A stretch of DNA of 64,000 nucleotides from positions 558,001 through 622,000 of the forward strand of contig NOWV01000017.1 in the NCBI GenBank assembly GCA_003344405.1, in the 5' to 3' direction. This document shows positions 1 through 64,000 of the stretch, piece by piece. The notes under the pieces were generated by a model. It was not told the origin of the DNA. It worked only from the letters and a program-made list of their open reading frames with translations, and ran no database searches. Source of the DNA: Trichoplax sp. H2 (taxonomy: Eukaryota). Every line of letters starts with the position of its first letter. The first letter of the stretch is position 1. Position numbers and translations under genes: made by a program.

Positions 1-240
1 CTCCGTTATCAATATGCTGTGGTATTTACTCCACTACGAATGTGTCCATAAAAATACTACCCTTTTATCTAATAGATTAGTATTACGTGTATTCAAAGGT
101 TGATAATTTAATATAAGAGGATGAATAGTTAAATTAAGCGATGCAACAATCCACTGCTAATTTAATTTAATTACCTAACAAGATTTATTAATTTTGTATT
201 CAAGGACGTAATACAACCTTTTATTGTTAGTTAACGGCTT

Positions 241-467
241 GCTTTAAAATAAGTAAAATGTATGATACTATCCGTCAAAGTATGATATATCCATTTCCTT
301 AGGTGAAATATAGATAGCATCGGATATCATTCAGTCTCATAACTTCAGTTAGCTTTAAAATAAATAAAATGTATGATGTTATTATACCTTAAAGTATGAT
401 ATATCTGTTTCATACAAATTATAAATAGGATAGAATATCAATTTAGTCGCATAGCTACAATTAGCTT
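241..467. repeat. Two-copy degenerate tandem duplication, unit ~111 bp
   Basis: GCTTTAAAATAA(G/A)TAAAATGTATGAT...AAAGTATGATATATC...ATATCA...AGTC(T/G)CATA...TTAGCTT starts at both 241 and 352. Confidence 0.8.
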
Positions 468-2508
468 ACTACGCGCAATGTAAAGGATAATATGAATCGA
501 TTTATATTATGTAGATGTAAACCGTTCAACAGCATGCTTGCCATTGTGATCTTCAATGCTATAGTTAGTGATGTGAATGCCAGCAAAGATTAAATTTAAA
601 ACTTTATTAATTATAACTTATTCTATTCATGATCCAATTATACTATAGCTGAACCTGAATCCATTATCTAAATCAAGGAAGTAGCAAAGTTGGTATGGTG
701 ACAATATATTGCACACCTAAAGATAGCAACGTTGTAGCTAGTATGTCTTAATTGCGCGTAGTAATGTAGTATTCATATACTGAAATATAAGTACGCGAAG
801 GTATCATGAGGTAGGTGTTTGACTATTAATATCATAGGAAGCTACATATGAGCATGTACGCTAAATTTATTTTAATTTTGCCTTTCGAACGGACTATTTA
901 TCATTTTTTATAGTTAAAACTACCATTCAATTTACTGCTGATATTACAATGTTAAACAAATCCTTATTAATATTTCATATTTGATTATGAAAATAGATGC
1001 TTCAGTTTAAATGCTTAGGTAAATATTGAATAAGTAACCAACTGACTTCTACTGTATTTTATGCAGCACCACTTTAACAAATTTTATTCACAGCTGCTTG
1101 TATACTTTACAATGTATTATGCATTTCTTCAGCGAATAGAATGAGGAAATAACCTATTAAAAGCAATATTTGTCACGATGACAATTTTGTATTTAGATTG
1201 GTCGATCATCGATTTTTGTTATACCAGTATGTTTAATCCGATTAAATGTAATCATGAAGTGAAGAAAAAAGAAATAAATAAATTTGACGCAATGCCTTAT
1301 GAATCAAGGATGGGATCAATAGTATGAACATTGCTAACTGTTTAATTAGCTAGCAATATTCCTCTTCAATACCATGATATTTATGATCGCTATTAATCTA
1401 TATCTCTATATCTCTATATTCGTATTGTAGCTATATCATTAACACCCTACAATTGAATGGATCACATTTTATTGCTAATTAATCAATACTAAGGGTAATT
1501 CTATAGTTATCCCATGGAATGGTTGCCTCAAGCAATGATTGCACAATCTAATTAAAGTTCAGTTAATTTTGTTTCTGAACTACACCGATATAGTATACTC
1601 GTATAAGCGACCGGAAATATGTCCAATCAGCTATTTTACAAAATGACTCCAATTTGGCTCATTTCTATTCTCGTAATGGTAAAGCACTGCTCATTTCTAT
1701 TAGGTTATGGCCCGTAAATTTATGAAATGGACGTGGAGTTTAGAATATGAAACTAAAATCGCTATACCGATTTGCTTTGCCATGACCATGAAACAATGTT
1801 GATGGTAGTATCTAGGCAACGGGTATTGCAGCTCAGCCCACGTTGGTTTTCAGTTGGCCTTCCTAGTGAATTGTAGGAAAACTATTGATTGCTTCGTATG
1901 AACAATACTCCAGTACTATACCGTTGATAGTGTTAGAGTATCCACTGTTGTAGACGTCAACTATGTAGTAGAATGCTTGCATGGCAACGCCATGCAAGAG
2001 AAGTGTATAATACGCCTGCTACTGGATATTTCAGCCGTGATTTGTGGTTTTGTATAGTAGTATAAGATAGACACAGTTATCAGTGCGTAGAATAATATTA
2101 CTGGATTTATTGTTGAGTGATAGAAACGCTTTACCTATTCGTACGCTATGGGCTACTAACAAATATACAGATTAACGTATGATGTAGTAGTCCATGCCTA
2201 TGCTTAGCCGTTGTATCGCAGCGGCAGGTATAGTCATGATGAAGAGGATTCATCACTAAATGTGTATTGAAAGTTGCTAGCAAAAGCGATGTCACTCTTA
2301 CCACATATCGTCGCCAAGGATTTGTATGTATAGTACTGTACCAGTAGTCCTTGCCGTCACTGTGGCTGGACTTGGACGTTTACAGTGCAATATATCGTCT
2401 GCAGTATAATATATATATAACATTAGCAGGGATCTCTGAGACAAGTATTTGTCTCAGAAGTCCATAGACATTATCATAAAGGGAAAAGGAAGACATTAAT
2501 GATATTCA

Positions 2509-2630
2509 TGTACTGTACTGTATACACGAGTTAGTCATTGCCAACACTCGGAACAATACAGTACAAGTAGAGACTGTAGTACTGTACACTGTACACTGTA
2601 CAGTATGATGGTTAATACTGTACACTACGG
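2509..2630. repeat. ACTGT/ACAGT pentamer-rich array upstream of the PDE gene
   Basis: tgtactgtactgt...actgtagtactgtacactgtacactgtacagta; same motif family as 34.1-35.9 kb. Confidence 0.7.
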
Positions 2631-3572
2631 TATACCACTCTCTCCTTGTAGGCCATAGGCCTGTACTGAGCTAATGCCGTCCTTCCTGACTCGTGACGTC
2701 TACGGTACACTACATGACGGTGGCGATCGTAACCATGGACATTCACATGACAGTCGTCGATGGTTGTGAGCAAACATCGCCCACGCTGACTAGCACGTCT
2801 TTTAACATACCGTCGCGGGTCTTTACTCAGCCGCAGTCGTACTCTCTACCGACCCAAAGCACTGCCTTAGTGCAATACTGTATCATTGTATTAACGTAAT
2901 GTTATTGAAGTTAGCGATGGTCAATAAGACCAAGTGTCAAGTGTGACAGTCCATTTCATATCGATCGCATCGCCACGGTCACAACTATGCATTGACGCTA
3001 GGAGCGGTTGTCGCAACATAGCGGTGTCACTCTAGTCAGAGGTTGAAAAGGGAAAGTAGAAAAAAAAATTGCGCCAGCAACCTTCTCCTACACACACAGC
3101 AAGAGAAAAAGGCTCTGCCGAAAATAAATAATAAAGAATACAGTTGGAGCAAGAGAGAAGATCTAGGATAGAGAAAGAGAAAGATAGAAAAAGTAACTGT
3201 GACTTCATTCCAACTTTATTCGGTACGTTATGCCTTTTTTTTAGGGGGCAAATTATTCTAGTACTGTCCATTGGATCATATCCATTGATTGTTTAACTGT
3301 ATTGTGTCGATTCTACCCTGTTGGACCTTACACTGTAACTGCAGTCAGTATTAAAGTAGAAATCAACTACTGTAACTTTAATGACAGGGTCAAAGTGTGT
3401 CAAAAATCGACCATTTTAATGGATGAAGAAGAGAATTAAAACACACTTTTTTGGGGGGGGGGGGAAAACTGTTCTACCTACTGTTATAAATATGGATTAC
3501 TATTTACAGTGTAATAAATTATTCCATGTCAGTGAGTAGTAAAGGAGTCAATTTGATGTTGTTGATTTTTAT

Positions 3573-3580
3573 TGACGTCA
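3573..3580. promoter_or_regulatory. Perfect palindromic CRE (TGACGTCA) ~120 bp upstream of the PDE ATG
   Basis: Exact TGACGTCA; half sites (TGACG) near 2694 and 2993. Function not shown. Confidence 0.35.
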
Positions 3581-3702
3581 AAAGACTTGTCACCTATTGA
3601 TATCTTCTGACTTCAAGATTGCCATTGCATTTTATTAGTCTGTAGTGTGTGTGAAATATCCCCTTTGAAAATTGGCTTCAATTTTCCTCATTCAAAGGGA
3701 AG

Positions 3703-6700
3703 ATGTCGTCGCCATCGAGACAAGTTAGTAATCGAAGATTACCGCCATTGCCAATGGGTCCGAAATTAGTGCCATTATCCTATAACTCAAATTCAAGCAA
3801 TGGTCGACAAACAACCAATACCGTGAGTACTGGCAATTCAACTGCAGTAACGACATCACCTACATCGGTCATCAATAATGTCACTGGCAATGGCAGTAGT
3901 ACGTTAACTACTGAATTACGTACTGCTGTGGTTGGTAAAAGTTATGAAAAATATCATAATGGTGTTGTCAATAAGAGCAGTACAAGTCCTTCATATTATC
4001 ACTATCATCCAAATGATCCTGGAATTACAACAGCGACAACAACCAATAATAGCAGTAACTTGTTAACTGCGACGGGTAAGTTTGCCTCATGTAGGATAAT
4101 CATTATTGCACCAAGACATATCCCATCTGCATATCAAGTAGAAATGACGGTCATAAAGACGATCATCACTGCACACTAATGTCTGTTATGATAGATTTGT
4201 AGTACATTACAGTTAGCAACTTTGTCAACACGATCAAATATAGCTAAAACAGTTTTGTTATTCAATATGCCATGACTATACAATTTAAAAAATAACACAA
4301 AATCGTCGAATCTAACACTCCTATATAAAAAGTGGAATAGTGCAGAAAGTAGAAAAACGAAAAAAACTACTCATTGAATCTACTACGCTAATTAACTCAA
4401 TCAATATACGTATTGACAAAATGTGCCAATACATGTTTTTTATTAGTCGAGCTGATTTTCAACATCAATGACTGCATTTTGGCAAACTTTGCTTACATAG
4501 GCATCTTTTGAATAAATTTTCAAGTATTCTTTTGACCGATGATAACTTCATTATCGTCAATTTGAATCTTGCTTTTCATCTTAGTCAGTCCTATGTTTAA
4601 CTATGGATCAAAATGCTTTATGTTGACACTAATGTATGATTAATTGCTACTCTATGTTGAAGAAAAGTTTTATCATTGCTCGATTTTTATTTCATTCCAT
4701 TTTTATTTTTTTCTCTTCTCTTCCTCCCCCTCTCTCTCACCAACTCTGTCTCTCTTCCCTCGCCCACAATATCTTAGCCATGAGGATGATAATAATGACT
4801 TTTACTGTATTAAATTAAGCGTATTATACAAGTAAAAAATAAATTAATAAGTAGATTTAGCAATTACTCTATTCGATCTACGAAAAAAGTTTAGTGCAAG
4901 TTATCACCAACTCAAAGGAAAGGCAATTCCAAAAAAATGACTATGATTGCAAATACCTGCATTTAATTATATTAATCATTGGCTTATTTTATATTTTTGT
5001 TGACCATTTCTTATGTACTCTCAGACGTATAGAATAATATAATATATTCTATGTTATTACATATTCTACAAAATTGATCATTTGATTCTTTTCCCAATCG
5101 ATCGATCATAAAGGATGATACCATCTATCGATTTCATGCAGACGGTTTTTTTTATTCCCGACATTCGCCGACACATCTCACGGGACTATTGTACTTACAG
5201 TATACGTACACCACTGTAATATTAAAGCTAATAACTATGTGTGAGCGTGAAGAATGAGCACCGGCAATGTCTGCCTGGTATTGTTTCTTATATCTTCTTG
5301 CGCTTTGTTGATTACCGACATACTCGTACTTCCTGCTACTGTGTAGTGTGTACCCAACTGAGTAGTTTATCGTTTAACTTTTGAATACTAATCACCGGTG
5401 AAAAAAAAAAATCTCGACTTAATCAGTCAAATTGAGGTTTTATTTCTACTAGAAGAATTTATCATGTTACTGGCTATAACTCAATTGATGACTGATAATA
5501 AGGCTGGATTCAATTGATCTTAGCACAAATAAGTTTATCATACTACAGTATATGCTAAATAAACAACAAGAGGTGGCAGACACACGGTGTAGTAAAATTT
5601 TTAGCAAGTACAGTAATATGGTCCCCATCGTCATCACCTCATGATGTGATATACTTTCTAGATTGCTGTTTTTTGATACCTTTCGAAATCGCTATCGTCC
5701 TGTCTTTACTTCCTCGTATAAAAATCGTAAAAAACTACCGGTATTATTCCTTTTCTTGATTTTATGCTTTTGGATTATTAAACATAATCACGTTATTATT
5801 TATCATCATCTCCCGGAGTTAGAATGAATTACTGTTTGTGCAAACTTACGATGGCTATAGCTGAATTAACAACAAAAAAAAGAATTAGATTATTAAGTAG
5901 ATCGTCATATAGTAATACAATTAATTAAGAATCGGTTTATCACTCGTTCTATCGGAGAATGCCCTTTCAACCTGACTTTCGAATGACTAAACCAACACTT
6001 TATCATAGTACTGAGTTGGTTATTCAAGCTTGTCTCAAATAACTAACGTTCGATCTGATATCATTGCAATACAGCTAATTTAATGTAGCCACATAAAAAG
6101 ACAAGTTTTCAACCTAAGCTTAATCGTAATGATTTATCCGACAACACAGAATATGCCAATAAATATTGCATTTAGGCTAAATGCAGAAAATGCCTTCACA
6201 TAATTTTGCAATCAATTCTATACATTTCTGAAATTTTTAACCTTTACTTGCATTGTCTTTTTCATTAGATGAAATATTTTCATTTCTTGACAATAAGTTT
6301 TGTATCTAATAACGGCATGATAATTTATACTAGTGTGATGAGGATGATCGTTAACGGAGAGATTGGGAATACATTAAGGGAGCAAATTCACGGTAATAAT
6401 ATCGATACACGATATCGTGATCCGTTATACTATTTCGAACTGATGATGTCCTAGTTACCATAGTTAACAGTCTAAACGAATTTACAATTTGCATAAGCCA
6501 AGGATATCCTCTCTTAATAATGCAGTAATAATTGTTTAACAATAATGTGCCGTATTTAATAGTATTAAAGTTAAAAATCTAAAATTCACCAAACCACGTT
6601 ATATCTACAGCATAAACCTCATGTAAACTGCATCACAAAATTGCTGTGGTAGGTAGTTTTTCTATCGATGTACAGTATACAATTATTTAACAAATGTTGT

Positions 6701-9700
6701 TTTAAGTCTTGGTATCCTATTGTAATCACAATGGATCCATTGATAGGGAAAGGTAGAAGTGGATTTTTTAACCCTTGACTTTATATGACTAACACCTTTT
6801 TCTCCATCGATTGAAATGATGGGATATTGTCCATTGATTTAGAATGATTGTCTCTTTCCATATTCCAATACCAAGGTTTTCTTTATAAAATTGATATTGT
6901 CATATATTATAGATCTTATTATTATGCCTACGATTGTCATCGTGATGATGGAAAATGTTGAAACTTTATCAATACCTTCAATTTTGCATTCTTCCCACTC
7001 CTATGATGTAGAAATTATGTGTAGATCGTAAATGATGTCGCAATTATGTTGACGGCACAACACTATATTTAAGCACTGTACATTAGCGCAATAGTATCTT
7101 TCATTTTACCACTATCTACCTTTTCTCCGCTTCTTTTTTCACTAAATATTGCTATCGATTACCTTGATCAATCTTTTTCAAGTTTACATGTACCAATTAT
7201 AGTTGTTGATCATTGTAAAATAAGTAATCTCAATTTATTTACTTCTTTTGGTGTCAGTATTAATGTACTTATCTTCCTTATACAGTATTACAGTACTATA
7301 GAACTCTATTCAATTTCAGTTTCATTTTTTATTTTTTTAACCCTCTTTTGTTATGCCTACCACTATACAACTTGGGTCCTTATTGATTTTATATCTATCG
7401 CGTAGATTGTCAAAATACGGTCAAAAAATCATTCACGACAGTATTCTATCTTTGATTATCTATCTATTATTATGTTTTTGTCATCATCATCATAACTATA
7501 TCTTTTCTTTTTATTTTCATCTGGTCGCTCGATCATTTCAAATTTTATCTTCTTTCTCTCCCCCCCCCCTTCCCAAGTAATAGTAATCATACAGTCCCTT
7601 CTCCCTTCATTATAAATAATACTAAAATTTTTCAACGGAACACGATTATAAAAAGTCCCCTTTCTTATGGAAGTAATATTGAAAATTGTGATTTAATGTA
7701 AGAGGCGGAGTTGTTTAGAATAGTTATGATGTAAATTACTGTGTATCAGATATAAAAGCAAATTTTAAAATAGCAATGATACATTTATTCAACGTTCTAT
7801 TTATGTTTTATACCACTCGCTTGACCTGAATATCAATATTGGATATAAATTAACGTTTCTAGACAACGTATTTTTGTGAGTTCAAATTGATCAACAATTT
7901 TAACCTATATTTACTTAGTAATAGCCTATCATGATTTGATAATTAATGACTAAAATCTTGTTCATCATCCTTGTAAATTGTAGCTGACCCTGAAAATAAT
8001 GTAACGCTATGATAGCCGAGAAATTTTAATACAGATTATTGGAATAACTAGTTATTGTATTGTAACTATTCCTTAAAAAAATTATAGATTAAATTTCACA
8101 CTTGTGAATCTTTTATAAAGATATTAACCTGGCGTTGCATAGTCCAATTTAAGCCCCAAGGCTGACTAATTAGAAGCATTAAATCATATACGTAGCAAGT
8201 TGTCGTCGGTAATGATTCAACTAATCATTAAAATCTGGAAGACAAGTAATACATTAGATGAATTATAGCAGATTTGTCTCACACACTTTGTGATTTCTAA
8301 CTCAACTGTAACTGAGTATACCCGGTATTACATGAACCATTACTCCGATACTTTATACAGTATTTTACACGTTTAAGTAAAGTGTGTGTACAGTACATAT
8401 CAACCTTTAATTATTAGTTTGATAGGTAATACCCCGCAAAGTTAATCTCTCTATAATTTTGTATGTGTTCGAAAACCTAGTCGTAAAATGGGTTGGGTAT
8501 AGAGAGATACGCGTAGTAAAAAAGTGAGAGAACGAGCGTAAATGAAGATTGTTTTTCAATTATTTAAATAATAAACTAATTATTTATTAGGATAAGATTT
8601 CATACTCTCCTAATCTTATACTTATTTTGTTTTTCTCCTTTATTTTATCCCTTTTCATCCTGACATATTTAATATGACAACATTGGTTTATCGTTCGTTA
8701 ACGGAATTTGCAATGCAATCAATAACTTTTACGGTTAACGACGCTGTTTCATGGTCAACACATGAATAAATATTTCATTATAATTTTATCAACATGGTGA
8801 AACCATCATTTGAATCTCTGAAAATGTGGATATTCGCGTCACTTGCACTATTATTTATTATCGTGTTTCATGATAACCGTAACAGAAGTGGATAGTGAAG
8901 GTGTTGCACAATATCTTAAAATGAATCCAGACGTATTAGATGACTTCGTGGCAACTAATATTAGTCAAGGTCAATTGGAAAAGTGGCTAATGACTAAAAC
9001 ACGACGGCAACGTGCCATGAGTGATACGGAGTCAATTGCAAGTGATGGTGGTAAGTTCAAACTAAATTCTTCTATTTTAGTTAGTAATGCAATAAGATTT
9101 TTGTTAGTAAATTAATTCGATAGAGAAAAAGTGATAGCTACTATACGCGAATAGTGAAAAACAATTTATCAATGTGCGTTCACATAATTTGCGAAATAAT
9201 AGATTTTATTTTCTATGAAGGCAGGTGTAAGACATTTTTAGCAATAGATATTGTGCTTGTTTTAATGAATAATCATACAATATGATAACTACAATTATGC
9301 CTGTTAGATAGTATTTAATCAATAATAGAATAGTAATAATTATTATAATCTACTATCTAGATTGATAAATTAATAGAATAAAATTTGCGTTATAATGCGA
9401 TACTTTTTCAACCAATTCCGTGATCATAGTAGATGGTGTATTATTATTCTTAGACAATATGCTTTGTCATTACAGCAGTCACCTCGGCTTATAATTTATA
9501 AAAAAGTTATCATTAAATGAACTTTTATGTACGAGCATAGTTATGCTTGTATGCATTATCACAACAAATTGACTTTACTCATATCAATATATTATTATAG
9601 GCCGAAATACTGTAATTGGATCGAAATGGAAGGTGAGAAATATGTGTTGTGCAATATAATTTCAAGTTTGAAAGTATCTCATAAAGTATCACAAATAGAC

Positions 9701-12700
9701 ATCCGAGTAATTTTTTGAATGGTTTTAATTCTGAATCATATAGTTCTATCATCATTTTATACCAAGTTAACACATCACTATCATATAAAGCTATAAATAG
9801 AACAAAAGTTTTCCCTATTAATTATGCAGTTGTTCACTGCAATATCATTAATACAGACACTAATAACGAATATCTTTCATATCTTGGAACAGAAAGTCGT
9901 TTGATTGATTTAATTTCTAGTGTTATTAGCATTTAATTTATTACTATTTTAATTTTTTTGTTTGAATCATAACGATTATTTAAAATTCTTTTCTAGTTCT
10001 CTAATCATTCAGATAAACGCAAGCTACTCCAAGAGTGGATGTTGGAAATCAACAATAAACCTAATCAGACTTTAATACTTAGCGAGCTGATCAATTGTTT
10101 ATCTTCAGGTAAAATTATATCATAGTTATGAGTCTTGTATATATAAATGCAGTATACTGCTACATCTTTATCTAAATATACTATATATATATCTAGATGT
10201 TATACGTTATTTTATTTGCATGAAAAGAATTTAAAATTCTATAAACCTTATTCTTTTAGCATAGTTCATTAAAGTTTTCTAGTTGTATTAAATGCCAATA
10301 AAGGGGATAAAGTTAAAACTACATTCCTTTAATAATTACTACTAACTCTTGTCTTCATATTGAAAATTGTAGTCCATGTAATGGAATGTAATCATGAAAT
10401 AATTAAAATATCACTACGTTAAAATCTCGTTCCCTAGATTTTTTTAATCCTGAAACTATTTTGATTTTTATTAATTCTTGTTTACCTAGCTGCTTTTATT
10501 TAATTGGTAATAATATACTCTCTAAATGCATTTCTTCGGATTTTATTTTTTCTGTATACAAAAATTAATGTTATCGGACTTACAATCATTGGTGTAACTC
10601 CAGTAATCCAGGTTGACGGCAAATTGCTATATGTAATCGATACCTCAACTGAAGTAAGTATAGAATAAAATATAAAAATTACGATATCAGAAATAATTCA
10701 ATATGTATGCATGTTCAGTAGCTATCAATTGTTTATACTTAAGCATAGTTAAATTTGTAGTAATAATAACTTCTTCGATAAATTCGTAAACAATTGCTTC
10801 TACTGCCTACTTAATTTTATTTCATGAAATGTTTTCTGTCACACAGAATATTTTTATTCTAACTATTGCTTTTAAAATTTGGCAATAGGAAATGTATCTA
10901 TTCGCAAAGCACGATCCTAGGTCTGTTGCAATGACAGTATACATATAGCTGATATCAATGATATTATTGCGCGAATTGCGAAAACTATAATCTGCACAGT
11001 ACATTCTGAATAATAAGACTAATATTCATTTTAAATAATTAGGCTAGGAACATTGCCAATTAGTACCTGATTGCTATATTCATTTTGTATTGTATTTATT
11101 TCCACTATCCATAGCTGTATCACATCGGGACGTCAAGCTATCGGAATGGGAACAACAATACCTGCATATGTTGCAACTTGCAAAGAAAGCATCAGATTAG
11201 ATGATATTTTAATTGTGGTAATGATTTATTAATTTCAAGTGACAATAGATAAAAAGCAGCCAAAACACTTTCGTATTATCGTGAAAGTTTTTTTAAGTTT
11301 TTTTAATTTTTAATAAGAAAACTTGTAATTATTTAATATAGGACGAACGTTTCCCGGATGGTATTGGTATTGAAGGTAATGGGGTTCTTTCTTTTTAGTT
11401 ACTATCATTATTTTCGGAAGAAATTGTCATAAAGCTTTAAACAAATTAGATAGAATGTGAATTGGTTCTTTATTAATTTTCCGGTAGAAAATACAGCACA
11501 ATCGATTATTTGTCAACCTGTCATAAAGTCCAATGGAGAAATTATTGGTATTAGCAATAAAAAATATCGAATATTATGATTTTTTCTGCTTTTAACAAAT
11601 TTCATTATTTAACCAGTTATGCAATATTTATGCTTCTAATTAAGGCATAGGTGTTTGTCACTTATTTAGGTATTAAAGTCATATTATATATTCTGTTTAC
11701 AGCTGTAATCCTTGTTTATCGAACAGTTAATAATTCACAGTTCAATAAAGAAGATGAAGAGGTAAGAAAATAATTACTGAACTCTGATAGATTATTAAAA
11801 TTAAGAGCTCATTACTGTTTGTTCAGCGCTTAAGTAATTTTAGCATAGAAGTGACAAAATTATTAAACATCGACCAATATATTTATGTTGATTTAACTAA
11901 TGATACTTATAATTTAGACGATAAGTTCTTTCCTATTATGGGCTGGAGCTGCTCTTTATTATGCGGGGGTAAATTAATATGCACGTATTTGATCAATATT
12001 ATCAGGGTTCATAATTATATTACGGTCATTGAGATCATTATTTTATCCAACTACTTCTAGATGTACCACAGTATGGAAAAAGAACGCAAATTGAATGAAT
12101 TCTTATTGACAATGACAAAGTAATCACTGATTGATCACACACGTAAAAATAAAAATTTTATCACATGCGATTTTCTATGGCGCGCTCAAGTATTATTATT
12201 TAATTAATTAAAATTGTTTGATAGTTATTCAGTATTGTGTTTTGGTTATAGTATCGTCTTAGTTAATATATTCCTGGTGATATTATGGTAAGATAATAAT
12301 TTCTCTTCCAGATCAATTTTTCAAGATATTGTTAGTATGGATACTGTTATCACAAAAATTATGGTAAGTATATAAATTAATAGTATGGTTAATATAACTT
12401 ATAATTATCGGATGAGCGAGCTAAAAAATTGTTTCTTAATCTCTTTTCTTGACTGCCCTACCTTTCTATCAAATAACTAAGATTACTCTAATACACTTTT
12501 AAATCTCCTTAGAATTACGCTCAGAAGCTAGTGGATGCAGATAGAGCTTCGCTATTTCTCGTTGATAATAAAAGTAACGAATTGTATGCTAGGATTTTCG
12601 ACGTAGGAAATAACGATAATGATGATAAAGTTGATAAAAATATCAAAGAGATAAGGTTAGCTAAAATTCAAAGGAAAGATATTTCTACAATTACATCAAC

Positions 12701-15700
12701 TGAAAGTTTGGCTGAAACTGACTTATTAACTAATTTTTATTGTAATGTACGAAATATTCAAGATTTCCAATGTCAAAGGGTATCGCTGGTTATGTTGCTA
12801 CATCTGGAAATGTACTCAACATCAAAGATGCTTACAAGGATTCAAGATTCAACAGGTCAGAATACAAAGCAATTTCACTTTGTTATAGTTTTTTAACTTG
12901 TCATTTACTTCGGGAACTTGATCTTCACAGAGAAATTGATAGTCAAACTGGCTACACTACGAAAACGATTCTTTGTATGCCTATTTTCATTCGCGGAAAG
13001 TGAGTGAGCTTCAATAAGTTAATCCACCTAACATTTATATTTGTTATTTTGCTTAGTAATCATTCCTCGAAATTATTAGTTATGTGTGCATTGTTCTGTA
13101 ATATGACATTCTTGTACGTACCTCTGAATGTTATATATTGGCTAGACTCTTATCACTAATTGGTAATATTTTTCACGCATATGTTAGTGTAATTGGAGTG
13201 GTGCAAATGGTAAATAAGCGATCATCAGTCTTTACGCAGCAAGGTTTTACTGGAATAACTTTAACGTTTTTTCTCTAAACCTAAATTATAAATAGTACCA
13301 TGAAGCATCATACGCATCAGGACTTATTTTTTTCTTTTATTACTAATAATTCTAAACTTAGATGAGCAATCCTTTGAAACGTTTGCGGTCTATTGTGGGT
13401 TAGCATTACATCATGCTAAGGTAGCATTTCGACTTTCACGTTATTTCATCAACTAATAGAATTTACTAAAAAGTGCTTGCAAGTACTTAAAATGCTAATA
13501 CAGATCGCATATCAATTACAGTTATACGACAAGATACGCCGATCAGAGCAAAAGTATAAGGTATGTAATTGCTCTTTTCGGATCATTCTCAGTTTTAATC
13601 ACCATGACGTTAAGATTTTTTACACCAATTACTGTAGCGTATACTTTATCGTTAGATTAACATGACGTAAATGCTCTTGTTACCAGGTTGCTTTGGAGGT
13701 ACTATCCTATCATAGTCAATGCAGTCATGACGAACTCCATTCCTTACGAAATGCTGACCCTGTATATGTCGCAAGTTTAGCGCGGTGAACTATTTCATTA
13801 CAGTTACTATAGTAAAAAGAAATTTGTAAACATTTTAAAACTGGTAGATTAAAAGGTTTAAGCTAATGGTATAATATTTTATATTACAGATATGACTTTG
13901 ATGTTAAAAGGATCACTGATAAAGATATTCCTGGATATGTACTATTCATGTTTCGGGATATTTTTGCTCAGTTTAGGTTATAATTTAGTGATTTTAGTGA
14001 TGATATTACTTGCTTAGCTACTGCTTTCTAGCCTATTTCATTTAAAAAACATTTTAAAATTCTTTTTATACCACAGTAAAAAAAATGAATCGGAAGACAA
14101 GTAAGGATATCGGCAATCGTACTTAACAAACATTCAGTTTCTCAAGATTATTATATGTACATGTATATTTCGTATTGCGCTAGTTAACCAAATTTTCCAA
14201 TCTTCTATCTAGATATGATATCGAGGAATTAATGAAATTTACTTTAACAGTTCGTAAGAACTATCGCAAAGTACCATATCATAATTGGTATCACGCATTT
14301 ACCGTTGCCCATACTATGTACACAATAATCAAGAAAAATCCTAACCTCTTCACTGAACTAGAGGTAATCCTAATTTTTAATAATAAATATACATAGTATT
14401 TCATAAGCACCCCTACGTAAAACGCTAACCGAAAGCCTGCATCTGTGTAAACTTTACAATAGGCAATAGGTTTATATGTTGCATGCTTATGCCATGACTT
14501 AGATCATAGAGGCAGAAATAATGCCTTTATGGTTAATTCATCCACGCCTTTGGCGGCTGTTTATTCAACATCAACCATGGAACATCATCATTTTAATCAA
14601 ACGATAACAATATTACAGGTAGTGTACTGCATGAATGATAAATTTTATCGAAGCCATACTTATTTGACTAATACGGTATAAATATGTATGCAATGAACTT
14701 ACAGAACGATGGACATAATATCTTCTCTCATCTAAATTCTGAAGAATACAAGACCGTAAGGCACCTTATCATAGATACTTTCTATGTGATAGTGATCTTG
14801 CAAATTGCGTTATACAGAATTATACCAATGCGATATTAATATTATTTATGACGTTTCTTACCAACATAATGACTACTACACTTTAAATTAATAAAGGTCC
14901 TAGGGTATATCAAGCACGCTATTTTAGCTACAGATCTAGCATTATTTTTTGGTAACAAGTCGAAACTTAAGGCAATTGTAGATGCAGGAGAATTTTCTTG
15001 GAATAATAGTATACACAGGTAATGCGACATCATAATGGATATTGTTATAGACTTTATAGGAGTTTTATTGAATTTTTATAATAAAATATAGGGCTTTGAT
15101 TCGGGCGATTGCTGTTACGGCTTGTGATATATCTAGTAATGCTAAGCCATGGGATATTAATAAGGACACTGTTAAAGTTATTTTTCAAGAATTTTATGCA
15201 CAAGTTAGTATAGGCAGTACATATGATATGTTACAACATACAATAGTAATACATGACAGTAATGAGACATCGTTATGTTTTCACACCTCCGCCCTGTAAA
15301 CTAATGTCGACCATCAGGGTGATGAAGAGAAGAGACAAGGACGTCAACCAATTCCAATGATGGATCGTGGTTTAGCTCATGAACTCCCAGCGAACCAGGT
15401 GCTGTATATCATCTAATATACGATTTTTACTCAATTACATAATAATTTACCTACTTGCAAGTACATAACCTAAGTAAACTTTTAACATGAACTACAAACT
15501 ATTAAATTTACTTATAGGTTGGCTTTGTTGTCGGAATTTGCCTGCCCTGCTATGAACTGCTTGTTAAAGTGTTACCTGGTACGCAACCAATGCTTGATGG
15601 AATTAGGTAAACCTTGTGCAATTAACTTTTATCTTAAATCTATCCTATAAATAGGACTAATCATTCATTTACCTATTTAATTTATAACATAGGGCTAATT

Positions 15701-16085
15701 TAAAAAAATGGTCGCTACTTGTAGCTAAGCAAAAAGCTGTTAAGGAAAAAGCGGAGGCAACAGGAAAGAAGTATCCTCAAGACTGTTACGATACCGATAA
15801 CGTATTCGATGCAATTTTAAACGAAGACGGTAATATAACCTTGACTGACGATAAAACTAAAAGTTGTTTAATGTACCTAGTTTATCACAGTTTAAAGATG
15901 TTCCTACAATTTTTAACATTTAACGTTAATATTCAGCTTTGTATATGCATCAGATTCATGAGACTAAGTTAATTCTATTATATTTACTTCATCCTATAGT
16001 TGACGATAACACAATAATGCAAAATCATGTTCAATTAAACAACGAAACTACATCTAAAACTGATGAGAACGAAGGTAGTGATTAG
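3703..16085 (+). CDS. PDE10A: cAMP/cGMP phosphodiesterase 10A-like (GAF-A, GAF-B, class I PDEase), ~30 exons
   Basis: Phase-consistent GT-AG exons (3703-4075, 8886-9050, 9601-9632, 9997-10108 ... last exon ~16000-16085 TAG). Exon 2 [23 protein letters not shown] resembles the PDE10A N-terminus. [51 protein letters not shown]. Catalytic motifs: [50 protein letters not shown]. Linkage of exon 1 is less certain than the rest. Confidence 0.92.
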
Positions 16086-19000
16086 TATATATGGTCTAGG
16101 AATGAATTTTCGAGGGTAAATTTAAAATAGACTTTATGTAAAGGATAATGTGCTTTCGAGTATATCATGAAATACCTTCATTTTTGATAAAATTATTTTA
16201 ATGAACTTTAATTCTATGTTAAGATGTTCTATGCGTGCTAAATTTAGTGGAAATAATTTTTATTTATATAACAATCCTACGTATGCATCTTAAGGCAACA
16301 TCTCTCTCTCTCTCTATATATATTATTATTAGTTAATTTTATTCGACGAACGATCTGTTAATATGTTCTATACATTATCTTGTAATTTACCTTCTCTTTT
16401 TCTATCTTTAACATTTCTTAACACACTATTATTACGATCATCTATATGTGTATATAAACTTATATATAGGCTTTACGTGATCCTTTGGATTGCTAATTGT
16501 ACAGTTACATGTAATGTTAACAGCTAGTACTAGCTGTGATACACATGTATCCTAACTGTTAAGCTACTTTATTATTCTAAGTATACCTGAAAGAAAATAC
16601 TAGTTGCGATAAACTACTTCCTAAATGAAGTTCTTTTATGGAATAATCTATAGATGTTTTATTATAAGCGGTTGTGATCTGTCTAATCGTTAATTTCTAT
16701 TGTATTACTTAATCCTCCTAAATAGCCTATCTTAATATCGAACAACTGTAATTGAAATTACGGGCTGTTAACGTAATTTAGCTACGATCTATACTAAAAA
16801 CGTTCAACGGCATGTAAGTGTACTGTATTCCTGAATATCTACTACTTTGTAGAAATTGGGTGTTTCAAAATTATAGTAACTGCCGATAGTCCGTTGCACA
16901 GCCTGCACATAAGTTTAATAATATACATGAACTCTATTCTCATATCGAAACTAAGTTATTTATTTGTAGGTAAACCTGATTGTTTTTGAAAATTATGATT
17001 AAAATAAAAAGTTATATGTATTCGGGCAATCTCTGTGGCATAGAATAAACCAATAAATAGCTTATACTCTAATTTATTTAGCTAATGTGTTAGTTCGTAC
17101 TGTAAATTTGTTTGTACACAGATCGTTGTAATAGAACACTACAAGTCTTTTTTAACAAATTATGCACGACACAAATCACTATCATGCTTTATTTATTTAC
17201 GTCTTATTCATGCTTGCACATATATTGTGTAAAAATCTGAACTTGGGCAATTATAGATTAATTTACAGTATCGTTAAATTGTAGTTGTATAATACTTCTC
17301 GTTTTTATGCTCATATTATTTTGTGATTAAAAAATTTAATACCAACTAGCTTTTATAACACTATAAACATTTCTATTAGTTACTTAATTGATGCAATTCA
17401 TTACTAGAATTACTATATATCCGAAAGTAAATTATCATGCAAGATGAAGTTTTAGGAAGATTATTTACTTGCTTGGAGATTATAAAGCTATGTTCTGTGT
17501 AGATTTAAAACAAATAATGTAGCTATTATAAGATGGTATATCATAACAAGCATGTATAATCATTTTAGCAACATTAGTAACAATCTTTAATCATGAGACA
17601 CACTATTCATGACGTTGTGAAACTAAACTTATAAGACTGCTCAAAATGAAACTGACACAAATACGAGGAAAATAAATTTGCTTTCTTAAATATTGAAGTT
17701 ATTTACCGTGTAGCTGTAGAAACCGATTTTGACTGACCACAGAATACGACAAAGAGAGATATTTTGATCTTATTGAATTCTGAAAATGCTACGATGAAAA
17801 CATCAGTAACAGTTACTTTTAATTCTCATATTACTTTGAATACTGTTAATATTAGTTTATCTAATGCGGTAGCACCTATATCCACTCCACTGACTATATT
17901 CATAAGCTGTATATACTATACCTTTTATATCGTATTATTCCATGAACTAATAAATTCCAGTAGTCCACGATTATCCCCACATGTACTGTAATTGCTTACA
18001 ATAAGGATGTACAGTAGGCGATATATCATAGTTTAATAAGTATTATAGTATTGTAAATCGTTTCCTTTCGACAATAGATATTCTATCAACAATCGTCTGC
18101 TCATCATATCAATAAGAATTTCCATGCTACTGTAGTATGTTCCTTATTCATTTACTCTCTGATTCTTATTAATCTTTATCAAGTGCAGTCCGTTTTACCA
18201 TCAGGATAACACCTCCTTTGATTATATACAACAGTATTTATGGCTTCGATTTGTTATTCTACCAGGGAAGAGAGTATAAAGTAACACGAGATATATCATA
18301 AGCCATAATCCTAAATACTGTATTTACTTCAACTTGATGCTATAGTTAAAGTGGCTCAAAGGGCGTTTAAAATCCATTCTAATATCTTCATCAATACTAT
18401 AAAAGGTAGGTTAATGAATAATAATTATATGAATTACGCAGATTTTATGGTTGCTATAACAACAACGACAAAAGAGTTCTGTTATTGTCTCTTCAGTTAA
18501 TCGCCAAGTTTTGCTACTGGATAAAAAAAATTTTGTTGTGCTTTACTACAGATAAAACAAATCAAGATAATAGACATTATGCGAATTTTCGTCACTAAGG
18601 ATAACATGAATATCAATGGATCCTATTGGTTTATATTATGATGTAGATGCTATAATAATAGTATCTTTATATAACTCTTCATCAGCAAAATAATGATGTT
18701 CTTAAGTTATTCTGATGACATTCAAATTGGTCCTTTCAGCTGATCTGCCATATTGAATAGTATAGCTTAATAGCAGCAGTCTATTGAAATGAAGCATACA
18801 GTTGCGATAGCACAACCTGTGTTCGTCAAAGTATAGACGTTCACTACCTTTATATTACTATCGGACAAGTTGAATTTTGGGCGAGTGGAGAAGGATCGAC
18901 CGAGGTGTAATTAAATCTAAGCTTGATTTATTCAAAATTAAATCAAAGTAAGTTAGATAAATTATATCGCTACATTATAAGTTTCTGTCTTTATTAAAAT

Positions 19001-19840
19001 CGGCATCAATAATGACAAATTATGGCTATAATTTATCTTATTTATCCATGGCTCAGTCTTGCTTCATTATGACTATTTCATACACGAGGCTACAGCTATC
19101 TTAATTCCACAATTAGTACCCATCCGTTTAGACTATAAACGACAAGAAAACATTAAGTACTGTAAAGGAAAGTCAAAATTTGTTAGATTAAAATTTAGCT
19201 AAAACAGATCAAATTTTCTATTTTTTTTGTTTTACATTTATAAAAAGTAGGTTGATTATTAATCTATTGAAAGAGTGAGAGTATAGTGCTTGTAGTGCCA
19301 TGAAACCGATTTGATGTTCTAGAATTTCTTTATAAAAATTGTCTTCCATTGATTGGTTCATGTTACATTTCGATATTGATATCCAATTCATTTGTATACT
19401 TTCCTTTATATCCTTCGTCTCTTTCCCTAACTAACTATAAAATGTATAATTTTAACGTGTAAATTCATGAAATAATTTTGACTATCTGATCTCATCTACT
19501 TACCTACTACTTTTTTTATTATTGCTTGTAGAATCAATAATTCTGTACACACCTTCAATCTAATTTACAGAATCATAAATCAAATAATTCGTGAAATTGA
19601 GATTGGATCTTTCATAATTGGGAAGGTTAAAACCTTACCATATCGGTTGAAAAGTTGTATACTTTCTTCCTTCAAGATCATCATTAAATAATATTACGAC
19701 TATTCGCTGGTTACTTGTTATCCTACAGCGCTCATTTCAAATCATAAAAGAATAGGGTAGAATAATTATTTATTCTACAGTATAGAACACATCAATATCA
19801 AGAAAAAAGTAATTGCATTGGCAATAAAAAGCGCTAAATT

Positions 19841-22800
19841 ATGTCGTACTGTAATAAAACAGGGCTGCTATTGCCTATCTTGGACGAAAGCAACTGGAAT
19901 CAAGGTTTTCGTGGATTTCTCTATTTGGCTGGATTATTATATTCTTTTTTGGGAGTTGCTATCATTGCAGATATTTTTATGTGTGCTATCGAAGTTATTA
20001 CTAGTCAAACGCGACGAATTAAAATTTCCGATAAAGATGGCAACATGAAAGAAGTTGAAGTGCGCATTTGGAATGATACAGTAGCCAATTTAACCTTAAT
20101 GGCATTAGGTTCCTCTGCACCAGAGATTTTACTCTCAATTATTGAGATTGTGGGGAATAGTTTTAAAGCAGGCGATTTAGGTCCGGGTACAATTGTTGGT
20201 TCAGCCGCTTTTAATCTGTTAGTGATCACGGCAACGTGTATTGTGGCAATTCCTAATCCAGAGGGAAGAAGAATTAAAGGAATTAAAGTTTTCGCTGTGA
20301 CAGCAACATTTAGTATATTTGCTTACCTTTGGCTATACATTGTATTAGTTGCTCGTACGAAAAATATTGTCGATTTAACGGAGGCAATTATTACCCTATG
20401 CTTCTTTTTTGTCTTGGTCTTGATCAGTTATTTCGTTGATCGTAATTTTTTCTGTCCAAGAAAGGCCAGGCGAATCTCCGATACTGAAAATGGACATCTT
20501 GCTTTTGGTAAGACTTAAAACCACTGAATTGCTGTCTACTAATATAGCACGAATTCATCACCCTTGAGTTTTCCATTTGTGATTTATAACGTTATTTTAT
20601 TAAACGCTAAAGTAATAAGATCAATTTCGAAATGAAAAACTTTGCTTTTCCGGTGTGCCCATCCGATATATCCATTTGCAAGCTAATTAGCTACACAGAG
20701 ATTTCCTATTTTCATATGATTAATTAATTAATATTATGAATTCTATCAAGTTACTATCACGTTTATATAAATTTTTCTTTAAGGTTTTATCTTCGATAGT
20801 AATTTGTCTGTAGTTACTAATATTAGGCTAACGAATTCTTATAGAGTTTTCCACTTAGCTTTGATAGCAAAATGGCTATTTCCGATCATAATGCAAACTA
20901 GACTAACAGAATTTCTAATTCATTACGATTATTCTGAGGTAGCATTGTCAAGCATATATTAATCCTGACTCTACTAGTAAATATGTACTCATTTCAATGA
21001 TTCAGAAATCAAGCATTTATCAATCCTAGCTATACGACTAGCCCTACTTTATCCACCTTTTAGTAGTTATTTGTTTATCCAGCAATATCTTTAGCTGCTC
21101 CTATTAGACTGAAACTTTTCAAAATTCAGCCTATGATCTCTAAAAGTAGGAAATCCTAGCATATTGGGCTGCTATTTCTGGCAAAATCTTTGCATAAGTG
21201 TTTAAAATGAATCGAACAAACCATTTGTAGTCTGAATTTTTATCTCGTATGTACCCATTCCCAAAATTTATTCCGATTTTTTCAATGGAAATCCTAAATC
21301 TGACGCCATTTCAGTTTATTACAATGTAGACTTGTATTTACATAAAGGCACCCCTATCCTATACGTACCATTAATCATGATATATGTCGTCAATTAACAG
21401 CAGCCATCTAGAGAGTCTTATTTTTGCTAAAGATTTCATTTGCAACATTTTAAGTCATTTTAATTGATAAACCTACATCTACTTTGCCTTTTCACAACAC
21501 ATTCCATCATATTATACAAGACTATTTTTCTATACTGCGTATATTTTAATTTGTAATGAGATTCCCTTAGTTGTACAGCCCTGATATCGCAATTTGGCGA
21601 GTATGACTATTTCAATTACTTATAAACTTAGTTTTAAATAATGTATTAAACATTGATGCTCATAACTGGCATAGGTTCTACACTTTTAGTCCAGAATGTA
21701 AGCTATATAGAGGTTCATTTTTTTACTAGTTAAGACATTAAAACTGGCTATGCTAGTATTGACTTTATCTTGTTCTATCAAAGTTTATCGGCTATAAAAA
21801 CGGGACTGATATTGTCATGTTCAATAGATTTATTTTCCTTTTCAGATATACTCTATTATAACGTAACTTGAGCTAAAACAAGCTTAGTTCTGCTTACTAG
21901 CATTATTGAAAACGGTATCTCTTAATTGACTTTAAGTCTTGGCGTAACTTAAAATGGGTATTAATTATAGTTCACTGAGAATACCACACTAAAAATTCCT
22001 TATTGGGATTTTATTTATTGATAGATGATAGTACTGGTCGCCTTGTGCCTGATAGCTTTGATAAATCTTCGGCAAATTCCTTCTTGAAGGTAAATTTGAT
22101 GACGTTTCTGGATAGTTACGCTGCAGATAAACTTTAAAATTTGATATAAATGGCTTTTGCTTAGGCATCTATGCCTACATAAGCCTACAGTATTATACAG
22201 CACCTGATACATAGGTAGTATATAAATAAAGAACTAACAATTTCCCATTTTATCTCCCCAATCTTTAATCTTCAAGGCTGTTAAAACTAGAACTGATATT
22301 ACCGCAGAAGAAGCCGCAAAATTAGCTGCTGCCAAGTTACAAGAACAGGAGAAAAAATCTTATATTTGGTATCGTGTCGGAGCGGCTCGTCTGGTATCTG
22401 GATCTAAGCGTGTAACGCCATTATTAGATGCTCGATTGCAGAAGGTACAATGAACTACTTATTTAACTCTTTTATGAGAGTATTTTTGGCAGTATACTAC
22501 ACGTTCTAATTACTTTTGACTTATTAAATTCCTATATTCTACAACAACAGATGATAAACTGTAATCTAGACATGGTCGATTAGCTAGTTAATTTAACTAT
22601 AGTATTAGGATGATCATGAGTAACGTAGGCTCAGTTAAGAGTACGCAAAGTATGACATTGATGACAGGAGCGTTTAGTTAATACAAATATAAAGCACATT
22701 AGTACTTAAAAGTGATTAAATGCTCTTCATTCCAACTATTTGATCGTTAATACCACTATAAAAGCTACTCTGTCAAACCGTAATAGATACGTTCATTTTA

Positions 22801-25800
22801 TGACGATATAAAAGCCAATTCCCTGTCTTGAATGCCATTAGTTTACTTTCGATTACAAAGTTAGCACATAGCGCTTCAGTTTTTTTTCCAATTAATGCGT
22901 GATATCGTATTAATGTTCCTTTATTCAATAACTTAAAAGATTTTTGACGATATTGAAATGAAGAATAAGAAATTTTCTTCAACTGCCGATGTTCGAGACG
23001 ATCCAGAAAGTAAGATGTGGAAATTATTAGTAGTAATAATGTAGTGCATCAACATTTTCGAGCTAAAAATGTAGAGACAATTTATAACGGGTTTTAGTTA
23101 TAGATACGGATGTAAATTTAAGATATACGTCTCTCTCTATATAATAAATTAGTAAAATAGCTTCTAGTTAATACCATGGGAAATATAAATAGGGTATTAT
23201 ACAATAACGCAATTATTTCTACAAGATTATCGAACTGGACCAGGTGTTTTTAATTTATTCCTTCTATACAAAGTCATGCTGATTAATGAATAGACATACT
23301 GATAGTTTGAAGCAATACATCCATTATATTAAATTAAATTAAATCAATCTTTTACTTCATTTTACAACAGTAGTTAACTTAGGATATCAAATCTTATTCC
23401 TATTGCATTTTAATGGTAAGGAGACTGAATATTAATTATAGTGATTTATAATTGTCCTAGCTACAACACGAACCACTATCGAATTCACTACGGCTGCTTG
23501 TGCAGTTATGGAAAATGAAAAAATGGTCAAAGTTGGCATTTCAAGAACTGGAAAGCTGAACAACACAATTAAAGTGAGGTAGGTTGATTAAAGAATATTA
23601 CATTTTATTTCTAGTAACAATAATAAAATTTCTTATTTAGTCATTTTGATTCTGTATTAAGTATTTGCAACCTTACTCGATGCTCCGTCATAGTAATATT
23701 CTCAATCAATGAATACTAACACGTAGTTTATCACCTATATTTTGCCTTTTACTTGATCTAGTTAATCATAATCGATAATAATTCCTGCTAAGACTCTTAA
23801 CTAAAGATTCCATTTCACCCTTTATTACTTTACTGTCTTTTGAATTCAGAGCAATAGCCCATAAAAAGGCTAAGAGCTAATAATTAAGTTTTATTGTAGA
23901 CTGGATACATTTATAAATTTATATATTAAATCTCAGGTATAAATTTTTCACTTCTACCGTTATCAAAATATAATCTGAGCTTCCATCGGTGCATCTACGA
24001 AGATTGATTAGATTCACAATATAAAATTTGACATGAGCATTAAAATTGTATATGCAAATTTGTCGTTTTTACCTATTGCTAAAATTAGTCCAACCTTTCA
24101 TCATTACCGGTATATCAAGTAAATTAATCTGACTTATTGTGTAGATTTTGCTACAGGTATTAATAAGATTGTAATACAATACAGGCACAATACGACTCCA
24201 TAACATTAGTCGGTTGGATTCTGATAATATTATCATGATAGTAGTATAAGGTAGATGTAAAACGAGCAACTGAATATAGTATAACCTGATTTTAAATTCA
24301 ATTACAGATACGAAACATTGCCTGGAACTGCAGAACCGGAAAAAGACTATATACCACAAAATGATGTACTCGTATTTGAGCCAAACGAAAAAATTAAATA
24401 TGTAACTATTCCAATTGTTGACGACAACGAGTGGGAACCAGATGAAAATTTTTTCATTCAAATATGGCTAGAAGGGTCCTATGATGATGCCATTATTGGT
24501 GAAAAAAATTCAACTGAAATTACAATTATTAATGACGATGGTAAGCCCCTTGCAAGCATAGTATAAAAATCATCATAGTAATCATTTATCTCGTGGTTAT
24601 TTAATTTATATTGCAATATTAAGTGATCAATATCATGTGATTCAATTAGGCAGACTGTAATATCTGAGTCATAATGATGGATTTTGATTTATTTTATTAG
24701 AGCCAGGTGAAATTGCCTTTAATAAAGCTAGCTATTTATTTAAAGAAAGTTGCGGTACTGCTAAAGTTGAGATCGTTCGTAAAAATGGTAGTGATGGAAC
24801 TATTAGCGTCAATTGGAAAACAATTGACGGCTCGGCTATCAATGGCAAAGATTATCGAGGTGGTACCGGTAAAATCGAATTTCAGCATGGTGAAATGAGT
24901 AAATTAATCGAGATTCCTCTGATTGATGATGACATTTTTGAAAATGATGAAACCTTCCATATTGAATTATTCGATCCAAATGGTGGTGCAAAATTAGGTT
25001 CACGTACTAGAACAGCCTTAACTATTGTTAATGATGACGGTAAATAGAATAGGACGGATAAAGTATTTTAAAATAGTGCAATCGGTTTTTCCCATTGACA
25101 TAGTTCAATATAACATTGATCAGCTGTATGATATTTAGCTATAGAGTGATACCTTGGTCGCCTATCTTATTATGGTATTATCTTTTTCAATCTATTTTAT
25201 TAGTATATAATTCATTGCTGGATAAAGTTGTGGCGCTAACGCGTATTAATGTCCATCGTTTGAAACTGGGCTCTCAAAGTTGGGGAGAACAATTCACTAA
25301 TGCAATGACTGTTAATGGTGGTGATGTTGAGAATGCAACAGGAATGGATTATTTCTTGCATTTCCTAACGTTTGGATGGAAGGTAATTCAAAATAAGTTA
25401 ATTGACGAATAAGAATGATCAATCATAACTATTGCATACTACTATAAAATGAATTTATTAAGTTATATTAGAACCCATTCCCATAAAACTATTTTTTAAT
25501 CGAGATATTTTTATATTTAAAATATGGTTATTTTTAATTTCTTACCAATAGGTTATCTTTGCCATCATACCACCACCTTCGATGCTAGGTGGTTGGCTTA
25601 CTTTCATCGCATCGCTTGGCATGATCGGATTTTTAACTGCTATTGTTGGTGATTTAGCAGGCATATTTGGCTGTATTGTTGGTTTAAGAGATGCAGTTAC
25701 TGCCATTACATTTGTTGCATTAGGCACAAGTTTACCCGATTTGTTTGCTAGCAAAACAGCTGCTTTGAATGAAAAATATGCCGATAATTCTATTGGTAAT

Positions 25801-26269
25801 GTTACTGGTAGTAATTCGGTCAATGTCTTCCTTGGTTTAGGATTACCATGGCTCATTGCTACTATCTATTGGAATTCACAGGTATATCATAACGTTAGTG
25901 TTATTAAATGATAGAAAATTAACTTAGAATAGTACCTTTTCTCCTAGATGAGTGTTTTAAATTATTTTGTGATTTTATATTTCTTAACGTTGTTATTTTT
26001 CTTGCCTTTGGCTAATTTAGAATAAGGAATTCTCTGTTCCTGCTGGTAATCTTGCTTCGAGTGTCATTTTATTTACCATCTGTGCTGTCATTTGTATTGC
26101 TCTTCTAATGTTAAGAAGAATAATTCCATCCTTTGGGGGTAGCGAATTAGGCGGTCCAACCAAATCTAAATACATTTCTGGCCTCCTTTTGGTTACATTG
26201 TGGATAGTCTATGTTATCATATCATCATTACAAGTCTATCGCATTATTCCGCCCATAGTCAAAACCTAA
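19841..26269 (+). CDS. SLC8A: Na+/Ca2+ exchanger (SLC8/NCX family), ~10 exons
   Basis: Alpha-1 repeat [11 protein letters not shown] and [10 protein letters not shown] in exon 19841-20507. Two Calx-beta domains ([35 protein letters not shown]). [18 protein letters not shown]. Alpha-2 repeat [29 protein letters not shown]-terminal GSELGGP and TAA at 26267-26269. Exons approx 22025-22089, 22278-22444, 22940-23009, 23461-23578, 24308-24541, 24701-25039, 25204-25382, 25552-25881, 26021-26269. Confidence 0.95.
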
Positions 26270-28546
26270 ATCCATTTCGATTACCATCTTGAATTTCCAC
26301 GGATAATTTATATTGTTTATATCATCAGTGCAAATCTATAAGATTATTTCGACTGTAAGACTTAATTGTCGACATTTATTGAAGAAAACTTCTACAAAGG
26401 TCGATTCTAGCTACCATTTACAATTTCTTATAATCAAGTAATTACAATCGGTTAGGTCGATAATATAAGAGGATACATATTTCTTCCTTTAATGGTATAA
26501 TAGAGTGGGACTATATTACGAAGTTGGTATATCGGAGTTTACAACTTTCACTCCTTTCCATTTTACCGATTAATATTTATGTTTACTATTATATAAATAT
26601 ATAAAAAAACAGTCACATTCTGGCCAACATAGGAGATAGCTAATTTGTATTAGTTTAAGTTTTCTACCATTCTATGTCACATTAAAATGATCGGATAAGT
26701 TGCTCCTATTAATTTATTGTTCAGCTATAAATTTCGGTAAAAGTTATTTAAATGTTTGACGTAATCATTAGTAGTTTTTTTAACAATATTAATAACTGCT
26801 ATTGATTAATTCTACGACATAAATCTTGATTAATATTGAACGTAGTAGATTAACCGATCATTATAAATTGATTAATAATGAATATATAATTGTAATTAAT
26901 GGAGATAATTATCTATAGAGCAGGCAAGAACTAGCCGATGTTTGATCCTTGCTTCAGGTAGTTAATTCGTGCTCCTAACTTATTGGACGATACCCACTAC
27001 GTAGTTATTATATGAACTACGACGGGCAATATTAACTGTAATGAACATTATTCCACGTTTACTGCTTCTCTTCCACTTGCCATTTTATTGGATAAGAATG
27101 TAATATACCGTAAATCAATTTGTTTAATATCGGTTTTAATTATCATAAGTATTGATCAAACTATGTCATCATTATTCTGTAGACTATACATATATATTAC
27201 AATTTTTGATTTTAATATTTTATCGCACATGTAGTACTCTTAACGTTATGTGTCTACTTAACCCAACTGAATGAGTTGAATTTGCTGTATTCTAATTAAG
27301 CTCAATCTTAGGAATAGGATTGACTATTCTAGCCATTAGTATCATCATGATTTTAATTATTATTATTGTTAATATTACTATTATCAATATCAATATGATC
27401 ATAATTTCCTATCATTGTGTTGTTAAGTAATGTTTACTAATTTAATCCGGTACTATTTTGTTAGTTTCTTAATCAATGATTTTCTAGATATTTACTTTGA
27501 GCTAGCACTGTTTTCTAGTTTACAATCATATTCCTGTTGTTGTTGATCAGTTCATCTATTATGTATCATCCGCAAAGCGATAAATTTTATAGATAACTGA
27601 AATTCGGTATTGCGTTTTCGCAATGTTATTGACTGCTAACTGCAAGAGTCGAGATTTTCATAATATAAAATTTTTAGATTACTGGATACAATAATTGTAC
27701 CAAAGATACTGTAATTGAAAGGTGATTGGATATCGCATGTTTCACATAGATTAGATCAAGCCATCCAGGTAAAACAATTGTTGTAGTTAGCAAATCCACT
27801 TGTACTGCAGCTCTTTTTTAAACTATTTCAAAGGATTTGAGTCGAGATCGTTCATAGCATAGAGTCTTTAGATTACAGGACGCAATAGTTTAGGATATGG
27901 GTAAAGTAAGTACGATGATCTGATGGACATAGAACTACTCAGATTGAATGAAATCATGATGGAAAAGTAATGATTGCTTACGTATCTAGCAAATCCATGG
28001 TGGTATGCTGTTGCTATTCTGTACCCAACTGTTAAAAGGATTGACTAAAATTAGCTATAGTCCCTTTTCAGTAGTGTTAGTTCAGCACTGGGGCATGGAT
28101 TAGATTATTCTTAACATTAGTAATTCGTGTTTAGAGTCTTTAAATCCTTTAAAGAAAAGGATCAAGGAAACTGCTGCAGTAGCGGTGCATTGCACTGATA
28201 CAAGTTTCTTCGCGCAGTACAGTACATCAGGTCCTCTTTTCTTACCTCTATGGCCCACATAGACGCTAGGGGTAAGAGAAGAGCTATTCTCTGGTCACTA
28301 AACAACTAAATAGATCATGATATACAATATTTTGAGTAGTTTACGGTTAGGCTTTTGGTTCTCCATGATGCTGACTACATACAGATGGACAGTCACTGTA
28401 TTAAGGACAGACCAGGAAGGCTAAGCTGGTTTATACTATGCATAGTATGCATACTCATTCAGTTCATCTGGAATATATTGTACTGCTCTACAGAATATCG
28501 TCTATTAGGATCCTTTACGCATGCGTTCAGGTTGCAGTTTGAAAGC

Positions 28547-30731
28547 ATGGCTAGCTCTTTGCCAGCAAGATTATTCTCCTGTTCTACCAAATCTTTCAAT
28601 AAAACTCATTTTTCCTCTCTATTAAAATGGATAACATATCAACGGTCTTGGCTATGTACTAGGTAAGTGATAAATTTTTATCTAAATTAGTTACGGCATT
28701 GGTTAATTTTCCAATATCCATTTATCCTTGGTCCAATAGTAGCTTGATCTTGCAAAAGAGTTCAAACCTGCTTGCAAGTAACCAACAGGATCCGTTGCAA
28801 CAATCTGCAGCAGCCGCTGATCTATCTGAACAGTTAGCTCAACTTGATGATTCAGTGGATAAGTAAATTGATATGTTGTACTATAGATTAATGTATCTGC
28901 TTCTATCTACCATAATGCAATTTCTAGTGCAGGTATATTAACCGATTGGATCCTATTATATCCATTTCAATTTAGCCAAATAGCACAAACTGAATCAGAT
29001 TCCAATGCAGAAAATCCGGAGAGCCAACTAGCAACGAGAAAGCCTAAAGCTGCTGATTCTCAAACTGGACCTACTGCAGTCAATGACCCTGTCGCTCAGT
29101 AAGTTATAATAATGTACAGAATTGTTGTACATCAGTTATCAACGTCACCCGATCCAGTTGATACTGATAGATGAAAAGTCTAATTGGTAACGCTGTGATC
29201 CAATACTGTAACGCAGTAAAATTGATCTCCATTTAATACTTATAAGTATACTACTGTAGTACCTCGATGGATATAGTTCGAACTACTTTCAATCTCTACA
29301 CTGTTTATTCAGAGCTAATGTTATTGTATGTCTGTTAACATTTTAATAGCAAATTTGTAAATTGTATGATGTATGATGGAAAGAAATCATTATCAAGGCG
29401 GATATTCAATGAGGTAGCTATCATAAATATCCCATTATAAATTAGCCTAATTTTATATCAGTCAAAGTAACCTCTTTGAATTATCAATGTTTTTCTAGGC
29501 GCTAGAAATGGTAAAAAAATCTCAGATTGAAAAGTACGTTTACCTTCTCTATTAGCCATTAACTGGTAGCATTAGTAGCACATAATTTAATGATTATTTG
29601 TAATCTTTTAATTTTCACAATACGTTGTTTAAATTAATTAAAGAGCAATCGATTCTTATATTTATATTTACAGTACACCAATGGAAATCTTACTGCTATT
29701 AATTCTTTTACGAATATAGTTTGCTTTTGTAAACTGAGCAATATTAAACTGCTTGCAATTGACAATCAAAGTAAATTTCCCAAAGTCTATAATGTCAATA
29801 AATTTCCATATCACAAAGAGGGCAACGTGTTTGACGTAATGTCGTAATATTGATGAGAGAAACAGTACATTGCGCTATCATGCCTAACGTATTTTGTTTT
29901 ATATACATTATTTTTTTTATTTTAATTGGGTATTTATATTTAAAAATCTTACAATATCCGATGCTGTAACTGTTAGGTATGGTTCAAATCCTGACGACTC
30001 AAATATTGTGATGAACCCTATGAAAATCTTTCATGGAGCAATTGATAACGCCAAACCAATTATTGGAGTACAAACCATCAAACGTGGTGGAAAATCTTAC
30101 CAAGTACAGCATAATCGAAGATATGATCACCTCACTTAGGAATTCATTGCTTTAATTAAATAAATACGATTTAGAATCAGATAGAACTAAATACAGTATT
30201 GCATGCCAAATGATAAGGTGTTACGTCGTAAAAATACAGTATATTGTATTGAGCTGTGCTCTTGTCCAACTTTAGGTACCAATACCATTGAAGGAGAGAC
30301 GTCGATATTTTTTAGCTATTAAGTGGTTTATTACTATAGCAAGGTCAGGAAAGGAAAACGGGATGTCAAAAAAGCTAGCCAAAGAATTTTTAAACGCCTA
30401 CAATAATGAGGTATATACTCGTATGTTTATAATTGATATTATTTGCACTTGAAGAACATACAAATACGTTATTAGATGGGATCGTTCAATGCTTACCCCG
30501 ATCTTGCATACCTAGAATATATAATATCTTCTATGCATTGAGTATGCGTACTCTTGCTTCAATAAAAGTTATTCTTTTAATGTGGTGCAATATTGTTTTA
30601 ACTGAGCTAAGCTGAATTAGTCGTAATACTTATGGATTTACATTATTTAGGGAGCAGTAGTAAAAAAGAAGATAGAATTACATAAAATTGCGGAATCAAA
30701 TAGAGCTTATGCGCATTATCGATGGTGGTAG
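28547..30731 (+). CDS. MRPS7: Mitochondrial ribosomal protein S7 (uS7m), 8 exons
   Basis: Ser/Arg-rich presequence MASSLPARLFSCSTK; KFVNCMMYDGKKSLSRRIF; AIDNAKPIIGVQTIKRGGKSYQVPIPLKERRRYFLAIKW; C-terminal KKKIELHKIAESNRAYAHYRWW* typical of MRPS7. Confidence 0.95.
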
Positions 30732-31576
30732 CTCTCTCTTGCCGAATACAAACCGATAGCTAAAGTGTATATCTAATAATTTGATACAGACGGACATCTG
30801 TTGTAAATACTTATTTATTGTAAATTAAAGCTGATGATATTTTTAATTTGTCAATTAATTGCAAGTTAGTCTCTATCTTGCCTTAATAACATCACCTAGT
30901 TATCGGTAAAAGTAGATATTGTGTGGCAGACAATGATTTTGGGATAACTTAAATAGCTAGTATAACATGATATCCATTTCTTAGCGATGTACATCTAACT
31001 TAAATAGATACCAAATTTTTAGTTGCTAGTCTCGATAGCAGCTTTAAACACTTACACTAGTGCCAAATGCCAAAAGGAAAATTACAATTCATATTTCAAC
31101 AACATGTAACGGTTTTACTTCCAATATTGCAAATGCACGCATATATAGTAAGAGCTAGTTTTACTGGCCTTCGAGCGATTACATATAACTGGATTTTTTG
31201 AAGAATCCTAATTGTCATAGACATTTTGGATAAACCGTACAAACCTAATTAAAGCTTAAAGTTGCTAATATGAAGGTCGTCTTTTCAAGAACTAAATTTT
31301 TGCTGATTAGCATGAACTATATTGTAACATTGAAATTATAAATCAACGACAGTTAATATCCCTTTTCGAAACTGATAATAATATACCTACGTACAGTGCA
31401 TGTATCACTCAGGATCAAGTATTCGTAAATATGCTGGTAAACATACGAGTATGTAGTTATAGAACGCCTAGCATTAACCAAGGACGATTAAATAAGGTAC
31501 ACGTCTAATGATAACATTAGTAAAGAAATACTCGCGGTATAGCCTATTGTAATCATTAGCGGTAGAATATCCAAAT

Positions 31577-33435
31577 TTATACTATCAAACAAATTAATAA
31601 TGCAAATGTTAACAGTAACGTTTTATGCACGAATGATGTAACTGCAGATGAGACATAACCCATATTGGCAGGAATCGTTGTTGTTGGTGCTGTTGCATTA
31701 GGAAACGCTGAGCATTTGATACTACCCTTGGTAAATTGTAGTATGGACGAAGGCACACTAAAAATGGAAATAAAATCGCGTATGTTTAATTTCAAAGCTA
31801 TAAAATAGTCAATTTTTTTTTATATAGACGTATATTATTACGGATAATATCGGAATACATGCTTTACATAAATCTATTCTTTAAGTTATACTCAGATCAA
31901 GAAACAAAGGCTTAGAAACGATTAATTTCAAATATTTATACTGTAAGTGTGGCCATAAAATCATTTTTAATCTACAAAATTAGTATTTAGCCTTAGTTTA
32001 ATTCCTAACTTTCTTACCATGTTAGTGCTTTTTGGCAGTTTTGCTGATTTCCAGCACTCAAGAGTTCAGTACGATCGGCAGAACAGAAAGGAATTTCATG
32101 GCATCCGTAACTAAGCACTTTCTTAATGCAACTTTCCGATGCACCATTGGATCTTAAAGTATCAGGAACGTGTATGGCAATGACTTGAAGTTGACTTCTG
32201 TCATCATTAAACCATTCTGGAATGGTTAAATCTTTCGGCCTAGGTGGACAATCATTGCCATGAAAGTGAAGAGCTGACGTGGGCTTAATACACGCACTTA
32301 GATTATAAACTGATTTCTGCTCTGATGGCCGATGATAAGTACATTCTGCGGGAACATTAGAAGTATTGGAACATTCGCTGCGAAATTGAGCGCATAAGTT
32401 GGAAATATTGACATAAGTCAGAGTTGTTCTATCACTTGAACATTGCGGAAATGTTGCATTGCATTTAATTTGCTTGAAATAATTGGCGCACTTAATACCA
32501 GATTGCAATTCAACCTGACTGTGTGTAAAGATTGAACCCAATACTAACGCTTCTTTCTCACTTAATGTAAGAGTGGGAGTTGAAAAATCTGTCCCACAAT
32601 AATTTCCTACAGCTGCACTAGGGCTTGAGCACGAATTTAATTTACTATAAACGTAGACTCGCACATTATTTACCGCGCGTTTGGCAAGTTTTTCCTACAA
32701 AAGGATCGACATTAATTAAAATAAATATTGGTTGTGGGTAAATTATATTTATTAATGATGACATTGTAACATAGATTGAAATTAAAAAATTTTCGTTATT
32801 GGTAAATTAATATTACTAATGATATCTTTGTAAGTATAGATTGAAGTAAAAGGATTATTTTGTTGTTGTTGATTCGATTATTCAATTATCTTGTAAACAT
32901 GTGAATTGATTTATCGGTTCATAAATTATGGATACGAGAATATCACTTTCACTGTACGATACTCAATTGTATACAAATTATTAATTTTGTTTAATTCTAA
33001 TTTACAAGTTCAACTTTAAATTGGTTGTAATTAAAGAAAATAGGCAATGACAAGTTATGACTATTTAAATATATTCTGACAGCATAGCTACTGTCGCAAG
33101 ATGCTCTCAGTAGACATGCATGTACTTGGGCCGTATATGAAAAAGTAATGCTTTTACACTGTCATCTTTCATAGTATATATTAATCCAGAAAGGCTAATC
33201 TGCTGTACTCGTGTGATTATTGCCTAAAGACTTTCTATCTACACACTGATGTCTAAATGCCTCCTAAGTACGCGTATGTTGATCGTAGACTGAATTTTAT
33301 CCCATACTCGATGACAATTGAAAATGAGTTTTAATCTATGCATTTAAATACCTGTTCATAATCTTGATGCAAAGCATTTGTTAATGCAAAAATGGAGAAG
33401 ATTAGGGCCAGTGTTATCTTCATAAAGCTCTTCAT
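31577..33435 (-). CDS. Uncharacterised secreted, probably GPI-anchored protein (313 aa) with two tandem Frizzled-CRD-like 8-cysteine domains
   Basis: Exons 33435-33352 (MKSFMKITLALIFSIFALTNALHQDYEQ, signal peptide), 32694-32018 and 31757-31577 join in frame (phases 0 and 2). Two repeats of 8 Cys each, sharing CS(S/A)DRT; Thr/Pro stalk; hydrophobic C-terminal tail ending at the stop. Confidence 0.8.
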
Positions 33436-34086
33436 CTGTCTTGTTGGCTATTTGCTTATTTAATTTGGAAGGAATGTGTAATAATTAAGTAATTTAATGT
33501 GGTCCATAATGAAAATAGAAGTTAGTATTGATTATAGTCATTATCCATTCTGTATACTACGCCAGCTGGGCTTAATCTCCCGGTCAATTATCATGAATAA
33601 CTAGTTTACTTGGTGAACGTTCCCAATTCCGATACACTAACGTAAAAATCTTAGCTATCAAAGGATATTGAAGCTGACCGATATTATGGAATTTTAAGGC
33701 ATTAATTAATGTACTGTATAGCTTATTTAATATCCTCTATAAATCGATCGAGTGGTTGATCGTATATCAGTCTACAGTATTGTCAAGTAATCCAATAAAT
33801 AACGATTCACTTGATTTGTATACAACTTTATTTATGATTCCACGAATGATTGGGGGAAAAAATAGAATAATTCGTTTGATTTATAATTTACTTTTATTTA
33901 CCTGCGAGTTCTCTGGTCGATAAGTGGTTCTATCGTTTGTTAGCACATTGAAAATGGTTATCCTAATTGGCTGTGTCAACGTCTCCTATCAACCTAATCA
34001 GGAAGTTTTTTTTTTGGCTATGCCTCTATAGCAGCAGTGAGCCTTTCGCTGGAACTTCCCAAACGGAATCGTTCGTGATCTATGGT

Positions 34087-34100
34087 GGTGCTATGGCAAC
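34087..34100. promoter_or_regulatory. RFX X-box-like site GGTGCTATGGCAAC
   Basis: One mismatch from GTTGCTATGGCAAC, in the divergent region upstream of the Fz-like gene. A CCAAT (minus strand) lies at ~33966-33970 and a likely 5'UTR donor at ~33900. Confidence 0.4.
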
Positions 34101-34769
34101 GCCGTTCCCTACTGCTGTACAGTGTACAGTCTCATGTTTCATTCTACCGTACAATATTACCGTGTACAGGACTGTACAGTATGGATCAAATGGATAAGAG
34201 ATGACGATTTTGCTAGTCATTTTAACTGTAGTGTACGTCTGTCACCATACATTGTACTGTTCACGAGTGCATATAGGCATAAGCTGCTTGGATACACTGC
34301 GATGTATGGTTGCAGTCTGCCGGTATAGTAAACTAAGCAATAAAAAAAGTTAGCCTACAGTCTCTCTCTTTTATTGACTGTAATTTTTATAAGTTCCTAT
34401 GATGTACTATAATAATGTACAATACTTGGACATAGGACTACTAGTAGTCGTTGGTGCATCTTACTATATCCAATCAACTTGAATGATGTACTTGGACGTC
34501 GGTTCTTCTTTTCCAGGATCTCTGTAGACATTGTCATGAACTGCTAGCCTCGGACAGACAGACTTTTCTGATTCAATGAAGCTGTCATGATCGAAATTGG
34601 CTTCCTCTTAGTATAGATCTTCGGTGTCTGCTTTGTAAATCGCTGGTACAAATTTCAATAGCGTCTATGATGTTATAGAAGTGTTTTCAAGCGTAACTTT
34701 GTAGCAAACAATAAGATTGAATGTAATATTACTCAATTTAGAAGAAATCAATCCATTGAAAATCGACCA

Positions 34770-35890
34770 TCTACAGTACTGCTATAAAGACTGCAATCGC
34801 ACATCTTCCTACAGTACTGTACTGTACTGTACAGTACAGTGTACACTGCTACAGTACTGAGTACAGCTGGCGTCAATCATTTCTACTGTACTGTACTGTA
34901 CAGTACTCTGTACTCCAACCACAGAGGTACTGTACAGTATACTGTAGTACTGTACTGTACAGTGTACACTACTACAGTACTGAGTACAGCTGGCGTCAAT
35001 CAGTTCTACTGTACTGTACAGTACTCTGTACTGTACTCCAACGGGTAAGAAACCAGTATGACTCGAATTCATTGACAGTACAGTACAGTACAGGTCTGTT
35101 GAAAACTGATGTCATGGTTCCCAGTAGAGACCCTTTAATAGAGATCTCTGCAGGTTCTCTAGTTCCCAAGCTTCGGATATAGCAGATACTGTACAGCTAA
35201 ATCTTGGCACTGTAGTCGGACGGACTCCCAAATGACACTGTGATGAGTTACTGTACTGTATACCGTAATAACGTTGGCAACTGATACAGTACAGTACAGT
35301 ACTGTACAGTATGTCAGTTATCAGCCTTATACAGTACTATAACTTTTAGTTGCATCCTTTGTCTGTCCGTCCGGTCACAGTGCAAAGATTGATCTGTACA
35401 GTACACTAGTGTACACTGTACTGTAGAGTACTGTACTGTACAGTACAGTACAGCAGTCTAAAAGCTGTTAAAATCTGAAAATACTGTACAGTACAGTACA
35501 GTACAGTACTGTATGCTCAACTTAAACTGAGTACTGTACTGTACCGTCCGTGTACTGTACTGCACTTGCGCCTATTGTGAACATGCTTGAATGATAACAA
35601 TAGGCGCATTGATCAGTCTGATACAAAGTACAGTAATCGTTCGCGCGTTCGCTACAGTACAGTACAGTACTGTACTGTACACACATGAAATGAGGACGTG
35701 GCAGTCTGTAGGTCAGAACGTCAATCCACCTTCTCAAACAGTATTCGATGTACTATGCTTGTCTAGAGTAGCATCAAGTCCTCAACGGATTAGCTAGCCA
35801 AGCTGCAAATTGACATTTCAAACCTATTGAATCCAGTACTGACAGCAATACCCTATACTGTACACTTCCAAGGAGAGGAATGTACTGTAC
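34770..35890. repeat. Extended ACAGT/ACTGT pentamer-rich region with an internal ~120-bp direct repeat
   Basis: Many (tacag)n/(ctgta)n runs. CAGTGTACACT(G/A)CTACAGTACTGAGTACAGCTGGCGTCAATCA(T/G)TTCTACTGTACTGTAC...TACTCCAAC occurs twice (~34830-34919 and ~34950-35042). Confidence 0.85.
35187..35403. mobile_element. MITE-like element with 39-bp imperfect terminal inverted repeats
   Basis: 35187-35225 TACTGTACAGCTAAATCTTGGCACTGTAGTCGGACGGAC versus the reverse complement of 35365-35403 TACTGTACAGATCAATCTTTGCACTGTGACCGGACGGAC (33/39 identical). Non-coding interior; the outermost TA could be a TA target site. Confidence 0.5.
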
Positions 35891-36165
35891 ACAATCCAAC
35901 ACTCAGTAGTCCAGTGAATTGAAAGCAGTTTTTTCCCCCCCCCCCTAAAATGAAAATTTCACTGGAAAAAAAGAGAGCTTAAACTCCTTCAATGACTTTC
36001 CTTATTCTGCTATTGAAGCTGTAAAATCGACTAGTAGATCATTGAAAGCTCAATTTTATCGCCATTACTAGATATACACAGTGTAGAGAAACGAGGATAT
36101 ATCGTATCAAGTCCACAATAGCCTACAGTGACTGTCTACAAGAGCATCAATCAATCAATGTAGTG

Positions 36166-39100
36166 ATGGCAAATGCAAAACCAGCTACCCTTGTGTCTAT
36201 GGTGGAAAATAAAATTCCTCGTACTGATGACAACGAAAATAAAAATGTCCAGTTGGTAAGTTAAAACTACAATTGGATAGATAGGTAGGCACTGCTGTAC
36301 ATCAAAACTGACCGTTATTGACTACAAGTATAGCTATCGTGATAGGAATAACAAGAATAACTTGAACTATTCTTCATTTCTATATTGTTGAAATGACCCC
36401 CCCCCTTTTCCCCCAAAATTGCAAAAATACATCTCCAATATGGAAATCAATAGGAAGAATACCTTACGGTATGCCATGACAAATTTCCTACTTGTGTGGA
36501 ACTTCGTTTCTTCAAACTTGGATCAGCCAATGCTTGGCTATTTTGTGTAGTTTTCATAGCCGCAACCAACTCAACTTTACCTTCGCAACGCATCAAGCGA
36601 ATAGTGAGCAGTGCAATTGATGTTCAAACTGAATTACATCTACATTACTGACAGGATGTAGACTATTTTTCCAAGGTATCAATGCATACCAATGATTGTA
36701 ATGTAGTTGCAAAGAATGATATACCTGAAATAATAACCCAACTTTTACCATACTATTGAGAATGAATGCATTCTACTAGTGCACGATAGTTGAATTCTAC
36801 TGTACACGGAGACAATCTGACAAGAAAAGACCCAAAATGGTTTCATTAATTAATTAATTAATGACTCGTATTCCGCCAACTTTCTCACCTTAATGTGCAA
36901 ATGAATCAGTTGCGTTTGCATGAAAATCCATTGCTCATTCGTGAACAAATGAAGAAAGACCAAGTTGCAATGGAAAGAAATGCACTACTTGAAAGACACG
37001 TAGAAAATACTTCTTAACCCTAAATAAGACATGTCTCGCCCCTCCTGTTGAGAAGAACGTAGTTGGCAAGAGTTAAATAGATGTATTCTCTGTTGATTGA
37101 TTCAACAATAGCACTGTATATTGTAGAATTGCGCAATTTCCAATCAAAGTGTTATGGCCTACTCATTGCGACTTCAAGAATGAATACCCCTCCAATAACA
37201 ACCTACATATTTCTGAGATGTTGAACACACTATTTGTCTGTCCATTGATTAAATCCAACTATTTTTTAGTCTTACCAGCAGTTTGATCGATCATAATTAT
37301 AATGAATAGAAGCTACATTACATCTCGATACATTGTAATACGCGTACGTCTATCAATAGATATCTTCTCATAGGTCTACCAAATCCCAGTCCTGTGTAGA
37401 ATGATATCTTTCTGTCGAACTACCTTTACAGTCAGTAACACCATCGTTTAAATTTTTACATTTGCAACTACATACTAATATAGCACAAGATCATTACAGT
37501 AGCCGTTAGCCTACACTTTAAAGAATTATATAATCAACAATGGAACTGCAGTTCGCACTATCCTTTCGAAATAAATTCCTACCTCAAATTTGGCTAACTT
37601 CAAATACACTGTAAATCCATTCAAATTAGATTCTGATGTTCTGTTAGCTGTTAGTCTACCAATTCTGTGACATCGGCAATTTTTTATCCAATTAACTCAT
37701 GAATCAATAATCATGCATGACTCTTTTAGCACACCGAAAACATGGTATAAACTATTATTACGCATATTATATTACTTGATTAACCCAGCCTGTAGAGATC
37801 ATCTCTACCATCATAGAATGCTCACATTAATGTTTGCTCTACAGTACCAATAATCATATTAGTTTACTTAAAGTCATTAATTATAGTATACGTTAATATA
37901 GATTCAATGAACTAACAAAAATTTTATTTCTTATAGGATTTAAATCATGTTTTTCAAAAATACCTCCACATTCTCTGCAGTCATCAAGAGAGCAGGTAAA
38001 TAAAATGGATCTTAATTAACCCACATGATGCAGTATTAAATTAATAGAATCTACCCAACGCAAAATGTCATTGTCAAAAAAAATCAATAAAATCCTGTTG
38101 TTTAACCTATGGCGAAGGACGATAATCCTTATGTAATCTGTAGTGTATAAGATGCTAGCTAGATTACATTATTAATTGGGAAATAACGCCTTTAGATCAT
38201 AACTTTAAAATTTCTTCCGATAGAAAAACTTTAACTTTGTATTGACTCAGAGAAGTCCACTTTGCTTACAGCCAGTGCTGTAATGTATTCAATCTGCAAT
38301 TTTAATATGTATTAGCGTTAAACATTTGCCTAGCCTACCTATAACACAGTACAGATCTACATTTATTTTCTAGTCGCAATTAAAAAGATTTTCATCACCA
38401 TTGATTTATGAGCCACATTACTAAATTAATAAGTTAAGTTAAGTTAGAGTCAGATATTACTACTGCAATAGTTTATCTTATTTGATCAGCTTACAGTAGT
38501 GTTCTTTAGAGTAATGATCTTCACTATGGCGAATTAGTGCTAACACTTCGTATCAGCATGCAATTACCTTAGTTCATCGAAGCTAATCATGCCAAGGTGT
38601 CAACCTATATTGTTAATTTTGATAGTTCCGCTGCTGTAAATGAAATGGAAGTTACGTCCAACGATTTGTCAACACCTTTATCACGAAAGTAAGTCCATTG
38701 AATTGATGTTATTTATTGCGAAAAGTAGCACCAGCTAATAGTTTTCAAATATAGAAATTAATGGAGCCGTAGCTAAATATTAATAATGCTTTCAAGTTGA
38801 TTCCAAGAATATTATAATTAACGGTCTCTATATTCAAAATCGAAGGGGCTTCGCTGTTTCGGATATTTTACAACGTATGGTATCGATTGTCAGCCACCCA
38901 GATAGGTACTAATATTACTATTTATTCATAAATTTCATGTACTGTACATTATCAGAACTTTATCTTCAATTTTTGTTAAAGAACGTATTGCTTATAGCTG
39001 TACTAGAATTTCCTTACCTTTCAATTGTACAAATTAAAAGATTATAAAATAGATAGCATTAGTTAACGTTGTTTTTAACCACTACCATGATCAAGTCTAA

Positions 39101-42100
39101 CAAATTAGTCTATGAATGTTTTACACTCTTTACAGCCCCTTACCTCACGGACTAGAATTTAATGATATCGGACATCTAGCCGTCTTATCGAGAGGCCTGG
39201 CTTGCTATCTAGCCTCGGTATTAGACAAAAATCAATTAACTAAATTAGCCAACCGAACTACAATAGATACAAACACGTGGCTTTCAAAGATTTTTAGGTA
39301 TAAATTCCTAATTTTAAAGGCCAAACTTTATTTTTTTATGATAGTAAAATTGAAAGGATACATTTTACTTGAAATTCATGCATATAGGTATGAGAAAGGG
39401 GCATTATATTTCCATGAAGAAGCTGGTGATGGTCTTATTAAAGGTTATTTTTGTTAAGTTTTTCCAATATAGTAACTTTTTACATAGTTTTCTGATGCAA
39501 ATGTGATACATTTGGTTTTATTCCTATGGCAAAATTAAATAATACTTATATGCATTACCATCATAAGCTGAATTAGGCCGTATTAACACATTTTTTTATT
39601 AGTCGGTCGACTGACGTTACTAACAAAATGCCCCAAATTTCAAAGCGAAGGATTTCATGCGTTATATGCAAGGTAAGTTAATTATTTTTAATTATTTAAC
39701 AATTCAAGACAATAGCTCCTATACTTTACTACGGCGCTAGAGGAAACTTTTTACTTGTGAAAAAAAGCATAAAAATGTTGCATTACTGTACATGCGTATA
39801 TAGATACTATTTCTTACGTTAAATAAAAGTACACTAACCCTATCTCAACACTCCATCATAAGAAACGAGATAGTACCTTGTATAGTTTTTGTACTGACTT
39901 TAACGTATTTCTTCGTACTATTGTATCTAATTACAGCATATTCAATATTAAATTCTGTTACACATCGTTCACAGACATTGAAATAATCGTTTAAAATTTG
40001 CTCAGGGATTTACGAATATGAAATATATAACTTAATAATGATAATCATTTTTTAAATATTATGTAGACCTCCAGTAATTTATATCAGCTCAGCGGCACCT
40101 GCTAGCCTAGGCAAATATCTATGTAGTCAGGTTGTATCCGTATACAATTTAAATACCTGTAATCCTTAAGTTAGCACACTTCATACTAACTTTATAAAAT
40201 TACATAATCCGTAGCTTGGTTTGCCCTATTCCTGTCTTAGTATCGTTCCCTGTGTTGCATCGTCTAGTACTTTTGACGAAACAATGGTATTTCAATTAAT
40301 ACTTGCATACACGCAATTTATGTGAATCTTAAAAAATTATTTTACATACTTGAACTTAAACTACATTAACATAGGATCTAGCTTCATTAGAGAGATCGCT
40401 TAATGAAGATGTTGCCTGCGGTAAAACTCCGCTACTATTAATCGCTTATGGAGGTCAGTCGATTCATGAACCTATTTGCAGTAGGAACTATTGGAATAAT
40501 CGTTTCTTTCCTACAGGTACCCCAATGTGCGGTCAAAATGATAATACTTCATACCTTCGAGAACTATGTGACAAATACAACTTGTGGCTTCATTTGGAAG
40601 GGTTAGTTACGATTATTAAATCATATTTCGGTAGATTGACGATCCAAAGATAACCCTTAATGATATACTTCAATAGCCATTTAACACCGACTATATTCTC
40701 TTTAGTAACGGACTTGCACTGTTAGCTCTTGAAAAACCGCCGGCATCCTATGAGGTAAAGACTTGTAATCCGGAAGTGAAGGCGCATAATTATCGCAAAG
40801 TGCCCATTACGTAAAAATATTATATTTGATTTTAATATTTAATCTTATAGGCATGTAGAAAAGCTACTAGTATCACCCTACGTCTAAGCGACTGGTTTAA
40901 CTGGCCTGGAGTGAGCTACTGTGTATCCTTTTACTGCGTTACATGCATTGCTCTTTTAATTAGTTAGCGCTATAAAAGTTTTGTCGCTAATAATTAACTA
41001 CACAGTCAAAAAAATTTTTCTTTAACTCTTACCCTAAATAATTAATCAGACATTATATAGAAGTTCAGACTCAGATGCTGTAAGTAAAACTAGATTTCGG
41101 GCAAACTTTATTAATTAATTTACATCCGTATGAATTTAAGTGAAATTATGTCGTCTTAAAATTAAAAAAACTATCATTTCTCTACACCTTGTTATTTCAA
41201 TTCTTGGTTATCCTTGTTCTAAAACATTTTATTATACACAGTGTAATATAGCAGGAATGACCAACTCTGAAACTCTAATGAAATTACATGGCCTTTCTCT
41301 TTGGATTTCAATGCAGTATTTAGGTAATTTAACAAATTAGAGTCTTTATGAATCTATCTTTCAAATTTCGTCATTAAGTTACTATATTACTTCTTGTAGG
41401 ACAAGATGCAATGGCAAAAATGGTAAATTTCGGAACAGAATTGGTACGTCATTTGATTATGTGTATACATTTTGATATTCAGTTTTCAAGATAATCAAAC
41501 TATTAAATTGCTAATGCGTTATCTGTAGGCTCAACAATTAATTCACCGCCTAGATCTTATGAAAGATGTAACAAGATTGGTAATTATTATACAGTACCAT
41601 TACAAGTAATTTTTTTCAGTGTCTGACTATCACATTACACTTTCTATTAATATTGAATATAAAAGCAACAAGAAAATTCCGTCAACCCAGTTGTGGTATT
41701 TAGATATAAACCTAACAGTAAAAGTAATGAATCCAATCATAACCTATCTACACCTCCAGATGATTTATCAAGTACAGTTAAAAAGGATTGTAAGTTATAT
41801 CACCAAGATATAAACCGTAATTCTAAAAATAATTTTTGCAAGCCTAAATATAATACACTTAACTTTTCAGCTGTTGAGGAAACCAACTCTGGCATTGTTA
41901 CTACAGTGTCAAACTTAGTTTTGGACTCTTATAATAAACTGGTAATTATAATATAGATAAGTGCTGCTGTATATTAAATTATATCCATAATCATCAGTCA
42001 AAGAGCGACTGATTCTAGTCTTTTTAAGCTAAATTTTTATTATCGTTGTAGCTTTTATACCACTTGAGTCAAAGCGTGAGGAGCATGCATATTGAACTGA

Positions 42101-43636
42101 TCGAGCTTTCAAAGGACGGGTATTGGTTAAAGTTTGATCCCATAAAGACTGCAATCAGTATGTATATATATATATATATTATTCACATACTGACCACTAT
42201 AAAGTTCTGGCTGCAGTTTCATTTAAAAACTAACCTACTTTATTTTTAGAATACAAAACAACTCAGGATGATGTGGATGAATTTATTTCATGCTTACGGG
42301 ATGAAATTGTAAGCCCCTTATTGCTATTTTAATAAAACTTATTATATTTCGTATTCGCCTAAAATGGTATATAATTATCCAATAGTGATATCTATTCCAT
42401 ATACAGTTAACCCTTTACAAACTGATTCTACTTTGCATCGCATAGACGGTCATGAATGTTACAATTAATAGCAAATCTGAATTCGAAACAGCCATAAAAT
42501 CAAATAAGAGACTTAAATTAGCTGAGGTTCATCAAGTTACCGGTCTAGGCGCAGTTCAGTAAGAAACAAATGAATTTCTGTTTTAAATAACAAAATCTTC
42601 GATTATTTGAAAATGTTTAACTTTTACTTCTTTCCATTACATAAAAGATTTGTGCCAGAATATTTGGTTCATGATGATATAGATACCGTAAAACTCACCG
42701 ACCGGAAAAGAAGTGCTTTAAAGAAGGTAAATAGGCTATTGGCTGAAACTTTAGAAGAGCAAGATAAAGCCTTATTTGCCTTAGTAACGACAACGGATGA
42801 CTATCCATGTGTAGCTGTTGGAATGGTTCGTACTCACACATTTTAAATCTGTTAGCCTTTATCATTCATGAAGATAACCTTATTTTAAGTTTTTGACTTT
42901 ACTTAAACAATAAATATGCAAGAACTAATGATATACGCTTACTATTTGATTGTAATCGTGCAATAGATTTCACAACCTGAAAAGATACCTAATATTATTG
43001 ATACTATTATTCAAAAGGCATCCGAATTAGATGATAATAGCCAAGTTAGTTACGATTTATTATATTAATTAGTAGTATTGATGCTTTTCTCTCTATGCTA
43101 ATGGCTACATGGTACCTTTTTTCCTGAACAGTTATTAGAAGAGATGAGTGAATTAATAAAAAAGAGCATAGCTGCAACACAAGAAACGCTAAAACAAGAA
43201 GCGGAAGATTATTTTTGGGAAGAAGTAAATACTAAAGATCTTATGAGCTCTACTATTACGACCTTTATTTCTTGAATTTTGTTACTGTCAAACCACAACT
43301 AAAACATTACACATATATTGTAGGGTGTTTATCGTCAAGTGCCTCTCATCTCAACCGTAATGAACTGGTGGTCACCGCCAACAAAAACTGCAATCCCTGG
43401 TAGAACACTTAATTTATCGAAAGGTAATAGTATAGACTTGTGCACACTTTCGCGTATGCGTACGCTATTTAAAACTAGAGTAAAATTAGTAATTATCGGC
43501 TTGCTACAGAATTATCTAAAACGACTGCACGCCTCTTCTAATTTTATTTATATCAGGAACTGTCGAATCTACAGAACCTACTTATGAATTGAAAATGCAA
43601 GTGCAACAATCATTCGATGACGATAATAGCAGTTGA
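36166..43636 (+). CDS. PDXDC1: Pyridoxal-dependent decarboxylase domain-containing protein 1, multi-exon
   Basis: GHLAVLSRGLACYLASVLDKNQLTKLANRTTIDTNTWLSKIFRYEKGALYFHEE, PVIYISSAAP..LGKYLCSQLGLP, LCDKYNLWLHLEG, LSLWISMQYLG, GVYRQVPLISTVMNWWSPP, GTVESTEPTYE are collinear with PDXDC1 as I recall it. TGA at 43634-43636. The first exons (36166-36255, 37937-37995) are phase-consistent but less conserved. Confidence 0.92.
40923..41049 (+). other. U12-type (minor spliceosome) GT-AG intron in PDXDC1
   Basis: 5' site GTATCCTTTT, branch-like TTTTCTTTAAC (41016-41026), 3' CAG. Removal joins ..WPGVSYC to TLYRSSDSDA in frame, matching the PDXDC1 'TLYK' motif. Confidence 0.8.
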
Positions 43637-45599
43637 AATACTACATTAAAGAAATCATTTGGATGAAAAATTTAGTGTAATAGATCATAAAATATCATCT
43701 AGTGATAGAACGTGTTAGCGGTATGACTGATATATTTATGAACTTTTTGTTTCCTCTACTATATATTGATAGGTAAATTAAGAAATCACGATTTTATAGT
43801 CAGTTTAAACATTATTATTATATCAGGGTAAACGTCAGAGGTTGACAAAAATGCAAAATCGCAGCGATTAGTTTATTTTACGCTAACATTGACGTAAACT
43901 ATTGGATGTATAATTCAAAAATGACACTGGAAATTGCATAAAATCCTAAAATGTTTTAGACTTTATTTTATTTTTAAATATTTGATAAAATGTAGGGTTA
44001 GCTATTCTAATAATTATAAATTACAACTTGCGCAAAAGATTGATGTGCATTTGTTGAATTCTTTTATTCACAGTATATACGATTTTTAACATATGAATGC
44101 TGTACGTTTATATCATTAATTGAAAATAATAAAACTCTATTTCACTTTAAGTTCGGATGTTAGGTAGAAGAAATTATATTCATACATTTGCAAATTGATG
44201 AAACTAGTGTGCATTTTATTAATTGGATTATTACCTGTTTATTTAAAATTGGTTATATTTCTGCATTCCTTAATTGTTTCATCTGAGTTAGTAATAGAAG
44301 TAGAATGAAGTCAATACGATGAACGTAATATATGCGTGTATGTACGTGTAACATGAGACCTTGTATCGCTGAAGCAATGAAATTTTCAATGCTGGTTATT
44401 GCTAAACTATAAAATAGTATTCACCTTTACGCTAGTATATGGTGCATCACCCACCACATTACATCATCTTTCTTAAGCAGATACTATAGCAGGGTTATAC
44501 TAAGATAGCAGAGTATTAATTACGTGGTGTCAGATTAATTCAGTTATATATGTTGGCATTCAGTCCTTATTCCAAAAACAATTTAAATGATGTAAGATGG
44601 TCTTCTTACGTCCTATTAAACTGTAGTAATATAATTATATAATTTATTTGTAAATCATAGCATTCGGTCACTATTTTCTGAAATCTTTGCAGTACACTAT
44701 GATAAAACAGTAGCTGATTGAGATTCCTCACCCCCTACTGCAATTATTTTAGCCAGCTTGTTAAATCTACCTAGCATTTATGTACTACTTCAAATTATAG
44801 TAATACGGTAATTTTTGGTACATGTGATGTACTATCATAGTCTATTTACTGTTAGTGCATCCTCATATACTGTATAAGTATAACTTTACTGATTCGTTGC
44901 ATTCCATCATATTAAAAGTTGATTGAGCTGGTGTATTCGAATTTTGAATATTGGCACTTGATATGCACCTGTAGACACGATGCAACTATAGGGCAATGTG
45001 ACTGCTGTATATCCCTTGATTGTATTTACAGTTAGTTCGGATTGCTCTTTCAACGCAACAATTTTGCAATTATGTTTACGTATATGCTTATTAAAGTATT
45101 TTAAGTGTATGATAATAAAATTGAACTAACTATACCACCGTTCGATGAACGAATCACTCATCCCCTTCAATTAATTGTGTAGCTTAATTCTAGATTGGCC
45201 AATGCTTAAATTAGTATTATTTTATTACCAGTATATATTTTATTTGGATAAAGTTTGGCGTAGTGAAATAAGATTATAATGAAGAAACATAAGAAATTTT
45301 TGACACCTTTTGAAAGATGTGTAGTAAGTAAAATTTAAAATTTATAAGTATTAAGTCTGAACAAAGGATATTTAATTTAAAGCAAGTAGATTAATTAATT
45401 AATTAATAGTAATATTGTGAGTAAGCTTCCGATGAATTGATAACCTTACTAGTATAGTGTTCTAAACAGAACTTTCAAAGCTATACTAAACAGTACAAAG
45501 TGTAAAGGCGACGTCTTGCCTATTCTTGCCGTACAGAACCAATCTTATTGCAAGACTGCCTGCCCATGCGCGATGACTTTCAACTGAAAATCTGCAAAA

Positions 45600-48500
45600 A
45601 TGGCCTCCAAGACTGGCCGCAGCAGCTGCGTACGAATCAAATTAAAGTTTGCTAATGTAGCTTGTAAAGACTTTACATCAGCTTGGCGACGTTGCTGGTT
45701 CATTTTTGATAGCAATTCTTGCCGACTGGTAGCTGATTTAATCTATTTAATACAAAAACGATTCGCGTTAAATCGTAAATCGAGCTATCACCTCTACCTC
45801 GACGATTACTTGATCCAACATGATGAAGCCATTGAAATCATCCGTGATAATGATATTATTGTGTAAGTTATTCTGAATTAATTGCGGTATATAGAGACGT
45901 AAAATTTTTTCCTTAATGAACCCATTTAGCTAAGCTAAGCTAACATGAATAATGCACCTTCAAATCTGCTTATACACAGCGTAGAACAGGACGACTCTAC
46001 AAATAAAGATTTACAAATGGCCTATAGCCATGCAGGTAACGCGTTTTAAGATCATTTCAATCGCGGCTTTGCGTTATCCTTTACTATAATCAAAAATTTT
46101 ACTACATAACTATTTCCATTCGTAATGATTACAATAATACTCCAATATGCGATATCTAGAGGCTACTGTCTACATACATTGCTATATGATATAAAGATGG
46201 TGTACAACATGACAAACATACACCTTGTCATTATCTGAAAGTCTGCAGATACTCGCCACCTTAACATTTTTCGTATAAAATTACTTCAAATGTACGATAC
46301 GCCATCGTAACGTCTACTCACATTGCTATATGATATTAAGATGGTGGATAACATGATAGGAATGTATATGTTGTTACTATCTATCTAGAAATTTGCATAT
46401 ACTCGTCACATTTATTCCGGATTTCCGTTCGTAATATGATAATGTCGATTTGCGATATATACAGCATACACGTATGCAAGTATAAGCCAACATAACATGC
46501 ATTGCCCTATGATATTAAAATGGTTTATAGCACGATAGAAGTGCTGTATTCATTATTATTATCTATCTAGAAGTTTGCATATACTCGTCACGTTAACATT
46601 CCTATTCGTAATCATTATATTATTACTTCAATGTACGATATATATAAGCCATCGTAAACTTCTACTCAAATTGCTATATGATGTTGAGATGGTGTGCTGT
46701 AGAACATGGTAGAACATGATGAAAGCACATATGCATTATCATTATCTATTTCGATATTTGCATATATTCGTAGTCTATGATCTTTACGACTATATCATAC
46801 CTGCAACGCTCACAGATAACTTCCAGCTATACAATAACCAACTACTATATTTCAGTATAGTAGCATATTTTATCAACTTTATTAAAAGTAAATTTTCATT
46901 CACTATCCGGAATTGATCTTAATAGCGTCATTCTATACTTGCAGGTACACGTGTAAAGAGGAATAAAACTAATAATCTTACATCGAAAGAAGGACATCTT
47001 AAATCAAGTGAAGCCTCTGAAGATACCTCAAATGAAAAACAATCGTGCTCTGAATCAAATGTAGATATTAAAAATACAACCAACGAAGAACAGTCTTCCT
47101 CATCATCAGTGGACAGCAGTAGCAGTACCAGTTCGACCGAATCAGACGATAGCTCTAGTGATAGTAGTACATCAGATGGCGATAGTGTTGCCGATCAGGA
47201 TGAACGAGTAGATAGTAATGTTCCTTCATATCACTTGAAGGGTGACAAAGACGAAAGCATGGATATTGACAAAAGTGCAACACAAGTCTCCAACAATCAT
47301 GTTTTAACACCTTCTAAAGATGGTAAAAAGAGTGGGCTACAAGGAATTGAGGAAATATCCAAGAATACAAGTAGTAATATTGCTATACAAAATCATCCAC
47401 TTCTATCAGATTCTCAATTATCGCTAGGCAGTAAGCGAGCAAGCTTTAATCGTTCTAATGAAACTTCCACTAAAAAGAAAAAATTTGGTAGGTATCCTGA
47501 TGATTATGTATTACTTAAATATAGAATAGCGTTTCACCATTTAAAACAACAGAAATTTCAGTAATGCTACGTTTTAAAAGATAAAATCCTTAAGAAATCA
47601 CTGATATACTCTAAATTTATTATTTAGAACGGGTATCACTTCTTTCCCCAGAAGTAATACTTGATCAGTAGTATACCCGTTCCATGCATAGTTAAAATAG
47701 TGTGATAGAATGTAAAGTTTGTGTTATTAATGCAATATAATATTTATAGTCTTCAATTCTAATCTTTGATCAGTATGCCGTAGCGCTATACTAGAATGAT
47801 TACGTGTCAGTCCTGTTGAGTCCATGAAACCTTCTTCTAACTAGAGTGAACATGAATCATGCATTGAATATTGTTGATAACTTAACAACTAGCTTAAACT
47901 GTGTATTACCTTGCTCTAAGTGGTCGTATAAATTTTCTAAATCTATAATAATATCTCAAATCTCATTTATTCGAATCAGATTTGTCACAAAATAGCGTAG
48001 CAAGTACCAAAGGACAGCATATCCGCTTCGACTCGGAAGGTAAAATATTTCTTTGCTATTTAACCTTAATACATGCAAGAGTATACAATTATAAAATTAT
48101 TTTGTTTATCATCCAGATGAAAATATACAAGTTCAACCCAATACTCTTAATAATTCAAATCCTTCCGAATTGTCTACCTGTTCAGACATTGATAAAGGCC
48201 GAAAATCAGTCAAAGTACTTTAATTTGTTACAAATGTCGCCTTGTATTATTTCGCGTAATTAAAATTACTGTTGCTAATATCTGTTATTTGAACTAATTA
48301 CTAACTGAAATCTTTCACTATGTATTTAATTTGTTTCCTTCATCAGGTTATGACGAAAAGCATAGCGAAGAATAATCTTAGCGAAAGTAACTGGTACAAA
48401 AATCTTAAAATTTTAAATGCTCCTCCTCGTAGTGGAGATAAGATCGTCTTTAGGGTAAAATAACCAAAATTACTAATTTTTTAGTATATCGATTGTTGAC

Positions 48501-49099
48501 TACAGCTGTGTTTCTATTTATTGTGCTTTACAGGTTTTAGAATTGTCATCATCTTATACTCCAGAAATATCAAAATTTAAGGTTAGAAAATCACTATATT
48601 TAGTCAGATCTATCCCTAGACTTAGCTGTTATTGTCGATGTTACTGTTTATACAAACTTATTCATTTATTCATAGGAAGGCGTTGTTGAATCATATAACA
48701 ATGCTACAGATCAAATTATTATCAAACTTACTGATAGACAATTAGAGAAAGGTATATATAAATTGAATTAAATTCTAGAGATTTCTTGGGTAAGTTTACA
48801 ACATGATATTAAACTTTACATTTTGATGGATATAATCAGAACGAAAGGAATGGACTGAACCTGGAAAATTTGAACTATTTGAGGGAGAGGAAGAAAATTA
48901 CGTAAAAGAAATTGATCCTATAGTACGCTTAGCTGTAGCAGCTATCAAATATATCTGACTTATCTGAATATACCAGAATTATAATATATAAGCACAACGT
49001 ATTCAAAGAGGGTACTAGTGAAATAATTATGATATTTTTATTCATTAGGTTCAAACACCATGGTCATCTATCACTGAAGCAAGACTTATTGAATCTTAA
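45600..49099 (+). CDS. COIL: Coilin (Cajal body scaffold)
   Basis: N-terminal domain VRIKLKF..RRCWF..LVADLIYLIQKRF..HLYLDDYLI..EIIRDNDII; Ser/acidic linker and NLS-like KKKK; GQHIRFDSE; C-terminal Tudor-like APPRSGDKIVFRVLELSSSYTPEISKFKEG..EPGKFEL..WSSITEARLIES*. Confidence 0.9.
46105..46775. repeat. Degenerate tandem repeat (~4.5 copies, 144-179 bp period) in coilin intron 2
   Basis: (C/A)ATTGC(TA/CC)TATGAT..(A/G)ATGGT starts at 46177, 46321, 46500 and 46669, each followed by a TGCA(T/G)ATA(C/T)TCG motif. Confidence 0.85.
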
Positions 49100-50509
49100 G
49101 CTAAAAGTTAAGGACATGAATGTCAATCATAAATTTGACTCAATGTAGCGTCCCAATTTAGAAAATAATACTATCTTGTTTGTGACTTGTTTTATACTCC
49201 CTTATATGTTTATATAAGATAAACTATGTCAGATAATGTATTTGTACAGTATTACTTTATATCAAATATTACTAAGGGCGCTGATATAGTAAATAAATTA
49301 TGTTTGCATAAATATAATCATCCTGGATTTTTATATTCCATATGTTAAGCTAATTGACGGCAACTAAAATCTGAGAAATTTGGATCTATCGACGTAACTG
49401 ACTGCACTATTCGGTAGTATGAGTTATGCTTTAAGTCTATAATACAATGCGACTTCTTAAATGTGGAGACTAGTGATACTGGACTGAACGAACCAACTAC
49501 GGTGTAACTTGTGCAAAATGATTAAAATCTAATTAATTACAGGCCAAATATTTTCACGTCCTTTTTTTTCCTACCACTGTCCTACGTCCTTTCCATGTCC
49601 CACTCAGCGTTGGAAATGTTGCATTCATAGTTCATCGATTACGAATTTAAAATAGCTTATTGCTAATAACTACACCAGATTTGAGTCACCAACATCGTAA
49701 TTCAAAAATAATGAAAGAGTTGGAAAGTGCTATTAAATCGATAGTATTACTTGATGGAAGTATGTAGAACTTGATCGCATAATAATATGATATGTAATGG
49801 TACAGATGCTATAAGCTGCAGTGATGATACCAGGATTAATCTATATTCTATCGGTAATATGTATTTATGAGTGAATTACCATTCTTTGGTCTGAGTACTA
49901 ATACTGTAGCTTTGCATACATCAATTCAAATATATATATACAGTAAAAATTTGATATCCAAACGATAAGCCGACTTATACAGAAAATCATACCAAGATCT
50001 AATTTTTAAAAATTCTACTCAAAAGACTTAACATCAACTCTGCGCTAGCCTTAACACAATCTTTGCATGTACGCATAATGTAATTATCATAATTTGTATT
50101 TATTTTTACTTCAAATGGAAGCCTCTAGTTTTAATTGATCCTAACTTCATTATGATAACTATTAATTTTTTTACTTCTCATAATATCATATTCTGTGATT
50201 TGTAACTCTCATAATATCCTGTTATCGCTTTATAACCTTTTAATACGATTGCAGTAAAGCCTTATATGAGATCAAAGTGTAAATCTCGCAGACAGTGTCC
50301 TAGAAGTGCTTTATTTTCACACATAGATGCATGCAAGATGTATTTCATTGCTTATGAAGTGTATTGATCATATCAAAATCTAAAAAATGAGTAGACTCAT
50401 ATTTAATTCGAAATGATAATTCAATTTTATTCTGTTCCTAAGCATTGCTTCGTTTTAAAGGAAAATTTTAAAAATTAAAGGACCTTTTGTCGAAGTTCTT
50501 TATCATTCT

Positions 50510-51531
50510 CTATATTTCACGCTTCTTAAGATTAAATCTGCCTCCCTTCTTATTGTTAGCTTCTGCTTTTCCTCGTTCTTCATTCGCACAGTGAATTTTA
50601 TTCATTCAATGCAATTATAGCATATCCAATTTTAGGTACACTAGCTACCTCAATAAAGTAAAATCTGTAATCAATAAACTTCCTTGCCAGCTTATTACGA
50701 GCCGTAAACATAAAGCCAACTAGAAAGACTGCTTCCGCAATCCAATACTATGTTTAGATAGAGTAGCTTGACTAACGATACCGATCAACTGAGTTTCGAA
50801 TATTAATCAAAACAGCGCTTGCTTTGGGAATAATAAATTAAGTGCAACAATAATTAGTCTGGTGTAATTTTTTCTAGAACTCCTATTTTAACTGCCACAG
50901 TGTTCGAAAATAAGGAAATATTTTCCTACGGTAAGAAATTTATTTCTCGTATATGAATAATTGGTGAATATCTCCTTTCTCCATACACAAGATAAGGTGG
51001 AATTATTACCTAACACTTCTCACTATAATGTTAGGAAAAATTTAGAATGATTTTTGATAGCATATAATAATACATATATTTTATATCATTAAAGCATCAA
51101 TTAGAATACCTAAATTTCCGCAATACTTACTCGACACACATATCTAAGAGGCCTATCTCCCATCCTATAATATAGGTTATATCTATATAAAAAAAATTGT
51201 ATCGGATCTTATAAAAATCTTGGTTAAACTGAACTCGACAACAGTTTTATAGCAGAAGAAAGTTAAAGTAAAAGCGTTACGATTACGTTAATCGATAACA
51301 ACGAGATTCCCGTACCTGTTATCACCATTTCTTTCCCAAGTGTAAATCCTAAAGGTTCAAATCACTTAGTGTACTGAAATCGAACGCGATGCCATCTTTC
51401 AGTTTGCCTGTGTAGTGAATGCGTACTTTATCCCAAAAGACATTTTTAATCATAAGTAAAGGGCTTGTGCTGCTATGAAAGTTAACACAATCCTTAATAA
51501 TTTTTACTAGAATATCTGTTCTTTTACTCAT
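50510..51531 (-). pseudogene. Unprocessed (intron-containing) FKBP-type PPIase pseudogene, FKBP11-like
   Basis: DKVRIHYTGKLKDGIAFDFS, then a frameshift near 51360 into EPLGFTLGKEMVITG; exon GWEIGLLDMCV; exon EKC*VIIPPYLVYGERRYSPII with an in-frame TAG at 51010-51012; SAVL/IFETQLIGI with another indel; Lys-rich tail remnant. Confidence 0.8.
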
Positions 51532-54500
51532 ACATTATCAGTATTGTATGATCCATTTAATCGCCTCACAGAGCATATATATAGAATCCAATTTATTCTT
51601 ATTGAAAGATCGGTATCATCTTTACAAGAAATTACCATCAAATGTTGTAAATCGCACTTTGAATCTATACTGTTTGTATCCATTATATGCAAATGATAGT
51701 AAGTTTTTATATACTCGACTGAGGATCTTTCTGAACATTTGTTTTCAATAAGAACTTGTAGTATTCGTATAATGTAGGCTTAAATTATAGGATAGTGGAG
51801 ACTGCAATCTCTGTAGTATACAGATATTTCCTCCTACTTGTGATAAAACAGTTTACCAATGCAAATTCGAACTTCTGTCTTCGATTTGTTACACTGGGTA
51901 ATTACTATTCAATTATAATTAATTATTATTAGAATGAGGTATTGTAATCAGGTTCAAACGTTAATCTTAATACTTGAAATCAATACCACCCAATATCTCG
52001 ACAGCACTGCACATTAGTATGATTTTACGGAAGAAAGCTGCCTCAAGGCGGAGACTTTAGTTATCCAATGCCATAGTACAAAAACTTTAAGTTCCTGGTA
52101 TAGATAAGCTAAGCTTACTATTGTATATTTATCATCATCTTGGCTATAGTAGGCAATGCTGCAAACCTGTTATGAATATTGATTTAGTGAAATAAAGTGA
52201 TACAACGCTGTATAGTATAAATTACGAATCAATTTTTGCTCTTGTATAGTAAATCAGCTTCATGTTCATCATGTTAGATGTAATAGACTTTGATATACTG
52301 TACTGTACACTTCTCTTAAATTTCGATTTAGTAAAGTACCCGTAAGAGGTATGATCGCTTGCCTACTTATTTCTTCTATTCTACTATAAGTTGTACTTAT
52401 TTTCGCCACAAAAGCTATAGGATACATTGATACTCGCATAAATCCAGGTTAAAACTTTGATTCAGTAAAATAAAACGATTTATCTTATCGAGGGAGTTTA
52501 TTTCCCATGCATTGCTATAAGCTATGCTTATACTTATCATGCGTACTGATAGTATCTCGTACTGATCCAAATTGACTATATCTTCAATTTGGTAAATAAA
52601 GCCGTATAAGAGCAATATTTTACATTAGCTTTGCATACAAACGTGAATGATATTGATAATTTAGTTAAACTGATTTTCCAAAGAAATATACTAGTTGAAT
52701 TTTGTTGATTAGTGATACTAAGATACCAAAGAGAAACTATTTCGAAGTCTTTAACACAAACAGGGAGTAATCAATAGGATAGCAGTTAGTCCATTTTGCT
52801 TAACTACTAGTTACATAGGGTAAATCTTGGCTCAATTCTACTTTTCAAATTCAGTAACACCGTGGTAACAACATTTATACAGCGGCTTCCCCAAACTACG
52901 TATACATTATCATTAATTCTAAGATACACATACTAATACTTTAGTTAGTAAACAAAATTGAAGTGCTCGCACGTTTATTGCTGATATCTGCATCATAGAG
53001 CCAAAATTTGGCGTTGTTAATTAATAATACACGCCCCATAGTATTGCCAATGGAAAAAAATAGCTCTCGATTACAGCTCGATCGTTTATCGATGGTTATT
53101 ATGCTATTACCCCATAATACCTTAATTTTAATTCTAACTTTCGCATTACTATAATTCAATTAGCAGCATATTGATATAATTTAAGTAAGGCAATGCATTA
53201 GATATAGTTATAAAATATTTTGATTTATAGGTATCCTTTTATCACAAAATGGCATAAATTATTTATTCTTTTTTTTAATGGCAGAACTAGATCCTGAGCA
53301 CATTCTGATCTGTTTTGCGACTACTTTTCAATATCTTATATTAGTCAAAAATTTAAGGTCACGATTCAATTTTAGTTACGGTGACTAACTTTAAATAATT
53401 AAAATAGAACAACACCAATATATACTTATACACGTATATTGGTCTTAATCACTAGATACCGTGCAATTTGAATAGTTATACTTGGTAGAGTATCGCTCTG
53501 TCACAGAGTAAAACAGCGATAGTTATCCTAACTACTGTAATAAAACTTTTCTTGCAACAAATCAGAGTAAATTCAATATGGAAGTCTAGGTTAAGGGACG
53601 GATTGACAAATTAATAAAAACAACCGGTAATATTCAAAAGAGGCCAGAGTAACCAAATCAAATTATGTTTATAAGCCAAATAGAAAGAGCCACTGTTTGA
53701 CATCAATATGGCCTTTCTTACTGTCTAGCCTCTTATGACGTCAAACTGATTGCATTAATTCCTTTAGGTATACTTTATGATATATTAGCACTTTAAAGTA
53801 GGACCTTTCGGTCATATTTAAGGTAGTTGTTTTAGAAGGCGAAACAAGTGAATAAATTATTGACGATTTCGCCAGTTATATTATGTAATTAATAATGAGG
53901 TATTCTTGTCGCTATGAATGAGATCACTGTTTATTGCGTAATAAATAATAAATAGCCATAACAAATGATAATATCAAATTTTAGAAAAATAACGCTCTAC
54001 TCAGTGCAATGACTACAATATTGAAATAAATTATACATAAGTTACAGAACGGGTTACTGAGTACCAACATTCCAAGATACTATCTATACTACGCGTATCA
54101 ATGATAGAGTGCGAAATAGTGAGTACTATTGCAATCTATGGTTACTATGGGTGGTAAATTCCAGGCGAATACATCACCTGGAAGAAAATGACAAAGCAAT
54201 TAGTTGTCTATAGGGCCTTAAAATGATAAATATGCTAGTTTAGGTTATTGCTGATTAGAATTAAAGGGAAAATAACTATTAGCCATTTATGGATGAACTC
54301 GAGTTGACAAAAACACGCTAATGGATAATTATATCTAAAATCATCTATACTGTATGGTCTATGCAAAGTACGTAGAACTTAAGTAGGTATCTGTACATGT
54401 AGCAGTCATTGGCGTGTTTTGGAAACAATAAATATACATTACATTGATAATATTAGAGTAAAGCATCCTATATTAGAGGAGAATGATTATTATAGCAATT

Positions 54501-57500
54501 AAGTATATTCTATCAACTGTAATTTTTAATCAACATTCAATGCAGTTACTGATAATAATTATCTTTAAAATTATAAATGATAAATAATGAATACTAATAA
54601 ACAATGATAACGAATAACATGTATGGACAAAGATATTTGTTCTTGTTAGTCGTGACACAACCTTGAGTTTTTAGGCATAAAACTATGTACTGTTTTATTA
54701 TAGCATATTGTACGTAAATTATGAAACGTGAAAGTAATCGGGTATTACTATACTAGTACATTCATATGATAAATGCCTTCATTCGTTAAAGCGTCTACAA
54801 GGACCGCATTATTATCAGGATTACTGTAAGAATATAAACTAATTGGAATATATTCAACTACAGCATATTCTCTCCATGTACTTAATAAATATAATATTTC
54901 TGATTCATGACAACATGCGAACCTAACCCTACCATTGCTACTAGTGTATCATAATATATGTCAAAAAATGATGATTACAATAGTTATCTTGATTTGCATT
55001 GAAATATTTGAAATGTTACTAAAAATCATCTTGTATCTATCTATTCAATTATGTAACTAATATCTTGCTTTCTGGTGTTATTAGCAACCAATTACCATCC
55101 ATGGAGATTGATGTAATAATTCCAAGAATACTAAATGGATGCTATAATGGGTAGATAAAATACGGCATTCTCTTTCAGATATTGAATCAATGCAATTATA
55201 AGTCTCGACGTAACTGCAGTAATCTACTTCGCTAGCTACACTTATCATCTATGCGTCCCTCTGCTATACAAGTATTTAAATAAAAACAACATTCACAAAA
55301 GGGATCATCATTCAATAAAATACAGTAAATCATTAATCGTCAACGCCAATAACATAACTACTGATATTCAATTCATCAATAACAATCAATCTTTCTATAA
55401 AGCCTGACTATATGCCATTAACGCTTTAACCTATTCAATCCCTAACGCAATTATCCTAATAAGATTATTATACAAAATGACTGCCTTCCATTGGTTGGCA
55501 TAAAATAATGCAAGATTCAATAATCACTTTACATTGATGAAGTTTTCAAAACTATATATTTCAATCTATCGCTCCAACAACAGTAAACATAGTCTTCCAT
55601 ACAATTAACGCAATTGCAGGGTAATTCATATCTTATACATATGGAATAATATTGTACTGTACCGTACATCAGTGACGACAGCATGGGATTAGCAAAGTAG
55701 ATCAGCCCAAGAGTACATTAGATTATTAGAAATTAAAAACGGATACATTAATATTTTACTCATCGAAATTAAATATTATTAAAATATCGACTAACTATCC
55801 AATTGATTCGGTAGTTGAGCTTTGCACACAACAATATTGAATCAATCAGCCCAGTGACCAATCTAGCTAATATTAACAATCATGTCAGGAAATTTATTTT
55901 CTATTTAATATCTATCTTTTGATAATCTTAATTTTCAATTTTACCATCAAATGGCTATATTTTCTTTGAGTAATGTACACTGTACGGTACATTTATGACC
56001 GGTATACTAGTAATACATAGACGAACGTAATGTATTAATCATCGATAGAATTTTGACGCTAATCATACGTATAATATCAATTTTGTTACGCAGTAAATAA
56101 ATACGTACAATCATGGCAATATGTCAATTATAATTAGCATCCTATACTATACAATCTACTGTAAAATTAGTGCTAGCTTGTAAGCACATTTTCATGATCC
56201 GATGTAAGAATGAAGATCAATAAAATAATATGAATGACTATAAATCTGGTAATTTATTGGAGTGTCTAACCTTCGAGTAATATGTATTTTTTAATTCTAC
56301 CGCGATAAACAATCATTAGCCAATCTTAATAATGACTCATCAAAGACATATAATCAAAGTCAATAACATGATATTGGTGATGTAAAAGTATCCTTTACTT
56401 ACTCCTAATATAGTATAATCCACTAAACGTCTCTTATTTGCGTGATATAGTACAGTATATAGGAGTAATGATGAAAAATAAAATTGATAAAACTATTCTG
56501 CCTATCCAGAAAGTTCTAATCATCTTGTATCAATCAATATTTCCAAATCATGAGAGTTAGTCAGTTAATTAGTAAGTAGTATTTATTTAAATGGAATGCT
56601 ATCATTATTTAACACTATTAGTTGCATTCATGAGGATTTGAGTTCAAAATATTGATCATATAGTCAGAAAAAATTCATTTCGACGTCATCATAATTCCGG
56701 TAATGATTAATCAGAATAATATTGTGCTATTCATTCTTAGTCAACAATTAATCTCTATTCTTCTATTGACTATCTTGGATCCACGTGACCACTAATATAA
56801 TTAATCAGCTATATTTATCTAATATGCTTTATTTTTATTATTATTTATTATTCCTTTGAACTACGATAGTCTGCTAGTGTTTTTATTCTGTTGACTATTC
56901 AATTGAATGCCCTATCTGGTAAACAAGTTCGATATTATTGTGTGTTATTAGCTTAGGTGACCATATAAAAGAAGCTAAGGGCTATCATGGTAAACATTTT
57001 AGCCATCATTTCATCACCTTGATGGTTTGTAGCGTTAATTTTTCATTATTTACCCTTCTGACGTTCAGGATGTTATTATTATCTAATCACCTTCTAGTTC
57101 AATGCTACTTTATCAATCGACGACATGAATGTAATTATCAAGTAATATGCAATAATACACTAAATACATAATGTACGTCCAATTTTGGTTATAATCAACG
57201 TATACCTCGATACTTTATAATACAAGCAATCATCTAAAATCTGAGTGCAATAATCAGGACTACTGATTATTAATCTGAACAAGCAAAACATACATATCTT
57301 GCAAAAGTAATAACAAAGTAAATGCTAAATCGTTCTCAAGCCTATATTCAAGGCTACAGAACATACCGTTATACGAAATGATTGATCTCCATCGCAATTG
57401 TTGCTAGTTTAACCAACGATTTTATCATTTGAGTAGCACTACTTGCCAGTAGGCACTATTCTACTTTATCATCAACCTATAGAGATACTCTCATCATGAT

Positions 57501-60500
57501 AGTAATAATGAATGAGCAACAGTAGTGAATTACTTCTGTCTACGTAATTCTGTTGATGAATTATTTCTTATTTAATTTTATTTGTTATTGTCAGTATGTC
57601 ACAAACAACCTGAGCCTAGCTTGAAATGAACCCGTATAAATCTTTCTGCAAATCAAAACAAGGTGATGATAATAATAATACGAGACAACGCGAATCATAA
57701 TTGCAAGGATAAAAGGGTAAAAGAATAATATAACCTATTACCATAAATGATATTTTTATACTGACTACGTCATTCTTGCATCCACACAACAGCATTCAAT
57801 TTAGTCAATCAATAAACAAGAACCTGAGTAACATGATTAGATGATAGTCTTGATTATAGAATGTGCAATAAATCATACGTATAGTCAAATTGTTTATTAG
57901 GTTAATGAGAGGAAAAAGCAACATGGATAATATTACGAGCCCTATGCGTGATAGTCATGATTCTAAACATATTTGTAGCAAATTACATTCCTACATAAAA
58001 AATAACTAGTAAAAAATAGTAACAGTCGGCAAACACTCAATAAAGTTGTCAATCCCATTATTTAATTCATGCCTCATTAGCATAGCTACTCGGTGGCTAT
58101 AATGTTGTTGTTATCTACTAGGAAAAGTGCGAGTGAATAATATTTCCTCAATAACATGAAAAGAATGCGAAGAATAATAGCTTAGATACACATCAGTCAT
58201 ACTAAACAATGATGTTATTGATTTTTTCAACATCTTCATCATGATGAAGACAAAATTATTATTCTGATTACGGTATTACTTGATAACTATGTTCAACTGG
58301 AGATGTTGATAATTACAGATGATGATCCTTAATGAATTTATATTGCCATATGGACTATATGAGTACCTTGCGCTCTATTCTACAGCCATTATGATTATAA
58401 GCTTATTCTCGTCTTTGTAACTGTAATTGAATTTAGGCAGGGCTAAACTGATGTTCTTTTTAATTCATCAATGAATTATGATGACAGTTACATGATTAGA
58501 AATCCAAAGAATGTCTGTCAAAAACATATTGAAGATAGATTTTACGTCAATCGAAAATTAGTAACAGCAACAAATTGAACATTTTTTAAATATATCAAAC
58601 AAAAAGAAATAAAATTATCCTGTTGGATATTTTATATTGTTCCTGTATTAACATTATATATCTATACCTCTCAGCTTCTTAATAGATTTCTCATTGCTGA
58701 AATGAGATGATTTCGTAGAATTAGGCCATAGCTATGCTGCAATGACAATATTTGTTCGTATGCGTATCTAGGTGTCATTCAGATGATAGTCACAATTGCA
58801 ATTATATTCCTTGTCATTTCAGTTCAGATTATCATTAGTTAATTGTCGATATAACCTACTAATAATAAACACAATGCTGTATCTTGCAATTTCCATATTA
58901 AACTATAATGATTATTGGCTGTGGCCAAGAATAGGAAATACAGTAAAATGCTGCGTTGTGCACGAGTTATGATTCAAATTTGTACCACGCCTCGCGGAAG
59001 GCTATAACGCTTTATTGCTTAAATTAAATGTTCATTTGAATTGATCATATTAACTTATTTACTGTTTTATAGAGCATATGCATGTCATCTATGTGTGGCA
59101 TTTGCGATTACTCCAATAGTTATTTTTACCTACATTGTGATCGATACCATCTTATCATAGCTTATAGTTTACAGTATTAATCAATTGCAGTAGACATTAA
59201 TTTTAATTCCAGTATCGATCTATGGGGACAATAACCTGATATGTAAACTAGCAATAAATACTAATAAAATATAAAGGTAGAAATAACTTGGGACTTCTGT
59301 TAACTATCAACTTCATATATATATAATACAGTCCCATGGCAATCTACAACTTAGAGTGCATTGAAAACAATATCCATTATTATCTTAGCAATAGAAATGG
59401 CTAAAATACACAGCGTACTGAGTGCAGCCGATGTGCAATGATAGACTGCAAGTACCATATGTTGTAAGGTACGATGTACGTGCTGAGCATGTTGATATAT
59501 ACATTTACACGATTTAAATGAATCAGTATCACTTGCCAGTGTAGAAGAAAGTGAGGAATCGTAATGAAGAGATTATGTACTACGTTAAAACCCTAATATA
59601 TTAATAAAAACGACTATTTTTCTCTTCAATGTTTACTCGTTTTCTACTTTGATAATACCTATTTTTTGCTTTGTTATAATTTATTAAAGTGTTGTTTTCT
59701 TCAAATTCGATTCGTCATCTATTCACAATATTTATTGTATTTTTTGTTTTGATATTAAGCGCTTACTGGTCATTTATTCTTGCTTTATCTTTATCATTAC
59801 TTACTCTACTGTATAGTATAGTCTATCAGTTCATCATATATTAATGTCTTTCTATGTTTTATTTTATTCTATATATTTCATAAAGATAGTACCAAATCTC
59901 ATTGCCGCTTAATCTTCTCATACGATTTGCTTTCTCTTCCTCGCATAATTTTATCGTTTGATCCTTCCGATGACATTGATAATGACAGTATCATACTCAA
60001 TTTATCATGACGGGCTACAACAGATCCAGTGTACTATCAAGTTAACGGTTTCGATTAATTAATTAGCTTTGGTAGACAGTGGAGTCCTTGTCTTGATTGA
60101 TGATAGTATGATAAAATGCTACTACTCTTTATCTAGTTATTCGTTACGATGTTGAATAATATGCGCAAAAATATGAATGAAACAACAAATCTGCAGTCAA
60201 ATATCGTAAACTATTAATGACTATTGAGTGATATTCATCGTCAACTGCTTTAGTAGTCCTTACATCATTTCTTTTTTGAGCAATTTTTATATTACAGCCC
60301 CTCTCTTTACCACACCCTAAAAATTTCCTCTATTTAATAAATAGGATCGATCATTTCTTAAAAGCTTTCAGTCATTATCCTCTTCTTGACTACGAACCTT
60401 TCTAACTTGCATTGATTAGAGGCTGAAAACACCGTTACCTTTATCTACTTTAGGTATGCATTATAATAGTGATTACAAGAGGATTGTTAATCAATAATAA

Positions 60501-62314
60501 TATCCATGATAATTAAAATAATAAAGAGCTTCTTTATATTTAACTGATGACTATAGTGTCTTTGTACGAGTAATGTGGTCAATAATATTTTTGCCTTCCG
60601 AGCATTGCGCAAGCTACATATACGAATACGTCTTTTAATACATTGCTGTCTTTATCAGAAGGATCATGTTAGGAAAAACCTAATAATCGATGAAGTTAAT
60701 GACGTTACACGATAGTCGCAATAATCAATGTAATAAGAAAATAAAACAGCTAAACTACTGGACAGTTAGAATTATACTATTGTGCCGTTTGATCAATTTT
60801 TCACTCGTCACGGCCATTTTTAATATACATGGTATAACATACGCGTAAAGAAGAGTTAATGATGGAAAGCTGAGTTGAATTATACCCACGAAATTTATTT
60901 GTGTGATATCTTGTTACTCATAGCTATAGTATTTGTAGAAACACCCACTCTGACATATTAAATCAAAATGGTAGCATGGGACTGATTACCGTATGGAATT
61001 TTACCATCTGTTTGTCAATAAAGTATATTAGCTTACTGCTGATCAGTCATTCTTCCATTTTTTTATAGTTTTTATATCATTTTCGCTACTTTGAGAAGTC
61101 ATGTATGCGCCCTATGATAGGCATTACATCTTGATAACCCTATTCATTATTCCATGACCCTCAGTTCAAAATAATAACCAGTTGTGTTTATGCTGTATGC
61201 AATATTTTCTTTAGTCATTCCATATTTTTCTTGCATAACAATATAATACTTGTTTTCAATTACGTACACATCGTAGAGACGTAAACGCTTTTAATTCATT
61301 AATTGCTATTGTTATGTAAATGTCATATAATTGCATATATCAAGATAAATGTAGGTATGTCTGTATAACTAATAGTAATAACATAATCAAAAAACATGTT
61401 TTCCATCGACAGTCCTAACATACTATGAGGGCATTGATACGGAATAGTTCGTAATATCTATGAAATAAACAAAACAACCTTTTATTGACCTTAACTGGTG
61501 TAGTTATAGACCTTGTGTAACTGGATATGATCATCATTCTGTCAGGCGATTGCCGTCATTAACTCATACCTACTCTTAACAAAATTATTATACGTATACC
61601 CAATATCCCCAACAGTACCTATCGATATTAAGATTGGAAAAAAATCTTCTTCTCAACTATCCACAAAAAAATCATCCAATTTCAACTTGTTATTAGGTAA
61701 CCCTATATTACATTAAAAAAATAATAAAAATAACGTTCAATTAAAGTATTTAATGCTAACTATAAAATATGATCAAAAGTGTAAAAATTTTTGATTCCAA
61801 TTATATTCATAATGTTAAATAGACTTTAAGTTCAAATTGTTGTTCAAACTAATCTACAAACTCTCTTTATCTTTCACCGTATACGCATTGATATCCATTA
61901 GCAGTATAGTTAAAATATCAGTATATATATATATCTATATATATGTATATATGAGGACAACGATATTCATAAATAACTTTATTTCTTTCATGTGATTAAA
62001 TTAGGTAGTGGTCGCACGCTGCTTATGTATCCACTCAGTGAAATCAGCTAATACTAATTATTTGGAGTATCATTGGCAATCGATTGCGAATATTACTAAA
62101 TTACGAAATTCTTAATCTTGAAACTATTAATATCACATTGAGAATATTAATTACAGTGAGTATTAAAAAAACTATAAGAATTCTCGTCTTTTATGACATA
62201 TCAATACAATATCGCCATTCATTAAAGACAGAAATTCAGTCAATTAATATTAAGAAGATTGAGACATAATTTGATCTAACCTCTTGAAGCTTCGGGTAAT
62301 CCTCTCTAACAAAT

Positions 62315-63877
62315 ATGACGGAAAGTAAAGAAGATAACACTAGTACCATATACGATATTTTTAATCGATCAACTAGTGTTTGGAAACAAATATCGGAAAT
62401 AGCAAGCAATAGCCGTAATGAATTACCTATACAACCAAGCGTGGCTATGGATTTATTAGAAAAATGCGCGAGAGAACTTGCGCGGATTGAACCAACCCCT
62501 TCATCCGATACCGACGACGATGAAGCTGAAAATCAAAAACAACAAGAATTCTCAACGACAGAGATATTATCCAATGTATCATTTTGGTCATCGCAAATGC
62601 TAAAAGTTATTTATAACAAGCAACTTTTACCTACTAATTTGTTGTCGCAACTAACCACCATACTATTTGGATGTATTCTGCATTCATTACGATTACTGAA
62701 AGGTGATTCGTCTACACACAATCTATTGCGGCAAATTCTTACGACGATGGCACCGTCGGATACATCTAACGATAGTATTGACGAAGACGAAGATATTGAA
62801 TCCAACGACGATTTTGTAAAAAATGAAACATTTCCTACCGATTCATCATCCGTTGATGACAGTGATAGCCATAGCCAATCAAGCTTAATTGCTCCAACTG
62901 ATAGCACTATTTCAAATCCAACACAATCTAACGGAAACAGTGTAAGCCATTCTAACGTCACTAATTTTAGTGTCAATTGTATCCTAAGCAATAACAGAAA
63001 CACTGATGTCAAGAACCACGAGGAGTTACCAGTTGAGAAAATGAATGTTGCGGCTTGTTCGATGAATAAAGATCAAGATCATTCAGTTAAGCAAACGTTT
63101 ACCATAAATCGCGGTGTACCACTTCATCCCAATAATGTTTCATGCAATCCTGTTATTTCACCTGTTTTTATTTACGATATTACACCTGCTGGACCTCGTA
63201 TTATTCCAGTACCTCAACAACAAGCTATGCCACCAACTGCTGTAGCATATACCAATTTCGGCAATAATGTCAATGATCGCATTAACACAGTTAAACCGGT
63301 CGTCAATCCTTATCAGGGTGGCTATAATGATAACCCGCCGTTATTTTTCAAGAACAGAAATTTAGCATCACCTAATCGTAATGCATTAAATCACGATGGA
63401 CAATTTAACTATTACGATAATCATGGAGATGGCAGCAATCAAGATGGACCTTATCGATGTGATATCTGCTACAAAGCCTTTGGTCGCTCATATAGTCTAA
63501 CAAGACATAAGAGGATACATACTGGCGAGAAACCCTATCGATGCGACGTTTGCCATAAATCATTCACTCAGTCCTTTCATTTAAAAATGCATAAACGTAC
63601 GCATTCGCGCGATGTTTTATATTCGTGCGATATCTGTGGAAAAAGTTTTATCCAAGCAAATGATTTAAAGAAACATCGAAGAGTTCATACCGGCGAAAAA
63701 CCATACGTATGTATGATATGCCTAAAGCCTTTTACCGATTCCAGCCAGTTAAAACGTCATATTCGAGTTCATACTGGAGAAAAGCCATACACATGCGACA
63801 TTTGCAATAAATCGTTTTCGCAATCTGGTACGTTGGCAAAACATAAAAAAATCCATCTTAGAAACGCGGAGCAGTAA
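62315..63877 (+). CDS. C2H2 zinc-finger protein, 5 tandem fingers, single coding exon
   Basis: 520-aa ORF with five CxxC-x12-HxxxH fingers and three TGEKP linkers at the C-terminus; helical N-terminal region followed by an acidic and Asn/Pro-rich linker. Confidence 0.93.
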   Translation: MTESKEDNTSTIYDIFNRSTSVWKQISEIASNSRNELPIQPSVAMDLLEKCARELARIEPTPSSDTDDDEAENQKQQEFSTTEILSNVSFWSSQMLKVIYNKQLLPTNLLSQLTTILFGCILHSLRLLKGDSSTHNLLRQILTTMAPSDTSNDSIDEDEDIESNDDFVKNETFPTDSSSVDDSDSHSQSSLIAPTDSTISNPTQSNGNSVSHSNVTNFSVNCILSNNRNTDVKNHEELPVEKMNVAACSMNKDQDHSVKQTFTINRGVPLHPNNVSCNPVISPVFIYDITPAGPRIIPVPQQQAMPPTAVAYTNFGNNVNDRINTVKPVVNPYQGGYNDNPPLFFKNRNLASPNRNALNHDGQFNYYDNHGDGSNQDGPYRCDICYKAFGRSYSLTRHKRIHTGEKPYRCDVCHKSFTQSFHLKMHKRTHSRDVLYSCDICGKSFIQANDLKKHRRVHTGEKPYVCMICLKPFTDSSQLKRHIRVHTGEKPYTCDICNKSFSQSGTLAKHKKIHLRNAEQ

Positions 63878-64000
63878 ATTACAATCTAGATACTTCAATT
63901 AATTATTATGAAATAATTGCATACTGTTATAATTAAATCGATTGATTCATTACTTATAACATCAGCGAGAAAAGTATCAGAAGCCAATCTCTTATGTATT

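What the first reader, a model, noticed from the sequence alone, without database searches (positions are those of the whole stretch)
31577..33435. Surface protein made of two tandem Frizzled-like CRDs, each missing the same disulfide pair
Seen: signal peptide, a dibasic LAKR|AV site just after it, two repeats with exactly 8 Cys each (C..C..C-x8-C-x5/6[P-x-C]..C-x5/6-C..C, e.g. CANYFKQIKCNATFPQC, CAQFRSEC, CSAFP), shared CS(S/A)DRT, several NxS/T sites, a TAPTTTIP stalk and a hydrophobic C-terminus with no cytoplasmic tail. Established: Fz-CRDs have 10 Cys bonded 1-5, 2-4, 3-8, 6-10, 7-9 and bind lipids (Wnt palmitoleate, sterols). Inference: both repeats lack C6 and C10, one complete disulfide pair, so this looks like a folded, divergent double-CRD GPI-anchored protein. 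I recognise no family with this architecture (not sFRP, ROR, corin or glypican). It could be a lipid/Wnt co-receptor or decoy.
Basis: partly seen in the sequence, partly recalled or inferred. Interest (0 to 1): 0.75.

Follow-up and report, generated by a model that had tools for sequence, protein, structure and literature searches.

The report
Placozoan GPI-type surface protein, two Frizzled-like domains
This Trichoplax gene encodes a small cell-surface protein built from two divergent Frizzled-type cysteine-rich domains, and it belongs to an uncharacterised placozoan gene family whose members are switched on in different cell types.

Summary
Three minus-strand exons (33435-33352, 32694-32018, 31757-31577) splice into a 313-aa protein identical to the deposited Trichoplax sp. 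H2 protein RDD45316.1. It has an N-terminal hydrophobic leader, a KR site, two 8-Cys repeats, 5 N-glycosylation sequons, a Thr/Pro stalk and a 14-residue hydrophobic C-terminus.

The two repeats are homologous to each other (hhalign 95.4%). They are divergent Frizzled-type CRDs:
- Pfam Fz is sub-threshold for this protein but above threshold in 5 of 24 paralogues, in either repeat.
- All 21 PDB profile hits are Fz-type CRDs.
- AlphaFold models are confident, and the nearest solved folds are ROR2, MuSK, FZD and Smoothened CRDs. TM-scores are only about 0.5 and E-values are not significant.

No Cys occupies the canonical C6 position in 0 of 43 family members, and C10 is absent too.

The protein is not an orphan. 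At least 13 Trichoplax sp. H2 paralogues exist, and UniProt auto-names the T. adhaerens copies "FZ domain-containing protein". I found no paper describing the family. Single-cell data place the paralogues in different cell-type modules. Ligand and function, Wnt or lipid, are untested.

The parts
33352..33435 (-). Exon 1 (aa 1-28). It holds the start codon at 33435, the hydrophobic leader MKSFMKITLALIFSIFALTNA and the start of a short pro-region.
   Evidence: Translation. The spliced product is identical to P0005. The donor reads CAG|GTATTT.
33373..33435 (-). Predicted signal peptide (aa 1-21). It has a basic n-region, a 12-residue hydrophobic core and a T-N-A motif before the likely cleavage point.
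   Evidence: Read from the sequence by rule of thumb only. All full-length paralogues also begin with a hydrophobic leader.
32018..32694 (-). Exon 2 (aa 29-253 plus two bases of codon 254). It holds the KR site, all of CRD1 and most of CRD2.
   Evidence: The acceptor reads TTTTGTAG|G and the donor reads ATG|GTAAGA.
32677..32682 (-). Dibasic K33-R34 (LAKR|AV), a likely proprotein-convertase site 17 residues before the first Cys.
   Evidence: Among the 13 distinct H2 paralogues, 8 have [KR]R and 3 more have RxxR at the equivalent place; 2 have neither. The divergent unnamed clade has ERR|T or GKR|T there.
32341..32631 (-). CRD1 (C50 to C146), a divergent Fz-type cysteine-rich domain with 8 Cys.
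   Evidence: Pfam Fz scores 21.8 bits, E 3e-4, on this repeat alone. All PDB profile hits are Fz-type. The AF2 model has pLDDT 84.8, and the 18 listed Foldseek rows at ranks 1-21 are all Fz-type CRDs.
32018..32292 (-). CRD2, first part (C163 to the first two bases of the C254 codon).
   Evidence: hhalign of repeat 1 against repeat 2 gives 95.4%. The repeat 2 of paralogues P0042, P0054 and P0023 matches Pfam Fz up to profile position 109 of 110.
31712..31757 (-). CRD2, second part (last base of the C254 codon to C269, in exon 3).
   Evidence: The CLP...C-x2-FP motif is conserved in full-length paralogues.
31577..31757 (-). Exon 3 (aa 254-313 plus the TAA stop at 31577-31579).
   Evidence: The acceptor reads TTTCCATTTTTAG|T.
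31643..31711 (-). Stalk and candidate GPI attachment region (aa 270-292). It holds a NAT sequon, TAPTTTIP and the small residues S290-S291-A292.
   Evidence: Read from the sequence. A G/A-Y-S/T motif precedes the tail in paralogues.
31580..31621 (-). C-terminal hydrophobic run (aa 300-313), with no residue after it. This is a GPI-signal-like tail.
   Evidence: The best 12-residue window has mean Kyte-Doolittle hydropathy 3.22, and the protein ends there. The same feature occurs in all full-length H2 paralogues.

Best explanation
The gene encodes a secretory-pathway glycoprotein of Trichoplax.

Proposed maturation:
1. A signal peptide is removed.
2. A short pro-segment is probably clipped at K33-R34 by a furin/Kex2-type convertase.
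3. The C-terminal hydrophobic run is probably exchanged for a GPI anchor near S290.

The mature protein would sit on the outer leaflet of the plasma membrane. It would consist of two tandem, homologous Frizzled-type cysteine-rich domains on a short Thr/Pro stalk. Each domain keeps eight of the ten canonical cysteines. By homology these would pair 1-5, 2-4, 3-8 and 7-9, and the C6-C10 bridge is missing throughout the family.

The protein has no transmembrane or cytoplasmic part, so it can only work by binding something outside the cell. Two modes are open: holding or presenting a ligand for another receptor in the same membrane, or sequestering it. Fz-type CRDs characteristically bind hydrophobic ligands or lipid-modified proteins, so that is the most likely ligand class.

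The gene is one of at least 13 old, divergent paralogues in Trichoplax sp. H2. Each of those looked up is assigned to a different cell-type expression module, so the family looks like a diversified set of cell-type-specific surface binders.

Shown: the gene model, the repeat homology, the Fz-type assignment, the family, and the expression modules.
Inferred: the cleavages, the GPI anchor, the disulfide map and the ligand class.
For: Gene model: identical to the deposited H2 protein.

Repeat homology: hhalign probability 95.4%, E 1.9e-8.

Fz-type assignment:
- Pfam Fz matches 32 of 43 family members at E<=0.01.
- 5 of 24 members scanned reach the 32.1-bit cut-off (P0015 38.1, P0042 34.4, P0026 34.4, P0049 34.1, P0014 32.8). 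Best stretches fall in repeat 1 or in repeat 2.
- Family profiles hit only Fz-type CRDs in the PDB: 11 of 11 and 21 of 21, best Ror2/Nrk at E 5.1e-4.
- AF2 full-length model: pLDDT 86.7, pTM 0.75. Repeat 1 alone: pLDDT 84.8, pTM 0.78.
- Foldseek with repeat 1: the 18 listed rows at ranks 1-21 are all ROR2, MuSK, FZD or Smoothened CRDs, with TMq 0.32-0.52.
- Atlas features for repeat 2: the four best named cluster sets all carry Fz, with scores 0.75-0.80, which counts as a lead only.

Eight-Cys pattern: conserved across the family, with 0 of 43 rows having a Cys at the C6 position in either repeat. C7, C8 and C9 register with sFRP3 and FZD8.

Basic site: present in 11 of 13 H2 paralogues. Every full-length H2 model ends in a hydrophobic run.

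No longer or fused forms: the 36 hits among 1.84 billion representatives are 113-349 aa long.

Expression (supplement of PMC10580291):
- TrispH2_002323 is in module TrH2.yellow, annotated 'cilia' and active in multiple cell types, with membership 0.576.
- Paralogues lie in dorsal-epithelium, pan-epithelium, fibre, peptidergic-omicron and peptidergic-mu modules, and in three unannotated modules.
- Its placozoan orthology group has 4 rows. The three seen are T. adhaerens, H. hongkongensis and Trichoplax sp. H2.
Against: - Pfam Fz for this protein itself is below the curated cut-off: 17.9 bits against 32.1.
- No Foldseek match reaches E<=0.001 in either search. The best is E 0.29, and TM-scores sit at the 0.5 borderline.
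- phmmer of the single protein against PDB sequences finds nothing.
- Signal peptide, convertase cleavage and GPI anchoring are rule-of-thumb readings. No predictor or experiment supports them.
- Nothing here tests ligand binding.
- Module membership of 0.576 is moderate, and a 'cilia' module is not an obvious home for a ligand-binding surface protein.
- 3 of the 13 H2 paralogues (002101, 002102, 002105) are absent from the module table.
Confidence: 0.6

Rival explanations
1. It is specifically a Wnt co-receptor or decoy. The CRDs would bind the palmitoleate of Trichoplax Wnts, and the membrane-tethered protein would shape Wnt range or availability. This could stand in for antagonists that placozoans lack.
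For: - The domains are Fz-type.
- The closest sequence and structure matches include Wnt-binding CRDs of FZD4/8, ROR2/Nrk and MuSK.
- Dkk, WIF-1 and Cerberus are reported absent from T. adhaerens (PMC13128682, passages; PMC2959043, passages).
Against: - T. adhaerens is reported to have two Frizzleds and one Sfrp. At least 13 paralogues at only 24-31% mutual identity, spread over epithelial, fibre and several peptidergic modules, is more diversity than one small ligand family seems to need.
- No binding test was run.
- The Wnt paper I read in passages does not mention this family.
Confidence: 0.15
2. It is a cell-identity or adhesion molecule. The paralogue family would form a cell-type-specific surface code, with CRDs used as protein-protein recognition modules and no lipid ligand.
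For: - The 10 paralogues found in the module table fall into 9 different modules, and the 6 annotated ones cover different cell types.
- Old paralogues are kept as one-to-one pairs with sequences from a second, related genome. Examples are P0005-P0006 with support 100/99 and five further pairs.
- The proteins are surface-tethered and glycosylated.
Against: - Fz-type CRDs are not a known adhesion module (from general knowledge).
- Nothing here tests self- or cross-binding.
- The window gene itself is in a broadly active module.
Confidence: 0.15
3. The C-terminal run is not a GPI signal. The protein would be a type I membrane protein with a minimal anchor, or it would be secreted after C-terminal processing.
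For: No GPI predictor was available. The assignment rests on the small residues S290-S291-A292, a 7-residue spacer and a 14-residue hydrophobic end.
Against: - Fourteen hydrophobic residues with no following charged residue is short for a stable transmembrane helix.
- The same tail architecture recurs in all full-length H2 paralogues.
Confidence: 0.07
4. The resemblance to Fz domains is convergent. The repeats would be an unrelated helical, disulfide-rich fold that shares only a C-x8-C-x6-C motif.
For: Foldseek E-values are not significant and TM-scores are about 0.5. Pfam is sub-threshold for this protein.
Against: - Every significant or near-significant hit in three independent kinds of search is Fz-type and nothing else.
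- Five paralogues pass Pfam's curated cut-off.
- Motifs beyond the cysteines line up: Y-N-x-P/T after C2, P-x-C-x-x-D at C5, and C-x2-F-P at C9.
Confidence: 0.03

Closest known systems
Frizzled / sFRP cysteine-rich domain (Pfam PF01392 Fz; structures of FZD8, FZD4, sFRP3)
   Same: - Helical CRD.
- Cysteines C1-C5 and C7-C9 are in register.
- Shared motifs after C2, at C5 (P-x-C-x-x-D) and at C9 (C-x2-F-P).
- These are the nearest solved folds.
   Different: - Eight rather than ten cysteines; the C6-C10 pair is absent family-wide.
- Two domains in tandem.
- No 7TM domain (Frizzled) and no NTR domain (sFRP).
- A GPI-type tail.
- Pfam score below the cut-off for this protein.
ROR2 / Drosophila Nrk and MuSK Fz-like CRDs
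   Same: These are the best-scoring relatives. By sequence profile, Nrk 7me4 scores E 5.1e-4 and MuSK E 0.016. By fold, ROR2 9fse ranks first and MuSK 3hkl has probability 0.75 and TMq 0.50.
   Different: Those CRDs sit in receptor tyrosine kinases with Ig and Kringle domains and a kinase. None of these is present here; Pfam finds only Fz. They also keep ten cysteines (recalled, not tested).
Corin (two Fz CRDs in one chain)
   Same: Two Fz-type CRDs in one polypeptide (recalled).
   Different: Corin is a large type II transmembrane serine protease with LDLa and SR domains between and after the CRDs (recalled). Here the CRDs are adjacent, no other Pfam domain is found and the protein is only 313 aa.
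RECK (GPI-anchored protein with an Fz-like CRD, a Wnt7 co-receptor)
   Same: Precedent for a GPI-anchored protein that carries an Fz-like domain and acts as a non-signalling Wnt co-receptor (recalled). An Fz/RECK cluster appears among the feature-based leads for repeat 2, with score 0.75.
   Different: RECK is about 970 aa with cysteine-knot, EGF-like and Kazal modules (recalled). None is detected here.
Folate receptor / Juno family (GPI-anchored, 16 Cys)
   Same: Similar size, GPI anchoring and 16 ectodomain cysteines (recalled). A Folate_rec cluster is a weak feature-based lead, with score 0.83.
   Different: There is no Pfam Folate_rec match even at E<=10. Juno 5f4q aligns with TMq 0.19 only. 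Here the 16 cysteines come from an internal 8+8 duplication.

Membership tests
Fz-type CRD (Pfam PF01392 / Frizzled-sFRP-ROR-MuSK-Smoothened CRD superfamily) | Significant match to the family profile | tested here: inconclusive
   - This protein scores 17.9 bits, E 0.0048, against a cut-off of 32.1. Repeat 1 alone scores 21.8 bits.
- 32 of 43 family members match at E<=0.01.
- 5 of 24 members scanned pass the cut-off, in repeat 1 or repeat 2.
- Family profiles hit only Fz-type chains in the PDB: 11 of 11 and 21 of 21, best E 5.1e-4.
Fz-type CRD superfamily | Mainly helical CRD fold superposable on FZD8 or sFRP3 | tested here: met
   - AF2 models have pLDDT 86.7 and 84.8.
- For repeat 1, the 18 listed Foldseek rows at ranks 1-21 are all Fz-type CRDs with TMq 0.32-0.52.
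- For the whole protein, 12 of the top 20 are Fz-type.
- Caveat: no match reaches E<=0.001, and the models are predictions.
Fz-type CRD superfamily | Ten conserved cysteines forming five disulfides (1-5, 2-4, 3-8, 6-10, 7-9) | tested here: not met
   - Each repeat has eight cysteines.
- The Fz C6 position faces a non-Cys column in the sFRP3, FZD8 and Nrk alignments.
- 0 of 43 rows have a Cys between C5 and C7 in either repeat.
- No conserved Cys follows C9 of repeat 2.
- The connectivity of the remaining eight is inferred, not checked.
Fz-type CRD superfamily | Hydrophobic groove that binds a lipid or the acyl chain of Wnt | not testable with these tools
Secreted Frizzled-related proteins | One Fz CRD followed by a netrin-like (NTR) domain; secreted | tested here: not met
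   Pfam finds no NTR domain at E<=10. There are two CRDs and a hydrophobic C-terminus.
ROR / MuSK receptor kinases | Ig and Kringle domains, a transmembrane helix and a tyrosine kinase | tested here: not met
   Only Fz is found by Pfam. The protein ends at residue 313 with no cytoplasmic part. No family relative is longer than 349 aa among the 36 hits.
Folate receptor family | Match to Folate_rec (PF03024) and the folate-receptor fold | tested here: not met
   There is no Pfam match at E<=10. Juno aligns with TMq 0.19.
Mid1 / NALF (FAM155) cysteine-rich region | Match to Mid1 (PF12929) and the FAM155A fold | tested here: not met
   Only 1 of 43 members (P0036) matches, at 18.4 bits against a cut-off of 28.6. 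FAM155A 7sx3_B aligns with TMq 0.21.
GPI-anchored proteins | N-terminal signal peptide plus a C-terminal signal (small omega to omega+2 residues, a polar spacer, a terminal hydrophobic run) | tested here: inconclusive
   By eye all elements are present: S290-S291-A292, a 7-residue spacer, and a 14-residue hydrophobic end with KD 3.22. They recur in the paralogues. No dedicated predictor was available and there is no experiment.

The most novel reading that the evidence does not exclude
Placozoans evolved their own family of membrane-tethered tandem Frizzled-type CRD proteins. At least 13 paralogues would be deployed one per cell type. They would act as a cell-type-specific code of sinks or co-receptors for Wnts or other lipid-modified or lipidic signals. 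In an animal that lacks Dkk, WIF-1 and Cerberus, they would be the main extracellular layer shaping morphogen and lipid-signal range.
Probability: 0.12. Interest if true: 0.75.

Novelty: new variant of a known kind. Interest (0 to 1): 0.5.

Why it matters
Fz-type CRDs are the modules through which animals read Wnts, Hedgehog-pathway sterols and other lipids. Placozoans have a small Wnt toolkit: T. adhaerens is reported to have two Frizzleds, one Sfrp and no Dkk, WIF-1 or Cerberus (PMC13128682, passages).

A lineage-specific family with these traits has no described counterpart in the papers I searched:
- convertase-processed, GPI-type, tandem 8-Cys CRD proteins;
- old enough to be kept one-to-one in several placozoan species;
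- members expressed in different cell types.

If these proteins bind Wnts or lipids, they would show an independent route to extracellular control of lipid-linked signals in one of the simplest animals. If they bind something else, they would extend what this fold is used for.

The finding also corrects a truncated T. adhaerens gene model.

Tried and rejected
- phmmer of exon 2 and of paralogue P0042 against PDB sequences found nothing. Only family profiles reach the PDB.
- The search for homologous proteins with the family profile returned only 3 family members. With the divergent member P0036 it returned only unnamed relatives. The origin of that clade, and whether it lies outside Placozoa, stays open.
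- tblastn of the protein against the window found no paralogue in the 64 kb.
- The Atlas structure-based search was uninformative, because the Atlas's own model has pLDDT only 0.69.
- The Atlas top feature hits for the whole protein were unnamed clusters with scores 0.87-0.91. I treated them as leads only and did not follow them.
- Rfam and tRNA scans of the window found nothing.
- Literature: no paper holds TRIADDRAFT_53619 or TrispH2_002323. Searches for Trichoplax with Frizzled and cysteine-rich domain (14 papers), placozoa with Fz domain (3 papers) and Trichoplax with sFRP and Wnt (21 papers) turned up no description of this family in the listings and passages I read. The 8 papers holding '53619' together with Trichoplax were not opened; by their titles the match looks like a chance number.
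- 'OG_8542' in supplement file 1 of PMC10580291 lists 28 species including human. It belongs to a different orthology run (phylogenomic markers) from the placozoan orthology table, and I did not equate the two.
- I considered and rejected GDNF-receptor/GAS1-type, CFEM and Ly6 domains from memory of their cysteine patterns. No tool hit pointed to them.

- tBLASTn in cnidarian, sponge or ctenophore genomes.
- SignalP or a GPI predictor.
- Reading disulfide distances from model coordinates.
- RNA-seq junction counts.
- Complex prediction was not used, because no protein-protein binding is claimed.
Full report
**What is there**

The window is AT-rich eukaryotic DNA, with 28-41% GC per 2-kb bin. 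On the minus strand, three exons (33435-33352, 32694-32018, 31757-31577) have GT/AG introns and splice into a 942-nt reading frame. Its 313-aa product is identical to P0005 (RDD45316.1, 'hypothetical protein TrispH2_002323', Trichoplax sp. H2).

The T. adhaerens counterpart is P0004 (TRIADDRAFT_53619, UniProt B3RPQ1, 199 aa). It is a truncated model with a different N-terminus, and it ends in a Trp produced by reading through the exon-2 donor. It differs at one residue in the shared part.

- A hydrophobic leader.
- K33-R34 in LAKR|AV.
- Sixteen ectodomain cysteines in two sets of eight with near-identical spacing.
- CSSDRT and CSADRT.
- Five NxS/T sequons.
- A TAPTTTIP stalk.
- A 14-residue hydrophobic end with nothing behind it.

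**It is a family, not an orphan**

phmmer against 1.84 billion representatives gave 36 hits at E<=1e-3, of which 22 were at E<=1e-10. All are 113-349 aa long.

I looked up 20 of the 36:
- 12 are Trichoplax clusters. Eleven T. adhaerens entries across the look-ups, counting the window gene's own counterpart B3RPQ1, carry the automatic UniProt name 'FZ domain-containing protein'. Two are called 'Expressed protein'.
- 8 come from unnamed ENA, Logan or JGI contigs.
- The other 16 were not looked up.

Together with the window gene this makes 13 distinct Trichoplax sp. H2 loci:
- Five lie on one contig (002101, 002102, 002105-002107).
- Three lie on a second contig (010507, 010511, 010513).
- Two are adjacent on a third (011256, 011257).
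- The window gene has no paralogue within its 64 kb.

In the 43-row alignment A1, paralogues are 18-32% identical to the window protein, and its likely orthologue P0006 is 61% identical. The 16 cysteine columns are Cys in 29 of 32 to 42 of 43 spanning rows. The tail Cys310 is Cys in 2 of 23.

A tree was built from 38 of the 43 rows over residues 86-253. P0014, P0021, P0028, P0029 and P0033 were dropped as too short. The tree pairs unnamed sequences one-to-one with Trichoplax paralogues: P0005-P0006 with support 100/99, plus P0053-P0022, P0008/44-P0016, P0011/48-P0025, P0023-P0039 and P0015-P0026. So the paralogues are old and retained.

A long-branch clade (P0036, P0040, with P0055-P0057 found later) has the same leader, basic site, two repeats and exon end. 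Its origin is unknown.

**The repeats are divergent Frizzled-type CRDs**

Repeat 1 and repeat 2 profiles align with probability 95.4%, E 1.9e-8, over 90 columns with the cysteines in register.

Sequence evidence:
- Pfam Fz is sub-threshold for this protein: 17.9 bits overall and 21.8 bits for repeat 1 alone, against a cut-off of 32.1. The exon-2 part of repeat 2 gives no hit.
- Pfam Fz matches 32 of 43 members at E<=0.01.
- It passes the cut-off in 5 of 24 scanned members.
- Best stretches lie in repeat 2 for P0042 (profile 7-109 of 110), P0054 and P0023. Three of the 24 (P0047, P0040, P0012) had no hit.
- Family profiles hit only Fz-type CRD chains in the PDB: 11 of 11 with A1 and 21 of 21 with A2, best Ror2/Nrk 7me4 at E 5.1e-4.

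Structural evidence:
- AlphaFold2 with the family alignment gave pLDDT 86.7 and pTM 0.75 for the whole protein. Repeat 1 alone gave pLDDT 84.8 and pTM 0.78.
- Foldseek against the PDB gave no match at E<=0.001 in either case.
- For repeat 1, the 18 listed rows at ranks 1-21 are all ROR2, MuSK, FZD4/5/7/8/10/3/2 or Smoothened CRDs, with TMq 0.32-0.52. The MuSK hit has probability 0.75.
- For the whole model, 12 of the top 20 are Fz-type.
- FAM155A (TMq 0.21) and Juno (TMq 0.19) are far weaker.

I read this as a real but distant membership of the Fz-type CRD superfamily.

**The missing disulfide**

In the HMMER alignments to sFRP3, FZD8 and Nrk, family C97, C106 and C113 fall on Fz C3, C4 and C5. 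C129 and C136 fall on C7 and C8, and Fz C6 faces a non-Cys column. In the sFRP3 and FZD8 alignments, C146 falls on C9.

No family row (0 of 43) has a Cys between C5 and C7 in either repeat. After C9 of repeat 2 only 4 of 43 rows have a stray, unconserved Cys.

One caution applies. In the same sFRP3 and FZD8 alignments C163 falls on Fz C10. I assign it to C1 of repeat 2 for three reasons:
- The repeat-to-repeat alignment puts it on C50.
- The L-x-x-C-x-x-P context matches.
- The assignment gives each repeat an even number of cysteines.

The pairing 1-5, 2-4, 3-8, 7-9 is therefore an inference from the canonical map (recalled from the FZD8/sFRP3 structure work). It was not read from coordinates, which I could not access.

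**Processing and anchoring (inferred)**

A [KR]R site lies 15-25 residues before C1 in 8 of the 13 H2 paralogues. RxxR occurs there in 3 more (RKLR, RLTR, RQIR), and 2 lack a clear site (KQRE, AKKD). Several paralogues have a 40-60-residue helical segment between the leader and this site. This points to a convertase-removed propeptide.

All full-length H2 models end in a hydrophobic run, usually preceded by G/A-Y-S/T and small residues. In the window protein, S290-S291-A292, a 7-residue spacer and a 14-residue tail fit the usual GPI signal.

The paralogue conservation of the exon-3-encoded C-L/V-P...C-x2-F-P...tail also argues for the 31757 acceptor over the 31797 one.

**Expression (supplements of PMC10580291; I saw search hits in files 1, 3, 4 and 5 and part 1 of file 3, not the main text)**

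The gene sits in a placozoan orthology group of four rows. Those seen are Tadh_TriadG53619, Hhon_g01517.t1 and TrH2_TrispH2_002323. It belongs to module TrH2.yellow with membership 0.576. That module is annotated 'cilia' and is active in multiple cell types.

No gene name or Pfam architecture is given for it or for its paralogues.

| H2 paralogue | Module | Annotation | Membership |
|---|---|---|---|
| 002889 | brown | dorsal epithelium | 0.766 |
| 011257 | tan | pan-epithelial | 0.736 |
| 010507 | blue | fibre | 0.568 |
| 002106 | cyan | peptidergic omicron | 0.666 |
| 011256 | lightgreen | peptidergic mu | 0.924 |
| 002107 | lavenderblush3 | not in annotation sheet | 0.609 |
| 004609 | lavenderblush3 | not in annotation sheet | 0.581 |
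| 010511 | plum1 | not in annotation sheet | 0.798 |
| 010513 | honeydew1 | not in annotation sheet | 0.97 |

Paralogues 002101, 002102 and 002105 are not in the table.

**Surroundings**

Neighbouring genes look unrelated in function:
- A Na+/Ca2+ exchanger on the + strand at about 19.8-26.3 kb.
- A ribosomal S7-type exon at 29.9-30.1 kb.
- A PDXDC1-like exon at 42.6 kb.
- Coilin at 45.6 kb.
- A C2H2 zinc-finger ORF at 62.3-63.9 kb.

There are no Rfam or tRNA hits.

**How it most likely works**

Without a membrane-spanning or cytoplasmic part, the mature protein can only bind something at the cell surface. Fz-type CRDs bind lipids or lipid-modified ligands. I therefore favour a tethered binder of a hydrophobic or lipid-linked ligand that acts as a co-receptor or a sink. 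I hold this loosely.

A Wnt-specific role is possible. T. adhaerens is reported to lack Dkk, WIF-1 and Cerberus (PMC13128682, passages). An older survey found none of the known antagonists (PMC2959043, passages). Later work reports one sFRP (PMC3516229 and PMC13128682, passages). However, thirteen divergent paralogues across many cell types suggest a broader or different ligand range, or a recognition function.

**Novelty**

The sequence and an automatic 'FZ domain' label are already public. The new points, as far as my searches go, are:
- the tandem 8-Cys architecture with family-wide loss of the C6-C10 pair;
- the convertase site and the GPI-type tail;
- the size and age of the family;
- its cell-type-partitioned expression.

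bioRxiv supplements were closed, and subscription papers are outside the library, so an existing description cannot be excluded.

Noticed in passing
window 32014-32020 (exon 2 donor); P0004 and many family records: The exon-2 donor reads TG|GTAA. Read-through therefore gives Trp followed by a stop. The T. adhaerens model P0004 and most unnamed family records end in exactly this 'W'. They are truncated single-exon predictions, and the phase-2 intron position is conserved across the family, including the divergent clade.
   Followed up: partly
proteins P0036, P0040, P0055-P0057 (unnamed ENA and JGI contigs): This is a long-branch sister clade (support 100/99). It has the same leader, basic site, two 8-Cys repeats and exon end, but a different amino-acid make-up. 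Its organism of origin is unknown, so whether the family reaches beyond known placozoans is open.
   Followed up: partly
window 19838-26266, + strand: A multi-exon Na+/Ca2+ exchanger gene. It has two Na_Ca_ex membrane domains (E 3.6e-20 and 7.1e-22) and a Calx-beta domain (E 4.4e-26).
   Followed up: no
window 62300-63874, + strand: A single uninterrupted 525-aa open frame with a C-terminal array of C2H2 zinc fingers (zf-C2H2 E 2e-30). This is unusually long for an exon in this window.
   Followed up: no
window 29888-30136, 42574-42843 and 45588-45863, + strand: Exons matching ribosomal protein S7p/S5e (E 1.3e-6), the PDXDC1-like central domain (E 1.4e-8) and the coilin N-terminus (E 4.6e-24).
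   Followed up: no
window 34001-36000: This is the GC-richest bin of the window (0.407, against about 0.31 elsewhere). It lies just upstream of the gene's start on the other strand and holds open frames of 95-140 aa (34041-35182, +) with no Pfam match.
   Followed up: partly
supplement file 1 of PMC10580291, row for 'OG_8542': An orthogroup with the same label as the gene's placozoan orthogroup lists 28 species including human. It appears to come from a separate orthology run for phylogenomic markers. If it were the same group, the family would have bilaterian orthologues that my sequence searches did not see.
   Followed up: partly
paralogue proteins P0008, P0046, P0011, P0047 (N-terminal 40-60 residues after the leader): Several paralogues carry a long, probably helical pro-segment between the signal peptide and the basic site. 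In the window protein this segment is only about 13 residues. Its role is unknown.
   Followed up: no
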